Shown here piece by piece: positions 1-64,000 of a DNA stretch of 64,000 bases. The position numbers were made by a program, and so were the translations under genes. This stretch comes from Clostridiales bacterium (GTDB lineage Bacteria; Bacillota; Clostridia; Christensenellales; CAG-314), in contig JAFLVM010000001.1 of assembly GCA_022508305.1 (NCBI GenBank), positions 770,341-834,340 on the forward strand, written 5' to 3'. The notes beneath the pieces are model-generated. The model did no database searches. It saw only the letters and a list, made by a program, of their open reading frames with translations, and was not told the origin of the DNA. Each line of letters begins with the position of its first letter. Positions within the stretch are counted from its first letter, which is position 1.

Positions 1-2
1 CT

Positions 3-329
3 AACACCTTAAATGCGGTTACAGCTTTCCAAACGGCGAACGGCTTGACCGCGGACGGCATTGTGGGTCCTAGAACTTGGCAAACGTTGCTCGTGCTGCC
101 ACCTCGTCCAACAGTTCGGCAAGGGGATAGAGGAGTATACGTGCGCTATTTGCAACAAAAACTGACCTCCAAACTGTACCCACTGGGTTCAATAGACAGC
201 ATATTCGGCAACGCGACAAGACAGGCGGTTGTAGCCTTTCAGCAGGAAAACAACCTCGCGGCCGACGGTATAGTAGGACCTCTCACCTGGGACGCCGTCT
301 CCACCGTCGGCGGCGGCCGAACTCTGTAA
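3..329 (+). CDS. Peptidoglycan-binding-domain protein, C-terminal fragment (5' end outside window)
   Basis: Frame is open from the window edge to TAA at 327-329. Two copies of the DGIVGPxTW putative peptidoglycan-binding repeat (NGLTADGIVGPRTWQTL, NNLAADGIVGPLTWDAV). Confidence 0.7.
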   Translation, partial: NTLNAVTAFQTANGLTADGIVGPRTWQTLLVLPPRPTVRQGDRGVYVRYLQQKLTSKLYPLGSIDSIFGNATRQAVVAFQQENNLAADGIVGPLTWDAVSTVGGGRTL

Positions 330-411
330 CAAAAAAATACCGACCACGCGGCTTTCCCTCCCTATTGACAAACTTTGTAAACTCTGCGAAAACCTCGTAT
401 TCTAATAAAAA

Positions 412-450
412 GTACGAACTCACTTGTCAGTGGGTTCGTACAGTTTTATT
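412..450. terminator. Bidirectional rho-independent terminator
   Basis: 13-bp stem GTACGAACTCACT / AGTGGGTTCGTAC (412-441, loop tgtc), with an A-run upstream and AGTTTTATT downstream. Lies between convergent genes ending at 329 (+) and 490 (-). Confidence 0.75.
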
Positions 451-489
451 GTGGCGGAAAGATATTAACTCCATAAGAACACATAATTG

Positions 490-2871
490 TCAATTATTAT
501 TCGTTGAAACGGGGTTACATTCTATTATAAATTTGCCCAAATGCTCTATACAGTCGGACTTGTTGTTTTTCAACACATATTCGGTTGCAGTGGTATCAAT
601 CGAATATTTGCTCAATATGGCATCTTTAGGCAAGTTCCCGTTAAAAATAATTTTCCAATCTCCATCATGCTCGATTTTTACTACCCAGTCGTTGGATAAT
701 TTACACGGATGTGCAAATTCAATTTGATTACCACTGATTTTTAGATTTTTTTCATCTACTGTGATTTTGGAATTGTGTTTACTAAGATAATTACAAAGTG
801 CCAAATAAAATGGCTGATAGTGCATATTGTATATATTAAAATTCTGATCGGTGCATCTAATATCGTACACGTTATCGTCATCGCTAGCATATCCATATCT
901 TTTACGTCTTAAAACCAAAAACGTTGTAGAGTCCAAATCATAGAAAAATTCAGTATACTTTACTATATACCAAAGTATATTCTTTGAATTGGAAAAATCC
1001 TCATGAATCAGGCGTTCATTAAGAATTGTTTGTAGCACTTCATTAATGTCAAGTTGAGCGTTGTTGCTAATGTAATACTTGGCATAAAACTCATTGGCAA
1101 ACTTCTGAGCCGCAATGGATAAATCTGCCAAAGAACCTCTGTTGTCAGCAGTAAATACTTTATCGCCAAATCCATTCTCTGCTTCTTTAAGAAAATATTT
1201 ATGGCAGTACGCCGTTGCTTTGTCGACTTCCGAATTGTAATACAGTTGTCTTTTCCCCGACTGCATATTAGTTCCATCAAAAACGAGGTTGTTGAAGGAA
1301 CCATACTGCTCACCGGCATAACTTAAAATTATTCTTAAACACAAATTGATTGCTGTTTTATCTTGCAGGATACTATTTAATTCCTCGGCTTTGATAAATA
1401 TTTTCCCGTTTAGGAAAAAATTATGAATAGAACGATTTAATACAGTACTTTGTTCTAGTTTTTCTATCTCAGCTAGATCGTGATAGTGCAATTTTTCTCG
1501 TTCATATTGTAAACTATTATCGGTTGTACCCTTAATATACTCGTAAAAATCTATTCCGGAAGATGCGCAATATCCATCAATTAGTTTTTTAACGAGAGAT
1601 AAGCTTGAATGGATCCGTTTCCCGTCGATACTCGAATTGAATTGCCTTGTCTTGTTGTTGTACTCACGATTTGCATAAATTAGATTTTTTAAAACCCTGT
1701 AGAATTGATTGAATTCTTTATCTTTTTGCACACCGTTAAGCGCATACCAGTAGATAATTCCAAATAAAATTACCCTTTGATAATGGTAAAACTCTTTGAT
1801 ATCGTCAAAGTTTTTAGGCAACAAACTTTCTACCAAACAATCTTTGTCTTTCCATGTAGGGAATGTATCCAACGCGGCGCAAAGAATCTCTAGTAAACTT
1901 TCATCGGCAGCCAACATTTCAACTTCTTTTTTGTAGGAAGCGGTCAAGTCTTGTCTTTCCCATCTTTCGTCATATTCTTGAGAGCCGCAAACAGAGTTTG
2001 TGCATTTAATCATAAACATTAACAGCCTAAACATGTTTCTTTCTGCGCCATCTTTTCCATATTCCTGCCAAAAATAGTCGAGATATGCATTATCAATATT
2101 GGTTTGCCATCTTTTTATTGCGCTTTCCAACTTAATATTTTCCGATTCGTGTTTAAGTCTTTTGTCTAAAGCCGATTCTAATTCAGCTTTAAACAGGTCA
2201 AACCTAGATAGCCTCTTTCCCCTGGCGTTCATCTTTACAAACAAATCATCGGTTAAGCCGAATTTTTCGAGGTACAAACACCAGAAGGTAATATTATTTA
2301 GACGACTCCACAATGCGTGTTCAGTATCTTTAAATTCTAGATGAATTTTATCGAGCATAACCAGCATAGACTGAACGGTTGGGTCTTGGTCATAAGCGTG
2401 AAAATAAGAAGTCGCATTTTGAATCGCTTTCGAAAGATCTTCTATATTTGAAAAATCAAAGTCCATGTCGCAAAGTGCTAAACAAAATTCTTGGGCGGTG
2501 TCTCGCGTAGCATAAGAAAATTTCTTAAGCATTTCTCTATACGACGTGTCTTCGCATGGCGTATCCAAACTCTTTTCCTTGATGCCTACATACCAGTGCA
2601 ACAAGAACAAGGTTGTAAGTCTTTGTTGCCCATCTACAGGATAAAAAAAGCCATTTTCCAGTGACCCGTATATGTAGTCAAGTACAAGAGGTTTATCATT
2701 TTCAAGAGCCTTTTTTAACTGGTCAATGAAGTTTTCCCTTACCTCTTGATAGAGGGATTGTCCTATTGTGTCTATACGTCCTTGCGCGTAATCGCGTTGA
2801 ATGATTGGAATTACAATTTGTACGGAATCTTTTAATAGTTCTAAAAATGAAATTTGCTTTCCGCTTGCCAT
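490..2871 (-). CDS. DUF262 (ParB-like NTPase/nuclease superfamily) protein with a long uncharacterised C-terminal region, 793 aa
   Basis: N-terminal motifs IPIIQRDYAQGR and PVDGQQRLTTLFLLHWY are typical of DUF262/GmrS-like domains. I found no DUF1524/His-Me finger motif in the remaining ~550 aa. AT-rich; starts 1 nt after the upstream gene's stop. Confidence 0.75.
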   Translation of the reverse strand: MASGKQISFLELLKDSVQIVIPIIQRDYAQGRIDTIGQSLYQEVRENFIDQLKKALENDKPLVLDYIYGSLENGFFYPVDGQQRLTTLFLLHWYVGIKEKSLDTPCEDTSYREMLKKFSYATRDTAQEFCLALCDMDFDFSNIEDLSKAIQNATSYFHAYDQDPTVQSMLVMLDKIHLEFKDTEHALWSRLNNITFWCLYLEKFGLTDDLFVKMNARGKRLSRFDLFKAELESALDKRLKHESENIKLESAIKRWQTNIDNAYLDYFWQEYGKDGAERNMFRLLMFMIKCTNSVCGSQEYDERWERQDLTASYKKEVEMLAADESLLEILCAALDTFPTWKDKDCLVESLLPKNFDDIKEFYHYQRVILFGIIYWYALNGVQKDKEFNQFYRVLKNLIYANREYNNKTRQFNSSIDGKRIHSSLSLVKKLIDGYCASSGIDFYEYIKGTTDNSLQYEREKLHYHDLAEIEKLEQSTVLNRSIHNFFLNGKIFIKAEELNSILQDKTAINLCLRIILSYAGEQYGSFNNLVFDGTNMQSGKRQLYYNSEVDKATAYCHKYFLKEAENGFGDKVFTADNRGSLADLSIAAQKFANEFYAKYYISNNAQLDINEVLQTILNERLIHEDFSNSKNILWYIVKYTEFFYDLDSTTFLVLRRKRYGYASDDDNVYDIRCTDQNFNIYNMHYQPFYLALCNYLSKHNSKITVDEKNLKISGNQIEFAHPCKLSNDWVVKIEHDGDWKIIFNGNLPKDAILSKYSIDTTATEYVLKNNKSDCIEHLGKFIIECNPVSTNNN

Positions 2872-2872
2872 T

Positions 2873-4771
2873 TTAACCCTCCAAAAATGTCTTTAACATT
2901 TCGCACTGTTTTTTGTGATACACTTCAAAATCATTTTTGTCCCATTTTGTAAAGTCCAAAGTAAATTTTTGGGGTGAATACATTTTTAGGAATACGCGTT
3001 TGGTGGAATAGGGAATACCTCGCGATGGATCATCCAAAATAGGTAACAACTTCTCACGTTTTTCATAAAATGGAGAATTTCCCAAAGAAGAGTTGTCGTC
3101 GCTACTCAAAAGTGCAAGGTTGCCCATGCGATGCATATCTATTTCATCAAACCCATCTACTTCCTCGTCTATTCTTGTTGCAAGACGGAGAAAATCTTCT
3201 TCTTTAATTTGCGTGTTCATCAAATCGTCAATTGCTTGAATGATACTTTGATAATTTTGTTTAACTTTTTTATCCGAAATAGTTTTCATAGCTTCAGAGA
3301 TACGCAGCCTTTCCTTTTTCAAAAAGTCCAAGATATCTTCTGATGCGGCGAATTTGGAGTGCTGAGCTTTAATATGTTCTACACTCCATCCATGTTTGAC
3401 ATAAAAGTTGAATTTTCCACCTATTTGATTTAGTTCCGTAATATTGAAAAGCATTAATAGTTGCTCAATTACCTTGCGATCATCTTCGTAGTTTAATGTC
3501 GACAAATTACTCAGAGTTATCTTGGTACCCAATATATCCTTTTTTATTGTCTCAATCAAATATTGTACAAATTCGGAACGTGTTTTGTTTTGATAGTGTC
3601 CTATCAAAGAAGAAAGCAATTGCAAACGTTCTGTCGCGTTTTTTCCTTTGTAGGTCATTATAAACCCTATATAATTGTACGCTTCGTAACTTGCATACCA
3701 ATCTTGAATAGTTCTGTAAATTTTTCTCAAATCATCGAAGACGCTCTTTAAATATTTCTTCTTTCCATCAAGAGTTTGACCTTTTAATTTACTCTCATAG
3801 TATGAGAATAGTTTTAGTTCACCTTCTTGATTGTAATCTTTGTCGCCTTGCGTCACCGCAACCTTAATTAGAAAATCCATTCGAGGCGAAACGCGAGAAA
3901 AGTGATTGCCTGTTATAAATGCCCAAAGCTGATCGTTTTCCAGCGCATGTTGTATTTCATCCCAAAGCCTAGCATAACGTTCTTGTTCACGTTTTATTGA
4001 CGTGTTGTTCGGACGAAATTTTTCATCTGTATCGGGCGAGCATATCCTAGAGTTCAACAACATGGCTTTTACGAGTTCTGCATCTGTTAATGGTATTTTC
4101 CCGTTGTTAATGTTGCGAAAAACCAAGTAACAGTCTATGTTTTGGTCTGATGGTAATTCATACCAAATAATTTTTGTTTCCTGCTTCACCGTGGTTTGCA
4201 TCTGTGATTCTGCGGCCGAATCTTTTTTGACTTTATCTGTCAACCATTTTGTTACAATGTTATATGCCTCTACGAAATATTGTGCGTCTGCGATCTGAAA
4301 CGCTTCACTTGCATTAGTTGAACCTAGTGTTTCCAAGCAATGCTTACGAGCATAGTTATTTTCAGCATCTCTTTCAAATTCAATGTCGAAATACTGTGGG
4401 TTTCGCTCATAAAAACTTCGTAAAATAATATAAATCGTGGTCAATCTTTGTTGTCCATCAACCACCTCGTAATAGTTTTCGTCCGATTTATACTTATAGC
4501 TATCCCCCAAGCGTTTTTTTATTTCTTGCTCTGCGAGTTGCTTTACTATGATTGGCTGAAGACAGTAAAACTCACCCACTGTTGCATCTTTTTTTGATGC
4601 GTGAAATTCCCACAAGTCATCCAATAATGTTTCGATTTGCTTGGATTCCCAGCGATAGCCACGCTGATAAGAAGGAATCAAAAAACAATATTTTTTTCCA
4701 TTTTCACCAACGATAAGTTCATTGATGGATAAGCTTCTTAGATTTCTATTACTGGTATTTAATTCTTCCAA
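2873..4771 (-). CDS. GmrSD-family DUF262 + DUF1524 protein (putative type IV modification-dependent restriction endonuclease), 632 aa
   Basis: N-terminus IPSYQRGYRWE and VVDGQQRLTTIYIIL (DUF262). C-terminus WSVEHIKAQHS and HRMGNLALLSSDDNSSLGNSPFYEKR (DUF1524 His-Me-finger-like). TTG start preceded by AAAGGGGAG. Confidence 0.8.
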   Translation of the reverse strand: MEELNTSNRNLRSLSINELIVGENGKKYCFLIPSYQRGYRWESKQIETLLDDLWEFHASKKDATVGEFYCLQPIIVKQLAEQEIKKRLGDSYKYKSDENYYEVVDGQQRLTTIYIILRSFYERNPQYFDIEFERDAENNYARKHCLETLGSTNASEAFQIADAQYFVEAYNIVTKWLTDKVKKDSAAESQMQTTVKQETKIIWYELPSDQNIDCYLVFRNINNGKIPLTDAELVKAMLLNSRICSPDTDEKFRPNNTSIKREQERYARLWDEIQHALENDQLWAFITGNHFSRVSPRMDFLIKVAVTQGDKDYNQEGELKLFSYYESKLKGQTLDGKKKYLKSVFDDLRKIYRTIQDWYASYEAYNYIGFIMTYKGKNATERLQLLSSLIGHYQNKTRSEFVQYLIETIKKDILGTKITLSNLSTLNYEDDRKVIEQLLMLFNITELNQIGGKFNFYVKHGWSVEHIKAQHSKFAASEDILDFLKKERLRISEAMKTISDKKVKQNYQSIIQAIDDLMNTQIKEEDFLRLATRIDEEVDGFDEIDMHRMGNLALLSSDDNSSLGNSPFYEKREKLLPILDDPSRGIPYSTKRVFLKMYSPQKFTLDFTKWDKNDFEVYHKKQCEMLKTFLEG

Positions 4772-4848
4772 CGCTACTTCTCCCCTTTTTATTTAAAATA
4801 CACTTTTGTATTGGTCTGCCTATATGTTAAATTTTACTGTCATCAATG

Positions 4849-4880
4849 CATAAGAACACCCGATTTAGGGTGTTCTTATG
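4849..4880 (-). terminator. Strong hairpin just 3' of tRNA-Ser (terminator-like, no clear U-tract)
   Basis: 13-bp perfect stem CATAAGAACACCC / GGGTGTTCTTATG with a 6-nt loop, 10 nt downstream of the tRNA-Ser 3' end on the minus strand. The following sequence is not U-rich. Confidence 0.5.
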
Positions 4881-4890
4881 GAGATAGTGA

Positions 4891-4979
4891 TGGCGGAGGC
4901 GGAGGGATTCGAACCCCCGTGGGCTTGCACCCAAACGGTTTTCAAGACCGCCTCGTTGTGACCGCTTCGATACGCCTCC
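4891..4979 (-). tRNA. tRNA-Ser (anticodon UGA), CCA encoded
   Basis: Minus-strand sequence GGAGGCGTATCGAAGCGGT...GGTCTTGAAAACC...GGGGGTTCGAATCCCTCCGCCTCCGCCA. It has a 7-bp acceptor stem, anticodon loop CT-TGA-AA, a long variable arm and a T-loop TTCGAAT. Confidence 0.93.
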
Positions 4980-4993
4980 GTATTTACTACACT

Positions 4994-5022
4994 ATTATAC
5001 CAATACCCTGCAATCGTGTCAA
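4994..5022 (-). promoter_or_regulatory. Consensus sigma-A-type promoter for tRNA-Ser
   Basis: Minus strand reads TTGACA (5022-5017), 17-nt spacer, TATAAT (4999-4994). The -10 ends about 14 nt upstream of the tRNA 5' end. Confidence 0.75.
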
Positions 5023-5141
5023 TTTGTTTTTGAATATTGCTAAAGTTTTAATCGCTTTGTTATGACGAAAGTGTATTTGGATTGGCGAATTATATTTACT
5101 AATTATGTTTCCTATTTGTTAAAAACATATTTATTAAAATA

Positions 5142-5170
5142 ACAAGCCACTGCATGACGCTGTGGCTTGT
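5142..5170 (-). terminator. Rho-independent terminator of the sigma-factor operon
   Basis: ACAAGCCAC ... GTGGCTTGT stem. On the minus strand it is followed by TATTTTAATAAAT. Sits 16 nt downstream of the CDS ending at 5186. Confidence 0.65.
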
Positions 5171-5185
5171 TTGGTTAGTTATTGA

Positions 5186-5863
5186 TTACTCAACGGTATT
5201 AAACATACTTTCGATTGTGGCGGTGATAAAGTCCATATCGGCTGTGTCTAAGAAATAAAGATAGTATGTGTATCCTTCGTACACAAATTTTGTATTACAT
5301 TTATCTATATACGACTTGTAGAGGACTTCAACATCGTTTATCTTAATTGACTTTGGTTCCCCCCAATCGGTTTCAAGGGTTTCTACAATTATTTTGTCAT
5401 CTTTTTTTAGGACTGAGATTTCCACCGTATATCCTTCATTAAAAATTTTCTCTTGCATAAAAACAGTCGTTTTTGTATTTTCCACGTCGTAGTATCTTGT
5501 AGTTATACAATCGTCAGCTGTTTCATACCAATCAAGATATAGAACATGATCACCCAAACTTTGAATATAATCTTTAAGCGTATAATCAACAACTTCAGAT
5601 TGAATATTCATATCGTTATAACGCAATATAGTGTCATCACTCGGTTGCAAAACAATAGGTAAAACAACCGAAAGACTTATAACAAGGACCAACGCAACAG
5701 CAATAGACGAAAGCCTAATACTAAGTTGTTTACGCTTTTTTCTCAGTTGCGCTTGCTTAACGATATTTTCTTCAACCTGAACGTGAATACGGTCGTACAA
5801 AGAGTCAAACTCATCTTTATACTTTTCTTCGATTTGAAGAACTTCCTTATCTTTTTCTACCAT
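5186..5863 (-). CDS. Single-pass membrane protein, possible anti-sigma factor
   Basis: Charged N-terminus, one hydrophobic span (IAVALVLVISLSVVLPIVL) and an extracytoplasmic domain. It is the last gene of an operon led by a sigma-70-family gene. Function is inferred from context only. Confidence 0.45.
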   Translation of the reverse strand: MVEKDKEVLQIEEKYKDEFDSLYDRIHVQVEENIVKQAQLRKKRKQLSIRLSSIAVALVLVISLSVVLPIVLQPSDDTILRYNDMNIQSEVVDYTLKDYIQSLGDHVLYLDWYETADDCITTRYYDVENTKTTVFMQEKIFNEGYTVEISVLKKDDKIIVETLETDWGEPKSIKINDVEVLYKSYIDKCNTKFVYEGYTYYLYFLDTADMDFITATIESMFNTVE

Positions 5864-5871
5864 TGTTCTCC

Positions 5872-6684
5872 TTAGCCAACGTTGACAATATAGGCTGCTT
5901 CAAGATTTGATGAATTTATTCTGTAATAACCTGTTGTGGTCATTGGGTGTCCTGTTGCGACTTTAACAAAGCGTTCAGTAAGGAACAATCCCGATGCGTT
6001 GTAGTACTTCATTTCCAAATAGCCAAATGCAATCATAATGTGATTACCCGTTATTGTATATATATCAAAAACATCATGATCTGATTCTTCACTTATATTA
6101 TAAACATTTCCAGGTGTGATAAACAACACCATTACTTTGTTGGCATCAACAGCAGCTTTACAAGCGTCAAAGTTCATTGAACTACCGCTTTTTACGTTTT
6201 GATATGACAATGAGTAGTTTCGATTAGAAAAGTATGTTTGTAATCCACTCTTGAATTCTGCTTCACTCGTTCCGGAACCATTTACGTTGGTTTGCATTAA
6301 AGTATATAATTCTTTCATCACGGCAGGAACGTATGTTCCCTCTTGTATACGATATTTACCGTTTGATGTATAGTAAGAATCCCAACCTGGAATAAGTTCA
6401 GGATAATATTTATCGTAAAAAGCGACAATCTCAGAACCGGCTACTGCCCCACAAGAGTTAGTCAAATTAGCAGTAGCAGTGTATGTTGGCGCACCGCCGG
6501 CAGTTTGAACGAGTGTCATTTCTTTTGACGTGTAATATATTGTTTCGCTTGCGATAGACGATACAATTGGCGCGTCGGCGTATCTGATTTCCGTTTCTTC
6601 GGCTTGTATTGGCGACCATGCGCCGAACAGCGTAACGCCGGCAATCAGGACAAGTATAAGAGCAACATACTTTAGTTTTTTCAT
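5872..6684 (-). CDS. Secreted protein, possible papain-like (C39-like) cysteine peptidase
   Basis: Signal peptide MKKLKYVALILVLIAGVTLFGAWSPIQA. Cys-containing NSCGAVAG and His-containing GNHIMIAFGY motifs fit a Cys/His dyad. Family assignment is tentative. Confidence 0.4.
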   Translation of the reverse strand: MKKLKYVALILVLIAGVTLFGAWSPIQAEETEIRYADAPIVSSIASETIYYTSKEMTLVQTAGGAPTYTATANLTNSCGAVAGSEIVAFYDKYYPELIPGWDSYYTSNGKYRIQEGTYVPAVMKELYTLMQTNVNGSGTSEAEFKSGLQTYFSNRNYSLSYQNVKSGSSMNFDACKAAVDANKVMVLFITPGNVYNISEESDHDVFDIYTITGNHIMIAFGYLEMKYYNASGLFLTERFVKVATGHPMTTTGYYRINSSNLEAAYIVNVG

Positions 6685-6737
6685 AAAATTTCCCCTTTAT
6701 GTGTTTTCTTCCTTATACCTTTTGTGTGCAAAAAATG

Positions 6738-7274
6738 TTAAGTATTTGTTTTTTTATTTTTTACGACGTCTTTTATTTTTTTAATTTTTTGACACACGGC
6801 AGACCTGGACACGTCCATCATCTTGGCAATTTCCGATTGTGTTCTGCCTCCGCGGAAATGTAGCAATGCAACTTCAAGATAGGATTTGTCGAGATCTTTT
6901 AACATATATTCCAAATCGATCGTCGCATCAATTTCGGAATAAGGGTCAAAGTCGTCGGCTACGTACAAGTTTTCTAACGTTTCAACTGCAACGTATTTGG
7001 ATTCCTTTGTATTGATATCTTTTGCCGCATTTTCGATTATTTTCAAAATCCAACTGTACCCATTTCCCAAACGGTTAAATGAAGCAATACTGTTACTTAT
7101 TCTAATATAAGTTTCAGATAATACGTCTCTCCAAAGTGATTTGTCATACAAATAACGCATAGCATAACGAGCGAATATGCCCTTCATATCATCGTAGAAA
7201 TTGGCAAATTCATCTTTGTTTCCTTCCTGGAATGCTATAAGATATTTATTTGTGATTTCTCGGTACTGAGACAT
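6738..7274 (-). CDS. Sigma-70 family (ECF-like) RNA polymerase sigma factor
   Basis: 178 aa. Region-2-like GYSWILKIIENAAKD and a region-4 HTH RGGRTQSEIAKMMDVSRSAVCQKIKKIK. Confidence 0.8.
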   Translation of the reverse strand: MSQYREITNKYLIAFQEGNKDEFANFYDDMKGIFARYAMRYLYDKSLWRDVLSETYIRISNSIASFNRLGNGYSWILKIIENAAKDINTKESKYVAVETLENLYVADDFDPYSEIDATIDLEYMLKDLDKSYLEVALLHFRGGRTQSEIAKMMDVSRSAVCQKIKKIKDVVKNKKTNT

Positions 7275-7329
7275 GTACTGCGTTGCGCCCCTGTGTGTAA
7301 ACTTTGGTAAAGTGGTCGTTGATAATGGT

Positions 7330-7358
7330 ATTATAGTATTTTTTGCATAGTTTGTAAA
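7330..7358 (-). promoter_or_regulatory. Sigma-A-type promoter upstream of the sigma-factor gene
   Basis: Minus strand: TTTACA (7358-7353), 17-nt spacer, TATAAT (7335-7330), about 55 nt upstream of the ATG at 7274. Confidence 0.55.
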
Positions 7359-7410
7359 TTTTTTTGACGGAAAAATGTTGTTTTAGCGTGTTTTTGCCCG
7401 ATTTTGACGA

Positions 7411-7450
7411 AAAAAATGACGCAACTTGGGGTTGCTGCGTCATTATTTTT
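7411..7450. terminator. Bidirectional terminator-like hairpin
   Basis: AAAAAATGACGCAAC-ttgggg-TTGCTGCGTCATTATTTTT: a GC-rich stem flanked by A-run and T-run. Lies downstream of the ABC exporter operon on the minus strand. Confidence 0.65.
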
Positions 7451-7645
7451 AAATTTCAGTCGGTAAATCAATGTGATTTACGACTTTTATCTTTATTTTT
7501 TTAAACTAAAGTTTGAATACAAAATATTATCCAATTATTAAGTTTAACGCATATTGTATTCTATTATCGGTGCGTTATATTCTCCTTAACGTTTACAGCG
7601 TGTTCCGTGTTTTAATGTGTATCCACTTTAACGTTGCGCCAAATA

Positions 7646-9442
7646 TTACTTCAGCAGTTCGTACTGGCTGTTGTAGATTTTGGTGTAGAAGCCGTTACGT
7701 TCCATGAGTTCACGGTGCGTGCCCTGTTCCACCACCTCGCCATTGTTCACCACCAAAATGATGTCGGCGTTGACAATGGTAGAAAGTCGGTGCGCAATGA
7801 CAAAGCTCGTACGTCCTTGAAGCAGCTCGTCCATTGCCTGCTGAATGAGAATCTCCGTACGCGTATCGACGTTGCTGGTTGCTTCGTCCAAGATTAGCAT
7901 TTTGCGGTTAGCCAAGTAACTCCGCGCAATGGTAAGCAGCTGCTTTTGTCCGCTACTGATATTCGTACTTTCTTCGTTAATCACAGTGTCGTAGCCTTGC
8001 GGAAGGGTTGAAATAAAATGGTCGGCGTGCGCTTTTTTTGCCGCCTCTATCACCTCTTCTCGCGTGGCGTCCGCTTTGCCGTAAGCGATATTGTCGTACA
8101 CCGTGCCGTTGAACAGCCAAGTGTCCTGCAGCACCATTCCGAACATACCGCGCAGTTCCCCTCTGTCCATAGTGGAAACGTCCACTCCGTCAACGGTTAT
8201 TGTTCCGCTATCTACGTCGTAGAAACGCATTAGTAGGTTGACTATCGTCGTTTTGCCGCCGCCGGTAGGTCCGACTATTGCCACCTTTTGCCCTGCCTTG
8301 ACTGTAACGGTCAAATCCTTGATAATGGGGTTGACCTTGTCGTAGGAAAAGCTCACGTGGTCAAATACCACGCAGCCCTTGCCCTCATCAGGCGCAGAAT
8401 TTTCCGTATTTTCCACCATTTCCGGCATTTCAAGCAGGTTGTATACACGGTTTGCGCAAGCTAAAGTGTGTTGAATGGAGCCCATACCGTTGGCAATACT
8501 TTCAAGAGGTCCTGCAAACATTTTTGCAAACAAAATTATTTCCACCACGTCGCCGACGCTGACAACCTTGTTGCTTGCCAAAATTCCGCCCGCGATACAC
8601 ACCGCAACGTAGGCAATATTGTTAGTAAAGGCTATTATCGGCTGAATAAGTCCTGCCAAATAGTAGCCGCGATGCATCTTGGCGCGATAGGTTTCGGAAA
8701 TTTCGTCGCAAATCTTTTTTTGCCGTTCTTCGAGGTTAAACGCCTTTACCGTGTCAAAACCCGTGAAATCTTCCTCGATAAACGCGTACATGTCGCCGTT
8801 CACCTTGCGATATTCGTTCCAGCTCTTCTCACTCTTGGCTGAAATTACCGCAGCAAGCGCAATAGACAGCGGCACAAGTACTACAACCGCAGTTGCAAGC
8901 ACCCAGTGTATCGAATACATAAAGTAGGTTATGATAACGATGCGCACCAAACCGTCAATAAGCGTGTCGATGATGACGTAGATTGTGTTGGACATGTTGG
9001 ACACGTCGTTCATCATACGGGAAAGCAGTTCGCCGTTGGGAGTGGAATCTATGTAACTGACGGGCAAGCGTTGTAGCTTGTCGCTTATACGAATACGCAG
9101 TCCTTTGGTGAAGTAACGGGACGTTATGTTAGTTGTTAGCAAAACACGACTAGCCGAGAGTAACGCCGCGCCGCCGTACGCTGCAAGCAAAATCAGACAT
9201 AGCTCGAGCATACGCTGCATGTCGATTGGAACGCGCGTTTCGCCGTAGTCGTAAATCATGTCTGTGATACGGCTGACAACCTCGGGCGCAATTACTGACA
9301 AAAATACCGAGCCGATACACACCACGCCTGCAAGCGCAATGGCCCAAGCAATGGGTTTGATGTCGCGTAGTAGTTTGCCTACCGTGCGCCAAGCGGAATA
9401 TTCTTTTTTCTTATTCGTCGTCTTTGAGGGAGATTTACTCAT
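7646..9442 (-). CDS. ABC transporter permease/ATP-binding protein (exporter half-transporter, subunit 2)
   Basis: Six-TM N-terminal domain followed by an NBD: Walker A GPTGGGKTT, signature SSGQKQLLTIAR, Walker B MLILDEATS. I chose the ATG at 9442 (GGGAGGTGATATCA-ATG), overlapping the upstream gene by 8 nt, instead of the track start at 9562. Confidence 0.9.
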   Translation of the reverse strand: MSKSPSKTTNKKKEYSAWRTVGKLLRDIKPIAWAIALAGVVCIGSVFLSVIAPEVVSRITDMIYDYGETRVPIDMQRMLELCLILLAAYGGAALLSASRVLLTTNITSRYFTKGLRIRISDKLQRLPVSYIDSTPNGELLSRMMNDVSNMSNTIYVIIDTLIDGLVRIVIITYFMYSIHWVLATAVVVLVPLSIALAAVISAKSEKSWNEYRKVNGDMYAFIEEDFTGFDTVKAFNLEERQKKICDEISETYRAKMHRGYYLAGLIQPIIAFTNNIAYVAVCIAGGILASNKVVSVGDVVEIILFAKMFAGPLESIANGMGSIQHTLACANRVYNLLEMPEMVENTENSAPDEGKGCVVFDHVSFSYDKVNPIIKDLTVTVKAGQKVAIVGPTGGGKTTIVNLLMRFYDVDSGTITVDGVDVSTMDRGELRGMFGMVLQDTWLFNGTVYDNIAYGKADATREEVIEAAKKAHADHFISTLPQGYDTVINEESTNISSGQKQLLTIARSYLANRKMLILDEATSNVDTRTEILIQQAMDELLQGRTSFVIAHRLSTIVNADIILVVNNGEVVEQGTHRELMERNGFYTKIYNSQYELLK

Positions 9443-11156
9443 TGATATCACCTCCCATTTGACTTTGATAAATTTCGCGATAGGTCGGGCAGTTTTCCAA
9501 TAGCTCCTTGTGAGTTCCCACGCCCACCACGCTGCCTTGATCAAGTACGTACACCTTGTCACAGCGCATAGCCGTCGCCGCCCGCTGCGTAACGATGATT
9601 TGCGTTTTGTTTTTCAAGTATTGATTGAGAGCCTTTCTTAGGTTGGCTTCCGTGAGGTAGTCCAAAGCGGAAAAGCTGTCGTCAAATACGTACACCGAGG
9701 CAGGCTTCAAAATAGTCCGCGCAATGTTGATACGCTGCTTTTGTCCGCCGGAAACGTTGTTGCCCGCTTGCGTCAGCTTGTAGTTGATACCTTCTTCCTT
9801 GCTGCCCACGAACTCATCCATTTGAGCAATTTTCAACACCTCTACAACCTGTTCGTCGGTAGCGTCTCGGTTGCCCATTCGAACGTTGTCGGCAATAGTG
9901 CCTTCGAATATCATACTCTTTTGCAAAGCTATCGCAACGTTGTCGCGGACGGTTGCGGGTGTAAGCTCTTCGTAGTCCTTTCCGCCAAAAGTTCGAACGC
10001 CATCTTTTGCAGGGTAAAAATCCATAAGCAGCTTGACGAGCGTCGTTTTGCCGCTACCCGTGCCGCCAATTATTCCCACAATTTCGCCCTGTTTAACATC
10101 GAAAGTTACGTCGTTTAACGAGTTTACTTGCGCATTTTGATAAGCAAAGCTAACCTTCTCGAAACTAATGTTACCTTCCAGTTCGTAGCCCAGTGACGCG
10201 TCCTCGCGAGTGTTTTGCGTGTCCAAAATTGCGCCGACACGCTTCAGACTTACCTTGATGTGAGGAATAAAAGAAATCGTCCAAGAAAGTATCAGTACGG
10301 CGTTTGCAATAAGCGCAATGTACTGAATAGTCGCCAAAATGTCGCCCGCTTGTAATGCCGTGTCCGACTGCAAACGAACTGCTCCAACGTAGATGATTGC
10401 AACCGTCGCAAGGTTGAGTAGCAGCGACGCAATGGGGCTTACAAGTCCGCTTACTGTGTTGGCTGTAACGAAGCTGTTGCACATTTCGCTTGTGGCACGC
10501 GCCGCGCGCTCATGTTCGTATTTTTCCTTGTCAAAGGCGCGTACAACTCTGATACCCGACAGTCGCTCGCGAACAACCCTGTTTTGTACGTCGGTGTACT
10601 CCTCGCCGCGTTGCCAATGTTTTTCCAAGCTCCCTGTGATAAGACTTGAAACTGTCAGTACCACCACGGACACGCCAAGCAGAATCAAAGGCAACACCCA
10701 GTCGCCGGCGAACGACAGGACGATTCCGCCGATGAACATAATGGGGGCGGTGATAAACACGTAGGGCAGCTGCGACACCGTTTCCTCAATCCAGTTAACG
10801 TCGTCGGTGGTACGCGTGATAAGACTGCCCGTGCCCAATTCGGAAAACTGCTCGAAGCTAAGAGAATTGACCTTGTTAAATATCTGCTTGCGAATGTCCA
10901 CTGCAAGGCGAGCGTTAAATTTGCTGCTTACGGAATTGGTAATCAAAGCGCAAGCAAGAGCCGAAAGCGCCAAAGCAATCATAATTGCGCCGTAGGTGAG
11001 AATTACAGTCACGTTCTGTTCGCGAATGCCGTCGTCCACTATTTTACCCATGATAAAGGGCAAAAACAGCGCGCACGACGTTTGCAAAGCGTAGAGGAAC
11101 ATTAGTAAAATTACTGTCTTTGTATAGGGTTTTAGAAATTTGAATAGATACTTCAT
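9435..11156 (-). CDS. ABC transporter permease/ATP-binding protein (exporter half-transporter, subunit 1)
   Basis: TM domain followed by an NBD: Walker A GGTGSGKTT, signature VSGGQKQRINIAR, Walker B VYVFDDSFS. Paired with the downstream gene in the manner of heterodimeric multidrug-type exporters. Confidence 0.9.
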   Translation of the reverse strand: MKYLFKFLKPYTKTVILLMFLYALQTSCALFLPFIMGKIVDDGIREQNVTVILTYGAIMIALALSALACALITNSVSSKFNARLAVDIRKQIFNKVNSLSFEQFSELGTGSLITRTTDDVNWIEETVSQLPYVFITAPIMFIGGIVLSFAGDWVLPLILLGVSVVVLTVSSLITGSLEKHWQRGEEYTDVQNRVVRERLSGIRVVRAFDKEKYEHERAARATSEMCNSFVTANTVSGLVSPIASLLLNLATVAIIYVGAVRLQSDTALQAGDILATIQYIALIANAVLILSWTISFIPHIKVSLKRVGAILDTQNTREDASLGYELEGNISFEKVSFAYQNAQVNSLNDVTFDVKQGEIVGIIGGTGSGKTTLVKLLMDFYPAKDGVRTFGGKDYEELTPATVRDNVAIALQKSMIFEGTIADNVRMGNRDATDEQVVEVLKIAQMDEFVGSKEEGINYKLTQAGNNVSGGQKQRINIARTILKPASVYVFDDSFSALDYLTEANLRKALNQYLKNKTQIIVTQRAATAMRCDKVYVLDQGSVVGVGTHKELLENCPTYREIYQSQMGGDINE

Positions 11157-11340
11157 ATATAATCACAACTCGTTTAGTTATTTTGCGGTATCACCTTAGC
11201 AATACCACTTTACCGTATTCTTGCAAATAAAACAATGGACAGGTTGGCGAATAATGCTCAAATTGCTAAACTATTTTTTTAGTTTTAAATCAACCGCTGT
11301 TTTAGTTAGCAAAAAATTATTGTTAATTTGTTCAAAACAC

Positions 11341-11372
11341 GAAAAAAGCGCGCTTCCCAAACGAAAGCGCGC
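11341..11372 (-). terminator. Rho-independent terminator between the 24-aa ORF and the ABC exporter operon
   Basis: Minus strand: GCGCGCTT-tcgtttggg-AAGCGCGC (8-bp GC-rich stem) followed by TTTTTTCG. Confidence 0.75.
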
Positions 11373-11401
11373 GTAAATTACACTACACAGTATTGCCGAG
11401 C

Positions 11402-11476
11402 TTAGTTTTCGGCAAAAGGTAGGTGATTGCAACTTCCGTTTGTAGTCATTTTGTATTGTATTCTGTTGTTGGTCAT
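11402..11476 (-). CDS. Small ORF, 24 aa (MTNNRIQYKMTTNGSCNHLPFAEN); possible leader peptide or small protein
   Basis: Not in the supplied ORF track (too short). Perfect SD AAGGAGGTGA lies 8 nt before the ATG (11476). A hairpin TTGCCGA/TCGGCAA (11393-11415) spans its stop codon, and a terminator follows about 30 nt later. Confidence 0.35.
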   Translation of the reverse strand: MTNNRIQYKMTTNGSCNHLPFAEN

Positions 11477-11533
11477 TGCTTTCACCTCCTTTTTATTTAT
11501 TTTTCTTTATGTTAGCACATCATTGTGGCTCCG

Positions 11534-12103
11534 TCAAGCAATTGACGCTACAAAACCTGCCAAAGCCTCGGGAGCTGCTCCCTGCTGTAACCCTTCGAGC
11601 AATTTTCCTGCGATACCGTTGATAATCCAATCACCGAAGAAATTGTTGCTGTAGATATGTTCGCCAACCCAACTCGTTTGGAAAGCCTCGCCTGCAAAAG
11701 ATTTAATTAGCGGCAAAAATTCCTCGCCCGTATTGTTGAACAGTGAGAATATGACCGCAAACACAAGGTACACCACGGCTAAACCCAACACGCCGCCCAA
11801 AATTCGGTCAAGTAGACCGATGATTTTGACTTTTTTGAGCAGTTTGGTAATCAAAAGCGCAAGCAAAGCGTAAGCAACTGTTAGCAAAATTACCGTTGCA
11901 ATCATTGCCACAACGTTGCGCGTGCCGTCGCTCATAGAGGTGTTGATAAGCCAGCTTTGCACGTACGGTTCAACGGTCGCTGTGAGAGTAGCGACAAGAA
12001 TAACGCCAACGATGGTAAGTATTTGTCTAATTAGACCCTTGAATACACCCAAGATAAAGGCAACCGCAACAAGCGCCAAAAAGACGTAGTCTAATACGTT
12101 CAT
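11534..12103 (-). CDS. cvpA: CvpA family membrane protein
   Basis: 189 aa with about four TM helices. N-terminus MNVLDYVFLALVAVAFILGVFKGLIRQILTIVGVILV matches the CvpA (colicin V production) family pattern. Confidence 0.65.
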   Translation of the reverse strand: MNVLDYVFLALVAVAFILGVFKGLIRQILTIVGVILVATLTATVEPYVQSWLINTSMSDGTRNVVAMIATVILLTVAYALLALLITKLLKKVKIIGLLDRILGGVLGLAVVYLVFAVIFSLFNNTGEEFLPLIKSFAGEAFQTSWVGEHIYSNNFFGDWIINGIAGKLLEGLQQGAAPEALAGFVASIA

Positions 12104-12228
12104 AATTACTCCTTACGTCCAATTATGTCCACGGTTTATATTTTTGTCAACAAAATTGGCGGAATATACAAGAATTGCATCGTTTTTCAAAGCATATATA
12201 AAGCTTCTACAAAGACGAGGGTGTTCCA

Positions 12229-13926
12229 CTACATTTTTTCGGGGGATTCGATGCCAAGTAAGGCAAGTCCTTTTTTGAGGACGGTGCCCGTTGCCTCTAC
12301 AACTTGCAAACGCGCGTTTTGTTCCGCTACGTTGTCGGAAATAACGCGGTGCTCGATGTAAAACCTGTTGAACGCCTGCGCAATATCTATTAGCAACGCC
12401 GATACAATGCTCGGTTCGTACTTGAAAGCAGCGTCCTTGACCGCCTGCGGGAACGCGCCGAGCAGCTTGCACAATCTGAGAGTTTCCGAATTGTTGAGAA
12501 CCTCGAAGTCGGGAGCAATCTTGCAATTTCGCGATTGACCTGCCTTTTCAATGAGCGAATTGCACCTTGCGGCTGTGTACTGAAGATAAGGCGCAGTTTC
12601 GCCGTCAAAGTTCAGTACGCGGTCGAAGGTAAAGGTGATGTCCTTGATTTTGCTGTTTTCAAGCGCCGAGAACAGCACCGCGCCAACGCCAACTTGCTCG
12701 GCAACCTTTTCCTTGTTGGGCAAATTGGGGTTCTTCTCTGTGATGATTTCCAGCGACTTACTCACAGCCTTGTCAATGACGTCGCGGAGCAGCACCACGT
12801 TACCTTTGCGGGTGGACATGGAGCCTTCCTCAAGACTTACCATGCCGAAAGCCACGTGAACCAAATCCTTAGCCCACTCGAATCCTGCCAGCTCCAACAC
12901 CTTGAAAAATTGCTTGAAGTGCAAATTTTGTTGATACGCTACTACGTACAGGCACTTATCGAAGTCGTACTCCTGTTTGCGCCAAATTGCAGCTGCAATG
13001 TCGCGGGTCGCGTACAGGCTGCTACCGTCGGACTTCACAAGCAGGCACGGAGGCATGTTGTAGTCCTTCAAGTCCACTACTTGCGCGCCTTGACTTTCGG
13101 TAATCAGTCCCTTGTCACGCAGCATTTGTAGCGGCTTGTCCATCTTGTCATTGAAGAAGCTTTCGCCGTTAAAACTGTCGAACTTGACGTTTAGACGCTT
13201 GTAGATGTCCATAACTTCGGCAAGCGTAATTTTTTTGAAAAATTCGAAAAGCTCCTGCGCCTCTTTGTCGCCCTTTTCGATACGTACAAACCACTCGCGC
13301 GCCTGTTCCGTCAGCTCGGGGTGATCCACTTCCTCTTGGTGGAATTTGACGTAAACGCGTTGCAATTCCTGAACGCCCAACTTTTCGACGGTTGCTCTGT
13401 CCGTCCACAGCTTAAAGGCAACTATCATCTTGCCAAACTGCGTTCCGTAGTCGCCAAGGTGGTTGATACCTACAACGTTGTAGCCAAGCGCCGTGTACAG
13501 CTTGTAGAGGCTACTTCCTATTGCCGTTGTGGAAAGGTGTCCTATGTGGAAGGATTTACAGATGTTAACCGAGCTGTAGTCGATACACACCGTTTTGCCG
13601 TTACCTACCGTGTCGTTGCCGTATTTTACGCCCTTTTTAGTCACTTCGTCCAAAACGGACTTGGTGTATTCCAAGCGGTTGACGAAAAAGTTAAGGTAAC
13701 CGTTGACCGCTTCCACCTTGACAACGTGTTCGTCAAGCTGTATTTCGCTTGCCAATTTTTCGGCAATCTGAACGGGTGACATGCGCATTTCCCTCGCCAA
13801 CTTGAAGCAAGGAAAAGCGTAGTCGCCAAAAGAGTCGTCCGCCGTTTCGGTAATTAACGACTCAAGCTCCGCCGTACTTAGCGGAGCTTTAATCTTATTT
13901 GCAATAATTTGTTTGTAATTTAACAT
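12229..13926 (-). CDS. argS: Arginine--tRNA ligase
   Basis: Class I HIGH motif (SFHIGHLST), ArgRS-like N-terminal and anticodon-binding regions, C-terminal ...GIESPEKM. Start placed at ATG 13926 (MLNYKQII...), 1 nt after the gyrA stop, not the track start at 13986. Confidence 0.92.
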   Translation of the reverse strand: MLNYKQIIANKIKAPLSTAELESLITETADDSFGDYAFPCFKLAREMRMSPVQIAEKLASEIQLDEHVVKVEAVNGYLNFFVNRLEYTKSVLDEVTKKGVKYGNDTVGNGKTVCIDYSSVNICKSFHIGHLSTTAIGSSLYKLYTALGYNVVGINHLGDYGTQFGKMIVAFKLWTDRATVEKLGVQELQRVYVKFHQEEVDHPELTEQAREWFVRIEKGDKEAQELFEFFKKITLAEVMDIYKRLNVKFDSFNGESFFNDKMDKPLQMLRDKGLITESQGAQVVDLKDYNMPPCLLVKSDGSSLYATRDIAAAIWRKQEYDFDKCLYVVAYQQNLHFKQFFKVLELAGFEWAKDLVHVAFGMVSLEEGSMSTRKGNVVLLRDVIDKAVSKSLEIITEKNPNLPNKEKVAEQVGVGAVLFSALENSKIKDITFTFDRVLNFDGETAPYLQYTAARCNSLIEKAGQSRNCKIAPDFEVLNNSETLRLCKLLGAFPQAVKDAAFKYEPSIVSALLIDIAQAFNRFYIEHRVISDNVAEQNARLQVVEATGTVLKKGLALLGIESPEKM

Positions 13927-13927
13927 T

Positions 13928-16408
13928 CTATTCCTCTGAGCCTTCTTCGAGTTCCTCAGTTGCGGGGCTTTCTGACACGCACACAACCTTGCCGTCGCCC
14001 TTGACCTTCTTTAAAATTACGCCCTTAGTGTCTCTGCCGATCTTGGAAATTTCCATTGCGCGAACGCGAATGACTATGCCGTTGTCGGTGATTATCATGA
14101 CGTCGTTTTCGGGGTTGATGAGCTTGAGGTTTACAAGCTTACCCGTCGTTTCGTCAAACTTGCCCGCCTTGATACCCTTGCCTGCGCGTGACTGCAAGCG
14201 ATAGTCAATCAAGTCGCTGCGCTTGCCGAAGCCGTTTTCGGAAATGGTGAGTACTTCTACGCCGTTGCGAGCAATAGCCATGTCCACGACGTAATCGTCG
14301 CCTTCCAGTTTCATTGAGCGGACGCCCTGAGCCTCTCTGCCCATGGAGCGAACTTCCTCTTCGGCAAACCTTATGCACTTGCCTTCGTGCGAAGCCATGA
14401 GTACTTCGTCGTAGCCCGTAGTCATGTCTACGCCAATCAGCTCGTCGCCGTCAAGAAGCGAAATTGCAATTTTACCTGTTTTTCTTATACTTTCGAATTC
14501 CGCAAGGTCAGTCTTTTTGATTAGTCCTTGGCGTGTTGCCATGATGAGGTTGCCGCGGCTGTTTTCCTTACGGGTGATGACGGCGGTAACCTTTTCGTTA
14601 GCGTCAAGCTGCAAAATGTTGACGATAGCTCTGCCTCTTGCGGTACGCTCCGCCTCGGGAACCTCGTAGCCCTTGATGCAGTACACCTTGCCCCTGTTGG
14701 TGAAGAACAGCAAGTCGTCGTGTGTATTGGTGACGAACATACGCTCAACGAAGTCCTCTTCGCGAGGCTTATGCGCGGTAACTCCCCTTCCGCCACGCTT
14801 TTGAGTGCGGTATTCGGTGATGGGCAAACGTTTTACGTAGCCAAGGTGCGTCATGGAAATTACGACGTCTTCCTTTTCGATGAGGTCGCCGATGTCGATT
14901 TCCGAGTAGTCGGTGCAAATTTCCGTCTTGCGTTCCGCGCCGTACTTGTCGCGAATTTCCGACAGTTCGTTTACGATGATTTCCGATACGCGCTCGGGTT
15001 TTGCCAAAATGTCCTTCAAGTCTTCAATCAGCTTTTCCAGTTCGGCAAGCTCTTCCCTGAGAGTTTCCACCTCCAATTGCGTCAAACGCGACAGGCGCAT
15101 TTCGAGGATTGCGTTGGTCTGGCGTTCGCTAAGTCCGAATTCTTCCATCAAAGCCGCTGCGGCAGTTTGTCTGTCCTTGCTGCTCTTGATGATTTGAATA
15201 ACTCTGTCAATGTTGTCGAGGGCAACCACCAAGCCTTGAATGATGTGGTGTCTGTCCTCTGCCTTTTCGAGGTCGAACTTGGTTCTGCGTGTGATAACTT
15301 CGCGTTGGTGAGCAATGTAGTAAGATAGAATTTCCTTGAGGTTCAGGATTCTCGGTTCGCCGTCTGCAAGCGCAAGCAGGGTGATACCGTCGCTTACCTG
15401 CAGCTGCGTGTGCTTGAACAGCATGTTGAGCACCACTTGAGCGTTTGCGTCGCGTTTCAACTCGAACACGATACGCATACCGTGACGGTCACTTTCCTCG
15501 CGAATGTCGGAAATACCTTCAAGACGCTTGTCCTTTACCATTCCGGCAATTGTTTCCACCAGCTTCGCCTTGTTTACTTGATAAGGCAGTTCGGTTACGA
15601 TAATTCTTTGTCTGCCGTTGTGTTCCTCAATTTCCGTCTTTGCGCGAACGAGAATCGTGCCCTTGCCCGTCTTGTAGGCGTTGCGGATTCCAACGCGACC
15701 CATGATGATACCGCCTGTTGGGAAATCGGGCGCGGGAACAACCTTCATCAGTTCCTCAACGGTGATGTCGGGATTGTTGAGCACCGCAATTGCGCCGTTG
15801 ATTACTTCGCCGAGGTTGTGAGGGGGAATGTTCGTCGCCATACCTACGGCAATTCCGTCCGCGCCGTTTACGAGCAGGTTGGGGAAGCGGCTGGGCAGTA
15901 CCGTCGGCTGCATAAGCGTATTGTCGAAGTTGGGGTAGAAATCTACCGTGTTTTTGTCAATTTCGCGGAGCATTTCCGCAGCGATTTTGCTCAAGCGCGC
16001 CTCGGTGTAACGTTGCGCTGCCGGTGGGTCGCCATCCACGCTACCGAAGTTACCTTGTCCGTCTACCAAAGGGCAACGAATGGAAAAGTCTTGAGCCAAA
16101 CGCACCAATGCGTCGTAAACTGCGGAGTCACCGTGGGGGTGATACTTACCGAGCACGTCACCTACGATTCTGGCGCACTTACGGTAAGGCTTGTCGTTGA
16201 AAAGGTTGAGTTCGCCCATTGCGTACAGAATACGTCTGTGAACGGGCTTCAATCCGTCGCGTACGTCGGGAATGGCGCGGGAAACGTTTACCGCCATTGC
16301 GTAGGCAATGAAGGACTTTTTCATTTCCTCTTCCATCTTGATTACCTTGACGGTGGTTTTGCCTAACGCTTCTACGTAGTCAAAATGTTGTTCTACTTGC
16401 TTAGCCAT
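13928..16408 (-). CDS. gyrA: DNA gyrase subunit A
   Basis: 826 aa. Contains [16 protein letters not shown]-like [37 protein letters not shown], active-site [10 protein letters not shown] and C-terminal beta-pinwheel repeats. Confidence 0.97.
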
Positions 16409-16420
16409 TGTTCACCCTCC

Positions 16421-18427
<2,007 letters not shown>

Positions 18428-18545
18428 TTAGATTGCGTTTAAACGCCTTGAAACCGCCCAATTTCGGCAAAATGAGCGTTGGCCGTAGATGTAGTCGATT
18501 TCCGCGTACGCCCGTTACAGGCGAAAATTAAGATATAACGCAGAG

Positions 18546-18574
18546 TTGTATATTTTTTGATTTTATGGTATAAT
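18546..18574 (+). promoter_or_regulatory. Candidate promoter for recF
   Basis: TTGTAT (18546-18551), 17-nt spacer, TGgTATAAT extended -10 (TATAAT at 18569-18574), 58 nt upstream of the recF ATG. Confidence 0.45.
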
Positions 18575-18632
18575 TTTTTTGTAAAATATTTCCTCCAGCT
18601 CCCCTACTGAGGGCAGCATTACTACTGCAAAT

Positions 18633-19739
18633 ATGAAAGTTACGGAAATTGCCGTAAGCAACTACCGCAATTTGGCGCGGCAGACAGTTACGCTCGGTGA
18701 CCAACTGAATATTTTTACGGGTAGCAACGCTCAAGGTAAAACCAATTTGGTCGAGAGCGTGTATTTGTGCTGCATTGGCAAAAGTCCGCGCACCGACAAG
18801 GACAGGGATCTCATTCGTTGGCAGCAGGACAGGGCGTTCGTTCGCGTAAAATACAACTGCCGCTTCGGCGAAGGGGAAATCACCGTAACCTTGACTGCGG
18901 GCGCGAAAAAGCAAATTACCGTCAATTCCGTACCTATATCGAAAATCGGCGAGCTGATGGGCTACCTCAACTGTATCTACTTTTCGCCAAAGGAAATTGA
19001 GATTATCAGTCGCTCACCCGCCGAACGCAGACGGTTCCTCGACATAGATTTGTGCCAGACGGACAAAAACTACTTTTACAGCCTGACCCGCTTCAACAAG
19101 GCTTTAGCTCAACGGAACAACCTCTTGAAACAGGCAAAAAGTGTAGATGGGGTTAAAGAAACGGTGTTCGCCTGGGATAAGCAGATTGCCGAAGAGGGGG
19201 CGAAGGTCATTGCCAAACGCCGCAGTTTTTGCGACAAGCTCAAGCTGTACGCCAAGCAAAGTCACGCGACGCTAACCGACGGCAAGGAACAGCTGGAAAT
19301 GGAATACGTCACTCAAATAAAGGGCGAGAACGTTACGGAAATTGCGGAAAGCTACCTGACCCTACTGCAGAGCAACGTGGAAAAGGACTTTCAACTCCGC
19401 CACACCTCAGTGGGTTGCCAACGCGACGACATCATGCTGAAGATCAACGGCGTGGACGTGCGTAGCTTCGGCAGTCAAGGTCAGCTTCGCACTACCGCTT
19501 TGTCGTTGAAGTTAGCCGAACTGCAAATTTTCAAAAACATTATCGGCGAGTACCCGGTGCTAATACTTGACGACGTTCTTTCCGAATTGGACGTTGACAG
19601 ACAGCAGCGACTATTGAACTTTGACAAGGATTTGCAAATACTGCTCACCACCGCTACGGAAATCAACCACGATCTTGCGGGTAGCAACTGTAAGTTCTTT
19701 ACAATTACCAAAGGGAAATGCGACCTTCGGCATGCGTAA
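18633..19739 (+). CDS. recF: DNA replication/repair protein RecF
   Basis: 368 aa. N-terminus ...NYRNL...NIFTGSNAQGKTNLVESVY (Walker A), and C-terminal SQGQLRTTALSLKLAE / ILDDVLSELD signature and Walker B. Confidence 0.92.
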   Translation: MKVTEIAVSNYRNLARQTVTLGDQLNIFTGSNAQGKTNLVESVYLCCIGKSPRTDKDRDLIRWQQDRAFVRVKYNCRFGEGEITVTLTAGAKKQITVNSVPISKIGELMGYLNCIYFSPKEIEIISRSPAERRRFLDIDLCQTDKNYFYSLTRFNKALAQRNNLLKQAKSVDGVKETVFAWDKQIAEEGAKVIAKRRSFCDKLKLYAKQSHATLTDGKEQLEMEYVTQIKGENVTEIAESYLTLLQSNVEKDFQLRHTSVGCQRDDIMLKINGVDVRSFGSQGQLRTTALSLKLAELQIFKNIIGEYPVLILDDVLSELDVDRQQRLLNFDKDLQILLTTATEINHDLAGSNCKFFTITKGKCDLRHA

Positions 19740-19856
19740 AAACCTCACACGTTTTCCCAAATCTGGTAAAAAAACTCACCCATATTTAAAAATACCGTCG
19801 CTTACTTTGAGCCGACTGTTGAAATAAAAAACCGCAAAGGTAAAGGAGATATTACA

Positions 19857-20117
19857 ATGAAATATGAATACAAAACGGAAAACACCTGTTCACGTGTTAT
19901 CACTTTCGACATTGACGGCGACGTGATTAGCAACGTCAGCTTTGTCGGCGGCTGCAACGGCAACCTCAAAGCTGTTTCCAAGCTCGTTGACGGAATGACG
20001 GTAGACAAGATTGAAAAGGTTTTGTTGGGCAACACCTGCGGAAACCGCCCCACCTCTTGCGCCGACCAGCTGGCAAAGGCAGTTCGTAAGGCGTACGACG
20101 AAACGCACGGGGCATAA
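19857..20117 (+). CDS. TIGR03905-type TSCPD-domain 4-Cys protein
   Basis: 86 aa. CSRVITFDIDGDVISNVSFVGGCNGNL...GNTCGNRPTSCADQLAKAV matches the small TSCPD-domain family. SD AAAGGAG. Confidence 0.8.
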   Translation: MKYEYKTENTCSRVITFDIDGDVISNVSFVGGCNGNLKAVSKLVDGMTVDKIEKVLLGNTCGNRPTSCADQLAKAVRKAYDETHGA

Positions 20118-20148
20118 AGGAACTTGAACACTTAAATAAGTAGATTAA

Positions 20149-20188
20149 AGGACACGCTGCATGAAACAACGTGCCCTTCTTATTTTTT
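20149..20188 (+). terminator. Rho-independent terminator
   Basis: AGGACACG ... CGTGCCCT stem (one mismatch) followed by TCTTATTTTTT. Lies downstream of the TSCPD gene. Confidence 0.6.
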
Positions 20189-20220
20189 GTAAAAATCCTT
20201 ATATTTCGTAGCTGAATGGG

Positions 20221-20439
20221 TTAGAAACCGTTGATTGTATTAAAGATGCTGCTGCCCGTGGTAGTCGTAGTTGTCGTAGTCGTCGTACTGTTGTTATTGT
20301 TGCAGCAACGGTTGTACCAACAGTTGAACAGTAGTATAACAAAGGCGATGATAAGCCCCGTGGTGAGCGAAAGCTTGTTGTCTTTGTCAAGCACGGCGTA
20401 CAACAGCAATAAATACAGCAAACTCGTCGTAATATTCAT
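20221..20439 (-). CDS. Small membrane protein, 72 aa, with a Cys cluster and an Asn4-Ser-Thr10 low-complexity tail
   Basis: ATG at 20439 preceded by AAAGGGG. Sequence MNITTSLLYLLLLYAVL...LIIAFVILLFNCWYNRCCNNNNSTTTTTTTTTTGSS. Divergent from the ArsR gene. The track ORF (129 aa) is probably over-extended at its 5' end. Confidence 0.5.
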   Translation of the reverse strand: MNITTSLLYLLLLYAVLDKDNKLSLTTGLIIAFVILLFNCWYNRCCNNNNSTTTTTTTTTTGSSIFNTINGF

Positions 20440-20539
20440 AAAAAACCCCTTTGTTCGTTTTTTTACTACAATATGCGCTAAAATTTCACAATGTGCAAAA
20501 TGTAAAATTTTAGTTGAAAATGGTACAAGCCCCCTCGCC

Positions 20540-20561
20540 CACCTCGCCGGTGAGGCAACTA
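20540..20561 (+). repeat. Dispersed intergenic repeat, core copy (CACCTCGCCGGTGAGGCAACTA)
   Basis: Matches the cores at 21980-22001 (rc), 59286-59307 (rc), 59268-59285 (rc) and 29291-29304. Consensus CACCTCGYCRGTGRGGCAAGTA. Confidence 0.5.
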
Positions 20562-20597
20562 ACATTATTATATTTATATTGAAAAGGAGCATCAAGT

Positions 20598-20927
20598 ATG
20601 ATTGTCGCAACGCCCAAGGTATTAGACGACATGGATTGCTATTTACCCGACGACAATTCGGTGAGGCGAATTGCGCGGTTTTTCGGCTTGCTGTCCGACC
20701 CGTCGAGAGTAAAGCTACTGTCCGCGCTCACCATTTCGCCCCTGTGCGTAACCGACCTTGCGGCAATACTCAACATGAATCAGACCACCGTGTCACATCA
20801 ACTGCGACTGCTAAGAGACCTCGACGTGGTGAGCTGCGAACGGCAAGGGAAAATCCTGAAATACAAGATTGCCAACCCCAAAATAAACGAAATTTTGTTA
20901 GTTGGGGTGGAATATTTAGGTTATTAG
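20598..20927 (+). CDS. ArsR/SmtB family transcriptional regulator
   Basis: 109 aa. LSDPSRVKLLSALTISPLCVTDLAAILNMNQTTVSHQLRLLRDLDVV is a classic ArsR winged-HTH signature. SD AAAGGAG. Confidence 0.88.
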   Translation: MIVATPKVLDDMDCYLPDDNSVRRIARFFGLLSDPSRVKLLSALTISPLCVTDLAAILNMNQTTVSHQLRLLRDLDVVSCERQGKILKYKIANPKINEILLVGVEYLGY

Positions 20928-21086
20928 GTGAAACCGTAAGCTATACGTGTGGCTAAATAATGCATAATATTTTTATCTTTCAAACAGTTGCCTTATCTAT
21001 TTAATAGTCGTATAATACCTCAAAGAAAACCGCATAAAAGGGTTTTCGAGTGTAAACAAATCTAAAGAGGTATATAGGAGAAAGTT

Positions 21087-21809
21087 ATGTACAAAAATTT
21101 TGTTTTTGATCTTTACGGAACACTCGTAGACATACAGACCAACGAGCACGAAAGCTCCGCTTGGGAAAAGATGTCCGAAACGTTGAGCTTTTACGGACTG
21201 TACTACACGCCGCAAGAGCTGTCCGAGACATATTTTTCCAGCTGCGAATTTCAAATGAGACAGGGCAGAGACTTACACAAAAATCCAGAGGTGGACGTTG
21301 TGGAAGTTTTCCGCCACATCTTTGAAAACAAGGGTAAAAAGGCAGGAAAATCGCTTGCTACACACTTGGCGCAGCAATTCAGAGCGTTTTCCACCGACTA
21401 CATTAGATTGTACGGCGGTGTGTTGGAAACGCTCAACAAGTTGAAAAAGGCAGGCAAAAGACTCTACCTGCTTAGCAACGCGCAATCCTGCTTTGCCAAG
21501 ACGGAGGTTGCAAAACTCGGTTTGCGCAAGTACTTCAAGGGAATCGTCTATTCCTCCGACTACAAGTGCGCGAAACCCGACGTAACACTGTTCAACGCGC
21601 TCCTTGACAAGTACAAGCTGGACAGGAAGGAAACCGTCATGATAGGTAACGACGTAGCAACCGACGTAGAAGGTGCGCGCAATGCAAAGATTGATTGCCT
21701 GTGGCTGAAAACAAACCTCACCAAGGAAAATTCGGCAAAAATCGCACCCAAGTACGTAATTTCCGACGGCAACTTTACGGAAGTAACGAAATTGCTCGCC
21801 AAGAAATAG
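21087..21809 (+). CDS. HAD-superfamily hydrolase
   Basis: Motif I FDLYGTLVD, motif II LLSNA and motif IV GNDVATDVEGARNA. Confidence 0.8.
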   Translation: MYKNFVFDLYGTLVDIQTNEHESSAWEKMSETLSFYGLYYTPQELSETYFSSCEFQMRQGRDLHKNPEVDVVEVFRHIFENKGKKAGKSLATHLAQQFRAFSTDYIRLYGGVLETLNKLKKAGKRLYLLSNAQSCFAKTEVAKLGLRKYFKGIVYSSDYKCAKPDVTLFNALLDKYKLDRKETVMIGNDVATDVEGARNAKIDCLWLKTNLTKENSAKIAPKYVISDGNFTEVTKLLAKK

Positions 21810-21892
21810 AGGCTCTGGCATTCCCCTCAAAAAATGGCTTTGTGGCGAAAACCCTCGCCCTTGACATTGCTGTAGATAGAATTTGTAATATT

Positions 21893-21932
21893 AAAAATGG
21901 CTCTCCACTTTTGCACATTGGTGAGCCTTTTT
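21893..21932. terminator. Bidirectional rho-independent terminator
   Basis: AAAAATGGCTCTCCA-cttttgcacat-TGGTGAGCCTTTTT lies between the convergent HAD (+) and NrdG-like (-) genes. Confidence 0.7.
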
Positions 21933-21936
21933 CATG

Positions 21937-22001
21937 CTTATCGATATTCCGATAAGGTTATTTAATCATTTTTTTATACTACTTGCCCCACTGACGATGT
22001 G
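21937..22001 (-). repeat. Composite intergenic repeat: core (21980-22001) plus palindrome CTTATCGATATTCCGATAAG (21937-21956)
   Basis: Immediately 3' of the stop of the minus-strand gene ending at 22006. Same core-then-palindrome order as the element at 29291-29371. Confidence 0.5.
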
Positions 22002-22005
22002 GCAA

Positions 22006-22698
22006 TCAAATTCCTCTAATGTGTGTATTTTCAACGTACTTTTGCGCAATTCCTTGATATTTTTTGAGCGTTTGTTCGTCGCAACCCGTTACCGTGCTGT
22101 CAATGAGGTCGGAGCTTGCCACAAATTGCTGCAAATACCACCGCTTTGCGCCGCTAAGCCATTTCGCCGTCATTTCAATACTGTGTTCATTGTGAAAAGT
22201 GCCAGTTACTGTCGTGCGGAACTCGTAGTCTACCGCGCCCCTTTTCAAAAACTCTACCGATTGGCATATTGCGTTCATATCTACGACGCAGCCTGCCGTT
22301 TTGTTGTACTCCTCTTGGCTGTTCTTTACGTCCATTGCAATGTAGTCTACAAGCCCAGTTTGTACAATTTCTTTGAGTTTTTCGGGGAAAGCGCCGTTTG
22401 TGTCCAATTTCACTTTGTAGCCCAGTTGCTTGACCTTTGTAATAAATTCCACTATTCCAACCTGCAACAGCGGCTCGCCGCCTGTGATACACACGCCCTC
22501 GAGCATGCTTTTGCGTTTGTTCAAAAACCTCAACACCTCGTCCTCGTCACTTAGCTCCAAATTGCTGAAATTTACCGTCACCAACGAGTTATTGTGGCAA
22601 AAAGGACAGCGAAAATTGCACCCATATGTAAAAATCGTACACGCAACGTGTTCGGGGTAGTCAAGTAAAGTCAGTTTTTGAAGTCCGCCAAATTTCAT
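22006..22698 (-). CDS. Radical SAM activating enzyme, anaerobic ribonucleotide reductase activase-like (NrdG-type)
   Basis: N-terminus LLDYPEHVACTIFTYGCNFRCPFCHN (CxxxCxxC cluster), followed by GVCITGGEPLL. Confidence 0.7.
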   Translation of the reverse strand: MKFGGLQKLTLLDYPEHVACTIFTYGCNFRCPFCHNNSLVTVNFSNLELSDEDEVLRFLNKRKSMLEGVCITGGEPLLQVGIVEFITKVKQLGYKVKLDTNGAFPEKLKEIVQTGLVDYIAMDVKNSQEEYNKTAGCVVDMNAICQSVEFLKRGAVDYEFRTTVTGTFHNEHSIEMTAKWLSGAKRWYLQQFVASSDLIDSTVTGCDEQTLKKYQGIAQKYVENTHIRGI

Positions 22699-22712
22699 TT
22701 GTTCCTTTGTAG

Positions 22713-23630
22713 TTATCTAAGTTTACACAGTTGGTTTGCTATTTCACATGCAAGACGTACGTTGTTGTACACAAGCTGAATGTTAGATTCAAGACTTTGT
22801 CCGCCCGTCAATCTTTGTATCTTGTCGAGCAAGAATGGGGTCACCTGTTTGCCGCCGATTCCAAGCTTGTCTGCCTCAAGCAGCGCCGCCTCGATATTTT
22901 TGTCAATGTACTCCTTGTCCATGGCAAATTCGGCAGGAATGGGATTGACCACAAGCATACCGCCGTGAAGCCCCAACTGCTGCTTTGCATGGTAAGCCTC
23001 GGCAATTTCTTTGGCGCTGTCCAAACGGTAATCCACCTTAAAACCGCTACATGGGGTGTAAAAAGCGGGCATTTCGTCCGTTTTGTAGCCTATTACAGGT
23101 ACTCCGCGCGTTTCCAAACACTCGAGCGTCAAGCCGATGTCCAGTATTGACTTTGCGCCCGCGCACACCACCACCACGTCCGTCTGTTGCAGCTCGTCAA
23201 GGTCGGCGGAAATGTCCATGGTTGTTTCGGATTTGCGGTGAGCGCCACCTATACCGCCCGTTGCAAACACGCTTACGCCCGCAAGATTGCACGCATACAT
23301 AGTGCCAGCCACGGTAGTTGCTCCAAGCTGTTTTTTGGCAACGACAACAGGCAAATCACGCCGCGAAACCTTAGTAACGCTTGTGCCTCGCTTACCCAGT
23401 AATTCTATTTCTTCCTGCAAGCAACCGACAGTCAACACGCCGTCAATGACTGCAACGGTAGCAGGCACGCAACCTAAGTCGCGGACAATTTTCTCTACCG
23501 TTAGCGCCGTTTGGACGTTTTGCGGATAGGGCATGCCGTGAGAAATAATGGTTGATTCCAAAGCCACCACGGGGCGGTTGTTGTTTAGCGCACGTTGTAC
23601 TTCATTGGAAATTTTCAAATACTTATTCAT
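22713..23630 (-). CDS. psuG: Pseudouridine-5'-phosphate glycosidase
   Basis: 305 aa. Contains VVALESTIISHGMPYPQN and the overall IndA/PsuG pattern (VFATGGIGGAHR). Confidence 0.88.
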   Translation of the reverse strand: MNKYLKISNEVQRALNNNRPVVALESTIISHGMPYPQNVQTALTVEKIVRDLGCVPATVAVIDGVLTVGCLQEEIELLGKRGTSVTKVSRRDLPVVVAKKQLGATTVAGTMYACNLAGVSVFATGGIGGAHRKSETTMDISADLDELQQTDVVVVCAGAKSILDIGLTLECLETRGVPVIGYKTDEMPAFYTPCSGFKVDYRLDSAKEIAEAYHAKQQLGLHGGMLVVNPIPAEFAMDKEYIDKNIEAALLEADKLGIGGKQVTPFLLDKIQRLTGGQSLESNIQLVYNNVRLACEIANQLCKLR

Positions 23631-23724
23631 AATCTTATTATCTCACCTATTTACTTGATTTGTCAACATCAATATTCTTGGTTGTTACTATTTGACACTT
23701 CGGCAACGAATAGTTCAAAGTTTG

Positions 23725-23753
23725 TTTACAAATATTTGAGTTTGCCGTATAAT
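23725..23753 (+). promoter_or_regulatory. Sigma-A-type promoter for pyk
   Basis: TTTACA (23725-23730), 17-nt spacer, TATAAT (23748-23753), 60 nt upstream of the ATG at 23814. Confidence 0.55.
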
Positions 23754-23813
23754 GATTACAAGGTAAAATATTTTATTCTACAAAATTTACGCATATTTAT
23801 CTCGGAGATATCT

Positions 23814-25235
23814 ATGAGAAAAACGAAAATCATTTGCACTCTTGGACCTGCCAGTTCCACCTACGACCAGATAAAGAAAATGGCTCTTGCCGGCATGAAC
23901 GTTGCGCGCATCAACATGAGTCACGGCTTGTACGAGGAACATCAGGCAAAAATAGACACCGTCAAAAAGGTACGTCGCAGCCTTGGCTTGCCCATACCCA
24001 TCATGATTGACACCAAGGGTCCTGAAATCCGTATTGGCACGTTCGAAAACGGTCAAATCGAAGTACACGAAGGAATGCCATTCAAATTCGTCAACACGGA
24101 AATTGTGGGCGACGAGACGCAGGTGTCCATCACCTACAAAGAACTGTACAAGGACATTACCGTTGGCTGCTCCATTTTGCTCAACGACGGATTGCTTGTG
24201 TTCAAAGTTACGGAAATCAACGGCGAAACCATTTGCACCGTTGCCGAGAACAGCGGCACACTGTCTAATCGCAAGGGTTTGTTCGTACCCAACGTCAAGA
24301 TTAACATGCCCTTCCTTTCAGAACAGGACAAGCGCGATCTTGACTTCGGCATCAAAAACAACGCCGAGCTGTACGCGGCAAGCTTCGTTCAGGACGCGGC
24401 AAGCGTAAAGGAAATTCGCAGCTACCTGCTTGAGCACGGCGCTGTAAATCCATGTATAATTTCCAAAATCGAAAGTCAAAGCGGCGTAAACAACATCGAC
24501 GAAATCATCGACGCGTCAGACGGCGTGATGGTTGCGCGCGGCGATCTCGGTGTGGAACTCCCCTACGAAAAGCTGCCCGCAATACAAAAAATGCTCATTA
24601 CGCGTAGCAGAATGAGAGGCAAATTCGTCATTACCGCCACCGAAATGCTGGAGAGCATGGTAACTAAACTGCGCCCCACCCGCGCTGAAATCGTGGACGT
24701 TGCCAACGCCGTTTACGACGGAAGCAGCTGCGTCATGCTGTCGGCGGAAAGCGCGGTAGGCGTCAACCCGCCCAACACCATCGCTACCATGGCGCGCATT
24801 GCCGAGGAAGCGGAGCGCAACATTGACTACAAACAAATGTACCGTTCTTCGCCATTCAACCTCATGAACAACACCGACGCTATCTCTCACGCGGCGGTAA
24901 ACACAGCGTTCGACATCAACGCCAAAGCGATAGTCGTGTACACAGCAAGCGGATTCTCGGCGCGCATGGTTAGCCGTTTCCGCCCCGATGCCGTAATCAT
25001 TGCAATGACCAACAATGACAGGGTGTACCATCAACTGTCCACGAGTTGGGGCGTGATACCCACAATCTGCCAAACCTTTGACAACACCGACGACATGTTC
25101 ATCAACGCCGAAGAGACCGTCAGACGCCTTGGTATTGCAGGCGAAGGCGACAACATCGTAATAACCGCAGGCGTTCCCCTTGGCAAAAGCTCGGAAACCA
25201 ACCTGATTAAGGTTAGCAAAATAGCAGAGGGCTAA
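23814..25235 (+). CDS. pyk: Pyruvate kinase
   Basis: MRKTKIICTLGPAS, MNVARINMSHG, IDTKGPEIR and MVARGDLGVE motifs. Start at 23814 (GGAG SD) rather than the track start at 23595. Confidence 0.95.
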   Translation: MRKTKIICTLGPASSTYDQIKKMALAGMNVARINMSHGLYEEHQAKIDTVKKVRRSLGLPIPIMIDTKGPEIRIGTFENGQIEVHEGMPFKFVNTEIVGDETQVSITYKELYKDITVGCSILLNDGLLVFKVTEINGETICTVAENSGTLSNRKGLFVPNVKINMPFLSEQDKRDLDFGIKNNAELYAASFVQDAASVKEIRSYLLEHGAVNPCIISKIESQSGVNNIDEIIDASDGVMVARGDLGVELPYEKLPAIQKMLITRSRMRGKFVITATEMLESMVTKLRPTRAEIVDVANAVYDGSSCVMLSAESAVGVNPPNTIATMARIAEEAERNIDYKQMYRSSPFNLMNNTDAISHAAVNTAFDINAKAIVVYTASGFSARMVSRFRPDAVIIAMTNNDRVYHQLSTSWGVIPTICQTFDNTDDMFINAEETVRRLGIAGEGDNIVITAGVPLGKSSETNLIKVSKIAEG

Positions 25236-25273
25236 AACTCTGACCGCTTCACATCTGATTTTTTGTTAAAATT

Positions 25274-25316
25274 AAAAAACTTCCCGTCATTATTGATAGG
25301 AAGTTTTTGTTTTTTC
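25274..25316. terminator. Bidirectional rho-independent terminator
   Basis: AAAAAACTTCC-cgtcattattgata-GGAAGTTTTTGTTTTTT lies between convergent genes ending at 25235 (+) and 25337 (-). Confidence 0.7.
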
Positions 25317-25336
25317 TACGACTCTTGTCACACACC

Positions 25337-25693
25337 CTAATTGAAATACACGCAAAATACTGTCACCATCACGTCTATCAACCCGATGATTAGTCCCGCG
25401 ATTGCCAGTCCTTTGCGGAGGTGTTTCTTCACCCCATATACAATTCCCAACACGCCGAACACAATGCAAACGCCGAACCAAATAAAATAGTACAAGGCGT
25501 AATCCTTGAACAGTACGGACAAAATGGCAGGAATAAATCCCAAAATGGCAATCAAAAAAGAAACGATAGCGTAATTGTTTTTGGGCGGTTTTGCAGGTTT
25601 TGTCGGCGCGGACTCCTCTATCGCGTTACCGCATTTGCTGCACACCTTCGCATCTTCGTCAATTGGATTTCCACAATATTTACAATATCGCAT
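25337..25693 (-). CDS. Zinc-ribbon + DUF4190-like membrane protein (paralogue 1 of 3)
   Basis: MRYCKYCGNPIDEDAKVCSKCGN (CxxC...CxxC), then a linker and two TM helices. Confidence 0.7.
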   Translation of the reverse strand: MRYCKYCGNPIDEDAKVCSKCGNAIEESAPTKPAKPPKNNYAIVSFLIAILGFIPAILSVLFKDYALYYFIWFGVCIVFGVLGIVYGVKKHLRKGLAIAGLIIGLIDVMVTVFCVYFN

Positions 25694-25732
25694 GGTTTAC
25701 CTCCTGTTGGCAAATCGCCGTTTTTACAATTT

Positions 25733-26113
25733 TTATATTTTCTTTATCTTTTCCAAAATGTCCTCGTCCGCGGGGCAAAACTCAAAGCCGTCTATTTCGG
25801 CAGGCGTAATCCAACTCATATCGTTGTGTTCCAGCATCTGCGGTTCACCGTCCACTATTTCCGCATTGAACAGGGTCAAGTTTACCGTAACGTCGGGGTA
25901 GGTGTGAGTTACTTCACAAAAAACGTCATTCACATTGACCGTAATCGCCAGCTCCTCTTGGCATTCCCGAACAAGCGCCTGCTCTTTAGTTTCGCCCTGT
26001 TCCACCTTGCCGCCTACGAATTCCCACAACAACGCCCTCTTTTTGTTGGCGGGGCGTTGACATATCAAAAATTTACCGTTGCGCCAAATTAGCGCCGCAA
26101 CTACTGTTATCAT
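25733..26113 (-). CDS. NUDIX hydrolase (MutT-like)
   Basis: Nudix box GGKVEQGETKEQALVRECQEELAI. 126 aa. Confidence 0.85.
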   Translation of the reverse strand: MITVVAALIWRNGKFLICQRPANKKRALLWEFVGGKVEQGETKEQALVRECQEELAITVNVNDVFCEVTHTYPDVTVNLTLFNAEIVDGEPQMLEHNDMSWITPAEIDGFEFCPADEDILEKIKKI

Positions 26114-26315
26114 GTTTGCTCCTGTAAAATTGATTTTTTTCTACCCCATTATAACACTAATCGCTGGAAATGTAAACGAATATTTGTTTGGGCGAGGTTT
26201 ATGCAGAGACATCATAACTGCAAAAAAAGGTTCCCCTTTACACAGGGAAGCCTCTTTGCTTATCGGTATTCAGTAAAAAGCAATAAAAAACTTATTGTTA
26301 CTTGCCGACGAGTTG

Positions 26316-26675
26316 TTACAGAATAGCCAACGCCGTGGTCATGCCGTTCAACAACTCTCTGTACATTTCCATAATCATGGGTCCTGCAACAATAAAGATG
26401 ATGATTTCTACCACAATGTATATGATACTAATCACTAAGCCTGCAACTGCCAAACCTGTCTTGTTGCCGTTTCTCTTGCCTACAGCCAAACCGATGATAG
26501 AGAAAATCAGCGCAAGCGGTTGAACGCTTAACAAGCTGAGAATAAAGCCCGCAATGCCCAAACCGTGATGACCTTTTTCTTGCTGTACGTTCGAACCACC
26601 TAAAGAGTGACCGCATCTACTGCATACGTTAGCATCGTTAGAAAGCTCTGCGCCACAATATTTGCAATATTTCAT
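26316..26675 (-). CDS. Zinc-ribbon + DUF4190-like membrane protein (paralogue 2 of 3)
   Basis: MKYCKYCGAELSNDANVCSRCGH followed by two TM helices. SD AAGGAGG. Confidence 0.7.
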   Translation of the reverse strand: MKYCKYCGAELSNDANVCSRCGHSLGGSNVQQEKGHHGLGIAGFILSLLSVQPLALIFSIIGLAVGKRNGNKTGLAVAGLVISIIYIVVEIIIFIVAGPMIMEMYRELLNGMTTALAIL

Positions 26676-26851
26676 TATGATTACCTCCTTATTTATTTTA
26701 AGGTTATTTTAAGGTATTTGTAACGTGTTTGTCAACTTAATTTACCATTATTTTGTGTTCCTTCTCTATTTTTATTCGCAACTCGGAATCGGAAGTCGTA
26801 GGTTGCAGCAGTTAATAAAGCGACAGATTGTTTCTCATATAAATCTTGAGT

Positions 26852-26890
26852 AAAAAAATTGACCTATTACGTATTTGCAATAGGTCAATT
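26852..26890 (-). terminator. Rho-independent terminator
   Basis: TTGACCTATT ... AATAGGTCAA stem. On the minus strand it is followed by TTTTTTTAC. Lies downstream of the CDS ending at 26912. Confidence 0.7.
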
Positions 26891-26911
26891 TAATATTTGT
26901 CAGTTTAATAC

Positions 26912-27298
26912 TTAGATTACAGAGTATAGGAAAGAGACAACTGAAATAACTGTAATCAACGCAACCGCGCTCAAAATAAGTCCGGCAATGCCAAGACCAA
27001 TGCTTTGTTGCTTTTTCTTACCTACGATGATACCGACCAGTGACAAAACGAAAGCAAGACACGGAAGAGCCAGTGTGTACCAACCCAAGAAGATACACAA
27101 CCAGCTGCAGATTACCAAGCTTATCAAACCGATTACGAAACCTGCAACGCCGCAACCGTTCTTTTTCTGTTCGGGTTTTTCAACTTGTTGAACAATAATC
27201 GTTTGAGCGGGTTGTTGCTCATCAAGTTTTTTGCCGCAGCTTGAACATACAACAGCGTCGTCATCAAGTTGCGCACCGCAATACTTACAATATTTCAT
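26912..27298 (-). CDS. Zinc-ribbon + DUF4190-like membrane protein (paralogue 3 of 3)
   Basis: MKYCKYCGAQLDDDAVVCSSCGK followed by TM helices. SD AGGAGGA. Confidence 0.7.
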   Translation of the reverse strand: MKYCKYCGAQLDDDAVVCSSCGKKLDEQQPAQTIIVQQVEKPEQKKNGCGVAGFVIGLISLVICSWLCIFLGWYTLALPCLAFVLSLVGIIVGKKKQQSIGLGIAGLILSAVALITVISVVSFLYSVI

Positions 27299-27534
27299 AA
27301 TTTTTCCTCCTAATTTTATTTAAGATTATTTTAAACAAAATACAAGACGGTGTCAACGTTTTATTCGGGATTTCCATTCAAATTTGTCGAGTTTAACGCT
27401 TTTTTAACGCTTTTTTTGCACATTTACCTTGGAACAATACCATGTTAGTGTAATTGTATGCAACAGAACATTCTTTGGACACAAAAACGCCGAGAAAATA
27501 CCCGGCGTTGTAATTTTGTTTGTTAAGTTTTATA

Positions 27535-28152
27535 TTATTTTGCGTTTTTACCCCGTTTTACAAAATACGCAAGTATAAACCACAGTATGACGAGCAGCTG
27601 CAATGCCGCGCCGACAAGGTAAATCATCCAAGCGTTGTCCAGCGTGACTATGTTGAGCACCAAGTGAATGAGCAAACACAGCGTCCAAATAAGCGCCGAC
27701 ACGACGACGCACCTTTGCCAAAGTCTACCCCATATGCAGCTAAACACCAAAACGACGATGAGAGATATTGGTATAGCGGCAACATAAGTATACTTGACTA
27801 CCGGCAAGCTTGTGCTCGGATCAATGATTAACCAGAGCACCACAATGATTGTCGCAATCAGGAAAACCAATCCCGCCGATAGCAACGTAATCAACCACCT
27901 CTTTGCCCAAAAGTCCTTGAATTTCAACTTCTTGGGCTTTTCGGTGTGGTCGGTCAAAAAATCGTTTACGGTAATTCCGTAAAGGTCGGCAAGCTCCTTC
28001 AATACCACAACGTCGGGAATACCCTCGGCGCGCTCCCATTTGCTAACCGTCTTATCTGAATAGTTGATTTTCTCTGCAAGCTCCTGCTGAGTAAAGTGCG
28101 CCTGCTTGCGATAGCTAATCAAATTGTTGGCGATTATATCTTTTAACTCCAT
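27535..28152 (-). CDS. XRE-family HTH regulator fused to a four-TM membrane domain
   Basis: N-terminus LISYRKQAHFTQQELAEKINYSDKTVSKWERAEGIPDV (Cro/C1 HTH). The C-terminal half is strongly hydrophobic. Confidence 0.8.
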   Translation of the reverse strand: MELKDIIANNLISYRKQAHFTQQELAEKINYSDKTVSKWERAEGIPDVVVLKELADLYGITVNDFLTDHTEKPKKLKFKDFWAKRWLITLLSAGLVFLIATIIVVLWLIIDPSTSLPVVKYTYVAAIPISLIVVLVFSCIWGRLWQRCVVVSALIWTLCLLIHLVLNIVTLDNAWMIYLVGAALQLLVILWFILAYFVKRGKNAK

Positions 28153-28213
28153 GTTTGCATTATAACACTATTCACGGGGTTTGACAACTCTTTGAAAAGC
28201 GCGGATTTTGTCG

Positions 28214-28293
28214 CTCTACTGTGAGTAGAATCGTCATTTTTCGACTCTACTGCTTTAAAACACAGTGTAGATTTGCAAAAGTCAACTGTAGAG
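28214..28293. promoter_or_regulatory. Cluster of CTCTACTG/CAGTRTAGAG repeats (candidate operator) in a divergent promoter region
   Basis: CTCTACTGTGAGTAGA (28214-28229), CTCTACTG (28245-28252), CAGTGTAGA (28263-28271) and CTGTAGAG (28286-28293) lie between the XRE-TM regulator (-) and degV (+). Confidence 0.45.
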
Positions 28294-28419
28294 AAACTTT
28301 GAAAATAATTGAGATATAATGTAAGTATGTTAACGGGTTGAACACTTCATGGCAAAGTCAAGTCATGCGTTCATCGGTTACAATTCATTTTTGAAATAAA
28401 GTTATAAAGGAGAATAACA

Positions 28420-29289
28420 ATGTACACGCTTAGTTGCGAGTCAACGGTAGATCTCAATTTACCTCATCTTGTTAAACGTAACGTGCCCGCCATCGCCTAC
28501 ACCTACATAGTGGACGGCGTTGAATATACGGACGACATGCGCGCGGGCAACGGATTGGCGATTTTTTACAACCAACTGACCGCAGGAAAGAAACCCACGA
28601 CTTCGCTAATCAACTTGGAAAGATATTTGGAATTTTTCCGCTCACTGCTTCAAAAGGGCGATTTGTTGCACGTTGCATTCGGTTCGGGGCTGTCACAGTC
28701 GGCGTCAAATGCGCTCGCGGCGGCAGAACAGCTCAAATCGGAATTTCCCAACCGTAAAATTTACGTTGTGGACTCCCTTTGCGCATGCGTCGGTTACGGA
28801 TTGTTTGTGGATAGCATTGCCGATTTACGCGACGAGGGCGCAAGCATAGACAAGGCTTACGAATGGGCTATGGAAAACCGCCACAACGTGCAACACCAAT
28901 TTTTCTCCACTACGTTGACATATTTTAGACGTAGCGGACGAATTTCCGGACCTGCCGCGGTAATTGGCAATTTGCTGAAGCTTTGCCCCATAATGCACCT
29001 GAACGGTGACGGAAAAATCATTGCCTACGCAAAGGTCATGAGCGAAACCAAGGCGATTACGAAAACGCTGGAGGAAATTGCAAGCAAAATCAAAGACGGC
29101 GCAGAATACACGGGCAAACTGTGGATTGGACACTCCGACTACATCAACTGCGCGACAAAAATCGTTGCAGAACTCAAAAAATCCTACCCCAAGTCAGATA
29201 TTCGCGTGTTTGACATAGGTCCTGTCGTCGCGTCACACTGCGGACCGGGAACACTGGCGACCTTCTTTGTAGGCGCTCGCAGGTCGTAA
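28420..29289 (+). CDS. DegV family fatty-acid-binding protein
   Basis: 289 aa with the overall DegV pattern (SCESTVDL..., PTTSLINLERY, YVVDSLCACVGYG). SD AAAGGAG. Confidence 0.85.
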   Translation: MYTLSCESTVDLNLPHLVKRNVPAIAYTYIVDGVEYTDDMRAGNGLAIFYNQLTAGKKPTTSLINLERYLEFFRSLLQKGDLLHVAFGSGLSQSASNALAAAEQLKSEFPNRKIYVVDSLCACVGYGLFVDSIADLRDEGASIDKAYEWAMENRHNVQHQFFSTTLTYFRRSGRISGPAAVIGNLLKLCPIMHLNGDGKIIAYAKVMSETKAITKTLEEIASKIKDGAEYTGKLWIGHSDYINCATKIVAELKKSYPKSDIRVFDIGPVVASHCGPGTLATFFVGARRS

Positions 29290-29290
29290 T

Positions 29291-29371
29291 CGGTGAGGCA
29301 AGTAAAGAAAAATAAGTAAGCTAAATATTACAATATTCGATTTTTAATTAACCATATCGATATTCCGATAA
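29291..29371 (+). repeat. Composite intergenic repeat: partial core CGGTGAGGCAAGTA (29291-29304) plus palindrome TATCGATATTCCGATAA (29355-29371)
   Basis: Begins 2 nt after the degV stop. Shares 16 nt (ATCGATATTCCGATAA) with 21937-21956 and shares the core with four other sites. Confidence 0.5.
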
Positions 29372-29394
29372 ACAAAATAAAAAATAACAAATAT

Positions 29395-29426
29395 AAAAAC
29401 CTTGGAGCAATTCCGAGGTTTTTTTA
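29395..29426 (+). terminator. Rho-independent terminator of degV
   Basis: AACCTTGGA-gcaa-TTCCGAGGTT (9-bp stem including one G-U pair) followed by TTTTTTT. Confidence 0.8.
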
Positions 29427-29506
29427 GTATGTATAGGCAAACTTCCTTAATAGTCAATTTACTTCGTGGCGTCAATATTATGTGGCGACGAAGTAGCATA
29501 TCAATC

Positions 29507-30244
29507 TTATTTACGAACACCAGTATTTAGTAAAAAGTAAAAGTCGTACAGCTGCTCGCCGCAAGCAATTTCTGAATGCATTTTGTTGCGAGTGGACTGC
29601 ATGTCGTAGGGCGCGTACACTCTACGGTAGCTCCACTGCTCGTCGTCGTACTCTATGACGATTGCCCGCGCGTAGGGGTCGGGATGACAGCCGACGCTAC
29701 CAACGTCCACGTACAGTCGCTCACCCACAACGTCGCATGGCTCGTGCTTGTGTCCGAAAAACACCGCGTCGCAGTCTAATCCCGCAAACATCTCGTCAAA
29801 CGCCTCGGCTGTTGGCGGATTGGCTATCGGCATAAATGGAAACACGTCAATACTAAACGGTTCCTGCTTGAACGCGTAGTGACAAAACAACAGCTTGCTT
29901 TTGCCACAGTTTCGGACGGTATAAAGCGGAAAGTTTCTCACTTTTTGCCTATGATTTTCGGTAAGGGTTGCAAAAACCTGCTGTTTGTGCTCCGTTGGAA
30001 CGTGCGACAAATTACGTACATGGGGTTGATTTACTGCAAAATCTCTGTCGTGATTGCCTATGAGACACACTACGTCTTTCCTGCTAAGTAGAACGTCCAA
30101 ACACTCGCGGGAATTCGGACCTATGTCAACGACGTCGCCAGTGTGTATAATTTCCTCGCAGCCTTCACTGTCCAACAAGTCCAAAACCGCATTGAGCGCG
30201 GGCAGATTGCCGTGAATATCGCTGATTACGCCTATCTTTTTCAT
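29507..30244 (-). CDS. Metallophosphoesterase (YfcE/MJ0936-like)
   Basis: MKKIGVISDIHGN, HTGDVVD, GNHD and GHKH motifs. Start at 30244 instead of the track start at 30316. Confidence 0.85.
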   Translation of the reverse strand: MKKIGVISDIHGNLPALNAVLDLLDSEGCEEIIHTGDVVDIGPNSRECLDVLLSRKDVVCLIGNHDRDFAVNQPHVRNLSHVPTEHKQQVFATLTENHRQKVRNFPLYTVRNCGKSKLLFCHYAFKQEPFSIDVFPFMPIANPPTAEAFDEMFAGLDCDAVFFGHKHEPCDVVGERLYVDVGSVGCHPDPYARAIVIEYDDEQWSYRRVYAPYDMQSTRNKMHSEIACGEQLYDFYFLLNTGVRK

Positions 30245-30407
30245 AAAAAATATTATAATTGGAAATTTAATAAAAATCAACCGTACTATTGGAATTAACG
30301 CGAATATGTGGTACAATACTTTTTAGCGCAGAATTTTGTATACACAAAGTTATAAGTAAATTTTGCGAATTATTACTCAAATTTCACGTATCAAGGCAGG
30401 GAAAAGT

Positions 30408-32744
30408 ATGATAAGTGTAAAAAATAACCTATTTCGCATCGACACGGACAACACCACCTACGTTTTTAGGGTGAATGCGGCTAAACAGCTTGAACACCTG
30501 TACTACGGAGCGAGGTTACGCGGCGAAATCGAGGACGCGAGCTTTCTCATTGACAAGCAGGGCAGCGGACAAGGCTCGGCAATTTCAGTGGAAAGCGAGG
30601 AGGGAAAGATTTTCCCCGACAACACCTGTTACGAGTGTTCGTCAGTCGGTCGTGGCGATTACCGCGAAAATATTGTAACTGCGGTAGGAAAAGATGACAG
30701 CACCGTGTGCGAATTTGTGTACATGGGGTGGGAATTTGTGGAAAATTTTGCCATTCCCAACCTGCCCAACAGCCACGGCAAAGAACAAACGCTTGCCGTT
30801 CACCTTGCCGACCACGCAAAGAAAATAAACCTTACGCTCTACTACTCTACCTTGACGGACTGCGACGTAATCGTCAAAAGCGTTGCCGTTACAAACGACG
30901 GTGAGAGTGAAGTTCGCTTGCTTCGCGTGATGAGCAATCAATTGGATTTGTGCGACGACGACTACACTCTCGTAACGTTGGACGGAACTTGGGCAAGAGA
31001 GCGGTACGTCAACAGCGAAAAGCTGCGTGTGGGCATTACGAAAATAGACAGCAAGCGCGGGGTTAGTTCCAACACCCACAATCCCTACGTCGTGCTCAAA
31101 AAGAATGACTGTAACCTGACCAACGGCTGCGCGTACGGCTTCAATCTCGTGTATTCGGGCAATCATGCGGAAATCTTCGACAAAACACCCCTCGGCAAGG
31201 TGCGCGTACTAAACGGACTGAACGACACGGACTTTTGTTGGCACCTCAATGCGGGGGAAACGTTTTACTCTCCCGAATCAACGCTGTGCTACTCGGACTG
31301 CGGAATAAACACGCTTTCACAGCGTTACCACAAGTTTGTAAACGAGCATATAGTACCCAAACAGTGGGCTTACCGCGAAAGACCCATATTAGTCAACAAC
31401 TGGGAAGCCACCTACTTCAACTTTACGGAAAAGAAGCTGCTTGACATTGCCAAATGCGCCAAAAGTCTCGGCATTGAGCTTTTCGTGTTGGACGACGGTT
31501 GGTTTGGAAAACGTACCAACGACAGCCGAGGGCTTGGCGACTGGACGGTAAACAAAAGCCGACTTCCGCAAGGTTTGGACGGGTTATCCAAGAAAATTAA
31601 CAAGATGGGGTTACAATTCGGCATCTGGGTAGAGCCGGAAATGGTCAATCCCGACAGTGAACTGTACCGCGCTCACCCCGACTGGGCGGTAAAGCACCCC
31701 GACTACACGCCGCAGCTGTGTCGCAATCAACTGCTGCTTGACTTGTGTAACGACGACGTTTGCGATTACGTGATTGACTCAATGAGCAAGGTGTTCAGTT
31801 CGGCTAATATTTCCTACGTCAAGTGGGACTTCAACCGTCCGCTCACCGACTGCTACTCGCCTACTCTCGGCAACCGTCAAGGGGAGTTCAACTACCGCTT
31901 TATGCTCGGCTTCTACCGCATATTGAAGGAGCTGACGGACAAATTCCCCGACGTTCTATTTGAGGGGTGCGCGTCGGGCGGTAACCGATTTGACTTGGGT
32001 GTTCTAAGTTACATGCCTCAGATTTGGTGCAGTGACAACACCGACAGCTTCGACAGAGTTCGTATACACGAGGGAACGCTCATGGGCTACCCGCAAAGCA
32101 CTATTGGCAGCCACGTTTCCGCAAGCCCCAATCACCAAACGTTACGCCAAAGTACTGTTGACAACCGCTTCAACACCGCTTGCATAGGCGCGTTCGGCTA
32201 CGAGTTGGATTTGACTGCGCAAAGCAAATCCGACCTTGACCGTATCGAACAGCAGATTGCTTGGTACAAAAAATACCGCAAAACACTGCAATTCGGAACT
32301 TACCACCAGCTTAGGAGCGTATTTAGTGACAGTAAAGCAAGTTGGGCGATAGTTGCCAACGACAAATCTCAAGCTGTAGCAAATCTTACTAACACAATTC
32401 ATCAAACCATACCGCAACAGGAAGTGTTAAAGGTTCCCGACCTCACGCCCGAGGGCAAATACAAGTTTGAAACGCGGCAGCACGTGTTCAATTTGAAATC
32501 CTTTGGCGGACTTATCAACAACATTTCCCCCGTTCACCTCAACGAGGACGGAAAAATAGTTGACTTGATTGCCAAGGTGTACCCGCTAAAAGGCGAAGTT
32601 CAAAGCTACACTTTGACGGGCGAAATGCTTGCAAAATGCGGCGTAAAGCTCAACCAAGAGTGGTCAAGCACGGGCTACGACGGCAACACCCGCGTGATGT
32701 TCGACTTCGGCAGCAGACTGTACTCCATTGACAAAATTGATTAG
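30408..32744 (+). CDS. Alpha-galactosidase, glycoside hydrolase family 36
   Basis: 778 aa. LFVLDDGWF, YVKWDFNR and FEGCASGGNRFD motifs are characteristic of GH36. Start at 30408. Confidence 0.88.
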   Translation: MISVKNNLFRIDTDNTTYVFRVNAAKQLEHLYYGARLRGEIEDASFLIDKQGSGQGSAISVESEEGKIFPDNTCYECSSVGRGDYRENIVTAVGKDDSTVCEFVYMGWEFVENFAIPNLPNSHGKEQTLAVHLADHAKKINLTLYYSTLTDCDVIVKSVAVTNDGESEVRLLRVMSNQLDLCDDDYTLVTLDGTWARERYVNSEKLRVGITKIDSKRGVSSNTHNPYVVLKKNDCNLTNGCAYGFNLVYSGNHAEIFDKTPLGKVRVLNGLNDTDFCWHLNAGETFYSPESTLCYSDCGINTLSQRYHKFVNEHIVPKQWAYRERPILVNNWEATYFNFTEKKLLDIAKCAKSLGIELFVLDDGWFGKRTNDSRGLGDWTVNKSRLPQGLDGLSKKINKMGLQFGIWVEPEMVNPDSELYRAHPDWAVKHPDYTPQLCRNQLLLDLCNDDVCDYVIDSMSKVFSSANISYVKWDFNRPLTDCYSPTLGNRQGEFNYRFMLGFYRILKELTDKFPDVLFEGCASGGNRFDLGVLSYMPQIWCSDNTDSFDRVRIHEGTLMGYPQSTIGSHVSASPNHQTLRQSTVDNRFNTACIGAFGYELDLTAQSKSDLDRIEQQIAWYKKYRKTLQFGTYHQLRSVFSDSKASWAIVANDKSQAVANLTNTIHQTIPQQEVLKVPDLTPEGKYKFETRQHVFNLKSFGGLINNISPVHLNEDGKIVDLIAKVYPLKGEVQSYTLTGEMLAKCGVKLNQEWSSTGYDGNTRVMFDFGSRLYSIDKID

Positions 32745-32773
32745 TTATAATTAGTTATAAGGAAATATTTACT

Positions 32774-33232
32774 ATGATTAGAACTTTTCGTCCGTATAAA
32801 CTAAATATATTTAGTTTGTTAGGCGCTTTGTTATTTGCAGGAATAATGATATTTTTTGCTACGTTAGGCGACGGACTTGCCGATAGAGGAAAGTTGTTAT
32901 GCTTCATATGCGCCGGCGTAGTAAGCGTGATATTTCTCATTTTGTGTATTCTATCTCTGTTTTGTTGTGTAAAAGTAGACGACGAAAAAGTAACTGTTTG
33001 CGTAGGAATTTACTCAAACAACAAAAAATATAGAGGAATAAAGCAGCACGAAATTCGTTACGAAGAAATACAAAATATAGCAATTTCTTATATGACGACT
33101 ACAACTCTAACTATTAACTTAAAATCGGATGAAATTGTTTTGCGCGCACAGCATTACGGTGAGAAAAAGATAAAAGAAATGTATACTTCGTTGAACAACC
33201 AATTAGCAAAAAGTCGAAATAAAGAAATATAA
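32774..33232 (+). CDS. Hypothetical membrane protein
   Basis: 152 aa, AT-rich, with two N-terminal TM helices and a soluble C-terminal domain. No family recognised. Confidence 0.5.
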   Translation: MIRTFRPYKLNIFSLLGALLFAGIMIFFATLGDGLADRGKLLCFICAGVVSVIFLILCILSLFCCVKVDDEKVTVCVGIYSNNKKYRGIKQHEIRYEEIQNIAISYMTTTTLTINLKSDEIVLRAQHYGEKKIKEMYTSLNNQLAKSRNKEI

Positions 33233-33243
33233 AAAAAATAAAC

Positions 33244-33276
33244 AAGGCTCCCATGCGCAATGGGAGCCTTTTTTGT
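33244..33276. terminator. Bidirectional rho-independent terminator
   Basis: AAGGCTCCCAT-gcgca-ATGGGAGCCTT (11-bp stem) flanked by A-run and TTTTGTG. Lies between convergent genes. Confidence 0.85.
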
Positions 33277-33292
33277 GTGAAATGTCCGAGCC

Positions 33293-34774
33293 TTACACTT
33301 TGTAGCGCGCTCTTTCGATGCAGTTTGTCCAGCCGTCCACGAGCTTTTTGCGCTTTTCTTCCTCCATCGAGGGGGTAAAGGTGCGCTCGATTTGCTTGTT
33401 TGCCTTGATTTCTTCGATATTTTTCCAGTAGCCTACCGCAAGTCCTGCAAGATAGCACGCGCCGAGAGCCGTAGTTTCCACCACCTTGGGGCGCACTACG
33501 TTCGTATTCAAGATGTCCGCTTGGAACTGCAACAGGAAATTGTTGGCGGAAGCGCCGCCGTCCACGTTCAAGGAAGTTATCGGGCTACCCAAATCCTTTT
33601 CCATTGCCTTAGCCACGTCGTACACTTGGTAAGCAATTCCTTCGAGCGCGGCGCGAATAAAGTGTTCCTTCTTGGTGCCGCGCGTCAAGCCGTAAATTGT
33701 TCCGCGCACCTTGGCATCCCAGTGAGGAGCGCCCAATCCCACGAAAGCGGGAATGAGGTACACTCCGTTGGTGTCCTTTACACTCATTGCGTACTTTTCG
33801 GTGTCGGAAGCGGACTTAATCATTCGCATTTCGTCACGTAGCCATTGCACTATCGCGCCACCCATAAACACGCTACCTTCAAGCACGTACTGCGGTTTGT
33901 CAGTTGTGCCCGCCGCAAGCGTAGTAATCAAGCCTTTGGATTGAACGGGCTTGTTTCCTGTATTCATCAAGAGAAAGCAGCCTGTACCGTAGGTGTTTTT
34001 CATGCTGCCTTCTTCTACGCACAGCTGACCGTACAGCGCTGCCTGTTGGTCGCCCACAACTCCGCAAATGGGAATTTTTGCGCCCACAATTGAGCGTTCT
34101 GCGTGACCGTAGTTGTAGCTTGACGGTCTGACAACGGGAAGCATACGCGCGGGAATGTCGAATAATTTAAGCAAATCCTCGTCCCACTTGAGCGTGTGAA
34201 TGTTGAACAGCATCGTACGCGACGCATTGGTGTAGTCGGTTGCGTGAATTTTGCCCTTACTAAGATGCCACATTACGTAGGTGTCTACTGTTCCGAACAG
34301 CAGCTCGCCCTTTTTTGCCCGCTCTCTTGCGCCATTGACGTTGTCGAGAATCCACTTCAACTTGGTTGCGGAAAAATAGGCGTCCAACACCAAGCCCGTC
34401 TTTTCGTAAATCATCTTGTCAAGCCCTTGCGCTTTGAGCTGATCGCAGTACTCCGCCGTGCGGCGACATTGCCACACGATTGCGTTGTAGATGGGCTTGC
34501 CCGTTTTCCTATCCCAAACGATAGTCGTTTCGCGTTGGTTGGTTATGCCGATTGCAGCAATATCCTCGCTTGTGACGCCCGCGCGAATGAGAGCTTCGGG
34601 AATTACGCCCACCTGACTGCCCATAATTTCGTTTGGATCGTGCTCTACCCAACCTGTGTGGGGGTAGATTTGCGGAAATTCCTGCTGCGCAGAACCTAAA
34701 ATTTCACCCTTGTGGTTGAAAACTATCGCGCGCGAACTGGTCGTACCTTGATCCAACGCAAGAATGTATTTCAT
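33293..34774 (-). CDS. glpK: Glycerol kinase
   Basis: [28 protein letters not shown], and FGGY-family C-terminal motifs. 493 aa. Confidence 0.96.
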
Positions 34775-34792
34775 GCTAAACTCCTTCCCGCG

Positions 34793-35152
34793 CTATAATT
34801 TCGCAGCCTGACTTGTAGCGATTACGTTGACGTCCGTTCCGCACACGTTAGCAACGAGAACGTCGCCGATAGCTACGGGAGCGACTGCCTTTACCTTTTT
34901 GATAACCTTCAAGCAGTCGAAAATCTTTTCCTTTGGAATAGGCTCTGACGTTTTGACGGACACGCGAGCTACCTTGCCGCCCTTAACGGGAACGGAGCTT
35001 GTCACCATACGCTTGGGAGCGGTAACTTCGCTTGTCGCGTAGGTCACTCCGCGGGGGCAGGTGTTGCCCGTAACCTTGATATTAGCCAAATCGTTGTCAT
35101 CTACGCTGAGATGGCAGCCTAACGGACAGTTTATACAAATAAGCTCTTTCAT
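34793..35152 (-). CDS. DUF1667 domain protein (small subunit of the clostridial-type glycerol-3-P dehydrogenase complex)
   Basis: 119 aa. MKELICINCPLGCHL...GNTCPRG. Follows two FAD oxidoreductase genes and shares 1 nt with the upstream stop (TAATG). Confidence 0.75.
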   Translation of the reverse strand: MKELICINCPLGCHLSVDDNDLANIKVTGNTCPRGVTYATSEVTAPKRMVTSSVPVKGGKVARVSVKTSEPIPKEKIFDCLKVIKKVKAVAPVAIGDVLVANVCGTDVNVIATSQAAKL

Positions 35153-36423
35153 TATTTGTCCCCTCCAACGTTCAAAGTTACTTCCAGTTTAGAACCTTTC
35201 TTGACCTTTTCGACAAGCTCGGGTTTCAACACGATAGTTTCCATTTCGCCGGGAGTAACTATTTGCTTACGGCGAGAAACAATCTTTTCGCCGTCGAGTA
35301 GCACCGCAATTTCCACCTTCTTAAAGGCATTGGCTACTCTCATACGAAGGCTTATCTGTTCGTAGTTGCCGTCCTTACGAATTTTTTGCGGAACGACGTA
35401 TCTCACGCCGTTTGTGCCGACGGTGGGTACGAATTCCTTTGTTTTTACCCCCTCGAGCACGTACTTGGCCGCGCACTTACCCGCGTGAGAGCTTTCCTCG
35501 CTTACGTAGTCCACAAGGTCGTGAACGTGCAACACGTTACCGCATTCGAAAATGCCCTCTACGCTCGTCATCATTTGGTCGTCTACCACCGCGCCGTTTG
35601 TAATGGGCGAAATTTGCACTCCCGCGTAGCCTGCAAGCTCGTTTTCGGGAATAAGTCCTACCGACAGTAGCAACGTGTCGCAGGTAATTTCTTCCGCCGT
35701 TTCCATCATGGGTTGCAGCTTGTCGTTTACCTGCGCAATCACTACCGACGACACTCTGCCGTTAGTTGACTTGATGTCAACGACGGTGTGTGAAAATTTG
35801 AGCGGAATGTCGTAGTCGTTCAAGCACTGAACGATGTTTCTGTTCAGTCCCGACGAGTAGGGCATAAGCTCCACTACCGCCTTGACCTTAGCGCCCTCGA
35901 AGGTCATACGGCGCGCCATGATAAGTCCGATGTCGCCCGAGCCGAGGATTACCACCTCTTTGCCGGGCATAAGTCCTTGAATGTTGACAAGTTTTTGCGC
36001 CGTGCCCGCCGAGAAAATTCCCGCTGCGCGCGCTCCCGCAATGTTAATGCCACCGCGCGGACGTTCACGGCAACCGCAAGTAAGAATGATTGCCTTGGCG
36101 GATATCTTTTGCAAGCCTTCCTTTTCGCTGACGTAGGTTACCGTTTTGTCGTGGCTGACGTTGATAACGGTAGAACCCAACTTGTAGTCAATTCCCCTTT
36201 GGTAAACAAGCTGCTCAAAGCGAGCTGCGTACTCGGGGCCTGTCAGCTCCTCCTTGAAGGTGTGAAGACCGAAGCCGTTGTGTATGCACTGATTGAGTAT
36301 TCCGCCGAGAGTTTCTTCACGCTCGAGAATTACAAGCTTCCTTATTCCCGCGTCGTAAGCCGCAGTTGCAGCGGCAAGACCTGCAGGGCCGCCGCCGACA
36401 ATTACAAGATCACAGTGTTTCAT
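35152..36423 (-). CDS. NAD(P)/FAD-dependent (pyridine nucleotide-disulfide type) oxidoreductase
   Basis: MKHCDLVIVGGGPAGLAAA and a second GSGDIGL dinucleotide fold. Start 36423 forms an ATGA overlap with the upstream stop; the track start at 36543 is rejected. Confidence 0.8.
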   Translation of the reverse strand: MKHCDLVIVGGGPAGLAAATAAYDAGIRKLVILEREETLGGILNQCIHNGFGLHTFKEELTGPEYAARFEQLVYQRGIDYKLGSTVINVSHDKTVTYVSEKEGLQKISAKAIILTCGCRERPRGGINIAGARAAGIFSAGTAQKLVNIQGLMPGKEVVILGSGDIGLIMARRMTFEGAKVKAVVELMPYSSGLNRNIVQCLNDYDIPLKFSHTVVDIKSTNGRVSSVVIAQVNDKLQPMMETAEEITCDTLLLSVGLIPENELAGYAGVQISPITNGAVVDDQMMTSVEGIFECGNVLHVHDLVDYVSEESSHAGKCAAKYVLEGVKTKEFVPTVGTNGVRYVVPQKIRKDGNYEQISLRMRVANAFKKVEIAVLLDGEKIVSRRKQIVTPGEMETIVLKPELVEKVKKGSKLEVTLNVGGDK

Positions 36424-37850
36424 TCCGTCCTCCCCACCACAACGTGGCTTCCCTTGCCGTTTTTCGTAATTTCCGTCATGTCTTTGCCAAGCTCGCGTGA
36501 CAGTATTTCCATAATTCGCGGCGTGCAGAATCCCATTTGACATCTGCCCATGCCCGCGCGGGTACGGCGTTTGACACCGTCAAGGTCGGTTGCGCCGAGA
36601 GGTCTACGAATACTGTCCACAATCTCGCCCTCGGTGACGTTTTCGCAACGGCACACAATTTTGCCGTAGAGGGGATTTTTGTCAATTAGCTGTTTTCTTT
36701 CGCTGTCGGACATACGCGCAAAACAGGGAATACCCTTGCGCCTTGCCACAAAGTTGGTTTTCTTCTTTGCGTTTAGCCGCATTGCGACCTCTTCCGCTAC
36801 GTCCACGGCTATTGCGGGCGCTGCGGACAGTCCGGGCGATTCGATACCTGCCACGTTGAAGAAATTTTGTATTTCGCTTTCGCCGATTACGAAGTCGCCT
36901 TCGGTTGAGTGCGCGCGAAGTCCTGCAAATTGAGTGATTATATCACGGCGAGAAAGTGAGGGCACGCTTAATAATGCCGTACCGAAAGCGGCGTTTAAGC
37001 CCTCTACCGTGGTGTCTACGTCGGATTTGTCGGGTATATCTTCCGCTGTAGGTCCTACGATTACGTTGCCGTGAGTTGTCGGAGCAACGAGCACGCCCTT
37101 GCCCATCTTGGTCGGTTGTTGGAACAGCGTTTTGTCCGTTAAGCCGCCGCACTTTTTGTCCAACAGCACGTATTCGCCCTTGCGGGCAACGATGTTGATG
37201 GGTCTGCTCACCTTCATGATGTTGTAAATTTCATCGGCGTACACGCCCGCGCAGTTGATGACAATCTTCGTCCAAAGAGAACGGTTGTCGGAAAGTCGCA
37301 CTTCAAAGCCGTTCTTGGAGTTGAGTATGCTCTTCACTTGGCTGCCCAAAATAAACTCCACCCCGTTCGTTGCGGCGTTTTCCGCAAGAGCAACGGTCAT
37401 CTCGTAGGGGCTTGCAATTGCCGACGTTTCCGCGTACAGCGCCGCAACCACCTTGTCGGACACGTTGGGTTCCAATTTTCTCACAGCGTCGCCGTCTAAA
37501 ATAGAAAGACCACTTACTCCGTTGCGCTTGCCCTGCTCGAGCAGCTCGATAAGTTCGCCCTTGCTGTTTTCGTCAAAGCACAGCACCAAAGCGCCGTTTC
37601 TGCGATAGGGGAAATCCAACTCCTCGGCAAGTTTCGGGAACATTCTTGCGCCCAAAACGTTGTAAATAGCCTTGTTCGTACCTGTCTTTGCGTCAAATCC
37701 CGCGTGTACTATGCCGGAATTTGCCTTGCTTGTGCCCATTGCAACGTCGTTTTCCTTGTCTACTACTGCAACGGACAGCTGGTAGCGCGAAAGCTCTCGG
37801 GCAATGCTGCATCCTATAACTCCCGCGCCGACGATTAGCACGTCATACAT
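36420..37850 (-). CDS. FAD-dependent glycerol-3-phosphate dehydrogenase/oxidase-like oxidoreductase with a BFD-like [2Fe-2S] domain
   Basis: MYDVLIVGAGVIGCSIAREL (DAO fold) and C-terminal CRCENVTEGEIVDSI...MGRCQMGFC. Confidence 0.8.
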   Translation of the reverse strand: MYDVLIVGAGVIGCSIARELSRYQLSVAVVDKENDVAMGTSKANSGIVHAGFDAKTGTNKAIYNVLGARMFPKLAEELDFPYRRNGALVLCFDENSKGELIELLEQGKRNGVSGLSILDGDAVRKLEPNVSDKVVAALYAETSAIASPYEMTVALAENAATNGVEFILGSQVKSILNSKNGFEVRLSDNRSLWTKIVINCAGVYADEIYNIMKVSRPINIVARKGEYVLLDKKCGGLTDKTLFQQPTKMGKGVLVAPTTHGNVIVGPTAEDIPDKSDVDTTVEGLNAAFGTALLSVPSLSRRDIITQFAGLRAHSTEGDFVIGESEIQNFFNVAGIESPGLSAAPAIAVDVAEEVAMRLNAKKKTNFVARRKGIPCFARMSDSERKQLIDKNPLYGKIVCRCENVTEGEIVDSIRRPLGATDLDGVKRRTRAGMGRCQMGFCTPRIMEILSRELGKDMTEITKNGKGSHVVVGRTE

Positions 37851-37922
37851 AAGTTTTCACCTCTTTTTCTTTCAGCTGAATTTGATTAAGCCAAAGTTGT
37901 TAAAGTTATTCGTTGAATTCGG

Positions 37923-38849
37923 TTACTTTTGAGCAAGCAGCGCTCTTGCGCGGGTGACGATGTCTTCCGCCGTCAAGCCGTAGTCGCGCTTGAGGTCTTC
38001 GAGACTACCCACCTGAGTGAGCTTGTCGCGTACCGCCACGGCGTCGCACAAGGTCGGACAACGCGCCGACAGCGTTTCGCACACTGCCGAATACAGTCCG
38101 CCGTGAATACTGTGGTTTTCTACAGTCAGCACCGCGCCCGTCTTTTTGGCTGAAGCGACGATTGCTTCCTCGTCTAAAGGCTTAACCGTGTGAATACCGA
38201 TAAGCTCTACGCTAATGCCTTCAGCTTTCAACGTTTCCGCAGCTTTCTTGGCGTCAAACAGGCTGGTTCCGCTTGCAACGATGGTGATGTCCTTGCCTCT
38301 TTCCAGTAGGTCTGCCTTGCCAAGACGGAACTCGTAACTGTCGTCAAACAGCTCTTCCGTCTGCTTGCGTACGAAACGAATGTACATTGCGCCGGGGTGA
38401 GCTACTATCGCCGGCAAAGCTTTACGCAGTTGCACGCCGTCTACAATGTCAAGCACTGTGACGTTGCAAAGCGCGCGCAGACTGGCAATATCTTCAAAAC
38501 ACATGTGCGTACCGCCGTTGTAGGTGGTGTGCACGCCGGGGTCAAAGCCCACAATCTTGACGTTTTGCTCGGAATAACTGATAGAAACGGCTATTTGGTC
38601 GTATATGCGGCGCGTTGCAAAGGGAGCAAAGCTGTGAATGAAGGGCACGAATCCGCTTGCGGCAAGTCCCGTGGCTATGCAACACATGTTTGCCTCGGCA
38701 ATGCCTACGTCTATACATCTGTCGGGAAATTCCGAATACAACGCCTTTGTTCCGCCTGCGCCTGCAAGGTCGGAGTCAAGCACGAATATTTTGTCGTTTT
38801 GTTTCATCAGGCGAGAAAGCTCGTTAACGTATTCTTTTCTTAATTCCAT
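37923..38849 (-). CDS. Transketolase, C-terminal (pyrimidine-binding) subunit
   Basis: 308 aa. Contains DVGIAEANM and matches the Pyr/C-terminal domains of split transketolase. Confidence 0.88.
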   Translation of the reverse strand: MELRKEYVNELSRLMKQNDKIFVLDSDLAGAGGTKALYSEFPDRCIDVGIAEANMCCIATGLAASGFVPFIHSFAPFATRRIYDQIAVSISYSEQNVKIVGFDPGVHTTYNGGTHMCFEDIASLRALCNVTVLDIVDGVQLRKALPAIVAHPGAMYIRFVRKQTEELFDDSYEFRLGKADLLERGKDITIVASGTSLFDAKKAAETLKAEGISVELIGIHTVKPLDEEAIVASAKKTGAVLTVENHSIHGGLYSAVCETLSARCPTLCDAVAVRDKLTQVGSLEDLKRDYGLTAEDIVTRARALLAQK

Positions 38850-38861
38850 TGTGAATACCCC

Positions 38862-39665
38862 CTATTTCAATTCTTCAAGCGCGCGCTCGTATTGCTCGTC
38901 TGTGACGTTGGTGCTGTGCACGCCTACGCCCATGGTTTCGTAGAAACTTACGCCCTTGCCCTTGACGGTGTCCATCACAATGCAGTGAGGAGCGCCCTTT
39001 TGTGACTTTGCGCGTGTAATTGCTCTGTCCAAAGCTTCGTGGTCGTGACCGTTGACGCGCTGTGTGAAGAATCCAAACGCGGCAAACTTGGTTTGAAGGT
39101 CCTCTACGTCCATTACATCTTTGGTCAGTCCGTCAATTTGCATCTTGTTGCTGTCCACAAGCACGATGAGGTTGTCAAGATGCTTGCAGCCTGCAAACAT
39201 TGCCGCTTCCCAGCATTGTCCCTCTTGCAACTCGCCTTCGCCCGTGATTACGTACACGAATTTGTCAATTTTGTTGGCAATGTTGCCGAGAGCCAACCCG
39301 CACGCGCAACTTAGTCCCTGTCCGAGACTGCCCGCCGTCATGTCTACGCCGGGAGTGAGATTGATGTTTACGTGACTGGGCAGACGCGTTCCCAACTTGT
39401 TGAGAGTGTCAAGCCACTCCATTGGGAAAAAGCCCTTCAATGCCAACGTCGCGTACAGCGCGGGGCCTGCGTGACCCTTGCTCAAAACGAGCTTGTCACG
39501 GTCGGGCTTACGCGGATTTTTCGGGTCAACGTTCATGTGATTGCCGTACAGCACCGCAAGCGCGTCCACTATCGACAGACTTCCTCCGACGTGACCGGAA
39601 CCTTGCGAATGTAGACATCTCAAGGTGTTGCGTCTTATTTCTTTGCTGAATTGTACTAAATCCAT
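38862..39665 (-). CDS. Transketolase, N-terminal (TPP-binding) subunit
   Basis: 267 aa. GSGHVGGSLS, LSKGHAGPALYA and GEGELQEGQCWEA motifs. Confidence 0.9.
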   Translation of the reverse strand: MDLVQFSKEIRRNTLRCLHSQGSGHVGGSLSIVDALAVLYGNHMNVDPKNPRKPDRDKLVLSKGHAGPALYATLALKGFFPMEWLDTLNKLGTRLPSHVNINLTPGVDMTAGSLGQGLSCACGLALGNIANKIDKFVYVITGEGELQEGQCWEAAMFAGCKHLDNLIVLVDSNKMQIDGLTKDVMDVEDLQTKFAAFGFFTQRVNGHDHEALDRAITRAKSQKGAPHCIVMDTVKGKGVSFYETMGVGVHSTNVTDEQYERALEELK

Positions 39666-39808
39666 ATTTCACCTCAAAAATTTGTTTAGAGTTTTTGCCG
39701 TCTTTTTTTGAAACCTACAAATTATTGTATCAAATTTCAAGAGCAATTTCCATAGGTATTTAAAATTTTGTCAGTAATTTTTTGTCTGCAATTTCTTATC
39801 AGTAATTT

Positions 39809-41704
39809 TTATTTAAGCAGATTACCCGTTCGGTCGTGACAGGTAAGATAAATGACCTGCGCTGCCGAAAGCTTCTTCAACAAGTCCGTTGCGCGAACGA
39901 AGTTGACCTCGTCAAAGTTTACGAATGCGTCGTCAATGATGAGGAAGGGGATTGCGCCGTCGTACAGCAGCTCGGACAACGCCACGCGGAAGCACAGCAA
40001 CACGATTTCCCGTATGCCTCGGGAAAACTCGGACATGGGTTTGGTCTGACCCTTTTCGCGAATACTGACGGCAAAGTTACCGTCCACTACCACAGACAAA
40101 TCGCTTTGAGTAATGCCTCTCACAAGCTCGCCCGTGCGTGAGCAAAGCTTGGGTAGATAACTGCGCGACAGGTTTTCTTTTGCACGCTCAAGCAGTTTAA
40201 CTGTGTAATCTGCTACGTTAAAGCGGCGAACTGCTACATTTGTTTCTTCATCAACTGCCAAAATCCTGTCCTTTAGCGCCACGCTGTCAAATACGAGATT
40301 TTTCTTTTCTTCAGCAAGCCTGCCCGCCTCGCTTGCGAGTTCAGTCAGCGATTGCGACAATGCGGTAAGGACGTTATTAGCCCCCTGTATCTTGCGCTCC
40401 ACCTCACCGCCGTCCACTTGAGTTTTGTTGACGAGAGGCAACAGCGTGTTACGCTCGCGAACGTCGCCTTGATATTCTGAGTATACGTTCCACAAAGAGC
40501 GTTTGATTGATTGGAAATCTACGCCGTCGGTGTAAACGTACTTACTTGCAATCGTAATATATTGCGCTAAGAACGCGGTGTCGCCGTGGGCAACGGAATT
40601 TACGGATTTGCTCTTGGCAAGTTTAACGCCTACGTATTCGCCTATCGGTAACGCCATACCCAAAAATGCAAGGAGTAAAGCACCTATGCCAATAGCGCCG
40701 GCTATACGAAATGGCAAAATTTCCATTGCGCCCAAAACAGTCAAAATAATGCCGACTATCAGCAAAACCGCGCCAATAACAAGTAACTGTTTGGGGAAAA
40801 CACGCTTTTTGTTCGGTTGCTGTTTTTCTTCAACGATTAGTTTGGCAAGTTCGTCACAACGGGCGAAATCCTCGTCAAACTCTTGAGGTATACGGCTCAA
40901 TTTCTCGTTTAACTCATTTAGTCGCGCGCCTATCCGCTTGTCCTCGTCCGTCAGTTGAGTTTGCGCCGCCTGACGTTGCAAACGTTGCAGTTCCGCATTG
41001 CACTCCGCCTGTCGCGCTGTCAAATCTGCCCTTTCCTGCTGTATTCGTTGCAGGCGTACGTCAATTTCCGCCGAGCGGCGTTCTGCCTGCTGACAGTCGT
41101 AAAGCTTGCGGGTAAGCTCTTGCTTTTCACATTCCAGCTCGTATATTTTTCCGCCGTAACCACGCTCGTAACGCAAGCTCTTTTTGTATGCGCGTAGCTT
41201 GTCCTGAGCCTTGTCGTAATTAACGCTGTCCTGTACCAAGTTCGCCAATCGGCTTTCAAGATTGTCATTTGAAGCAAGCTCCACCGCCTCTTGTGGGTAG
41301 TACGCCGAGCGGTCGTAGCTGTCCGCCGTCAAACCCAAGAGCATTTCGCCCGGCTGTTTCGTCAAATTGATTTCCTTGCCCGTCCGTTCATTCGTCATTC
41401 TCAACGTTTCATGCCGAGCGGCTGAACCGAAAAAGCGTTCAATACGGTAGGTTTCGCCGTCATGCTCCACTACAATGCTACCGCCGAACTTTTCCGTACT
41501 TTCCCATGGAGAGTAGTGAGATACGTCCGTTACACCCTTGGTTTTGGTGTAAGTAAAGCCGTACAGCATTGCGCGAATAAAGCTTGCCAAGGTGGTCTTG
41601 CCAAAGCCGTTGCCGTGCTGCAACACGTTAATTCCGCTATTTAGTTGCAAATTGACGTTTTTAAGCTTACCGAAAGCAACGACGTGAACAGAAATTATCT
41701 TCAT
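39809..41704 (-). CDS. SbcC/Rad50-like AAA ATPase (YhaN-like) with a central two-helix membrane hairpin
   Basis: Walker A GNGFGKTT, coiled-coil-like Q/E/R-rich region, two hydrophobic spans (LLVIGAVLLIVGIILTVLGAM; IAGAIGIGALLLAFLGMALPI, about 40641-40790), and C-terminal FLIIDDAFVNFD Walker B. Confidence 0.75.
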   Translation of the reverse strand: MKIISVHVVAFGKLKNVNLQLNSGINVLQHGNGFGKTTLASFIRAMLYGFTYTKTKGVTDVSHYSPWESTEKFGGSIVVEHDGETYRIERFFGSAARHETLRMTNERTGKEINLTKQPGEMLLGLTADSYDRSAYYPQEAVELASNDNLESRLANLVQDSVNYDKAQDKLRAYKKSLRYERGYGGKIYELECEKQELTRKLYDCQQAERRSAEIDVRLQRIQQERADLTARQAECNAELQRLQRQAAQTQLTDEDKRIGARLNELNEKLSRIPQEFDEDFARCDELAKLIVEEKQQPNKKRVFPKQLLVIGAVLLIVGIILTVLGAMEILPFRIAGAIGIGALLLAFLGMALPIGEYVGVKLAKSKSVNSVAHGDTAFLAQYITIASKYVYTDGVDFQSIKRSLWNVYSEYQGDVRERNTLLPLVNKTQVDGGEVERKIQGANNVLTALSQSLTELASEAGRLAEEKKNLVFDSVALKDRILAVDEETNVAVRRFNVADYTVKLLERAKENLSRSYLPKLCSRTGELVRGITQSDLSVVVDGNFAVSIREKGQTKPMSEFSRGIREIVLLCFRVALSELLYDGAIPFLIIDDAFVNFDEVNFVRATDLLKKLSAAQVIYLTCHDRTGNLLK

Positions 41705-42738
41705 AATTCCACCTCGCCACTCAAAGCCGCCAAGCCCAATTTTACAACCTCGTCCCGCAGCTTTTCATCTTGAAGGTCCATTGCAAGTTTGACGAACTCG
41801 CCGCGCAAGGATATTTCTTGAGCTAAAGACTGCAAATCAACCTTAGCGGTCGTTTCATCTTTAACCCTAAGGGCAAAAAATCTGTCTTCTAAAAGCTGTT
41901 TTGCCACCATTTCTAAGTGCAAACCGTCGCAAGCGGCGCCGCAAAACACCAAATTGAGATAATTTCGCGGCGAGACGTCGGCGATCACGTCCGTTATTGC
42001 CCGTTCTGCCGCCACGTCGCTTGCCAAGTTCGTTACGTCAACTTTTTTGGTGACTACCGAGCGTATTGCTTGACGAACGAAGCGAATTTTGTCCGCGTCC
42101 GTATCAATTTCCACAAATCCCGTGTCTGCGCACTCGTCAAAACCGCGAGTTTCCAATGCTCCGCTGTAGCAGGCGCGTACTCTACCGAATTTGTGCTCCG
42201 AAAAGCCGTGTCTGTGTCCAAGCGCAACGTAATTTGCGCCGCAACTACTCAAAATGCGTTTGTCTATCACGCCGTAACCGTCGTCGTCCACGTCGCCGTG
42301 CAGCACTACCACGTTGTAGCGATCGGCGTTGAGTGACAGCGACTGCCACTGTTCTACGTCGTTTTTCCCCAACTCACGCCCGCAAACGGTAACGTTGCCG
42401 AGGTCGTAGTAGGTCCAGTCGTCGCCGAAAAATCTAATTTTCGGACAAAGTTGCTTGAGCCTGTCGTAGGGAGCGTTGCCGCCGTGATTTCCGCGCAGCA
42501 CGAACCAAGTTGCCGAGCTTGAACTGACGACGTCCGCAACACTTTGTATTGTTTGTTGGGTTGCGGAATTGCCGTCGAACAAATCGCCAGCAACGATTAT
42601 GGCTGAAACGCCGTTGTTGTTGGCATACTCGGACAGGTTGCTGAGCGACATTAGCAACTCCCGCCTACGCAAAGCCGCGTCTTTTACGCCCACAAGCGGC
42701 GAATCCAAATGAATGTCTGCTGTGTGAATTAATTTCAT
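41701..42738 (-). CDS. SbcD/Mre11-like DNA repair exonuclease (YhaO-like metallophosphoesterase)
   Basis: MKLIHTADIHLDSPL, VAGDLFD, GNHG and GHRH motifs. ATGA overlap with the downstream ATPase. Confidence 0.85.
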   Translation of the reverse strand: MKLIHTADIHLDSPLVGVKDAALRRRELLMSLSNLSEYANNNGVSAIIVAGDLFDGNSATQQTIQSVADVVSSSSATWFVLRGNHGGNAPYDRLKQLCPKIRFFGDDWTYYDLGNVTVCGRELGKNDVEQWQSLSLNADRYNVVVLHGDVDDDGYGVIDKRILSSCGANYVALGHRHGFSEHKFGRVRACYSGALETRGFDECADTGFVEIDTDADKIRFVRQAIRSVVTKKVDVTNLASDVAAERAITDVIADVSPRNYLNLVFCGAACDGLHLEMVAKQLLEDRFFALRVKDETTAKVDLQSLAQEISLRGEFVKLAMDLQDEKLRDEVVKLGLAALSGEVEL

Positions 42739-42749
42739 AATTGCCTTTT

Positions 42750-42778
42750 ATTTTACCATACCCCGTCAAAACTATCAA
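42750..42778 (-). promoter_or_regulatory. Candidate promoter of the sbcD/sbcC-like operon (very short leader)
   Basis: Minus strand: TTGATA (42778-42773), 17-nt spacer, TGgTAAAAT (-10 at 42755-42750). The -10 ends only 11 nt before the ATG at 42738. Confidence 0.4.
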
Positions 42779-42875
42779 TATTTTGTATAAATAATAACTA
42801 AAATGTCTAATAGGCGTTAAATTAAAAAATTGCCGTCTCTCTCAGAACGACGTTACCGATAATTACCACACTTTT

Positions 42876-42904
42876 ACAAAATAAAATAGCGCCCCAATAG
42901 GCGC
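42876..42904 (-). terminator. Rho-independent terminator of small ORF 1
   Basis: Minus strand: GCGCC-tattgg-GGCGC followed by TATTTTATTTT. Confidence 0.6.
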
Positions 42905-42984
42905 ATAACCGTCATATATGTAAACTGTACTACTCAAATGCATTTGCATATCGCGGTACAGGTGTTGTAGAAAAGTTGCTGCTA

Positions 42985-43107
42985 TTAGTTGCTCATTTGA
43001 CTGCATACCATAGCATAGCAATATGAAAGAGTGTACTCTGCGTCCAATTGTTGGAACTCGCGATCGTTTTGATTTATCTCTTCATAGCAATCTGTAGTTA
43101 AAAACAT
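42985..43107 (-). CDS. Small acidic protein, 40 aa (MFLTTDCYEEINQNDREFQQLDAEYTLSYCYAMVCSQMSN)
   Basis: Not in the ORF track. SD AAGGAGG lies 8 nt before the ATG (43107). It has its own TTGCTA-16-TATAAT promoter and its own terminator. Hand-translated codon by codon. Confidence 0.5.
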   Translation of the reverse strand: MFLTTDCYEEINQNDREFQQLDAEYTLSYCYAMVCSQMSN

Positions 43108-43163
43108 TTTTCTTACCTCCTTGTTGATATTATAAATTAGCTCGTTGCTTTATTTACCTGACT

Positions 43164-43191
43164 ATTATATAGTTTTTTCGTAAAATAGCAA
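43164..43191 (-). promoter_or_regulatory. Promoter of small ORF 1
   Basis: Minus strand: TTGCTA (43191-43186), 16-nt spacer, TATAAT (43169-43164). Confidence 0.55.
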
Positions 43192-43392
43192 GCATTTTTT
43201 CGTATAAAACAAACACAATCCTGCTATTTTAGCTTAAAAATTCGAATTTCCGCAGCGAATTTTACTAAAATGGACAGTAAATTTAAAATAAAATCACCGA
43301 ACGACTAAATAAAAGTTTGCGGATTTAATCGGAAATTCTTTTAATTTTTCACACAAGCAACAGGGCTTTAATTTTGCTAAAATTTAATTGTA

Positions 43393-43428
43393 CAAAAACG
43401 CCCCGCAAGGCTTAAAATTCCTTGTGGA
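43393..43428 (-). terminator. Rho-independent terminator of small ORF 2
   Basis: Minus strand: CCACAAGG-aattttaag-CCTTGCGG (7 of 8 bp) followed by GGCGTTTTTGT. Confidence 0.55.
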
Positions 43429-43455
43429 GCAGTTAGTGTCGAATTGGGGCGCAAA

Positions 43456-43578
43456 TTACTTGCCGAGTTGTACGCAAGCATTTGTAAGCGCCAAGTTGAA
43501 TACGTACGCGCGTTGTTCGTCGCTAATGTCGCATGCGTCCATTTCTTCGTTGTATTCATGATATCCATATTTAAGCAT
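43456..43578 (-). CDS. Small acidic protein, 40 aa (MLKYGYHEYNEEMDACDISDEQRAYVFNLALTNACVQLGK)
   Basis: These are the last 40 codons of track ORF 43456-43998. The ATG at 43578 is preceded by CAGGAGGTAAACGCA. The rest of the 180-aa track ORF runs antisense to the AraC gene and is rejected. Confidence 0.5.
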   Translation of the reverse strand: MLKYGYHEYNEEMDACDISDEQRAYVFNLALTNACVQLGK

Positions 43579-43746
43579 TGCGTTTACCTCCTGAAAATTA
43601 TTTGCAAATCGCTGCCTGTTGCGGCTGTTTACGTGTTTATTATATTGTCGTTTTGAAAAAAGAGATTGCATTATCTTGCATATTACTAACACAATACTGT
43701 TATTTTGGTTTACTTTTTTGTTTTTGTGTTGTATTATGTTTATGTA

Positions 43747-44664
43747 ATGAACTACCACTCTATTAACGACAAAAACTATCAACAGTACAAAGAAAAGATA
43801 TCTCACGGCACGCCCATGCTTCCGTTTGCGCATTACCACACCAACGTAAGCGAACTGTTGCCTTTTCAGCCCATTCACTGGCATGAGGAAATGGAAATCA
43901 TCAAAGTGCAAAGTGGCAAAGGCATCGTTTCCGTTGACGGCGTCAGGTACACGGCGGAAGTCGGAGATATTTTCATATTGCGCCCCTTCGTTATGCACGC
44001 CATCAACAAGCTTGACGACAACGAGATGATTGCCGACGTAATTGTGTTCAATTTGAGGCTTTTGGAATCGGGCGAGGCAGACGTGTGCACGCTAAAATAC
44101 TTTGCACCGCTACTGAACGAAAAACATTCCGTGCCTTGCATTGTGCGCTCTACCGACAGTTGGTACCGTCCGTTTGATCAAAGCATGACGGCGATACTTG
44201 CATGCGACACTAACAATGAAGGAGCGGAGCTGGACATAAAAGCCAACTTGTACTGGATGTTTTACCACATCTACAACAACAGATTGATGAACGTTACGCC
44301 CAATATTGCCGAGGACAAACGGCTTTATACGGTGAGGCGCGCGTTGGAGTACATTCGTGCGGAATACATGAACGAAATTACAATTGAAAAAATCGCCAAA
44401 CACTGCGGCTACAGCGAATTTTACATGATGAAGCTGTTTAAGCAGTTTACAGGTTCAAGCTGCGTGGACTACGTCAACAACTACCGCCTGACCGTTGCGG
44501 GTAGGCAGCTTCGCGACACGGACGACGACGTCGCCACCATCGCCTATCAAGTGGGCTTCAACAACGTGTCCTACTTCAATCGCCAATTCAAACGCCAATA
44601 CGGCATGACCCCTCGCGAATTCCGTTCCTCGCCGGACGGGCACCTCGAAGGTAGGGACCAGTAA
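43747..44664 (+). CDS. AraC family transcriptional regulator (cupin sensor domain + HTH)
   Basis: N-terminal cupin-like HWHEEMEIIKVQSGKG and C-terminal AraC HTH (IAKHCGYSEFYMMKLFKQFTG...VGFNNVSYFNRQFKRQYGMTPREFR). Start at 43747. Confidence 0.88.
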   Translation: MNYHSINDKNYQQYKEKISHGTPMLPFAHYHTNVSELLPFQPIHWHEEMEIIKVQSGKGIVSVDGVRYTAEVGDIFILRPFVMHAINKLDDNEMIADVIVFNLRLLESGEADVCTLKYFAPLLNEKHSVPCIVRSTDSWYRPFDQSMTAILACDTNNEGAELDIKANLYWMFYHIYNNRLMNVTPNIAEDKRLYTVRRALEYIRAEYMNEITIEKIAKHCGYSEFYMMKLFKQFTGSSCVDYVNNYRLTVAGRQLRDTDDDVATIAYQVGFNNVSYFNRQFKRQYGMTPREFRSSPDGHLEGRDQ

Positions 44665-44710
44665 TTAAAAATTTGAATAATCAAGATTGAAAATAATTTA
44701 CCCGCAACAG

Positions 44711-44742
44711 TTGCCGTTAACCATTGACGGCAATTTGATTTT
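44711..44742 (+). terminator. Rho-independent terminator of the AraC gene
   Basis: TTGCCGT-taaccattg-ACGGCAA followed by TTTGATTTT. Confidence 0.6.
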
Positions 44743-44752
44743 GCAATATAAT
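44724..44752 (+). promoter_or_regulatory. Near-consensus promoter for tRNA-Arg
   Basis: TTGACG (44724-44729), 17-nt spacer, TATAAT (44747-44752), 45 nt upstream of the tRNA. Confidence 0.6.
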
Positions 44753-44797
44753 ATCTACACAAATAAAATACCGTCATCTTGACTTAAATTTATATTT

Positions 44798-44874
44798 GTT
44801 CCCGTGGCGCAATTGGATAACGCAATCGCCTCCTAAGCGATAGATTGGCTGTTCGAACCAGCTCGGGAACGCCA
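44798..44874 (+). tRNA. tRNA-Arg (anticodon CCU), CCA encoded
   Basis: GTTCCCG acceptor pairs with CGGGAAC. Anticodon stem ATCGC/GCGAT with loop CT-CCT-AA. T-arm GGCTG-TTCGAAC-CAGCT. 77 nt. Confidence 0.92.
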
Positions 44875-44907
44875 AAAAACCGCAAGATATTAAATCTTGC
44901 GGTTTTT
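44875..44907 (+). terminator. Rho-independent terminator of tRNA-Arg
   Basis: ACCGCAAGAT-attaa-ATCTTGCGGT (10-bp perfect stem) followed by TTTTT. Confidence 0.85.
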
Positions 44908-45141
44908 CATAATGTTTACACAATCCTCCGTCGTCAAACGGACACAATAACAAAACTTTCGCGGAGTTTTGTTAATTTTTCGCATAGGGTTTGATGAAAT
45001 AAAAGTTTGCCCCCAAATCGCAAATTTGTAAATTTTACTTAACAATAACCAATTTACTTCAGTATATAAATAAAATCCTATTTGTGGACATATTTTCTCG
45101 GCATCTGATGCCACAACAAAAAATATTTTAAGAGGTTTAAT

Positions 45142-45795
45142 GTGTACAAAAGAATTTCAAAAAAACAAAGTTCTATAGCGCGGCAAAGAGCAACGAAAAT
45201 TATTCAAGATGTGCGAAAAATATTAAAGACAAAATACGTTTTCGCGCATAGATTGGTTGGTTCCGGTGCTTGGGGAACAATGATTGAAGATGAAAACGGC
45301 GAATATGATTTGGACTATCAATTATTATTGACAGTCAATTCCCATGTTTATAAACAATCCAAAGACTTTCCTCCCCCTACTGAAATCAAACAAGACTTTT
45401 TGTCGGCATTTGAGCAGGTGAAAAAAGGTCAGGAAACTTTTCAAAACTCCACTACCGCCATAACTCTAATAAACAAGGATAGCAAGCCTTACCATATTGA
45501 TTTTGTTATTATCAAAACTTTTCCCCAAAATGATTTTATAATACGAAGAAACAACAAAAAAGAGACACCCTCGGAAAATGAGTTTACTTGGAATGAATTG
45601 CCGCAATGGAATGATGCCTATGACTATTTTAGAGAATTGTCACCTACGGAAAAGCAAAACTTGATAGAAAATAAAATTATTCCTGCGAAACAAAAGGAAA
45701 AAGCGAAATCGGAAAGCGATCCCTCAAAAATATCGTCTTCTGCACTGTTTGTAAGAGAGGTTAACAATTATAGATGTCAGCAAAAGAAGAAATAA
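45142..45795 (+). CDS. Pol-beta-superfamily nucleotidyltransferase (MNT/SMODS-like), 217 aa
   Basis: GTG start after AAGAGG. LVGSGAWGT (G-S at 45259-45264), EYDLDY (D-x-D at 45307-45315) and a third Asp in YHIDFVII (45499-45501) give the NTase-fold triad. AT-rich. Confidence 0.65.
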   Translation: MYKRISKKQSSIARQRATKIIQDVRKILKTKYVFAHRLVGSGAWGTMIEDENGEYDLDYQLLLTVNSHVYKQSKDFPPPTEIKQDFLSAFEQVKKGQETFQNSTTAITLINKDSKPYHIDFVIIKTFPQNDFIIRRNNKKETPSENEFTWNELPQWNDAYDYFRELSPTEKQNLIENKIIPAKQKEKAKSESDPSKISSSALFVREVNNYRCQQKKK

Positions 45796-46340
45796 TTGAC
45801 TATAATTTGCACGCAAACGAAATCGAGTATTGGATTGCCTTAAAAGGCGAAACAAAATATATGCGTTTTGCGAGTTTGTTAAAAGCCAACGGAATAGCCG
45901 TTGAGTGGAACGTATTGAAAGACACGTATAGATACGATAAGCGGTTAATTGTTAATATCTTCAAATATCTTTCGTTTTTTGAAGAATTTTTACGGGCGCA
46001 AATTTGGAACGTTTCTAAAACAAGTTACAAAAAGTTAGAGGGCGAATTTTTGTCAAAAGCAATAGACGAAGTTGTTAGACTAAAAGAACAAATTCATTAC
46101 AAAGGGTTTTCAGTTGAACTCCTATCTAAAAACAAAGAATTAATAAACCACTTGCGAAATTGCGTCAGCCATAACAAAATAATTTTAGAAAGCCAAAAAG
46201 ACGAATGCAATATAAATGAAATTCTTGTCGCATTTATGCAAACTTTGCCCAAAGCTTACCAGTATGGATTTGCTTCCGACATAAAAAAATGTAGTAAGGG
46301 TTTAAACATTCCATCCTGTTTCGTTATTGAGTTGCAATAA
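45774..46340 (+). CDS. HEPN-domain protein, Abi_2 (AbiD/AbiF)-like, 188 aa
   Basis: YRYDKRLIVNIFKYLSFFEEFLRAQIW resembles the Abi_2 core. HLRNCVSHNKII carries the R-N-x3-H HEPN motif (46155-46172). Overlaps the NTase gene by 22 nt. Confidence 0.6.
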   Translation: MSAKEEIIDYNLHANEIEYWIALKGETKYMRFASLLKANGIAVEWNVLKDTYRYDKRLIVNIFKYLSFFEEFLRAQIWNVSKTSYKKLEGEFLSKAIDEVVRLKEQIHYKGFSVELLSKNKELINHLRNCVSHNKIILESQKDECNINEILVAFMQTLPKAYQYGFASDIKKCSKGLNIPSCFVIELQ

Positions 46341-46488
46341 AAACCAAACGAACATGAAGTGCCCATCTACTTTATTAACATTAGATAACTCAAACGATAA
46401 TTATAAAGAGCAGACGACATTTTGGAAAAGCAATTACTGATTTTTGCTGCACTTAAAATATTAAACAATAAAGGATAAACTATTTGCT

Positions 46489-48714
46489 ATGCCTAATCAA
46501 AAATTTACAATTTCGCTAAATGTAGAAAATATCGGTCCTCACTATGATGGCAACAAACTTTCTTTTACACATGAGGTCGATTCCAATAAGAGTGTATTTT
46601 TTGCTGTAAATGGTACGGGTAAGTCTTTTTTAAGTAAAACATTCAGACTTGCAGAAAATTTGGAAACACATACCGATGATTTGCTTACTATCGGAAGGAA
46701 TCGTGCCGATTTTACTTTTAGTATAAATGCCAATAACGTTGAAAAACATTTGTCTGTTGTTTTAGAAAAGTACAAGGAACCTGTTATAACTAATACAACA
46801 GGATTACTGTTTCACACATTTAATAGCGATTTCGTTGAAGAAAACATTAAACCGCGCAATTACAATCCAAATGGTGATATTGACGGATATATTCTTGGTA
46901 AAGCTCAGATTGATTTGACGGATGAAAAATTACGAGAGGCAAATCTTGTTGTTGAATTAAATGTATTAAACAATGAGATCGAGTCAATTATATCAAAGGC
47001 AAAATCAGTCTTGCGCAACGCCGGCGTAACATCCAATACTACCGAAATGGCACTTATTACACGAAAAGAATTAGAGCAACTTAAATCCTTTGATGGCATA
47101 CTAACTTTTAAAGAAGTTTTAACTCAATTAGAAAAATTACGCAAAGTGCCGGAAAATCTTTCAGATATTTCTATTCCTAAATTTGACCTTGACATAAGCT
47201 TTTTAGACAATATTGCTGATGAATTAATTACTAGTTACCCTAAATCCGAATGGGACGAAGAATTTGTACGCTACTACAAAGAAAACAGACCTTTTATAGA
47301 AGCCGGCTTGGACAAAATAAATTCCGACGTAAATTGCTGTCCCTTTTGCCAAAGAACATTTGATGAGCAGGCTCTACAATTAATTCAACAATATTCTAAT
47401 TATCGTAATAACCAAGAAGCTAAAACTATTGCTCTTTTGGACACGTACGCGAAAAAAGTAAAATCGCTAATTGACTTGTTGAAAGATGGTAATGCACAAA
47501 TAGTAGCAGCTCAAAATCAATTAAATAAGTTGAAAGAATATTTTCCCTCACTTAAAGACTATACTTTAAGTCTTATAGATTTGAATGAGGAAAGCATAAA
47601 ACTGTTTACTGACATACACAAATTGTTAGAAATTAAAACAAACAACCTTGTATTAACTTTTGATGAATCTTATAACCTAATTAAATGGCTGAAACTGTTT
47701 CTTGACACAGCGCGTAAAAATTATACTCTTAATGCATCCATTCTCGAAGCTGCAAATAGATCTAAAAATAATACAGCCTGCGAGAGACTTGAATTACGAC
47801 GCAAATTGTGTAAGGCAAAGTATATAGAATGCTCATTAGAACTAAAAGATAAATTTGCCAAAATGTCATCACTGCAATCGCAATTAGAAAGTCTCAGATT
47901 AAGAATTAAAGAAAAGGAAGAACAAGTTAAAGTAAGTAAAAGAGACAAAGTTTATTCAACATTAACGTCATTTCTTAATGTTTTCTTTAATGGTAAATAT
48001 ACCATTGATAAAGAAACCTTTGAAATAAATTTTTGGGGCAACAAGGTTGGTCAAAGAGCGTCTCGAATTTTAAGCGATGGAGAAAAAAGTATTGTCGCGT
48101 ATTGCTACTATCTCGCAACTACACATTTGTTGATCGAACGGGAATCTGATTACGATAAATTGTTTTTTATCATAGACGACCCAATATCCAGTATGGATTT
48201 TCACTATGTTTATATGGTTGCCCAAACTTTACGAGATATTAAAAATTTATTTGACATTTCTACACATGAAAGGATTTGGGTATTCACGCATAATATGGAA
48301 TTTTTGAGTATAATCAAAAGAAATCACATTCTTAAATATGCGTTTATAATTAAACCCGGAAAAATAGAAGAAATTAACCATAATCTTTTGATGCCATATG
48401 AAAGTCATCTGACTGATATTGTCAAAATTTCAAAAGGAGAAATACTCCCCAACCATAATACTGCAAATTCAATTCGACATGTATTAGAAACCGTGTGCCA
48501 GTTTGAGTTCCCGGAGAAAGGAATAGAAAAATACATAGAGGAAAACGAAATTCTTGCTAAGAATGCGTATATTTATTCTATTTGCCAAGATTTGTCTCAT
48601 GGAAATTTGCGAAACCAACCACCATATTCAGCAGATGTCTTAATAAGTGCATGTGCTTCCGTTGTTGAATTTATGACTTCAAAATATAAAGGACAAATTG
48701 ACGCTATTAAATAA
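46489..48714 (+). CDS. AAA_13-type ABC ATPase with coiled coil, CxxC hook and a PrrC/RloC-like anticodon-nuclease C-terminal domain, 741 aa
   Basis: Walker A NGTGKS (46612-), long coiled-coil-like region containing CCPFC (47335-47349), signature LSDGEKS (48070-), Walker B FFIIDDPISSMD, VFTHN, then SIRHVLE (R-x3-E) with His 37 aa further on (LSHGNLRN). Confidence 0.7.
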   Translation: MPNQKFTISLNVENIGPHYDGNKLSFTHEVDSNKSVFFAVNGTGKSFLSKTFRLAENLETHTDDLLTIGRNRADFTFSINANNVEKHLSVVLEKYKEPVITNTTGLLFHTFNSDFVEENIKPRNYNPNGDIDGYILGKAQIDLTDEKLREANLVVELNVLNNEIESIISKAKSVLRNAGVTSNTTEMALITRKELEQLKSFDGILTFKEVLTQLEKLRKVPENLSDISIPKFDLDISFLDNIADELITSYPKSEWDEEFVRYYKENRPFIEAGLDKINSDVNCCPFCQRTFDEQALQLIQQYSNYRNNQEAKTIALLDTYAKKVKSLIDLLKDGNAQIVAAQNQLNKLKEYFPSLKDYTLSLIDLNEESIKLFTDIHKLLEIKTNNLVLTFDESYNLIKWLKLFLDTARKNYTLNASILEAANRSKNNTACERLELRRKLCKAKYIECSLELKDKFAKMSSLQSQLESLRLRIKEKEEQVKVSKRDKVYSTLTSFLNVFFNGKYTIDKETFEINFWGNKVGQRASRILSDGEKSIVAYCYYLATTHLLIERESDYDKLFFIIDDPISSMDFHYVYMVAQTLRDIKNLFDISTHERIWVFTHNMEFLSIIKRNHILKYAFIIKPGKIEEINHNLLMPYESHLTDIVKISKGEILPNHNTANSIRHVLETVCQFEFPEKGIEKYIEENEILAKNAYIYSICQDLSHGNLRNQPPYSADVLISACASVVEFMTSKYKGQIDAIK

Positions 48715-48824
48715 CTTCACTGTTATTGAGTTATTATAAATTCGGCATAAAAGTAATTGCAGATAGTTTCTTTAATAGAAATTACTCTAAAAGCACCTAA
48801 TAATACCGTATCGCCAAGAAAGTC

Positions 48825-48856
48825 AAAAGTCCGTTCCATGTCGGAACGGACTTTAA
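48825..48856. terminator. Bidirectional terminator at the island boundary
   Basis: AAGTCCGTTCC-atgtc-GGAACGGACTT (11-bp perfect stem) lies between the convergent RloC-like (+) and GtrA-like (-) genes. Confidence 0.75.
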
Positions 48857-48872
48857 TTATGGTTAAAGATAT

Positions 48873-49493
48873 TTATTTTGGGATTCTTTTGGTATTTTCA
48901 TCGTTCTGTTCATTGGTGCCCGTATCTGCGCCGTTATTAGTAATGTTTACGGTGACTTGAACACTATTTTCTACACTTACCTCGGTAGCTGCCGCTTCTT
49001 TTTCCTGCTGTTTTTTGGCAAGCTCGTTGGTGTCCACCTTGCCGCGGAATACCACAAACTGCTGCCACAAAAATTCCAATACAAAGTTGATTATCATGCA
49101 GGTGCCGAGAGCGATTATGTAGCCCCAACCACCAATGCTTGCAAGTGCTACCTTAATCGTCGGTATATACCATCTTTGGAAGGGGTAGAACGGTATGTAG
49201 AATACAAACGCCAACAGCATTGCAATGGGAACGTTGCTTGCCGCCTTGAAAGTGAACTTGCGGTTAAATGTGAAATTCCACAATATAGACAAAGCAAGAC
49301 CGACCGTGTCGGCAATAAATGTGCTTAAGTCTTGTTCTATTATAAAAAATATTTTCTTGGTTGGGTCTGGAAGAACCCTTGGCAGAATTACAAGCTCGAG
49401 TAGTATTGAGCTTACAAACTGTATTACGCCCGCCGAAATGGAAAACAGCGTAAATTTGACGGCGCGCCACACTTCTTTTTTTGTTAGTTTCAT
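48873..49493 (-). CDS. GtrA family membrane protein with a C-terminal extension
   Basis: WRAVKFTLFSISAGVIQFVSSILL and four TM helices are typical of GtrA-like proteins. Hydrophilic tail of about 60 aa. Confidence 0.7.
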   Translation of the reverse strand: MKLTKKEVWRAVKFTLFSISAGVIQFVSSILLELVILPRVLPDPTKKIFFIIEQDLSTFIADTVGLALSILWNFTFNRKFTFKAASNVPIAMLLAFVFYIPFYPFQRWYIPTIKVALASIGGWGYIIALGTCMIINFVLEFLWQQFVVFRGKVDTNELAKKQQEKEAAATEVSVENSVQVTVNITNNGADTGTNEQNDENTKRIPK

Positions 49494-49566
49494 ATTTTTA
49501 CTTCCGTTTTTCTGAATTTACAGCAAACTGCATTATACTTGGTTTTGAGGTGCTTAGAAGCGACGC

Positions 49567-50997
49567 TTATAGGCGGCTCAAACATTCGTCGAGGCGGCGT
49601 AGCGTTTCTTTCTTACCCAGCAGCTCGGCAATTTCACTTGCACCGCCGGGAGTAGCCGCAAGCCCCGTCAACGCTATACGCGCCGGCCACAGCACTTTGC
49701 CGTTTTTAACCCCTTGCTCCGTTGCCAAAGCAATCAATGCGTCGTACAGGTGTTGATTGTCCCAAACTTCCACTTGGGCAAACTTTTCTTTTACCAAAGG
49801 CAGAATTTCTCTTGCCGTGTCCGCATTTGTCTTTTGTTTTTGGTTGTCGTACAGGCTACTGTCGAAGGGCGGGAATTCCACCAAGAAGCGTAGCTTGTCC
49901 TCAATTTCGCCAAAGGTTTCGATGCGGCTCTGAATAAGCTTACACACAAGCGTCTTGTCGAAATCTTTGAGGTAGCAATTTTCAAGCCATGGCGCAGCGT
50001 ACTCGGCGAACGCTTCGGGAGTCATTTCCTTGATGTACAGTGAGTTCAACCAAGCAAGCTTTACGGGGTCGAAGATTGAGGGGCTTTTGTTTATGCCCGC
50101 GATGTCGAACTTGGCAAGCAATTCGTCAAAAGACATCTTTTCGCTGTCATCCTTGGGCGACCAACCAAGCAGAGCGATGTAATTGATAATTGCGTCCTTT
50201 AAAAAGCCTTTCTTTACCAAATCCTCGTAGCTTGCGTCGCCGTTACGTTTACTGAGCTTGTGTTGCGCGTCCTTCATAATGGGCGGCATGTGAATGTACA
50301 TTGGACGTTCCCATCCGAACGCGTCGTACAGCAAATTGTACTTTGGAGTGCTGGAAAGGTACTCTATTCCGCGCATTACGCAGTTGATACCCATCAAGTG
50401 GTCGTCAATGACGTTGGCGAAGTTGTAGGTGGGCATTCCGTCCGACTTGATAAGAATTTGATCCTCAAGCTCGCTGTTTTCAATAGTAATGTCGCCGTAC
50501 ACAGCGTCGTGGTAGGTCGTGCTACCTTCCGTCGGCATGTTTTGACGGATGACGAACTTTTCACCGCTTTTTATTCTACGGTCTACCTCTTCTTTCGATA
50601 GATGTAGGCAGTGCTTGTCGTAGCGGCGCGCGCCGTTAACGGCGGGCAGGCTCTCAAGGCGCTCCTCACTGCAAAAACAGTAGTAGGCGTGACCGCTTTC
50701 CACCAGTTTCTTGGCGTAGTACATGTACTCGTTAGCGCGTTGACTTTGAATGTACGGGCCGTAGTCGCCGCCCACGTCAGGACCTTCGTCGTAAAGCAGT
50801 CCCGTTTCGTGTAGCGTACGGTAAATTATTTCCACTGCTCCCTCGACGTATCTGCCTTGGTCGGTGTCCTCTATGCGCAAAATGAACTTTCCGTTGTTCT
50901 TCTTGGCGTACAGGTAGGAATACAGCGCAGTTCTGAGTCCGCCAATGTGCAGATACCCTGTAGGGCTGGGAGCAAATCTCGTGCGTAATTGTGACAT
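49567..50997 (-). CDS. gltX: Glutamate--tRNA ligase
   Basis: RFAPSPTGYLHIGGLRTALY (HIGH), KLSKRNG (KMSKS) and a GluRS-type anticodon-binding C-terminus. 476 aa. Confidence 0.95.
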   Translation of the reverse strand: MSQLRTRFAPSPTGYLHIGGLRTALYSYLYAKKNNGKFILRIEDTDQGRYVEGAVEIIYRTLHETGLLYDEGPDVGGDYGPYIQSQRANEYMYYAKKLVESGHAYYCFCSEERLESLPAVNGARRYDKHCLHLSKEEVDRRIKSGEKFVIRQNMPTEGSTTYHDAVYGDITIENSELEDQILIKSDGMPTYNFANVIDDHLMGINCVMRGIEYLSSTPKYNLLYDAFGWERPMYIHMPPIMKDAQHKLSKRNGDASYEDLVKKGFLKDAIINYIALLGWSPKDDSEKMSFDELLAKFDIAGINKSPSIFDPVKLAWLNSLYIKEMTPEAFAEYAAPWLENCYLKDFDKTLVCKLIQSRIETFGEIEDKLRFLVEFPPFDSSLYDNQKQKTNADTAREILPLVKEKFAQVEVWDNQHLYDALIALATEQGVKNGKVLWPARIALTGLAATPGGASEIAELLGKKETLRRLDECLSRL

Positions 50998-51007
50998 AAA
51001 AACCTCG

Positions 51008-51718
51008 TTAATTTAGTGTTTGGACAAATTTATTCGCCGTTTCTTTGATTTTACCTTCGCTGAAAAAGCTGTAGTACTCACCCGCGGCGTTGAATATCAT
51101 GTGCTCAAGCAATACGATATTGATGCTTGCAAGCGCAAAATACAATTTTTCGGTAAAGTGACAATCTGCGTCGCTTGGCTGACATGGACCGCTGACGTGG
51201 CAGTGAAAAATGACTACGCCCGCAGCGTTTACTCGCGTTGCCGTCGCGACCAACTTTTTGCAATCTATGTTGACGTTGTCTACGTTTTCAGAGGTGAATT
51301 CCTCTTGGTACAAAAAATTCGTGGCGCCGTCTACGTACACCGCAACAAGCCTTTCTTTGTAGCTGTCCGCAATTAGCCTGCGCGCGTAAAGAATGATGGA
51401 AGACAAGCCTTTCAACGAAATCTTTTGGCTGTCACTAAGCTTGTAGCGGCGAAACACCTCTTTGAGCACGGCGAGGTTGCACGCAGTAACCTCGGAAATA
51501 CCCTCAACTGTCATAAGCTGCTGAGGCGAGGCGTTGAGAACTCCCGCAAAGCCACCAAAATTATTTAGCAGGTTGTGAGCTATTTTGTTGGTGTCCTTGT
51601 AGGGCAGATACTGAAATAGCAGCAGCTCCAACACTTCGTGGTCCTGAAAACTGCTCAAGCCCTCTTTTTGCATTCTTGCGCGCAGCCGAGCGCGGTGACC
51701 TTGGTTTTCGTGAGCCAT
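51008..51718 (-). CDS. radC: RadC-family JAB-domain protein
   Basis: GHRARLRARMQKEGLSSFQDHEVLELLL N-terminus, HhH-like region and a C-terminal JAB domain (VIFHCHVSGPCQPSDAD). Confidence 0.85.
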   Translation of the reverse strand: MAHENQGHRARLRARMQKEGLSSFQDHEVLELLLFQYLPYKDTNKIAHNLLNNFGGFAGVLNASPQQLMTVEGISEVTACNLAVLKEVFRRYKLSDSQKISLKGLSSIILYARRLIADSYKERLVAVYVDGATNFLYQEEFTSENVDNVNIDCKKLVATATRVNAAGVVIFHCHVSGPCQPSDADCHFTEKLYFALASINIVLLEHMIFNAAGEYYSFFSEGKIKETANKFVQTLN

Positions 51719-51871
51719 AACTTTACCTTTTTCTTTTGAATTTCAAATATGAAAATTGAAGTCCGCATTGAAAAAACTCGCGCGGACAATTTTTTTCGCT
51801 CTAATAATAGCACATTATTAGACTTTTGTGTATAATATAGATACAAAATTTTGCAAGTAGCGGAGATAACT

Positions 51872-53218
51872 ATGAAAGACGCAAAACAAATACTAAACGC
51901 GCAATTTGACGAACTTGTAACGTCGTTGCAAAAGGTCGTGTCGTTTAACACCGAAAAGGGTTCCCCCGAAAACGGCGCGCCATTTGGAAAGGATGTAAAA
52001 TCCTGCCTTGACTATACTTTGGGGCTTGCCTCTGCGTTCGGGCTGGAAACGTACAACTGCGACGGCTACGCAGGTCACGCGGATTTTAACGGGAGTACCG
52101 ACGAAGTGTTGGGCATTCTCGGACATCTTGACGTCGTTCCCTCTAAAGCAGAAGAATGGCTGTACCCGCCGTATGCCGGTGAAATTCACGACGGCAAACT
52201 GTACGGGCGCGGAACGATGGACGACAAAGGACCAATGATTGCATGTTTGTACGCAGTAAAGGCGTTAAAGGAAGCAGGTTTCGCGCCTAAAAAGACCATT
52301 CGGCTTATTTTCGGTTGCGACGAGGAAAGCGGCATGCAATGCGTCGAGCATTATTTCAGTAAAATGCCATTCCCCACCGTGTCATTTTCTCCCGACGGAG
52401 ATTTCCCCGTAATCAACCGCGAAAAGGGCATTTACCAATTCAACGTCGTGTGCGGAAAACTGCCTAAAGGGGTAACAATTACGGCAGGCGAACGCGCAAA
52501 CGTCGTACCGTCATTATGCACGGTAACTGCCACTTCACAGGCGTTGAAAGTAACAGTGGGCGAATTGCATGGCGAAATAACCATAGAACAAACAAGCGAT
52601 GGCTATGTCTTCACTTCACTCGGCAAATCGGCGCACGGCAGCACTCCCGACGAGGGCGTAAACGCTACGCACGTTATGTTGAAAATATTGTCGAGCAACT
52701 TCCCCGACAATGCAACGCTACGTTTCCTTGCAGAAAAGGTAATCGACACGACTGGCAAGGCTTGGGGCATTGACCTCTGCGACAAGGAAAGCGGAAAGCT
52801 CACTTGCAATCTCGGCGTACTAAGAACAGCAGCCGACGGAACGCTCACAGCTACCGTAGACATTCGTTTCCCTGTGACCTACAATTGCAAGCAAATGTAC
52901 GAACTACTCCGCGCAAATACTCCAAGTGAATTTGCAATTGTAGAAAACCACATCAGCGAACCGCTACACGTACCGTCGGACAGTAAGCTTGTGACGACTT
53001 TGATGAACGTTTACAACAAAGAAATGAACGTTAATCTTGAGCCACTTGCAATAGGCGGCGGCACGTACAGCAGATGCCTACCCAACTGCGTAGCGTTCGG
53101 ACCGTTGTTCCCCAAAGAGGAACAAACAATCCACATGCCTAACGAATGCGTAGACCTCGTAAACCTCCGCAAAATGGCAGAGCTGTACCTCGAGGCAATA
53201 TACCAACTGGCAAAGTAA
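51872..53218 (+). CDS. pepV: M20-family dipeptidase (PepV/Sapep-like)
   Basis: GHLDVVP, GRGTMDDKGP and GCDEESG motifs. 448 aa. Start at 51872 (GGAG SD). Confidence 0.75.
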   Translation: MKDAKQILNAQFDELVTSLQKVVSFNTEKGSPENGAPFGKDVKSCLDYTLGLASAFGLETYNCDGYAGHADFNGSTDEVLGILGHLDVVPSKAEEWLYPPYAGEIHDGKLYGRGTMDDKGPMIACLYAVKALKEAGFAPKKTIRLIFGCDEESGMQCVEHYFSKMPFPTVSFSPDGDFPVINREKGIYQFNVVCGKLPKGVTITAGERANVVPSLCTVTATSQALKVTVGELHGEITIEQTSDGYVFTSLGKSAHGSTPDEGVNATHVMLKILSSNFPDNATLRFLAEKVIDTTGKAWGIDLCDKESGKLTCNLGVLRTAADGTLTATVDIRFPVTYNCKQMYELLRANTPSEFAIVENHISEPLHVPSDSKLVTTLMNVYNKEMNVNLEPLAIGGGTYSRCLPNCVAFGPLFPKEEQTIHMPNECVDLVNLRKMAELYLEAIYQLAK

Positions 53219-53245
53219 ATAAATTACAAAAGGAAGAAAAAACAA

Positions 53246-53518
53246 ATGGTAAAACCTAACGTAGTATATGACGAAGATGATTTGGAGTTTTTGGAAGTTC
53301 TGAAATATGTTGTAGAACATCACTGTGAATTAGACTTTGACTATAAAGGTAAAGCGTACAGAATAGAATTTCTACACGGTAAACTTTGCGCTTATCTGAA
53401 TGAGGCAAACACTCCCGAATACTCTTTTGAAGATTTGGACGATTTGATGGAACACTATCTTGTGGATGGCGTACCGTTCAAGGACATAATCCCAGAAATA
53501 GACGCTTATGGCGCTTAG
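53246..53518 (+). CDS. Hypothetical acidic protein, 90 aa
   Basis: ORF with an AAAAGGAAG SD, 27 nt after the pepV stop. No family recognised. Confidence 0.5.
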   Translation: MVKPNVVYDEDDLEFLEVLKYVVEHHCELDFDYKGKAYRIEFLHGKLCAYLNEANTPEYSFEDLDDLMEHYLVDGVPFKDIIPEIDAYGA

Positions 53519-53541
53519 TCATCTTCAATTTAAACAGTAAC

Positions 53542-53579
53542 AAAAAAACGCGGCAGAGAGTTCTGTCGCGTTTTGTTTT
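53542..53579. terminator. Bidirectional rho-independent terminator
   Basis: AAAAAAA-CGCGGCAGA-gagt-TCTGTCGCG-TTTTGTTTT lies between convergent genes ending at 53518 (+) and 53608 (-). Confidence 0.85.
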
Positions 53580-53607
53580 AATTGTTAGTTTTGATAATTT
53601 GAGACAA

Positions 53608-54177
53608 TTACTTCTTCTCTTTGAGCAGTTCCACGATTTCGGAAAGCAGTTGTTGCTCCGTCTTGGGAGCGTTTGCCGCTGCTTCTTCCGCTGCAAGTCT
53701 TGCCGCCTCTTCCGCTGCTGCTGCCTTTTCTTGAGCTGCAACTTCAATTTCGCTAAAAGATTTGCCTTCCTTTCTCAACGCTCTTATTTCTTCCTTGGTG
53801 AGGGGAGCAAATCTTTCCTTGCCCTTCTTTACGCCTGCGTTGACGCTGTTGATAGCCTTGACAATGCAGAACAGCACAAGAGCGATAAGCAAGAAGTTGA
53901 TAATAGCCGTGATAAATGCGCCCCAGTCAATGTAGATGGATTGAGACATGTCCACAACGCCGTCTACCTTGTAGGGTATCAGCATTGTTACCGCGCCTTC
54001 CATACCGTTTCCGCCGGTGATAACTGCCAGTAACGCGTTGATGAGCGGCATCAAAATTTGATTGGTGAGAGCGGTTACGATTGCGCTGAACGCGCCGCCG
54101 ATAATAACGCCGACAGCAAGGTCGATTACGTTTCCGCGAGAAATAAAGGTCTTAAATTCCTTAAAAAACTTTTTCAT
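53608..54177 (-). CDS. mscL: Large-conductance mechanosensitive channel MscL with an Ala/Glu-rich C-terminal extension
   Basis: MKKFFKEFKTFISRGNVIDLAVGVIIGGAFSAIVTAL is a classic MscL N-terminus. 189 aa. Confidence 0.9.
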   Translation of the reverse strand: MKKFFKEFKTFISRGNVIDLAVGVIIGGAFSAIVTALTNQILMPLINALLAVITGGNGMEGAVTMLIPYKVDGVVDMSQSIYIDWGAFITAIINFLLIALVLFCIVKAINSVNAGVKKGKERFAPLTKEEIRALRKEGKSFSEIEVAAQEKAAAAEEAARLAAEEAAANAPKTEQQLLSEIVELLKEKK

Positions 54178-54273
54178 AGCTTCTCCTTGATGTATTTTTT
54201 AGATTAACACGATTATACCATTACCGAATAAATCTTGCAAGAGTTTGAACAGTTTTGAATTACAAACAATCAG

Positions 54274-54302
54274 TTGCAAAAATAAACTTTTTACTGTATA
54301 CT
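54274..54302 (+). promoter_or_regulatory. Promoter for tRNA-Pro
   Basis: TTGCAA (54274-54279), 17-nt spacer, TATACT (54297-54302), 20 nt upstream of the tRNA. Confidence 0.6.
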
Positions 54303-54321
54303 AATATAGCAAACGAAACGT

Positions 54322-54397
54322 CGAGGTGTAGCGCAGATGGTAGCGCGCTTGGTTCGGGACCAAGAGGCCGTGGGTTCAAATCCCGCCACTTCGACCA
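54322..54397 (+). tRNA. tRNA-Pro (anticodon CGG), CCA encoded
   Basis: Acceptor CGAGGTG/CACTTCG. D-stem GCGC/GCGC. Anticodon stem CTTGG/CCAAG with loop TT-CGG-GA. T-arm GTGGG-TTCAAAT-CCCGC. 76 nt. Confidence 0.92.
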
Positions 54398-54401
54398 CAA
54401 A

Positions 54402-54509
54402 CAAAGGTTAGGTTTGATACAAGATGATCAAACCTTTTCTTTTTGCTATTCAACTGTTATGCGAAAGGTCAAGCACATAAAAAAGACGGTGGTATTTTGT
54501 TCCAACCGT
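54402..54509. repeat. 108-bp direct repeat, copy A (tRNA-Pro terminator + minus-strand terminator)
   Basis: Hand alignment with 55595-55702 gives 91/108 identical, ungapped. Contains AGGTTTGAT...ATCAAACCT+TTTTCTTTTT and the ACGGTGG...CCAACCGT hairpin. Confidence 0.85.
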
Positions 54510-54534
54510 TTAATCTTCGCTTATAATTTTCGTA

Positions 54535-55446
54535 TTATAAATAATCACTACACCTTTCTAAATCTTTGACAACGACACCTATTTTAGCGTTCTTTATTAT
54601 CATTTCATTTATCCATTCTACATCTTGTTGATATAATTTCTCGGGACGAAATAACAAATGCGTTCTATCTGACGATCCCTTCGGTCCTTTCAGTGTTTTA
54701 GTAAAATCTAAATTAGAAACGCTTCTTGGCACCTCTTGTATATTATTCGTTACAAGCACAATAACTCTACTGTCTGAAATAGGATAAAAATAGTATATCG
54801 GCAAATGGAATGACGCTCCATTAGGTAATACGCCTTCTCCGTTCATTACAACTGGATAGCAGTCGGATATTAAAAAATCCACCAAACCACGGCGTTCCAA
54901 AATACACATATAAAATGAGGAAAATTCATGTTTGAAAAATACTTTTAATGGATTGCTGACTTCCGGATTGCTTAAAACATCTTTAATACTACGGCTTTGG
55001 CTTACAAGATGAACATTTTTTAGCCATATATTTTTCATAACCGTATCATCGGAATTTCTGCCATACATTTCTTTTGAATTGTCCGACATATTGTCGAACT
55101 GATCTCTCGTGCCGACCGTACGAAATGCTAACAAAGAAAGGAATATTCGCAACCGCTCATCTTCCGCAACTGTTAAACTAATTTCAGCATCATTATTTAA
55201 TTTCTTAAAAATAGGTGCAATGTCCGTCTCAAACTTCGCCAAACTTTCCTCTATCTCTAAATTGTTTTCTGCGTTGGAGTACAAATATCTCTCCATAAAA
55301 ACGTTTGATACATACGAAGTAGAATACTCCTCTTCACCAGCCTCAAAGAAATAAACCCTTTCCTTGTTTTGGTCGTAACAAAAATTTTTTAAGATGAACT
55401 GCGGAATATAATGTTGCCGCACATGAGATCTTTGCGATTCACCCAT
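54535..55446 (-). CDS. DUF4238 domain protein, 303 aa
   Basis: N-terminal RQHYIPQFILKNF matches the HYxPQFYLxxF signature I associate with DUF4238. AT-rich. Flanked by the 108-bp direct repeats. Confidence 0.65.
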   Translation of the reverse strand: MGESQRSHVRQHYIPQFILKNFCYDQNKERVYFFEAGEEEYSTSYVSNVFMERYLYSNAENNLEIEESLAKFETDIAPIFKKLNNDAEISLTVAEDERLRIFLSLLAFRTVGTRDQFDNMSDNSKEMYGRNSDDTVMKNIWLKNVHLVSQSRSIKDVLSNPEVSNPLKVFFKHEFSSFYMCILERRGLVDFLISDCYPVVMNGEGVLPNGASFHLPIYYFYPISDSRVIVLVTNNIQEVPRSVSNLDFTKTLKGPKGSSDRTHLLFRPEKLYQQDVEWINEMIIKNAKIGVVVKDLERCSDYL

Positions 55447-55594
55447 ATTCTTAATATTTTCCTTTATCTACTTTATCATAGATTAACATAATTTATATCC
55501 CCTCGTCAATGGTCTCTTTCGCAGCAAACACCCCTTATTAGAAAAATTATATGGGATGACACATTGTATTAAAATGGGTAGTCCAGCACACAAT

Positions 55595-55702
55595 CAAAGG
55601 ATAGGTTTGATACAATGTTGTCAAACCTTTTCTTTTTGCTATTCGACTTTTGCACAAAAGGTCAAAAGCACAAAAAAGACGGCGGGATTTTGTTCCAACC
55701 GT
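55595..55702. repeat. 108-bp direct repeat, copy B
   Basis: See copy A. The differences fall mostly in hairpin loops, so both stems are preserved. Confidence 0.85.
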
Positions 55703-55742
55703 CGTGTTTAACATATTGTAAGATTAATTTTGTTGTCGTTTA

Positions 55743-56411
55743 TTAAAAGTCTTGAAACGGATCAGGCATAGAATTAGTAAACACTTCTTTAAATTTGGCT
55801 ATTAAATCCTCTGTGCTTACGTCTAATCCTTTAGTTTTGACGGTAAAAGTGACGTTTAAAGGAATAAGCTCAACAAGCAGACTATTACGCTTTTCTGTTA
55901 TTTTAATATCGTTAACGTCAATTTTATTGAGTTGAATTTCCGTTTTCTTTCGCGTATCGAATATATACATACCTTCGCTATACAATACAAAATATCTTTC
56001 GTTGTTATTGCCGTATATTTTGTAAAAGCCCACGCCCAAAAACAACGCTGACAGAATTCCGCCGAGAACGGAAAGGGCTGTCTTTGCTGCGTTTTCACGA
56101 GCGGCTTCGCGGTCAACTATTGCGCCATTCAAAGCAATTGCATCTTCTCCAAGATTTTGCATAAGTGTATTTATTTTTTCGATACTCTTCTTTTGTGAAG
56201 CAGTCGTTGCCCAAATGACTAAAAGCAAAATAACATCGAGTATTCCGCAAAAGATCAACGGATAATATCTTGTTCTTGCCGAGTCGTCATCGCCCCAACT
56301 TATATAAATTTCTTCAGGAAGTAATGCAAACACGATTCCCACGATGAGGAAAATTGCGCACGTAACCAGTACGAATATGATAGGACCCTTTTTTATTTTT
56401 AGCATTTTCAT
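55743..56411 (-). CDS. Hypothetical membrane protein, 222 aa
   Basis: Three hydrophobic spans and a soluble C-terminal domain. AT-rich. No family recognised. Confidence 0.5.
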   Translation of the reverse strand: MKMLKIKKGPIIFVLVTCAIFLIVGIVFALLPEEIYISWGDDDSARTRYYPLIFCGILDVILLLVIWATTASQKKSIEKINTLMQNLGEDAIALNGAIVDREAARENAAKTALSVLGGILSALFLGVGFYKIYGNNNERYFVLYSEGMYIFDTRKKTEIQLNKIDVNDIKITEKRNSLLVELIPLNVTFTVKTKGLDVSTEDLIAKFKEVFTNSMPDPFQDF

Positions 56412-56631
56412 TTTTTCTATCTCCGATATTTTTGATATTAAATAACTAAACGCAATAGTTTTATTAAAAATTGCTGATGATTACGTAGTGGATTATAGCA
56501 TACTCAATTGATACGCGCAAGAATAAAAAACCATTTGGCGCCGTTTCACCCGAGAACAATGAAGATATACGTAAGAACCATCACTATACTCACAAAACGG
56601 AACTCTACTTCTCGCCAACAATTCAATAAAC

Positions 56632-56665
56632 AAAAAACACCTCCCGCATTTGAGAGGTGTTTTGT
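56632..56665 (-). terminator. Rho-independent terminator of the lipoprotein gene
   Basis: ACACCTC ... GAGGTGT stem. On the minus strand it is followed by TTTTTTGTTTATT. Confidence 0.7.
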
Positions 56666-56695
56666 GTAGTGTTGATATGTTGCGTATTTAGTTGG

Positions 56696-58933
56696 TTATT
56701 TGCTGAAGTTCAATTCGTTGTACGTCGTTGTTCCTTCGCTATCCGTTACTGAAAGTACGCAACCCGTGTAGTAGTTTTTGTCATTCCAGTTGCATGCGGC
56801 AATCTCCACGGTAACGGTTTGACCGTCGTACTTTTTCAAGAATGAATACTGATTTGCGCTACTGCAATACAAAGTAATCTTCTTTTCACCGCTTGCGTTC
56901 GTTACGTAAATATTTGCGTAATATGTCGATTCAACGACAGATATTTTTACTTCCATGGTGTAAACGGACGTTGAGTAGTCTTCTGCAACGTTAAGATTGA
57001 GGAATTCTTCCACCGTCAAATTACCTGCAAACGCTGCCTTGCTGTACTCGTGATGACCGTAGCGGTTTATTAACACTTCCGTATCGAACAGACAGGTTTG
57101 TCCGTGTATGTTGGTACTTGATTCTTTCTTGTTGTTTCTGCGAGTGCCTTTTACCACTACTTCGTCACCCAGTGACAGCGTTGCCATAGTGTTGCTGTCC
57201 GTAATAATTGCAATTACGCCCGTCTCGTCGATAAGATAGAAACCGACCTTGTTGACAAGTGACGGACCCACGATTCCAGTTGCAGTAACTTCATCGCCAA
57301 CGTTTGCCTTAATAGCCTCGCTAACGGTGACTGCATCGAACTCCGGCGCTTCTTCAACGGTTACGGATACAGTTGCCGTTGCCGAATAAGTCTTGTAATT
57401 CGCTGTAATCGTGATAACCGCCGTTCCCGGGTTACAGGTGTGGAATACGGTTGCGCTATCCGTTGTTTCAATGTCCACTACGTTCGTATCACTGGAAGAA
57501 TACGAAAGAGTGACGTTGTCAATTCCGAGAAGAGTGGACGAAACGGAAGTTACAAGTTCAATAGCGGGGTCGCTTTGATACTTGGCTGCGAATTGTCCCA
57601 AGCCGTAGTAGTCAATTGCAAATTGCGGAGCGTTTTTCTCGTCAAAGGTGTAATTTTCGTCACTTACTTGGATGGGTTGGAAACGCCACACGCAACCTGT
57701 CGCGCTGGATTTAGCATTGATTGCGGAAAGGTATACCGTACAAATCTTGCCGTCAAACTCTTTCAGCCAAGCGAGGTCGCTACCGTTGCATTGGGTGTAC
57801 ACGTAGCTACCAGTTTTGCCGTCGATGTCGTCAATGTAGTAGTTGATGAAGCCTGCGCCGACAGATTCCGTTACAAGAGCGTTTACTTTGAAAATAGTCG
57901 TTGTTATGTTGTTGTTAACGGGCGTGTCCATGATAGCTTTTACCGTGGATTCCGTAACCCAACCGAAATCAATCGCATTGTCACCCTTGTCGTTTTCGAT
58001 AAGTACGCAATCCGTTACTTGAATGCAACCCGTGTAACCGAATTTTTTGGCATTGGTGGCTTCGGTGTCAAGAATAAAGTTTGCGCGCGTTGCGGCAATC
58101 TTGACCTTGTTGCCAATTGCTACTTGCGGAGCAATTTGCGAATCGTACACGTAAATTGAGTTCGTTGCGTCAACGAGATAGAATCCGCTTGGCTTCATAC
58201 CGTTGGCGTAGGTGATTTGCGCTACAACGCCCTCGAGAATTACCAACTCGCCTTCATCGTGCGTTCTGGCTGCGTCAACGGTCATCGGGGTGTAGTTCGA
58301 GAGGTCTTTGTTGTTCTCGACATGCTTAAATTCTACTATCCAACCGCTGCCGATTTCCTTGGTGCCTTTAAAGTTTTTCAGCAACGCGTACAGCAATACG
58401 GTGTCGCCTGCGTAAGGTTTTTCATCCATTTCGCTGTAACGCTTCGTACCGTCCGCGCTGTAGGTTCCGTATACTTCAATTTCGCCAGTTTCATCTTGAA
58501 GAATCATTTGTCCGTACGTCGGATTACTGATGCTCTTGACTGTGCCGCCAACGTAAATGCGTTCGGTAGCTTCCCAACCGTCGTTTTCGCCGCACATCGC
58601 CAACGCTTCGGCAACGGTGTGAATTTTCTTCCACTGCGCTGTGAGCTTAACGTCATGCGCAGGCATTGTGAACGTGTCGCCCTCTTTGTAGGTGTTTGTG
58701 CCGTCACTCCACCCATCGAAGGTGTACCCTGCGAGCGTAAACGTGTTTCCGACTACAGTTACGGTGTCACCCTCTTTGTAATTCTTCACAGCAGGCGCTG
58801 TGCCTGTTGCTTCGCTGTTGCCACTGTCGTACGTCACCTTGTACGTTACGGGATCTGCACAAGCCGCGAGCGTAACGGTAAGAATGAAAACAAAACACAA
58901 CAAAACGAGCAATAATTTTGTTTTTCTTTTCAT
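56696..58933 (-). CDS. Surface lipoprotein with a Listeria-Bacteroides (InlB B-type) repeat, OB-fold-like modules and a Big_2 domain
   Basis: Lipobox LTVTLAAC after MKRKTKLLLVLLCFVFI. YKVTYDSGN...LAGYTFDGWSDG...LTAQWKK repeat. Ig-like VTLSYSSSDTNVVDI...GTAVITITA. Start at 58933 (GGAGGA SD). Confidence 0.7.
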   Translation of the reverse strand: MKRKTKLLLVLLCFVFILTVTLAACADPVTYKVTYDSGNSEATGTAPAVKNYKEGDTVTVVGNTFTLAGYTFDGWSDGTNTYKEGDTFTMPAHDVKLTAQWKKIHTVAEALAMCGENDGWEATERIYVGGTVKSISNPTYGQMILQDETGEIEVYGTYSADGTKRYSEMDEKPYAGDTVLLYALLKNFKGTKEIGSGWIVEFKHVENNKDLSNYTPMTVDAARTHDEGELVILEGVVAQITYANGMKPSGFYLVDATNSIYVYDSQIAPQVAIGNKVKIAATRANFILDTEATNAKKFGYTGCIQVTDCVLIENDKGDNAIDFGWVTESTVKAIMDTPVNNNITTTIFKVNALVTESVGAGFINYYIDDIDGKTGSYVYTQCNGSDLAWLKEFDGKICTVYLSAINAKSSATGCVWRFQPIQVSDENYTFDEKNAPQFAIDYYGLGQFAAKYQSDPAIELVTSVSSTLLGIDNVTLSYSSSDTNVVDIETTDSATVFHTCNPGTAVITITANYKTYSATATVSVTVEEAPEFDAVTVSEAIKANVGDEVTATGIVGPSLVNKVGFYLIDETGVIAIITDSNTMATLSLGDEVVVKGTRRNNKKESSTNIHGQTCLFDTEVLINRYGHHEYSKAAFAGNLTVEEFLNLNVAEDYSTSVYTMEVKISVVESTYYANIYVTNASGEKKITLYCSSANQYSFLKKYDGQTVTVEIAACNWNDKNYYTGCVLSVTDSEGTTTYNELNFSK

Positions 58934-59146
58934 GACTTCCTCCTGTATATAATTTTTTTGGGGGGATGTCACAGAAAAAAGCACGTTCTAACGTGACACC
59001 AATTTATTTTACCATTTTTACCCCCACCCTTGTCAATACCAAATTTAAAATTAAAAAAATTGGGACGTCCTTTTACTTTAGGAACATTCGACAGGAAATT
59101 TGAAACTGTATTGCTTATATTATGGCAATTTATGCCTCAATTTTGA

Positions 59147-59193
59147 CGTAAAATTGGCAATTCTGTTTTGCTATTAGCGTAAAATTGCCAATT
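59147..59193. promoter_or_regulatory. Two CGTAAAATTGNCAATT palindromic boxes (candidate operator)
   Basis: CGTAAAATTGGCAATT (59147-59162) and CGTAAAATTGCCAATT (59178-59193), 31 bp apart. The core AATTGNCAATT is self-complementary. Confidence 0.4.
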
Positions 59194-59267
59194 ATGTCTT
59201 GATTTTACCGCTTAAATAAGATATAATTATTATTTGTTATTTCAATTATCAAGTATAAAACACCACG

Positions 59268-59307
59268 CGCCTCACTGGCGAGGTGTACTTGCCCCACTGA
59301 CGAGGTG
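59268..59307 (-). repeat. Dispersed intergenic repeat, two tandem core copies
   Basis: CGCCTCACTGGCGAGGTG (59268-59285) followed by TACTTGCCCCACTGACGAGGTG (59286-59307). The latter is 21/22 identical to 21980-22001. Confidence 0.5.
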
Positions 59308-59328
59308 CGGCGAGGACAAGGAGAACTA

Positions 59329-60864
59329 ATGAAAATTGCTTTAACAGGCGTAACGGGAAATATGGGCATTCAAGCGCTGAGGGAGCTAATCAAGCTGCCT
59401 GGCGCTGAACTCAAGTTGCTTGTTTTCCCCAAGGAAAAGCGCCTAAAGGAAATAAAAAAGATTTGCAAAGGCAATAAGAGCCGCGTTGAATTCGTGTACG
59501 GCGCATTAAACAGTCGCGAGGCAATGGACAAGCTTGTAGCGGGAGTAGACTACGTTGTCAACATGGCAGCGGTAATTCCACCCCACAGCGACCAACACCC
59601 GCAAAAGGCAATAGATTGCAACGAAAAGGGCGTGGACTGCTTGGTGTCCGCAATTGAGGCTCTCGAAGTCAAGCCTAAGCTTATACACATATCTACCGTT
59701 GCGCTCTACGGCAACCGAAACAGCAAACACATGTGGGCAAGAGTGGGCGACCCGCTGCTCATTTCCCCCTTCGACATTTATTCTTTGACGAAGATGCGCG
59801 GCGAGTTCCGCGTGTTGGAAAGCGACGTTCCCTACAAAACGGTTCTGCGTCAGACGGCAATGCTACACAGTCACATGCTTGCCGACAACATGAACGACGG
59901 ACTTATGTTCCACACCTGCTTCAACGCGCCGCTGGAATGGGTCACCGCAGAGGACTCGGGACTGCTCATTGCCAATATTATTAAGGAAGATATTGCAAAC
60001 GGCGAAAAGCTCAAAGAAAAATTTTGGAATAGGTGCTTCAATATCGGCGGCGGTCTCGTCAACTGCGTCACCGGCTACGACGTGTTGAACGACGGCTTTG
60101 AAATTATCGGCGGTTCGGTAAAGAACTTTTTCAACACCAACTTCAACGCTACGCGTAACTTCCACGGCGTGTGGTTTTACGACACGAACGAATTAAACGA
60201 CCTGTTCCACCACCAACGCCAAAGCACGGCGGACTTCTGGAGACAGTTCACGGCAGAGCACGGAATACTGAAGGCAGGCAAAATCGTTTCCAAAAAACTA
60301 ATCAAGAAATTCGCAATCGAACGGCTGTGCAAGGACCCGAACAGCCCCCACTACTGGAAAAGTCACAACGACGAAGCGAGGATGCTGGCATACTTCGGCG
60401 GATTGGACAAATTCGAGGCAATACCGCAAAACTGGGCGGAATTCCCACTGCTCAAGGACGGAAAAGCGGAAAACGGTGACGAAATTGATTATTCCGCCCT
60501 CAAAAACCGTGACACTGCAAAAATGGTGGACATTGGTTACGACCCAGCAAAACCCGTAACGCTAAAAGAACTTGCCCACGTTGCCGAGCTGCACGGCGGC
60601 AAACTGCTATCCACTGAGGGCGACGTGTACGACAGATTGGAGTGGGTCAACAGCGACGGCGAACGCTTTACCGCAAAAGGATACACGGTACTTTGCGGAC
60701 ACTGGTGGAACCCAAGCTACACAGGCTACTGTTGGGATTTCGACCGTCTTGCCAAGAAGGACAAAATTTACGCGCAAATTTGGTACGACAGTCACGACGA
60801 AAACGAAGACAACTTCTACTACCTAAACGACAACTTTGAAGCAGAATACAAGAAGATAAAATGA
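59329..60864 (+). CDS. NAD(P)-dependent epimerase/dehydratase-family (extended SDR) protein with an uncharacterised ~250-aa C-terminal domain
   Basis: MKIALTGVTGNMGIQAL (Rossmann GxxGxxG). YSLTK fits the YxxxK motif. The Trp-rich C-terminal half is unassigned. Start at 59329 (AAGGAG SD). Confidence 0.65.
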   Translation: MKIALTGVTGNMGIQALRELIKLPGAELKLLVFPKEKRLKEIKKICKGNKSRVEFVYGALNSREAMDKLVAGVDYVVNMAAVIPPHSDQHPQKAIDCNEKGVDCLVSAIEALEVKPKLIHISTVALYGNRNSKHMWARVGDPLLISPFDIYSLTKMRGEFRVLESDVPYKTVLRQTAMLHSHMLADNMNDGLMFHTCFNAPLEWVTAEDSGLLIANIIKEDIANGEKLKEKFWNRCFNIGGGLVNCVTGYDVLNDGFEIIGGSVKNFFNTNFNATRNFHGVWFYDTNELNDLFHHQRQSTADFWRQFTAEHGILKAGKIVSKKLIKKFAIERLCKDPNSPHYWKSHNDEARMLAYFGGLDKFEAIPQNWAEFPLLKDGKAENGDEIDYSALKNRDTAKMVDIGYDPAKPVTLKELAHVAELHGGKLLSTEGDVYDRLEWVNSDGERFTAKGYTVLCGHWWNPSYTGYCWDFDRLAKKDKIYAQIWYDSHDENEDNFYYLNDNFEAEYKKIK

Positions 60865-61790
60865 AAGTTTTAATTTGTTACTTTTCAGGAACGGGAAACA
60901 CCGAAAAAGTTGCTGACAAATTCGTTTCCTGCTTTACCGAACTCAATAACGAAGTAGAAACTGTAGCCGTCGAAAGCGTACTCGATGGAAAAACGCTGAC
61001 TGACAGCTTCCAAACCCTACTCAAAAACGCAGATTTAGTAGGATTTGGCTACCCCATTCACGCTTTTAACGCTCCGGCGATAGTGTTGGAATTTGCAAAA
61101 CGCCTGCCGAAGCTTCGCGAAAAAAAGCGCGCGTTTGTGTTCAACACTTCGGGCGAGCCTCTCGAACTCAACAACATTTCCTCAATCAAGCTGTGCCGAC
61201 TGCTCAAACGCCGCAACATTGAAGTTGTGTCGGAGTACCACTACTGCATGCCCTACAACATTATGTTCCGCCACTCGGACGACATGGCTCTCAAAATGTG
61301 GACGACGGCAGAGCAGCTCATTCCGCTGGACGTGGACGAATTGCAAAAAAACCGACCCCATGTGCTGAAAAAGGTGGCTTGCGGAGACTTTGTTGCCTGG
61401 GTAATGCGCTGCGAACACTGGGGCGGACGGCTTAACGGCAGACAGTACAAGGTGAGCGACGAATGCGCCCATTGCGAAAAATGCGTACGTATTTGCCCGA
61501 CGCACAACATAAAAATCGTAGACGGCAAATTCAAATTCGGCAAGAATTGTCTGATGTGTATGCGTTGCGCAATGCTGTGCCCCAAGAACGCAATAAAAAT
61601 AGGTTGGTTCAACAAATGGAAGGTAAACGGCGCCTACAGCTTTGACGAACCGGCTACCCCCGAAGAACAGCAACACTACAACAAAATGCTCACCAAAGCC
61701 TACGAAAAGTACTTTGCGGAGTGCGATGAGCGAATCGCCCACATCGAGAGCAATCGCCAGTCCTCACAAGACGGGCAAGTGAATCAATAA
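60861..61790 (+). CDS. Flavodoxin-like + 2x[4Fe-4S] ferredoxin fusion (EFR1-type)
   Basis: MKVLICYFSGTGNTEKVA (flavodoxin-like), then CAHCEKCVRICP and CLMCMRCAMLCP cluster motifs. ATGA overlap with the upstream gene. Confidence 0.65.
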   Translation: MKVLICYFSGTGNTEKVADKFVSCFTELNNEVETVAVESVLDGKTLTDSFQTLLKNADLVGFGYPIHAFNAPAIVLEFAKRLPKLREKKRAFVFNTSGEPLELNNISSIKLCRLLKRRNIEVVSEYHYCMPYNIMFRHSDDMALKMWTTAEQLIPLDVDELQKNRPHVLKKVACGDFVAWVMRCEHWGGRLNGRQYKVSDECAHCEKCVRICPTHNIKIVDGKFKFGKNCLMCMRCAMLCPKNAIKIGWFNKWKVNGAYSFDEPATPEEQQHYNKMLTKAYEKYFAECDERIAHIESNRQSSQDGQVNQ

Positions 61791-61815
61791 AATAACAAAT
61801 TCAAATTTACAAAAC

Positions 61816-61847
61816 AAAAAAGACTCTTAAAGCAAGAGCCTTTTTTT
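61816..61847. terminator. Bidirectional terminator
   Basis: AAAAAAGACTCTT-aaagc-AAGAGCCTTTTTTT lies between convergent genes ending at 61790 (+) and 61864 (-). Confidence 0.7.
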
Positions 61848-61863
61848 GTTGTAATAAATATTT

Positions 61864-63228
61864 TTATCTATTGTAAATTTTGTCGCGAATGTCCTTGACC
61901 TGCGAGGCGGTAATATCGTTGGTTTTGATTTCTTCGCTGATTTTGTCACGCGCGTGCATCACCGTCGTGTGGTCTCTGCCGCCAAAGTACTCGCCTATGG
62001 ACACGAGAGGTACGCTTTGACCCAAAATGTCGCAAATTAGATATATGCAAATCTGACGGGGTACGACAATTTCCTTATTTTTCTTTTTACCGATTAAGTC
62101 CTCGCGTTTTACCCTGAAGTAGTCGCAGGTCGCCTTAACGATGTGGTCAATGGTGATGATGTCGCTACTGGAATCGGCGTAATCTTTGAGCGCGTCGTTT
62201 ACGATGTTGAGATCGTTCGGGTCGCCGCCTACAAGGGTACTGTAGCTGATAATACGGTTCAACATTCCTTCCATTTCACGGATGTTGCTTGTTATCTTTT
62301 CCGCAATCATGCTAAGCACCTTGATGTTGAGCACGTAACCCTTGTTGTTGCACTTCTTTTGCAGTATTGCAATACGCGTTTCAAGGTCGGGCGGGTTGAT
62401 TTCCGCAATTATTCCCATTGCAAAACGGGTCTTTAAGCGTTCCTCAATCTTGATTTCCTTAGGCGGACGGTCGGAGCTGAGTATAATCTGCTTGTCCGCA
62501 AGGTACAAATCGTTGAATGCGTGGAACATTTCTTCCTGCGTGCTGTCCTTGTTTGCGAGAAACTGCACGTCGTCCATCATCAATACGTCCAACTTGCGGT
62601 ACTTGTCGCGAAAATTCTTCATTGAGTTGGAGTTGTTGGACGTGTCGCGTACCGATTCGATAAATTCGTTTATGAATTGGTCGCAGGTGACGTACATTAT
62701 CTTCTTTTCGGGGAAGTTGCGCTGCAAAGTGTTGCCAATTGCGTGCATAAGGTGGGTTTTGCCCAGTCCAACGCCTCCCCACAGGAACACGGGGTTGTAC
62801 TTTGTTCCGGGATTTTCGGCAACGGCGCGCGCTACTGCGTCTGCGTATTCGTTGGATTTGCCTACGACGAAGTTTTCAAAAGTGTAGGCAGATACGAACG
62901 TGGCTTTTTCCTCGGTGTCGTTGACGTAGTTGGCGGATACGGGAATGTCCACTTCCTGCTCGGCGCTTACCTTGTCCAATTCGTCCTCGGTGATGATTTC
63001 AACGTCCACGAGGGATGGGAAAACCATGTTGGTGCACCGTTTCAGCACTTCCCTGTAGTTGTTGTCTACGATATTTTTCAGCGCGCGTGTTTCGGCAAGC
63101 AAAATAAGCCTGTCGCGGTGGATTCCCACAGGTTGCAACGAATTGATGTACAAATCGTACGCCAACGTCGTCGTTTTCGCCTCTGCCTCCAGCAATATAT
63201 TGTTCCAAATCTGATTTATTTTTAACAT
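61864..63228 (-). CDS. dnaA: Chromosomal replication initiator protein DnaA
   Basis: Walker A GGVGLGKTHLMHAIG, box VII/sensor motifs, and C-terminal DNA-binding IGEYFGGRDHTTVMHARDKI. Start placed at ATG 63228 (MLKINQIWNNIL...), not the track start at 63264. Confidence 0.95.
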   Translation of the reverse strand: MLKINQIWNNILLEAEAKTTTLAYDLYINSLQPVGIHRDRLILLAETRALKNIVDNNYREVLKRCTNMVFPSLVDVEIITEDELDKVSAEQEVDIPVSANYVNDTEEKATFVSAYTFENFVVGKSNEYADAVARAVAENPGTKYNPVFLWGGVGLGKTHLMHAIGNTLQRNFPEKKIMYVTCDQFINEFIESVRDTSNNSNSMKNFRDKYRKLDVLMMDDVQFLANKDSTQEEMFHAFNDLYLADKQIILSSDRPPKEIKIEERLKTRFAMGIIAEINPPDLETRIAILQKKCNNKGYVLNIKVLSMIAEKITSNIREMEGMLNRIISYSTLVGGDPNDLNIVNDALKDYADSSSDIITIDHIVKATCDYFRVKREDLIGKKKNKEIVVPRQICIYLICDILGQSVPLVSIGEYFGGRDHTTVMHARDKISEEIKTNDITASQVKDIRDKIYNR

Positions 63229-63277
63229 GTCTAATATTGTAACAAAAACGTCGTCAGAAATCAAGATTTTCGCAGAG

Positions 63278-63286
63278 ATTATATCA
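63278..63286 (-). promoter_or_regulatory. Extended -10 element, candidate dnaA promoter
   Basis: Minus strand TGATATAAT lies 50 nt upstream of the dnaA ATG. No good -35 element. Confidence 0.35.
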
Positions 63287-63301
63287 CATTGATTTGCTAC
63301 A

Positions 63302-63334
63302 AAAAAGAATGATACCTTTGTGGTACCATTCTCA
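63302..63334 (-). terminator. Rho-independent terminator of the upstream nitroreductase-like gene
   Basis: Minus strand: GAATGGTACC-acaaa-GGTATCATTC followed by TTTTTTG. Lies directly after the CDS ending at 63340. Confidence 0.8.
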
Positions 63335-63339
63335 TTCGT

Positions 63340-64000
63340 TTATTTGCTAATCGTATAAGTTGCCGTAAGCACCTTCTTTTGGTCGTCGGTGTCAGTATGC
63401 AGCTGTCTTGCGAACGCGTAGCCTTCGTTTTCCAACGCTATTTCGAGGAAACACAGGAAAATACCCACGTCTACCTTGTTCCAATGCTTGAATAGTACGC
63501 TTGACAGTACGGGAGTTTTGCCCTTTTCGCGGTAAATCTTCAGTTTGTTGCCCTCTTGCTCCACCTTCCAAGGTTGACTGTTGCAAGCGCTGGGAGCAAG
63601 TCGCGCAATCTCTCCAACGGCATGTAAGTCTAAGTTGGCATTATCGACAACTTGCCATATCTCACTTACGCTTTTACGGTTGAACTCACTTGTGTCAACA
63701 CGGAAATCCTCTTCCTTGCTCTTGCCAAAGCTTAGCATAATGGCGTAGCTCAAACCGTACTTCTGCTCTTCCCTAACCTTGCCCATGCCGTACCAACACA
63801 CACCTATATTCATCGTCGCAAGGTACAAATCCCACTGTTCCAACATGTAACCGACGTTGGCAAGCCACAAATTGCCCTCTTCGCTGTACACAATAAGCGC
63901 GTACTCGGCGTCAAACTTGCAATTGGTCTGCTTACAAGGTACGATTTCGAAATCCACCTTTAGTTCCGAGCAAAGAGGTTTGAGTTGATGTAAGTAATCT
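63340..64000 (-). CDS. Nitroreductase-family protein, 5' end probably outside the window
   Basis: RLAPSACNSQPW motif at about residue 120 of the track ORF. The frame stays open upstream of the GTG at 63957 to the window edge (…DYLHQLKPLCSELK-VDFEIV…), so the gene likely starts beyond 64000. Confidence 0.65.
   Translation of the reverse strand, partial: DYLHQLKPLCSELKVDFEIVPCKQTNCKFDAEYALIVYSEEGNLWLANVGYMLEQWDLYLATMNIGVCWYGMGKVREEQKYGLSYAIMLSFGKSKEEDFRVDTSEFNRKSVSEIWQVVDNANLDLHAVGEIARLAPSACNSQPWKVEQEGNKLKIYREKGKTPVLSSVLFKHWNKVDVGIFLCFLEIALENEGYAFARQLHTDTDDQKKVLTATYTISK

What the first reader, a model, noticed from the sequence alone, without database searches (positions are those of the whole stretch)
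490..4771. Two translationally coupled DUF262 proteins (GmrSD-like enzyme plus a DUF262-only partner) in an AT-rich island next to tRNA-Ser
Seen: two minus-strand ORFs are separated by a single nucleotide (stop at 2873, next start at 2871). The island is bounded by the tRNA-Ser hairpin at 4849-4880 and a bidirectional terminator at 412-450, and is clearly more AT-rich than the flanks. The upstream protein (632 aa) has DUF262 motifs (QRGYRWE, DGQQRLTT) plus DUF1524-like WSVEHIKAQH / GNLALL...N...GN. The downstream protein (793 aa) has its own DUF262 N-terminus (QRDYAQGR, DGQQRLTT). Its ~550-aa C-terminal region shows no nuclease motif that I can find. Established: DUF262+DUF1524 fusions (GmrSD, BrxU, SspE-like) are NTP-dependent type IV restriction enzymes against modified phage DNA. 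Inference: the second, nuclease-less DUF262 paralogue could be a specificity or sensor subunit. It could also broaden the range of recognised modifications, making this a two-component variant rather than the usual single-polypeptide enzyme.
Basis: partly seen in the sequence, partly recalled or inferred. Interest (0 to 1): 0.6.

Follow-up and report, generated by a model that had tools for sequence, protein, structure and literature searches.

The report
GrwAB-type two-protein modified-DNA restriction system

Summary
Two minus-strand genes (A, 2873-4771, 632 aa; B, 490-2871, 793 aa) are separated by one nucleotide, and a GGAGGG ribosome-binding site for B lies inside the end of A. A has DUF262 plus a His-Me nuclease (H466, N551, N560). 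B has only a DUF262 N-terminus. Its remaining ~560 aa show no nuclease by Pfam, profile comparison, conserved-residue inspection or fold search.

The pair is a conserved module. In 78 of 79 loci with enough upstream DNA, spread across many phyla, an A-like gene directly abuts a B-like gene in the same order. The two proteins co-diverge.

This architecture is already published as GrwAB (V. cholerae, Nat Microbiol 2025). There, both proteins are required and the system restricts phages carrying glucosyl-hmC or 7-deazaguanine DNA. Window A and B match V. cholerae GrwA and GrwB directly (E 2e-44 and 9e-49). They do not match the other two-protein system, TgvAB.

What this analysis adds is modest:
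- B's C-terminal region diverges much faster than the rest of the module.
- It is confined to GrwB-like proteins.
- It folds confidently into a structure with no Foldseek match in the PDB or the viral set.

Verdict: new member of a known kind. Its function here has not been tested.

The parts
2873..4771 (-). grwA-like gene (632 aa). It is a single-chain GmrSD-type enzyme: DUF262 NTPase/sensor domain, helical linker and His-Me (DUF1524) nuclease.
   Evidence: ORF. Pfam GmrSD_N 6e-33 and GmrSD_C 3.9e-5. BLASTP to V. cholerae GrwA residues 1-399: 30% identity over 429 columns, E 2e-44. The family HMMs score VcGrwA at 178 + 74 bits.
4058..4699 (-). DUF262 domain of A (residues 25-238), with QR (Q36 R37), DGQQR (105-109) and FxxxN (F218...N222).
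   Evidence: Pfam stretch. These residues are invariant in 51 homologues.
2897..3409 (-). His-Me / DUF1524 nuclease region of A (about residues 455-625). WSVEH466 and GN551LALL...N560 are separated by an ~85-aa helical insert between the His and the first Asn.
   Evidence: H466, N551 and N560 are invariant. The H-to-N-to-N spacing is 85 and 9 residues, against 90 and 9 in GrwA, where H431, N521 and N530 are essential for defence (PMC12137116).
2869..2882 (-). Coupling junction: SD GGAGGG (2882-2877), A stop TAA (2875-2873), one spacer base (2872), B start ATG (2871-2869).
   Evidence: Sequence. Estimated junctions in 82 related pairs (B starts approximate) mostly lie within about 20 nt of A's stop; the commonest is a 4-nt overlap, 20 of 82.
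490..2871 (-). grwB-like gene (793 aa): GrwB-type DUF262 domain followed by a long C-terminal region of unknown function with no nuclease motif.
   Evidence: ORF. Pfam GmrSD_N only, 1.1e-21. BLASTP to V. cholerae GrwB: 42% identity over 249 columns, E 9e-49. The B_N HMM scores VcGrwB at 226 bits, against 16-25 bits for TgvA, TgvB and GrwA.
2179..2841 (-). DUF262 domain of B (residues 11-231), with QR (Q25 R26), DGQQR (80-84) and FxxxN (F211...N215).
   Evidence: Pfam stretch. These residues are invariant in 49 homologues.
490..1686 (-). C-terminal half of B (residues 396-793). It is a fast-diverging module specific to GrwB-like proteins, with conserved motifs YxVKYxEFF, HYNPFY, LSNGW and DCIE.
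   Evidence: AF2 model with pLDDT 91 and pTM 0.90. No Foldseek match in the PDB (best E 2.5) or among viral structures (best E 1.8). No invariant His. Only 63 clusters match among 1.84 billion representatives.
412..441 (.). Bidirectional intrinsic terminator closing the operon: 13-bp stem with T-runs on both strands.
4849..4880 (-). Perfect 12-bp hairpin between tRNA-Ser and the start of gene A. It is probably the tRNA's terminator or processing stem.
   Evidence: Sequence (ATAAGAACACCC-TAAATC-GGGTGTTCTTAT).
4891..4979 (-). tRNA-Ser(tga), the upstream neighbour. A consensus sigma-70 promoter lies at 5022-4994.
   Evidence: ARAGORN result. Promoter matches 12 of 12 positions and has a TG extension.

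Best explanation
The two genes form a GrwAB-family two-protein, modification-dependent (type IV) restriction system.

**Shown here**
- Gene A encodes a GmrSD-type enzyme with an intact DUF262 NTPase/sensor domain and an intact His-Me nuclease.
- Gene B encodes a second DUF262 protein of the GrwB subtype with no nuclease.
- The genes are arranged for translational coupling.
- The pair is inherited and co-diverges as one unit across many bacterial phyla.
- Both proteins are sequence homologues of V. cholerae GrwA and GrwB.

**Inferred from the published GrwAB experiments**
- A and B act together, probably as a complex.
- Both DUF262 NTP-binding sites are needed to license A's nuclease.
- The nuclease cuts incoming phage DNA that carries hypermodified bases (glucosyl-/arabinosyl-hmC or 7-deazaguanine in the V. 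cholerae system). Unmodified host DNA is spared.

**Inferred from the divergence pattern**
- B's rapidly evolving C-terminal region is the part most likely to determine what is recognised, or to evade phage inhibitors.
- The modification spectrum of this Clostridia version may therefore differ from that of the V. cholerae system.
For: **Domains and motifs**
- Searches give the domain hits and the invariant motif residues.

**The pair is a conserved module**
- In closer relatives (50%, 43% and 34% identical B proteins), an A-like gene always lies directly upstream. The other neighbours differ: WYL/DUF2779, AAA-FtsH-like, type I and type II RM.
- Of the 80 loci from the species-representative genome scan, 71 have at least 1.5 kb of upstream DNA. 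Adding 7 loci of closer relatives and the window gives 79 informative loci.
- In 78 of these 79, a DUF1524-bearing A-like ORF abuts the B-like gene in the same order. The exception, L060, has frameshifted A fragments in the same place.
- Estimated gene junctions mostly lie within about 20 nt of A's stop, the commonest being a 4-nt overlap.
- Pairwise identities of A and of B's N-terminal domain correlate at r = 0.61. This is as strong as the correlation between two halves of A (0.64). None of 500 label permutations reached it.

**Direct link to GrwAB**
- Window A against VcGrwA: E 2e-44 over 429 columns.
- Window B against VcGrwB: E 9e-49 at 42% identity.
- The family HMMs separate GrwA and GrwB cleanly from TgvA and TgvB.
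- The H...N...N spacing in A (85 and 9 residues) mirrors GrwA (90 and 9 residues).

**Published function (PMC12137116)**
- Both genes are required for defence.
- GrwA R81A, H431A, N521A and N530A, and GrwB R86A, each abolish defence.
- Phage escapers map to the DpdA modification enzyme.
- The authors' own homologue table includes Clostridia (Roseburia intestinalis). That pair matches the window pair at E 3e-47 and 1e-51.
Against: - No experiment exists for this locus, and activity, targets and complex formation are all inferred.
- Only the first ~399 aa of V. cholerae GrwA and GrwB were available. Homology of A's nuclease domain and of B's C-terminal ~400 aa to the prototypes could therefore not be tested directly.
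- Beyond residue ~240, window B shows only a weak profile match to VcGrwB (B_mid E 1e-4).
- A's Pfam GmrSD_C hit is marginal (24.0 against a 23.0-bit cut-off) and covers only the distal half of the model.
- The host is an uncultured Clostridiales MAG. Whether phages with such DNA modifications infect it is unknown.
Confidence: 0.85

Rival explanations
1. These are two independent single-chain GmrSD-type restriction enzymes that happen to be neighbours, each acting alone on its own class of modified DNA.
For: Both proteins have intact DUF262 motifs. Machnicka et al. 2015 noted that DUF262 genes often neighbour GmrSD genes.
Against: - B has no nuclease. There is no Pfam DUF1524/HNH hit.
- Profile-profile alignment to the A family stops at residue ~131.
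- B's C-terminal region has no invariant His and no His-Me fold match.
- The strict order and abutting or overlapping junctions in 78 of 79 loci, together with co-divergence, argue for one unit.
Confidence: 0.03
2. The pair belongs to the TgvAB family, the V. cholerae VPI-2 two-protein GmrSD-like system embedded in a type I RM operon.
For: The overall logic is the same: a DUF262-only protein plus a DUF262+DUF1524 protein, both required (PMC11411939 and PMC11014532).
Against: - Gene order is reversed. In TgvAB the DUF262-only gene comes first.
- The window-B HMM scores TgvA at only 16 bits, against 226 bits for GrwB.
- The window-A HMMs score TgvB at 57 bits with no linker match, against 178 + 74 bits for GrwA.
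- No type I RM genes flank the pair in the window.
Confidence: 0.03
3. A is the complete enzyme. B is not a recognition subunit but a regulator or guard. It might keep A inactive until infection, or act as a decoy or sensor for phage anti-restriction proteins such as IPI*-like inhibitors.
For: - The TgvAB and GrwAB authors raise this possibility.
- B's post-DUF262 region evolves much faster than A. Only 47% of pairs are BLAST-detectable, against 100% for the other regions. That is the pattern expected for a surface in an arms race with phage proteins.
Against: - GrwB's DGQQR arginine (R86) is needed for defence, and B's NTPase motifs are invariant. B is therefore an active NTPase partner and not merely a decoy.
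- Nothing here distinguishes DNA recognition from inhibitor sensing.
Confidence: 0.25
4. The pair is a phosphorothioate- or other host-modification-linked sensor of the SspE/DndI type, working with a self-modification system.
For: The closest solved structures by sequence or fold are SspE (6jiv) and DndI (9jfl). PADLOC SspE models hit A's N-terminus.
Against: - These hits cover only the shared DUF262 core.
- No dnd or ssp genes lie near the pair in the window. The neighbours are tRNA-Ser, a PG-binding protein, a sigma factor and an ABC transporter.
- No dnd or ssp genes appear among the Pfam-annotated neighbours of three closer relatives. Neighbours in the 80 scan loci were not annotated.
Confidence: 0.04

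Closest known systems
GrwAB (V. cholerae WASA-lineage VSP-II; Nat Microbiol 2025, PMC12137116)
   Same: - Same gene order and architecture: gene 1 is DUF262 + linker + DUF1524, and gene 2 is DUF262 + a long C-terminal region of unknown domains.
- Direct sequence homology for both proteins (E 2e-44 and 9e-49).
- Same QR / DGQQR / FxxxN motifs in both proteins.
- Same H...N...N nuclease triad with a long insert between the His and the first Asn.
   Different: - Only 30% (A) and 42% (B N-domain) identity.
- B's region after residue ~240 is barely similar to the available part of VcGrwB (weak profile hit only).
- The host is a Firmicutes MAG.
- The pair sits alone beside tRNA-Ser, not next to a Shedu gene in a pandemic island.
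TgvAB (V. cholerae VPI-2; PMC11411939, PMC11014532)
   Same: A two-protein GmrSD-like type IV system. One partner has only DUF262, the other has DUF262+DUF1524, and both are required.
   Different: - Opposite gene order.
- TgvA and TgvB score only 16-57 bits on the window-family HMMs.
- TgvB's H-to-N spacing is 31 residues, against 85 here.
- TgvAB is embedded in a type I RM operon.
Single-chain GmrSD / BrxU / HEC-05, HEC-06
   Same: Protein A has the same domain plan (DUF262 NTPase/sensor, helical linker, His-Me nuclease). It also hits PADLOC HEC-06 models at 3e-19.
   Different: Those enzymes work as single polypeptides. Here A is always accompanied by, and co-diverges with, a second DUF262 protein.
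SspE / DndI (phosphorothioate-sensing DUF262 enzymes; PDB 6jiv, 9jfl)
   Same: They share the DUF262 core. These are the only solved structures detected by sequence or fold.
   Different: They depend on a host PT-modification system, which is absent here. Similarity is limited to the N-terminal ~100-130 residues.

Membership tests
GrwAB | Two adjacent co-oriented genes: first DUF262+DUF1524, second DUF262 plus a long C-terminal extension | tested here: met
   The same order is seen in 78 of 79 related loci.
GrwAB | First protein homologous to V. cholerae GrwA | tested here: met
   BLASTP gives 30% identity over 429 columns, E 2e-44. A_N scores 178 bits and A_mid 74 bits on VcGrwA, against 57 and 0 on TgvB. 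Only GrwA residues 1-399 were available.
GrwAB | Second protein has the GrwB-type DUF262 domain | tested here: met
   BLASTP gives 42% identity over 249 columns, E 9e-49. The B_N HMM scores VcGrwB at 226 bits, against TgvA 16, TgvB 20 and GrwA 25.
GrwAB | QR, DGQQR and FxxxN motifs present in both DUF262 domains | tested here: met
   In A: Q36 R37, D105-R109, F218/N222. In B: Q25 R26, D80-R84, F211/N215. All are invariant in the family alignments.
GrwAB | His-Me nuclease triad (H, N, N) in the first protein only | tested here: met
   In A, H466, N551 and N560 are invariant. B has no invariant His after residue 235, and H483 is variable.
GrwAB | C-terminal 'multiple domains of unknown function' homologous to those of V. 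cholerae GrwB | tested here: inconclusive
   Only VcGrwB residues 1-399 were accessible. The linker profile gives a weak hit (E 1e-4). The last ~400 aa could not be compared. Across 72 family members the C-terminal regions are connected by single linkage, but only 47% of pairs are BLAST-detectable.
GrwAB | Both proteins required for defence; defence targets phages with hypermodified DNA | not testable with these tools
   This needs phage challenge of clones. It is published only for the V. cholerae system.
TgvAB | DUF262-only gene (tgvA) precedes the DUF262+DUF1524 gene (tgvB) | tested here: not met
   The order is reversed in the window.
TgvAB | Sequence homology to TgvA and TgvB beyond the generic DUF262 core | tested here: not met
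   TgvA scores 16 bits on B_N, and TgvB scores 57 bits on A_N with no A_mid match. BLASTP E-values are 5e-3 and 2e-7, limited to the DGQQR region.
Single-chain GmrSD (Eco94GmrSD, BrxU) | DUF262 and DUF1524 on one polypeptide | tested here: met
   Protein A hits Pfam PF03235 at 6e-33 and PF07510 at 3.9e-5, above the gathering score.
Single-chain GmrSD (Eco94GmrSD, BrxU) | Functions autonomously as a single protein | not testable with these tools
   The obligate genomic pairing and the GrwA-alone null phenotype in V. cholerae argue against autonomy, but this was not tested for this locus.

The most novel reading that the evidence does not exclude
The ~400-560 aa C-terminal region of GrwB-type proteins may be a fast-evolving specificity or counter-inhibitor module. 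In the window protein (residues 396-793) it folds confidently with no Foldseek match in the PDB or viral set. Different GrwB C-termini, including this Clostridia version, could then re-target the same conserved GrwA nuclease to different DNA hypermodifications. That would resemble the way HsdS variants re-target type I enzymes.
Probability: 0.3. Interest if true: 0.55.

Novelty: new member of a known kind. Interest (0 to 1): 0.25.

Why it matters
The finding matters only modestly.
- It places a divergent GrwAB-type module in an uncultured Clostridiales genome.
- It shows, on a sample of 72-79 loci from many phyla, that the A-to-B pairing is essentially invariant and co-diverging.
- It shows that GrwB's C-terminal region is the variable part of the system.

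That last point gives a concrete handle on an open question the GrwAB and TgvAB authors themselves raise: why does a complete GmrSD-like enzyme need a second DUF262 protein? C-terminal swaps between homologues are the obvious experiment. It does not reveal a new kind of system.

Tried and rejected
**B as a degenerate copy of A.** hhalign of the two family profiles aligns only residues ~4-131. Rejected.

**A cryptic HNH in B.** I considered 'IH483N484FF...N488...N499', which sits on a small predicted beta-beta-alpha element. H483 is replaced by Y, Q, T, G, N, S, R or D in homologues. Rejected.

**Fold assignment of B.**
- The full-length model (pLDDT 90.9) matched only DndI, through the DUF262 part.
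- The C-terminal-only model (pLDDT 91, pTM 0.90) gave no match in the PDB (best E 2.5) or the viral set (best E 1.8).

**Sequence searches of B.** The B profile against PDB sequences gave nothing beyond SspE at E 0.09. NCBIfam gave no hits.

**Island boundaries.** No att-like direct repeats flank the pair. tRNA adjacency is not a family feature: a tRNA lies within 6 kb in only 8 of 60 loci.

**Short hits to the C-terminal profile.** The 300-390 aa hits looked at first like stand-alone domains. They carry the upstream 'RNLL...R' motif, have no Pfam domains, and at least one is an evident fragment (it lacks a start Met), so they look like N-terminally truncated GrwB-like ORFs.

**Access to prototype sequences.** The PMC copy of the GrwAB supplementary table was truncated. 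The bioRxiv copy supplied only the first ~399 residues of each protein.

Full report
**Observation.**
The two minus-strand ORFs exist exactly as described. A is 2873-4771 (632 aa, TTG start) and B is 490-2871 (793 aa, ATG start). On the minus strand the junction reads GGAGGG TTAAA ATG. A's TAA stop is at 2875-2873, one spacer base is at 2872, and B's ATG is at 2871. A Shine-Dalgarno sequence lies 5 nt upstream, inside the end of A. A's TTG start is preceded by GGGGAG.

Three details need correcting:
- tRNA-Ser(tga) is at 4891-4979 and is driven by a perfect sigma-70 promoter.
- The terminator is at 412-441, with T-runs on both strands.
- The AT-rich zone (GC 0.33-0.38, against about 0.46-0.52) is real but runs on to about 7500, past the tRNA.

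No att-like repeat flanks the pair.

**What the proteins are.**
A hits Pfam GmrSD_N (6e-33) and, marginally, GmrSD_C (24.0 bits against a 23.0-bit cut-off). B hits GmrSD_N only (1.1e-21). NCBIfam has nothing for either protein. PADLOC 2023 gives only generic GmrSD-like and SspE-like N-terminal hits.

In alignments of 51 A-homologues and 49 B-homologues, the key residues are invariant:
- QR, DGQQR and FxxxN are invariant in both proteins.
- H466, N551 and N560 are invariant in A.

B's remaining ~560 residues contain no nuclease by any test I could run:
- Profile-profile comparison of the two families aligns only residues ~4-131.
- No His is invariant. The one HNH-looking stretch has a variable His.
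- The B profile finds nothing in PDB sequences beyond SspE's DUF262.
- A confident AF2 model of full-length B (pLDDT 90.9) matches only DndI, through DUF262.
- A confident model of residues 396-793 alone (pLDDT 91, pTM 0.90) has no Foldseek match in the PDB or the viral set.

**Is the pair a unit?**
For three progressively more distant B-homologues (50%, 43% and 34% identity), an A-like gene is always the immediate upstream neighbour. The other neighbours differ: WYL + DUF2779, AAA/FtsH-like genes, and type I and II RM.

A scan of species-representative genomes returned 80 loci. They come from Campylobacterota, Bacteroidota, Chlorobiota, Spirochaetota, Actinomycetota, Pseudomonadota, Bacillota and others. 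I scored the ORFs in these loci with HMMs built from the window families:
- Among 79 loci with at least 1.5 kb of upstream DNA (71 scan loci, 7 loci of closer relatives and the window), 78 have a DUF1524-bearing A-like ORF abutting the B-like gene in the same order.
- The exception, L060, has frameshifted A fragments in the same position.
- Estimated junctions (B starts are approximate) mostly lie within about 20 nt of A's stop. The commonest is a 4-nt overlap (20 of 82). The window has +1.

Pairwise identities of A and of B's DUF262 domain correlate at r = 0.61. That is as strong as the correlation between two halves of A (0.64). None of 500 permutations reached it. The second refutation criterion is not met either.

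**Comparison with what is known.**
Two two-protein GmrSD-like systems have been published from V. cholerae.

*TgvAB* (PMC11411939, PMC11014532) has the DUF262-only gene first and lies inside a type I RM operon.

*GrwAB* (PMC12137116) has the architecture and order seen here:
- GrwA is DUF262 + linker + DUF1524.
- Both genes are required.
- GrwA R81A, H431A, N521A and N530A, and GrwB R86A, each abolish defence.
- The system restricts Tevenvirinae (sugar-hmC) and Queuovirinae (7-deazaguanine).
- Escapers map to DpdA.
- Homologues occur in about 1% of genomes.

I recovered the first ~399 residues of GrwA, GrwB, TgvA and TgvB from the preprints' supplementary tables. The comparisons are as follows:

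| Comparison | Result |
|---|---|
| Window A vs VcGrwA (BLASTP) | 30% identity over 429 columns, E 2e-44 |
| Window B vs VcGrwB (BLASTP) | 42% identity over 249 columns, E 9e-49 |
| B-family N-domain HMM | GrwB 226 bits; TgvA 16, TgvB 20, GrwA 25 |
| A-family HMMs (N-domain + linker) | GrwA 178 + 74 bits; TgvB 57 + 0 |

The nuclease triad spacing in A (85 and 9 residues) mirrors GrwA (90 and 9). TgvB's first two catalytic residues are 31 apart. The authors' own hit list includes a Clostridia pair (Roseburia intestinalis), which matches the window pair at E 3e-47 and 1e-51. The window pair is therefore a GrwAB-family member, not a TgvAB member.

**How it most likely works.**
- *Shown here:* intact catalytic motifs in both proteins, a coupled operon, obligate pairing and co-divergence.
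- *Inferred from the GrwAB experiments:* A and B act together, probably as a complex. Both NTP sites are needed to license A's His-Me nuclease against phage DNA carrying hypermodified bases.
- *Not known:* which modifications this Clostridia version recognises, and what B contributes.

**What this analysis adds.**
I ran all-against-all BLASTP on 72 loci:
- 100% of pairs are detectably similar for A's DUF262 domain, for the rest of A, and for B's DUF262 domain.
- Only 47% of pairs are detectable for B's post-DUF262 region, and only 37% with at least 50% coverage.
- The B C-terminal regions nonetheless remain connected by single linkage.

So the region is homologous across the family but diverges much faster than the rest of the module.

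A profile of window B residues 396-793 finds only 63 clusters among 1.84 billion representatives. The hits of about 650 aa or more carry it at their C-terminal end, and the two I inspected (P0257, P0261) have a GrwB-type DUF262 N-terminus. The shorter hits appear to be truncated ORFs. This pattern fits either a specificity module or a surface engaged in an arms race with phage inhibitors. It does not discriminate between the two.

**Limits.**
- There is no functional test of this locus.
- Only partial prototype sequences were available.
- There was no multimer prediction.

**Verdict.**
The two-component interpretation is correct in substance but anticipated by the literature. This is a new, divergent member of a known kind, and interest is low to moderate.

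Noticed in passing
window 44798-48714: A second AT-rich patch (GC 0.32-0.40) lies directly after tRNA-Arg(cct) at 44798-44874. It carries a 741-aa AAA_13 protein (46489-48714, +) that matches PADLOC candidate system PDC-S06 at E 1e-220. It also carries two short overlapping ORFs (45142-45795 and 45774-46340) with weak oligonucleotide-cyclase (2.6e-11) and Abi_2 (2e-4) hits. These may be a decayed CBASS-like or Abi gene.
   Followed up: partly
window 54322-56411: A third AT-rich patch (GC 0.36) lies directly after tRNA-Pro(cgg) at 54322-54397. It encodes a DUF4238 protein (54535-55446, -; Pfam 3.9e-38; weak PADLOC DUF4238-Pers hit). Together with the finding, that makes three tRNA-adjacent AT-rich islets in 64 kb, two of them carrying recognised or candidate defence genes.
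   Followed up: partly
window 5186-7443: The AT-rich zone of the finding continues beyond tRNA-Ser. It covers an ECF-like sigma factor (6738-7274, -; Sigma70_r2 and r4) and two ORFs with no Pfam match (5186-5863 and 5872-6684, -). The latter has a signal-peptide-like N-terminus. GC rises to ~0.5 only at the ABC transporter gene (7646-9562).
   Followed up: partly
L002 1758-1832 and 11572-11646: In Empedobacter falsenii the GrwAB-like pair lies between two tRNA-Met(cat) genes 9.8 kb apart. This looks like an island integrated at a tRNA with a duplicated target. Across 60 loci a tRNA lies within 6 kb in only 8.
   Followed up: no
L081-L084 (about 1000-4100 and 8400-13600 in locus coordinates): The closest relatives of the window pair sit in a recurring neighbourhood: a DUF2779 protein and a WYL-domain regulator upstream, and an AAA ATPase plus an AAA/Peptidase_M41 (FtsH-like) pair downstream. 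This may be another defence module. None of these genes is present in the window.
   Followed up: no
window 490-1160 (B residues ~570-793): The most C-terminal ~200 aa of B is the best-conserved part of the otherwise fast-diverging region. The motifs YxVKYxEFF, HYNPFY, LSNGW and DCIE recur as W(R/Q)YYFIKY, HINPY and DR(I/V)E in distant GrwB-like proteins (P0257, P0261).
   Followed up: partly
plasmid records H1-H15: GrwB-like genes occur on 18 PLSDB plasmids, including Chryseobacterium, Bacillus cereus, Rhodococcus, Aliarcobacter and Bartonella. Three of the plasmids are predicted conjugative. This is consistent with horizontal spread of the module.
   Followed up: no

Follow-up and report, generated by a model that had tools for sequence, protein, structure and literature searches.

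Toxins of the AbiD/AbiF family and the abiF non-coding RNA (ncRNA) form a type III-like toxin-antitoxin system that is the ancestor of Cas13. In toxin-antitoxin operons, the antitoxin gene usually comes first and overlaps the toxin gene. In HepT/MntA (type VII), a nucleotidyltransferase (NTase) gene is located upstream of, and overlaps, the gene of an HEPN RNase with an Rx4H motif, and the acceptor tyrosine of HepT sits in an Rx4HxY motif. Among enzymes of the CD-NTase fold, those producing activating signals are the best known. Type I CBASS consists of two-gene operons in defence islands, with only a cyclase of the cGAS/DncV-like fold and an effector. In addition, RloC and PrrC, as well as the catalogued candidate family PDC-S06, combine a C-terminal R-x3-E...H motif with an ATPase head of the ABC/Rad50-like type and an inserted coiled coil that carries a CxxC zinc hook. 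Inhibitory-signal NTases have been described in Hailong (HalB/HalA; review, PMC13434031), Clover (CloB/CloA; PMC12265719) and Panoptes (mCpol/2TM-beta; PMC12657218), in which two genes encode a small NTase-type enzyme and a toxic effector that is restrained by a constitutive product. It has also been shown that AbiD/F toxins are part of protein and RNA toxin-antitoxin pairs (PMC12373285, PMC13064643).

The locus described here shares features with each of these systems. It is part of a 64,000-nucleotide stretch of Clostridiales bacterium DNA (the window), and its features, in window positions, are the following:

44798..44874, plus strand: tRNA-Arg, anticodon CCT (ARAGORN; Rfam tRNA, 56 bits)
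44875..44907, plus strand: intrinsic terminator of the tRNA, a perfect 14-bp stem followed by a T-run
44908..45141, plus strand: AT-rich leader of 234 nt 5' of ORF1, with an AAGAGG ribosome-binding site at 45130-45135
45142..45795, plus strand: ORF1, 217 aa, predicted compact NTase of the cGAS/CD-NTase fold
45774..46340, plus strand: ORF2, 188 aa, all-helical AbiD/F (Abi_2)-type HEPN protein, predicted RNase effector or toxin
46341..46488, plus strand: ORF2-ORF3 spacer, 148 nt, with weak promoter-like sites only
46489..48714, plus strand: ORF3, 741 aa, RloC-like AAA_13 ATPase with a coiled coil and a CPFC zinc hook
48722..48740, plus strand: imperfect 19-nt copy (16/19) of the ORF2 3' end (46323-46341), found by repeat search
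48826..48854, no strand assigned: bidirectional intrinsic terminator of 12-13 pairs that closes the island

The island is ~3.9 kb long and has a GC content of 0.30-0.36 (~44900 to ~48850), compared with ~0.45-0.53 for the backbone. Its three ORFs are co-oriented, with a 22-nt overlap between ORF1 and ORF2 and no plus-strand terminator-like site in the 148-nt gap between ORF2 and ORF3. The closing terminator also serves a convergent GtrA-like gene. All three proteins agree with the NCBI annotation of the 1.10-Mb contig of this Clostridiales MAG, in which ORF1 and ORF2 have the locus tags J1F65_03655 and J1F65_03660. ORF1 starts with GTG, six bases 3' of AAGAGG, and the promoter of ORF1 and ORF2 presumably lies within the leader. 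No integrase is present among the island genes, and no copies of the tRNA 3' region of at least 12 nt were found within 8 kb. The initial annotation, made from the sequence alone, had described this layout in the same terms, from the tRNA-Arg(CCU) with its terminator to the AT-rich island, the arrangement of the ORFs, the bidirectional terminator and the lack of an integrase or att duplication. The tRNA-Arg(CCT) is the anchor of a variable region; in L011 and L012, which are the two closest relatives, this tRNA is likewise located 5' of the ORF1-ORF2 pair.

Based on its model and motifs, ORF1 is predicted to be a pol-beta-superfamily NTase of the cGAS/CD-NTase type. The top 48 Foldseek matches of the AF2 model (pLDDT 85) in the PDB are all CD-NTase/cGAS proteins, with a TM of 0.67 for BfCdnB, and the sequence matches PADLOC models of CBASS cyclases (E=2.6e-11). 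The catalytic set G40-S41, D56-x-D58 and D120 is 97-100% conserved among 92 family representatives, and W150, K183 and S199 are likewise conserved; the loop of residues 133-152 is conserved yet modelled with low confidence. The family comprises 346 representatives of 200-235 aa, and ORF1 is without ~80-110 residues of typical CD-NTases (~217 aa, versus ~290-370 aa in type I CBASS). The initial annotation had read the GS, DLD and D residues as a pol-beta NTase triad, which holds, and had pointed to the MNT type, which was rejected because Pfam NTP_transf_2 is not matched and all top folds are CD-NTase/cGAS. No sequence-detectable similarity to solved structures, HalB included, was found. The C-terminal tyrosine of ORF1 is not conserved family-wide, and therefore tyrosine priming as in HalB is not supported. 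Distantly related NTases of the family are found with no HEPN partner, indicating that the enzyme can have an HEPN-independent role.

ORF2 is a short, divergent Abi_2 (AbiD/F) HEPN protein, as the initial annotation had proposed. Pfam Abi_2 matches ORF2 with E=2e-4 and 22.1 bits, which is under the gathering score of 25.6 bits; it is found at E<=1e-3 in 38 of the 47 family members, and the distant partner in L093 exceeds the gathering score. The HEPN motif R128-N129-x3-H133 is invariant (26/26 partners), and the block YRYDKRL...FKYLSFFEEFLRA is conserved. The AF2 model (pLDDT 96) has a single and weak fold match (Foldseek E=0.65, TM 0.53), the PbAbiF-ncRNA complex 8vz6. ORF2 has an N-terminal Abi_2 block and the RNx3H motif in common with AbiD/AbiF, but PbAbiF (297 aa) is longer by ~110 aa, and here a catalytic NTase gene takes the antitoxin position. 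The abiF motif (RF03085) was not found by Rfam here or in relatives, and the leader (44908..45141) gave no meaningful match to an abiF-type or other known RNA motif at E<=10. In relatives, another gene stops 16-33 nt 5' of ORF1, which leaves no conserved room for an upstream RNA and indicates that such an RNA is not required. No CARF, SAVED or STING-type sensor domain is recognizable in ORF2 in profile searches (Pfam, PADLOC).

An NTase gene that comes first and overlaps a gene for an HEPN protein with Rx4H is the layout of mntA-hepT, and AMPylation by an MNT-HEPN pair had been raised in the initial annotation. ORF1 could then keep the HEPN toxin inactive by covalent nucleotidylation, such as oligo-AMPylation of Tyr, Ser or Thr, and the invariant tyrosines Y54, Y65 and Y162 of ORF2 could be the acceptors. 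This type VII mechanism is improbable, as the fold of ORF1 is that of CD-NTases rather than the minimal MNT fold, and ORF2 belongs to the Abi_2 family and is without the tyrosine of the Rx4HxY motif: the second residue after the histidine is K, R, D, H, E, A or V in 26 of 26 partners, and never Tyr.

The association of both genes is kept throughout the family. An ORF2-like gene is found directly 3' of the ORF1-like gene in 35 of 35 loci with room, and searches from the ORF2 side retrieved the pairing in every context. The genes overlap or abut in all 26 distinct pair contexts, with overlaps of 11-35 nt (80 nt by one start call), and the four most divergent pairs are 1-4 nt apart. Pairs are found in Clostridia, spirochaetes, Mollicutes, Bacilli and one archaeon, and the distances among ORF1 and ORF2 partners correlate (r=0.88, reached in 0 of 2000 Mantel permutations). 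Even where the gene order is reversed, in one bacterial lineage (L093) and in gut phage PV036423, the association is kept. Judged from these sequence comparisons, ORF1 and ORF2 appear to be a strict, widely conserved two-gene module that is translationally coupled, and it is highly probable that ORF3 is independent of it. No published name for the pair was found in open-access papers and preprints.

This pairing also bears on a minimal CBASS-like system, in which ORF1 would sense infection and a cyclic or linear oligonucleotide would activate an otherwise inactive HEPN RNase. The fold and sequence of ORF1 are nearest to CBASS cyclases, with which it shares the GS...DxD...D active site, and its catalytic residues are invariant. 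In defence islands, its gene forms a two-gene operon with that of an effector-like nuclease, and type I CBASS likewise has only a cyclase and an effector. However, CBASS effectors are modular and cyclases are found with many of them, whereas this clade always has one fixed, co-diverging HEPN in which no nucleotide-sensor domain is detectable, and ORF1 is considerably shorter than typical CD-NTases. Also, toxicity is intrinsic to characterized AbiD/F relatives, which require an antitoxin (PMC12373285). The CBASS-like system is therefore considered possible but rather unlikely.

Some pairs are part of elements, conjugative or integrative, whose other genes include ArdA, PcfJ/K and rolling-circle Rep. 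Together with the presence of the pair in a phage genome and its toxin-antitoxin-like organization, this would fit a pair that mainly serves addiction or stabilization of mobile elements rather than defence against phages. Such a main role is unlikely: here, as in L011 and L012, the pair is chromosomal and adjoins a tRNA, defence genes recur among its neighbours, and phage resistance is known for AbiD/F relatives. A role in addiction would not preclude one in abortive infection.

ORF3 is a full-length, ordinary member of PDC-S06, a candidate single-gene system (PADLOC E=1.2e-220 over the full length; PrrC E=3.7e-15). Domain matches to AAA_13 (4.8e-26) and the Rad50 zinc hook (1.6e-4) are in agreement with the RloC-like ATPase, CxxC hook and C-terminal R-x3-E...H nuclease triad that had been recognized initially. 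Across 27 homologues, there is no variation in Walker A, C284-P-F-C287, LSDGEK, DDP, THN and R663-x3-E667...S703-H704. Homologues carry the name 'wobble nucleotide-excising tRNase' in some sources. Nothing notable distinguishes ORF3 from RloC/PrrC and PDC-S06.

In the initial annotation, the three genes were taken as one layered, co-regulated system, in which the NTase would coordinate two RNases. Their co-orientation and the terminator-free gap are in line with this, and so is a second trio of ~74% identity with an ORF2-ORF3 gap of 25 nt (L039, detected only from the ORF3 side). Trios nevertheless account for 2 of ~27 distinct pair contexts, and an ORF3-like gene is absent from 41 of 41 other ORF1-type loci tested. 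L011 and L012 have other genes in place of ORF3 at this AraC-tRNA site, either an integrase plus a glycosyltransferase or a KAP NTPase, and the homology breaks at the ORF2 stop codon, the left edge of the spacer. The spacer itself is not conserved (148 nt here, 25 nt in L039). ORF3-type genes without the pair are found in L040 and L041-43. The closest homologue of ORF3 (77%) is located next to a tRNA and integrases, and both this homologue and one of 67% identity are solitary genes with a promoter of their own. Within the island, the sequences at 46323-46341 and 48722..48740 bracket the spacer and ORF3. Among random 60-nt windows of the island, only 0.6% match equally well, although this is a post-hoc observation, and the 19-nt copy may be the footprint of an ORF3 cassette insertion. 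The comparative data, in which ORF2-like genes are conserved neighbours and ORF3-like genes are not, largely refute the three-gene model, which is left with a very low probability. The unrecognized element is the NTase-HEPN pair and not the trio; ORF3 belongs to an already catalogued family. By the same comparisons, ORF3 appears to be an independently mobile neighbouring module.

Within the two-gene module, the HEPN protein would be the toxic effector, cutting RNA and leading to growth arrest or abortive infection, and its control by ORF1 would rely on a nucleotide or oligonucleotide product. As the best-known enzymes of the CD-NTase fold produce activating signals, we infer the direction of control from context. 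Restraint, in a guard or antitoxin role, is more likely, with CBASS-like activation as the main rival, because the abiF RNA that normally neutralizes AbiD/F toxins is absent, ORF2 has no recognizable nucleotide-sensor domain, the NTase gene comes first and overlaps the HEPN gene like an antitoxin gene, and Hailong, Clover and Panoptes are precedents. Their effectors are an ion channel, a dGTPase or a membrane protein, whereas ORF2 is a predicted soluble HEPN RNase. Given the two-gene module, a non-covalent inhibitory product has about an even chance, an activating signal is a tentative alternative, and covalent nucleotidylation is doubtful. ORF1 would fill the role of the cis-encoded abiF ncRNA antitoxin, and its product would keep the RNase inactive as long as infection neither uses up this product nor stops its synthesis.

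The best overall explanation, which we regard as reasonably probable, combines this NTase-restrained RNase with a separate second module. The island would be a tRNA-Arg-linked defence hotspot in which a single-gene RloC-like anticodon nuclease (ORF3, PDC-S06) was inserted beside the pair. L039 shows that the adjacency of ORF3 has persisted or recurred in this lineage, and there may be some functional synergy between the modules.

Three co-oriented genes lie in an AT-rich island beside the tRNA-Arg gene of the window: ORF1 for a compact nucleotidyltransferase (NTase), ORF2 for a HEPN protein and ORF3 for an RloC-like ATPase. The island and its flanks comprise the following features.

44798-44874: tRNA-Arg (anticodon CCT)
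44875-44907: tRNA terminator with a perfect 14-bp stem
45142-45795: ORF1, 217 aa, GTG start after an AAGAGG site
45774-46340: ORF2, 188 aa, co-oriented with ORF1
46489-48714: ORF3, 741 aa, co-oriented with ORF1 and ORF2
48826-48854: bidirectional terminator closing the island
Upstream flank: AraC-family regulator, an ordinary backbone gene
Downstream flank: convergent gene for a GtrA-like membrane protein, and glutamyl-tRNA synthetase, ordinary backbone

The GC fraction is 0.30-0.36 across approximately 44900-48850, compared with about 0.45-0.53 in both flanks. ORF1 and ORF2 overlap by 22 nt, and ORF2 and ORF3 are separated by 148 nt, a gap in which a plus-strand terminator was not found. No integrase gene is present within the island, nor is there an att duplication of the tRNA 3' end of 12 nt or longer. 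All of this agrees with the initial annotation, which had described the tRNA, the AT-rich island, the terminators and the three co-oriented ORFs with their overlap and gap, and had reported the same absence of integrase and att duplication. The three products are identical to annotated proteins of a Clostridiales MAG (hypothetical proteins and an AAA ATPase; 1.10-Mb contig). Elsewhere in the window, a second AT-rich stretch (42600-43700, GC 0.30-0.37) is located 5' of the AraC gene and contains short overlapping ORFs only. A local GC dip to 0.35 at 53000-53600, about 0.7 kb 5' of tRNA-Pro(CGG) at 54322-54397, could be another small variable region beside a tRNA.

The three genes had been proposed to form a single defence module, and co-occurrence of their homologues had been named beforehand as the decisive check. 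This check separated the genes. In tblastn, 35 of 38 loci have an ORF2-like sequence directly 3' of the ORF1-like one, the remaining three contigs stopping at or within ORF1, whereas an ORF3-like sequence is present in 0 of 41 other tested loci carrying an ORF1-type gene. One other trio was found, in locus L039 (ORF2 75% and ORF3 73% identity), with a spacer of 25 nt as opposed to 148 nt. The closest relatives, L011 and L012 (ORF1 85-88% identity), have the AraC gene and the tRNA in common with the window and represent the same chromosomal site. Their homology to the window, at both the nucleotide and the translated level, breaks off at the ORF2 stop codon, and the place of ORF3 is taken by an integrase and a glycosyltransferase gene or by an opposite-strand KAP NTPase gene. 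Homologues of ORF3 also occur without the pair formed by ORF1 and ORF2 (L040-L043). The closest of these (77%), in L040, directly follows a tRNA 3' end and terminator, has the promoter TTGACT-17-TATAAT and is accompanied by two integrase (tyrosine-recombinase) genes, and a 67% homologue stands alone amid restriction and other defence genes. In the window itself, the ORF2 3' end recurs as a 16/19 copy 8 nt past the ORF3 stop, a match equalled at 0.6% of random positions, so that two copies bracket the spacer and ORF3. This arrangement fits an insertion event that placed ORF3 at the end of ORF2. From these sequence comparisons, we conclude that the island consists of two modules, the pair and ORF3, placed side by side in a tRNA-linked hotspot. 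Genuine three-way coupling of ORF1, ORF2 and ORF3 is highly improbable: the apparent three-gene "system" is a juxtaposition of the two modules, and neither co-orientation nor the lack of a terminator is evidence for one system.

ORF3 itself is predicted to be an ordinary RloC-like protein, a putative tRNA nuclease of the family PDC-S06, which is already catalogued as a candidate single-gene system. It matches the PDC-S06 HMM (PDLC04898) at E=1.2e-220, with residues 4-741 aligned to profile positions 3-748 of 752, and further matches PrrC (3.7e-15), AAA_13 (4.8e-26) and, weakly, the Rad50 zinc hook (1.6e-4). All hallmarks of RloC/PrrC are present, namely an ABC/Rad50-like head, a coiled coil with a CxxC zinc hook and a C-terminal Arg-Glu-His triad. 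In 27 homologues, some of which are named "wobble nucleotide-excising tRNase" by their sources, the NGTGK (Walker A), CPFC, LSDGEK (signature), DDP (Walker B) and THN (H-loop) motifs are invariant, as is the triad R663-x3-E667...S703-H704. The earlier reading of ORF3 as an RloC-like AAA_13 protein with a CxxC hook and an R-x3-E...H tail is therefore upheld by the PrrC and AAA_13 matches and the invariant motifs. In L040 (1-400), the tRNA gene 3' end ...GGTTCGATTCCCGGCGGGAGTACCA lies directly 5' of the ORF3 homologue, and ORF3-type genes of this lineage appear to travel on tRNA-targeting integrative elements.

The pair is widely conserved. Six ORF1 homologues (61-88% identity) are each followed on their contig by an overlapping ORF2-like gene of 186-188 aa (6/6), and a locus scan with a single genome for each species contributed 21 further loci, which belong to Christensenella, Treponema, Spirochaetaceae, Clostridia, Anaeroplasmataceae, Acholeplasma, Paracholeplasma, Bacilli and a Methanomassiliicoccales archaeon. 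Searches begun at ORF2 homologues recover the same pairing. Gene overlaps in a set of 26 non-redundant pairs measure 11-35 nt (80 nt for one start call), except in the four most divergent pairs, where the genes are 1-4 nt apart. The pairwise protein distances of ORF1 and ORF2 are correlated across these pairs (r=0.88; 0 of 2000 Mantel permutations as high), with the HEPN diverging faster than the NTase. In locus L093 and in the human-gut phage PV036423, the order is reversed: an Abi_2-like gene extends over the start of a distant NTase homologue in which the catalytic residues are retained, and the Abi_2-like protein of the phage aligns with the ORF2 profile in hhalign (probability 97.5%, E=7e-12).

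Several features of individual loci were also observed. The phage pair (L129; PV036423.1, Ca. Heliusvirales, 51514-52783) consists of a 225-aa Abi_2-like gene and a 205-aa NTase gene, both annotated as hypothetical; genes for anaerobic ribonucleotide reductase and a weak match to the PBECR5 nuclease lie nearby. Just 3' of the reversed pair in L093 (5849-6595) lies an AbiEi antitoxin homologue (E=1e-69), and 3' of that a gene of 311 aa; by homology, this is a predicted additional NTase-type TA system adjoining the pair. The pair of a Methanomassiliicoccales archaeal MAG (L036:2936-4088; ORF1 42%, ORF2 35% identity) suggests that gut bacteria and archaea have exchanged it. Between the window (43756-46341) and L011 and L012, the pair DNA is 84-86% identical and the AraC gene 76-78%, a hint that the pair was exchanged more recently or is under stronger constraint. 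In L013 (5117-5968) and L001 (5158-5985), a co-oriented gene coding for Hypoth_Ymh (HEPN-family, conjugative element) or KilA-N is located 16-33 nt 5' of ORF1; these neighbours are unconserved and could be alternative accessory genes. No match to ORF1 or ORF2 was found in PHROGs, and the IMG/VR viral contig scan and plasmid search matched nothing. A distant branch of compact NTases, with at least 474 metagenome matches, mostly from the human gut, occurs without a HEPN partner (L054-L123; the largest group includes L095:5001-5666 and L055:5001-5864). In this branch, 60 of 80 loci represent one gut lineage with a solitary NTase. Among the neighbours are genes of a kind usual on conjugative elements (DUF6550 and TraG-like P-loop) or else the housekeeping genes metK, SRAP and DUF1905/DUF1801, and the branch may have a HEPN-independent role, possibly in anti-defence on conjugative elements.

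For ORF1, a Pfam search gave no match, NTP_transf_2/MNT being absent even at E<=1, and a profile search against solved structures revealed no sequence similarity to any. The N-terminal 150 residues match the PADLOC CBASS "oligonucleotide cyclase" (Cyclase) models (E=2.6e-11). The AlphaFold model (pLDDT 85, pTM 0.79) has 48 significant Foldseek matches in the PDB, every one a CD-NTase or cGAS, the closest being CdnB of B. fragilis (E=1.8e-7, TM 0.67). The proteins behind these matches are 80-150 residues longer than ORF1, which falls 80-110 aa short of solved CD-NTases. A truncated cyclase was nevertheless ruled out by an exhaustive profile search, in which ORF1 belongs to a family of its own with 346 cluster representatives, nearly all of 200-235 aa and matching end to end. 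Across 92 full-length representatives, G40, S41, D56 and D58 are 100% conserved and D120 97%, and W150, K183 and S199 86-91%. The fold matches of the family and its intact catalytic residues thus point to an active-looking, compact enzyme of the cGAS/CD-NTase type and exclude MNT. Of the original proposal for ORF1, the pol-beta NTase with its GS, DxD and D residues stands, but the MNT-type reading does not. Residues 133-152 (window 45538-45597; IIRRNNKKETPSxNEFTWNELP) are among the best-conserved parts of ORF1, with no variation across the close clade at I133, I134, R135, R136, N137, N138 and W150, despite which this segment is modelled at pLDDT below 50. It is a candidate lid that binds a partner or substrate. 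Two ORF1 fusions, P0369 and P0427 (ORF1 fragments with LRR/CAP or Dus domains), were set aside as apparent chimeras of gene calling or decayed copies.

The ORF2 model is all-helical (pLDDT 96), and its sole meaningful structural match is the AbiF dimer with its ncRNA (8vz6, TM 0.53, probability 0.77). The top Pfam match is Abi_2 at E=2e-4, under the gathering score; 38 of 47 ORF2-family members match Abi_2 at E<=1e-3. The partner protein of L093 exceeds the Abi_2 gathering score (36.5 bits), matches the ORF2-family HMM at 3e-18 and also touches Cas13b HEPN models. R128-N129-x3-H133 is invariant in 26/26 partners. Taken together, the Abi_2 matches, the AbiF fold match and the invariant RNx3H motif indicate that ORF2 is a short, divergent HEPN of the AbiD/F type, which sustains the earlier Abi_2-like HEPN assignment.

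The pair lacks at least one defining feature of each of CBASS, the AbiD/F toxin-antitoxin (TA) system, HepT/MntA and Hailong. With CBASS it shares the CD-NTase fold and the GS...[DE]x[DE]...[DE] active site of ORF1. In CBASS, the cyclic oligonucleotide that switches on the effector is made upon infection. Provided that the two genes work together, this fold speaks for CBASS-like activation of ORF2 by the ORF1 product, but CBASS effectors have a cyclic-oligonucleotide sensor domain (SAVED, STING, Cap-type), and searches of ORF2 in Pfam and PADLOC gave Abi_2/HEPN matches only, with no recognisable cyclic-nucleotide sensor domain, though an unrecognised ligand site may exist. Such activation is considered somewhat unlikely. 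The toxin of HepT/MntA type VII TA systems carries the motif Rx4HxY, the tyrosine of which is AMPylated. The Rx4H part is present in ORF2, but a tyrosine two residues past the catalytic histidine occurs in 0 of 26 partners, and ORF1 does not have the minimal MNT (NTP_transf_2-like) fold. Covalent nucleotidylation of ORF2, again on the two-gene model, is accordingly improbable. In Hailong, the NTase HalB primes oligo-dA on a conserved tyrosine and its partner HalA is a transmembrane ion channel (PMC13434031). ORF2, in contrast, is a soluble all-helical HEPN without a channel. The invariant C-terminal REVNNY of ORF1 prompted consideration of HalB-like priming, with HalB compared by description; this is unsupported, since conservation of Y210 is confined to the close clade and does not extend family-wide.

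With the type III-like AbiD/F systems, ORF2 shares the Abi_2-family HEPN and RNx3H, although it has 188 aa versus approximately 300, and PbAbiF exceeds it in length by about 110 aa. Those AbiD/F proteins that have been characterised act as toxic HEPN RNases, the dimer of which is bound and restrained by the cis-encoded abiF ncRNA (PMC12373285, discussing 8vz6), and AbiD, AbiD1 and AbiF have been classed as protein-plus-RNA systems in a 2026 review (PMC13064643). The abiF ncRNA (Rfam RF03085) has no match in the island at E<=10, and neither the window nor six related loci contain one at the Rfam gathering score; where it would lie, upstream of the toxin gene, the pair has the NTase gene. Several relatives carry another gene whose end is 16-33 nt 5' of ORF1, so that space for an RNA gene is not conserved. 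ORF2 has a single invariant companion, a catalytically intact NTase gene that comes first in order and is translationally coupled. Constitutive synthesis of inhibitory signals by NTase-type enzymes is established for Hailong (review PMC13434031), Clover (PMC12265719) and Panoptes (PMC12657218). In the mechanism that we propose, the ORF1 product would restrain the ORF2 RNase, and infection would lift this restraint, upon which ORF2 would cleave RNA and the infection would abort. Every functional step here is one that we infer, and the restraining direction, given a two-gene model, has an even chance of being right. More speculatively, and rather unlikely in this specific form, ORF1 could make a template-free short oligonucleotide that fills the AbiF ncRNA site on the ORF2 dimer, an enzymatically made 'antitoxin RNA', the removal of which by phage nucleases, nucleotide sponges or pool changes would free the RNase. 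If true, this would join cGAS-type signalling, type III toxin-antitoxin control and the AbiF lineage behind Cas13.

PADLOC, Pfam, NCBIfam and PHROGs contain no model of the pair as a system, and full-text searches of open-access papers and preprints turned up no account of an Abi_2 HEPN that has a CD-NTase-like enzyme as its partner. The pair is thus apparently an undescribed, conserved two-gene NTase-HEPN module; the combination had originally been called unrecognised, which holds for the pair but not for ORF3, catalogued as it is. We rate the pair among the NTase-regulated toxin/effector modules, an increasingly familiar design logic. Should the proposed mechanism hold, the pair would represent another, mechanistically distinct form of NTase-controlled immunity, in which a mini-cGAS-like enzyme governs an AbiD/F RNase and replaces the RNA antitoxin. 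One toxin scaffold could then be switched from RNA-based to enzyme-based control, in a very small nucleotide-gated RNase module of about 400 aa in total. Cas13 is thought to be derived from the AbiD/F HEPN RNase family. By linking cGAS-type enzymes to this Cas13-ancestral AbiF lineage, the pair offers the phage-defence field an attractive and testable subject. Its family is common in gut anaerobes, Mollicutes and spirochaetes, and is found in one archaeon and at least one gut phage; given this prevalence in the gut, it may shape gut phage-host dynamics.
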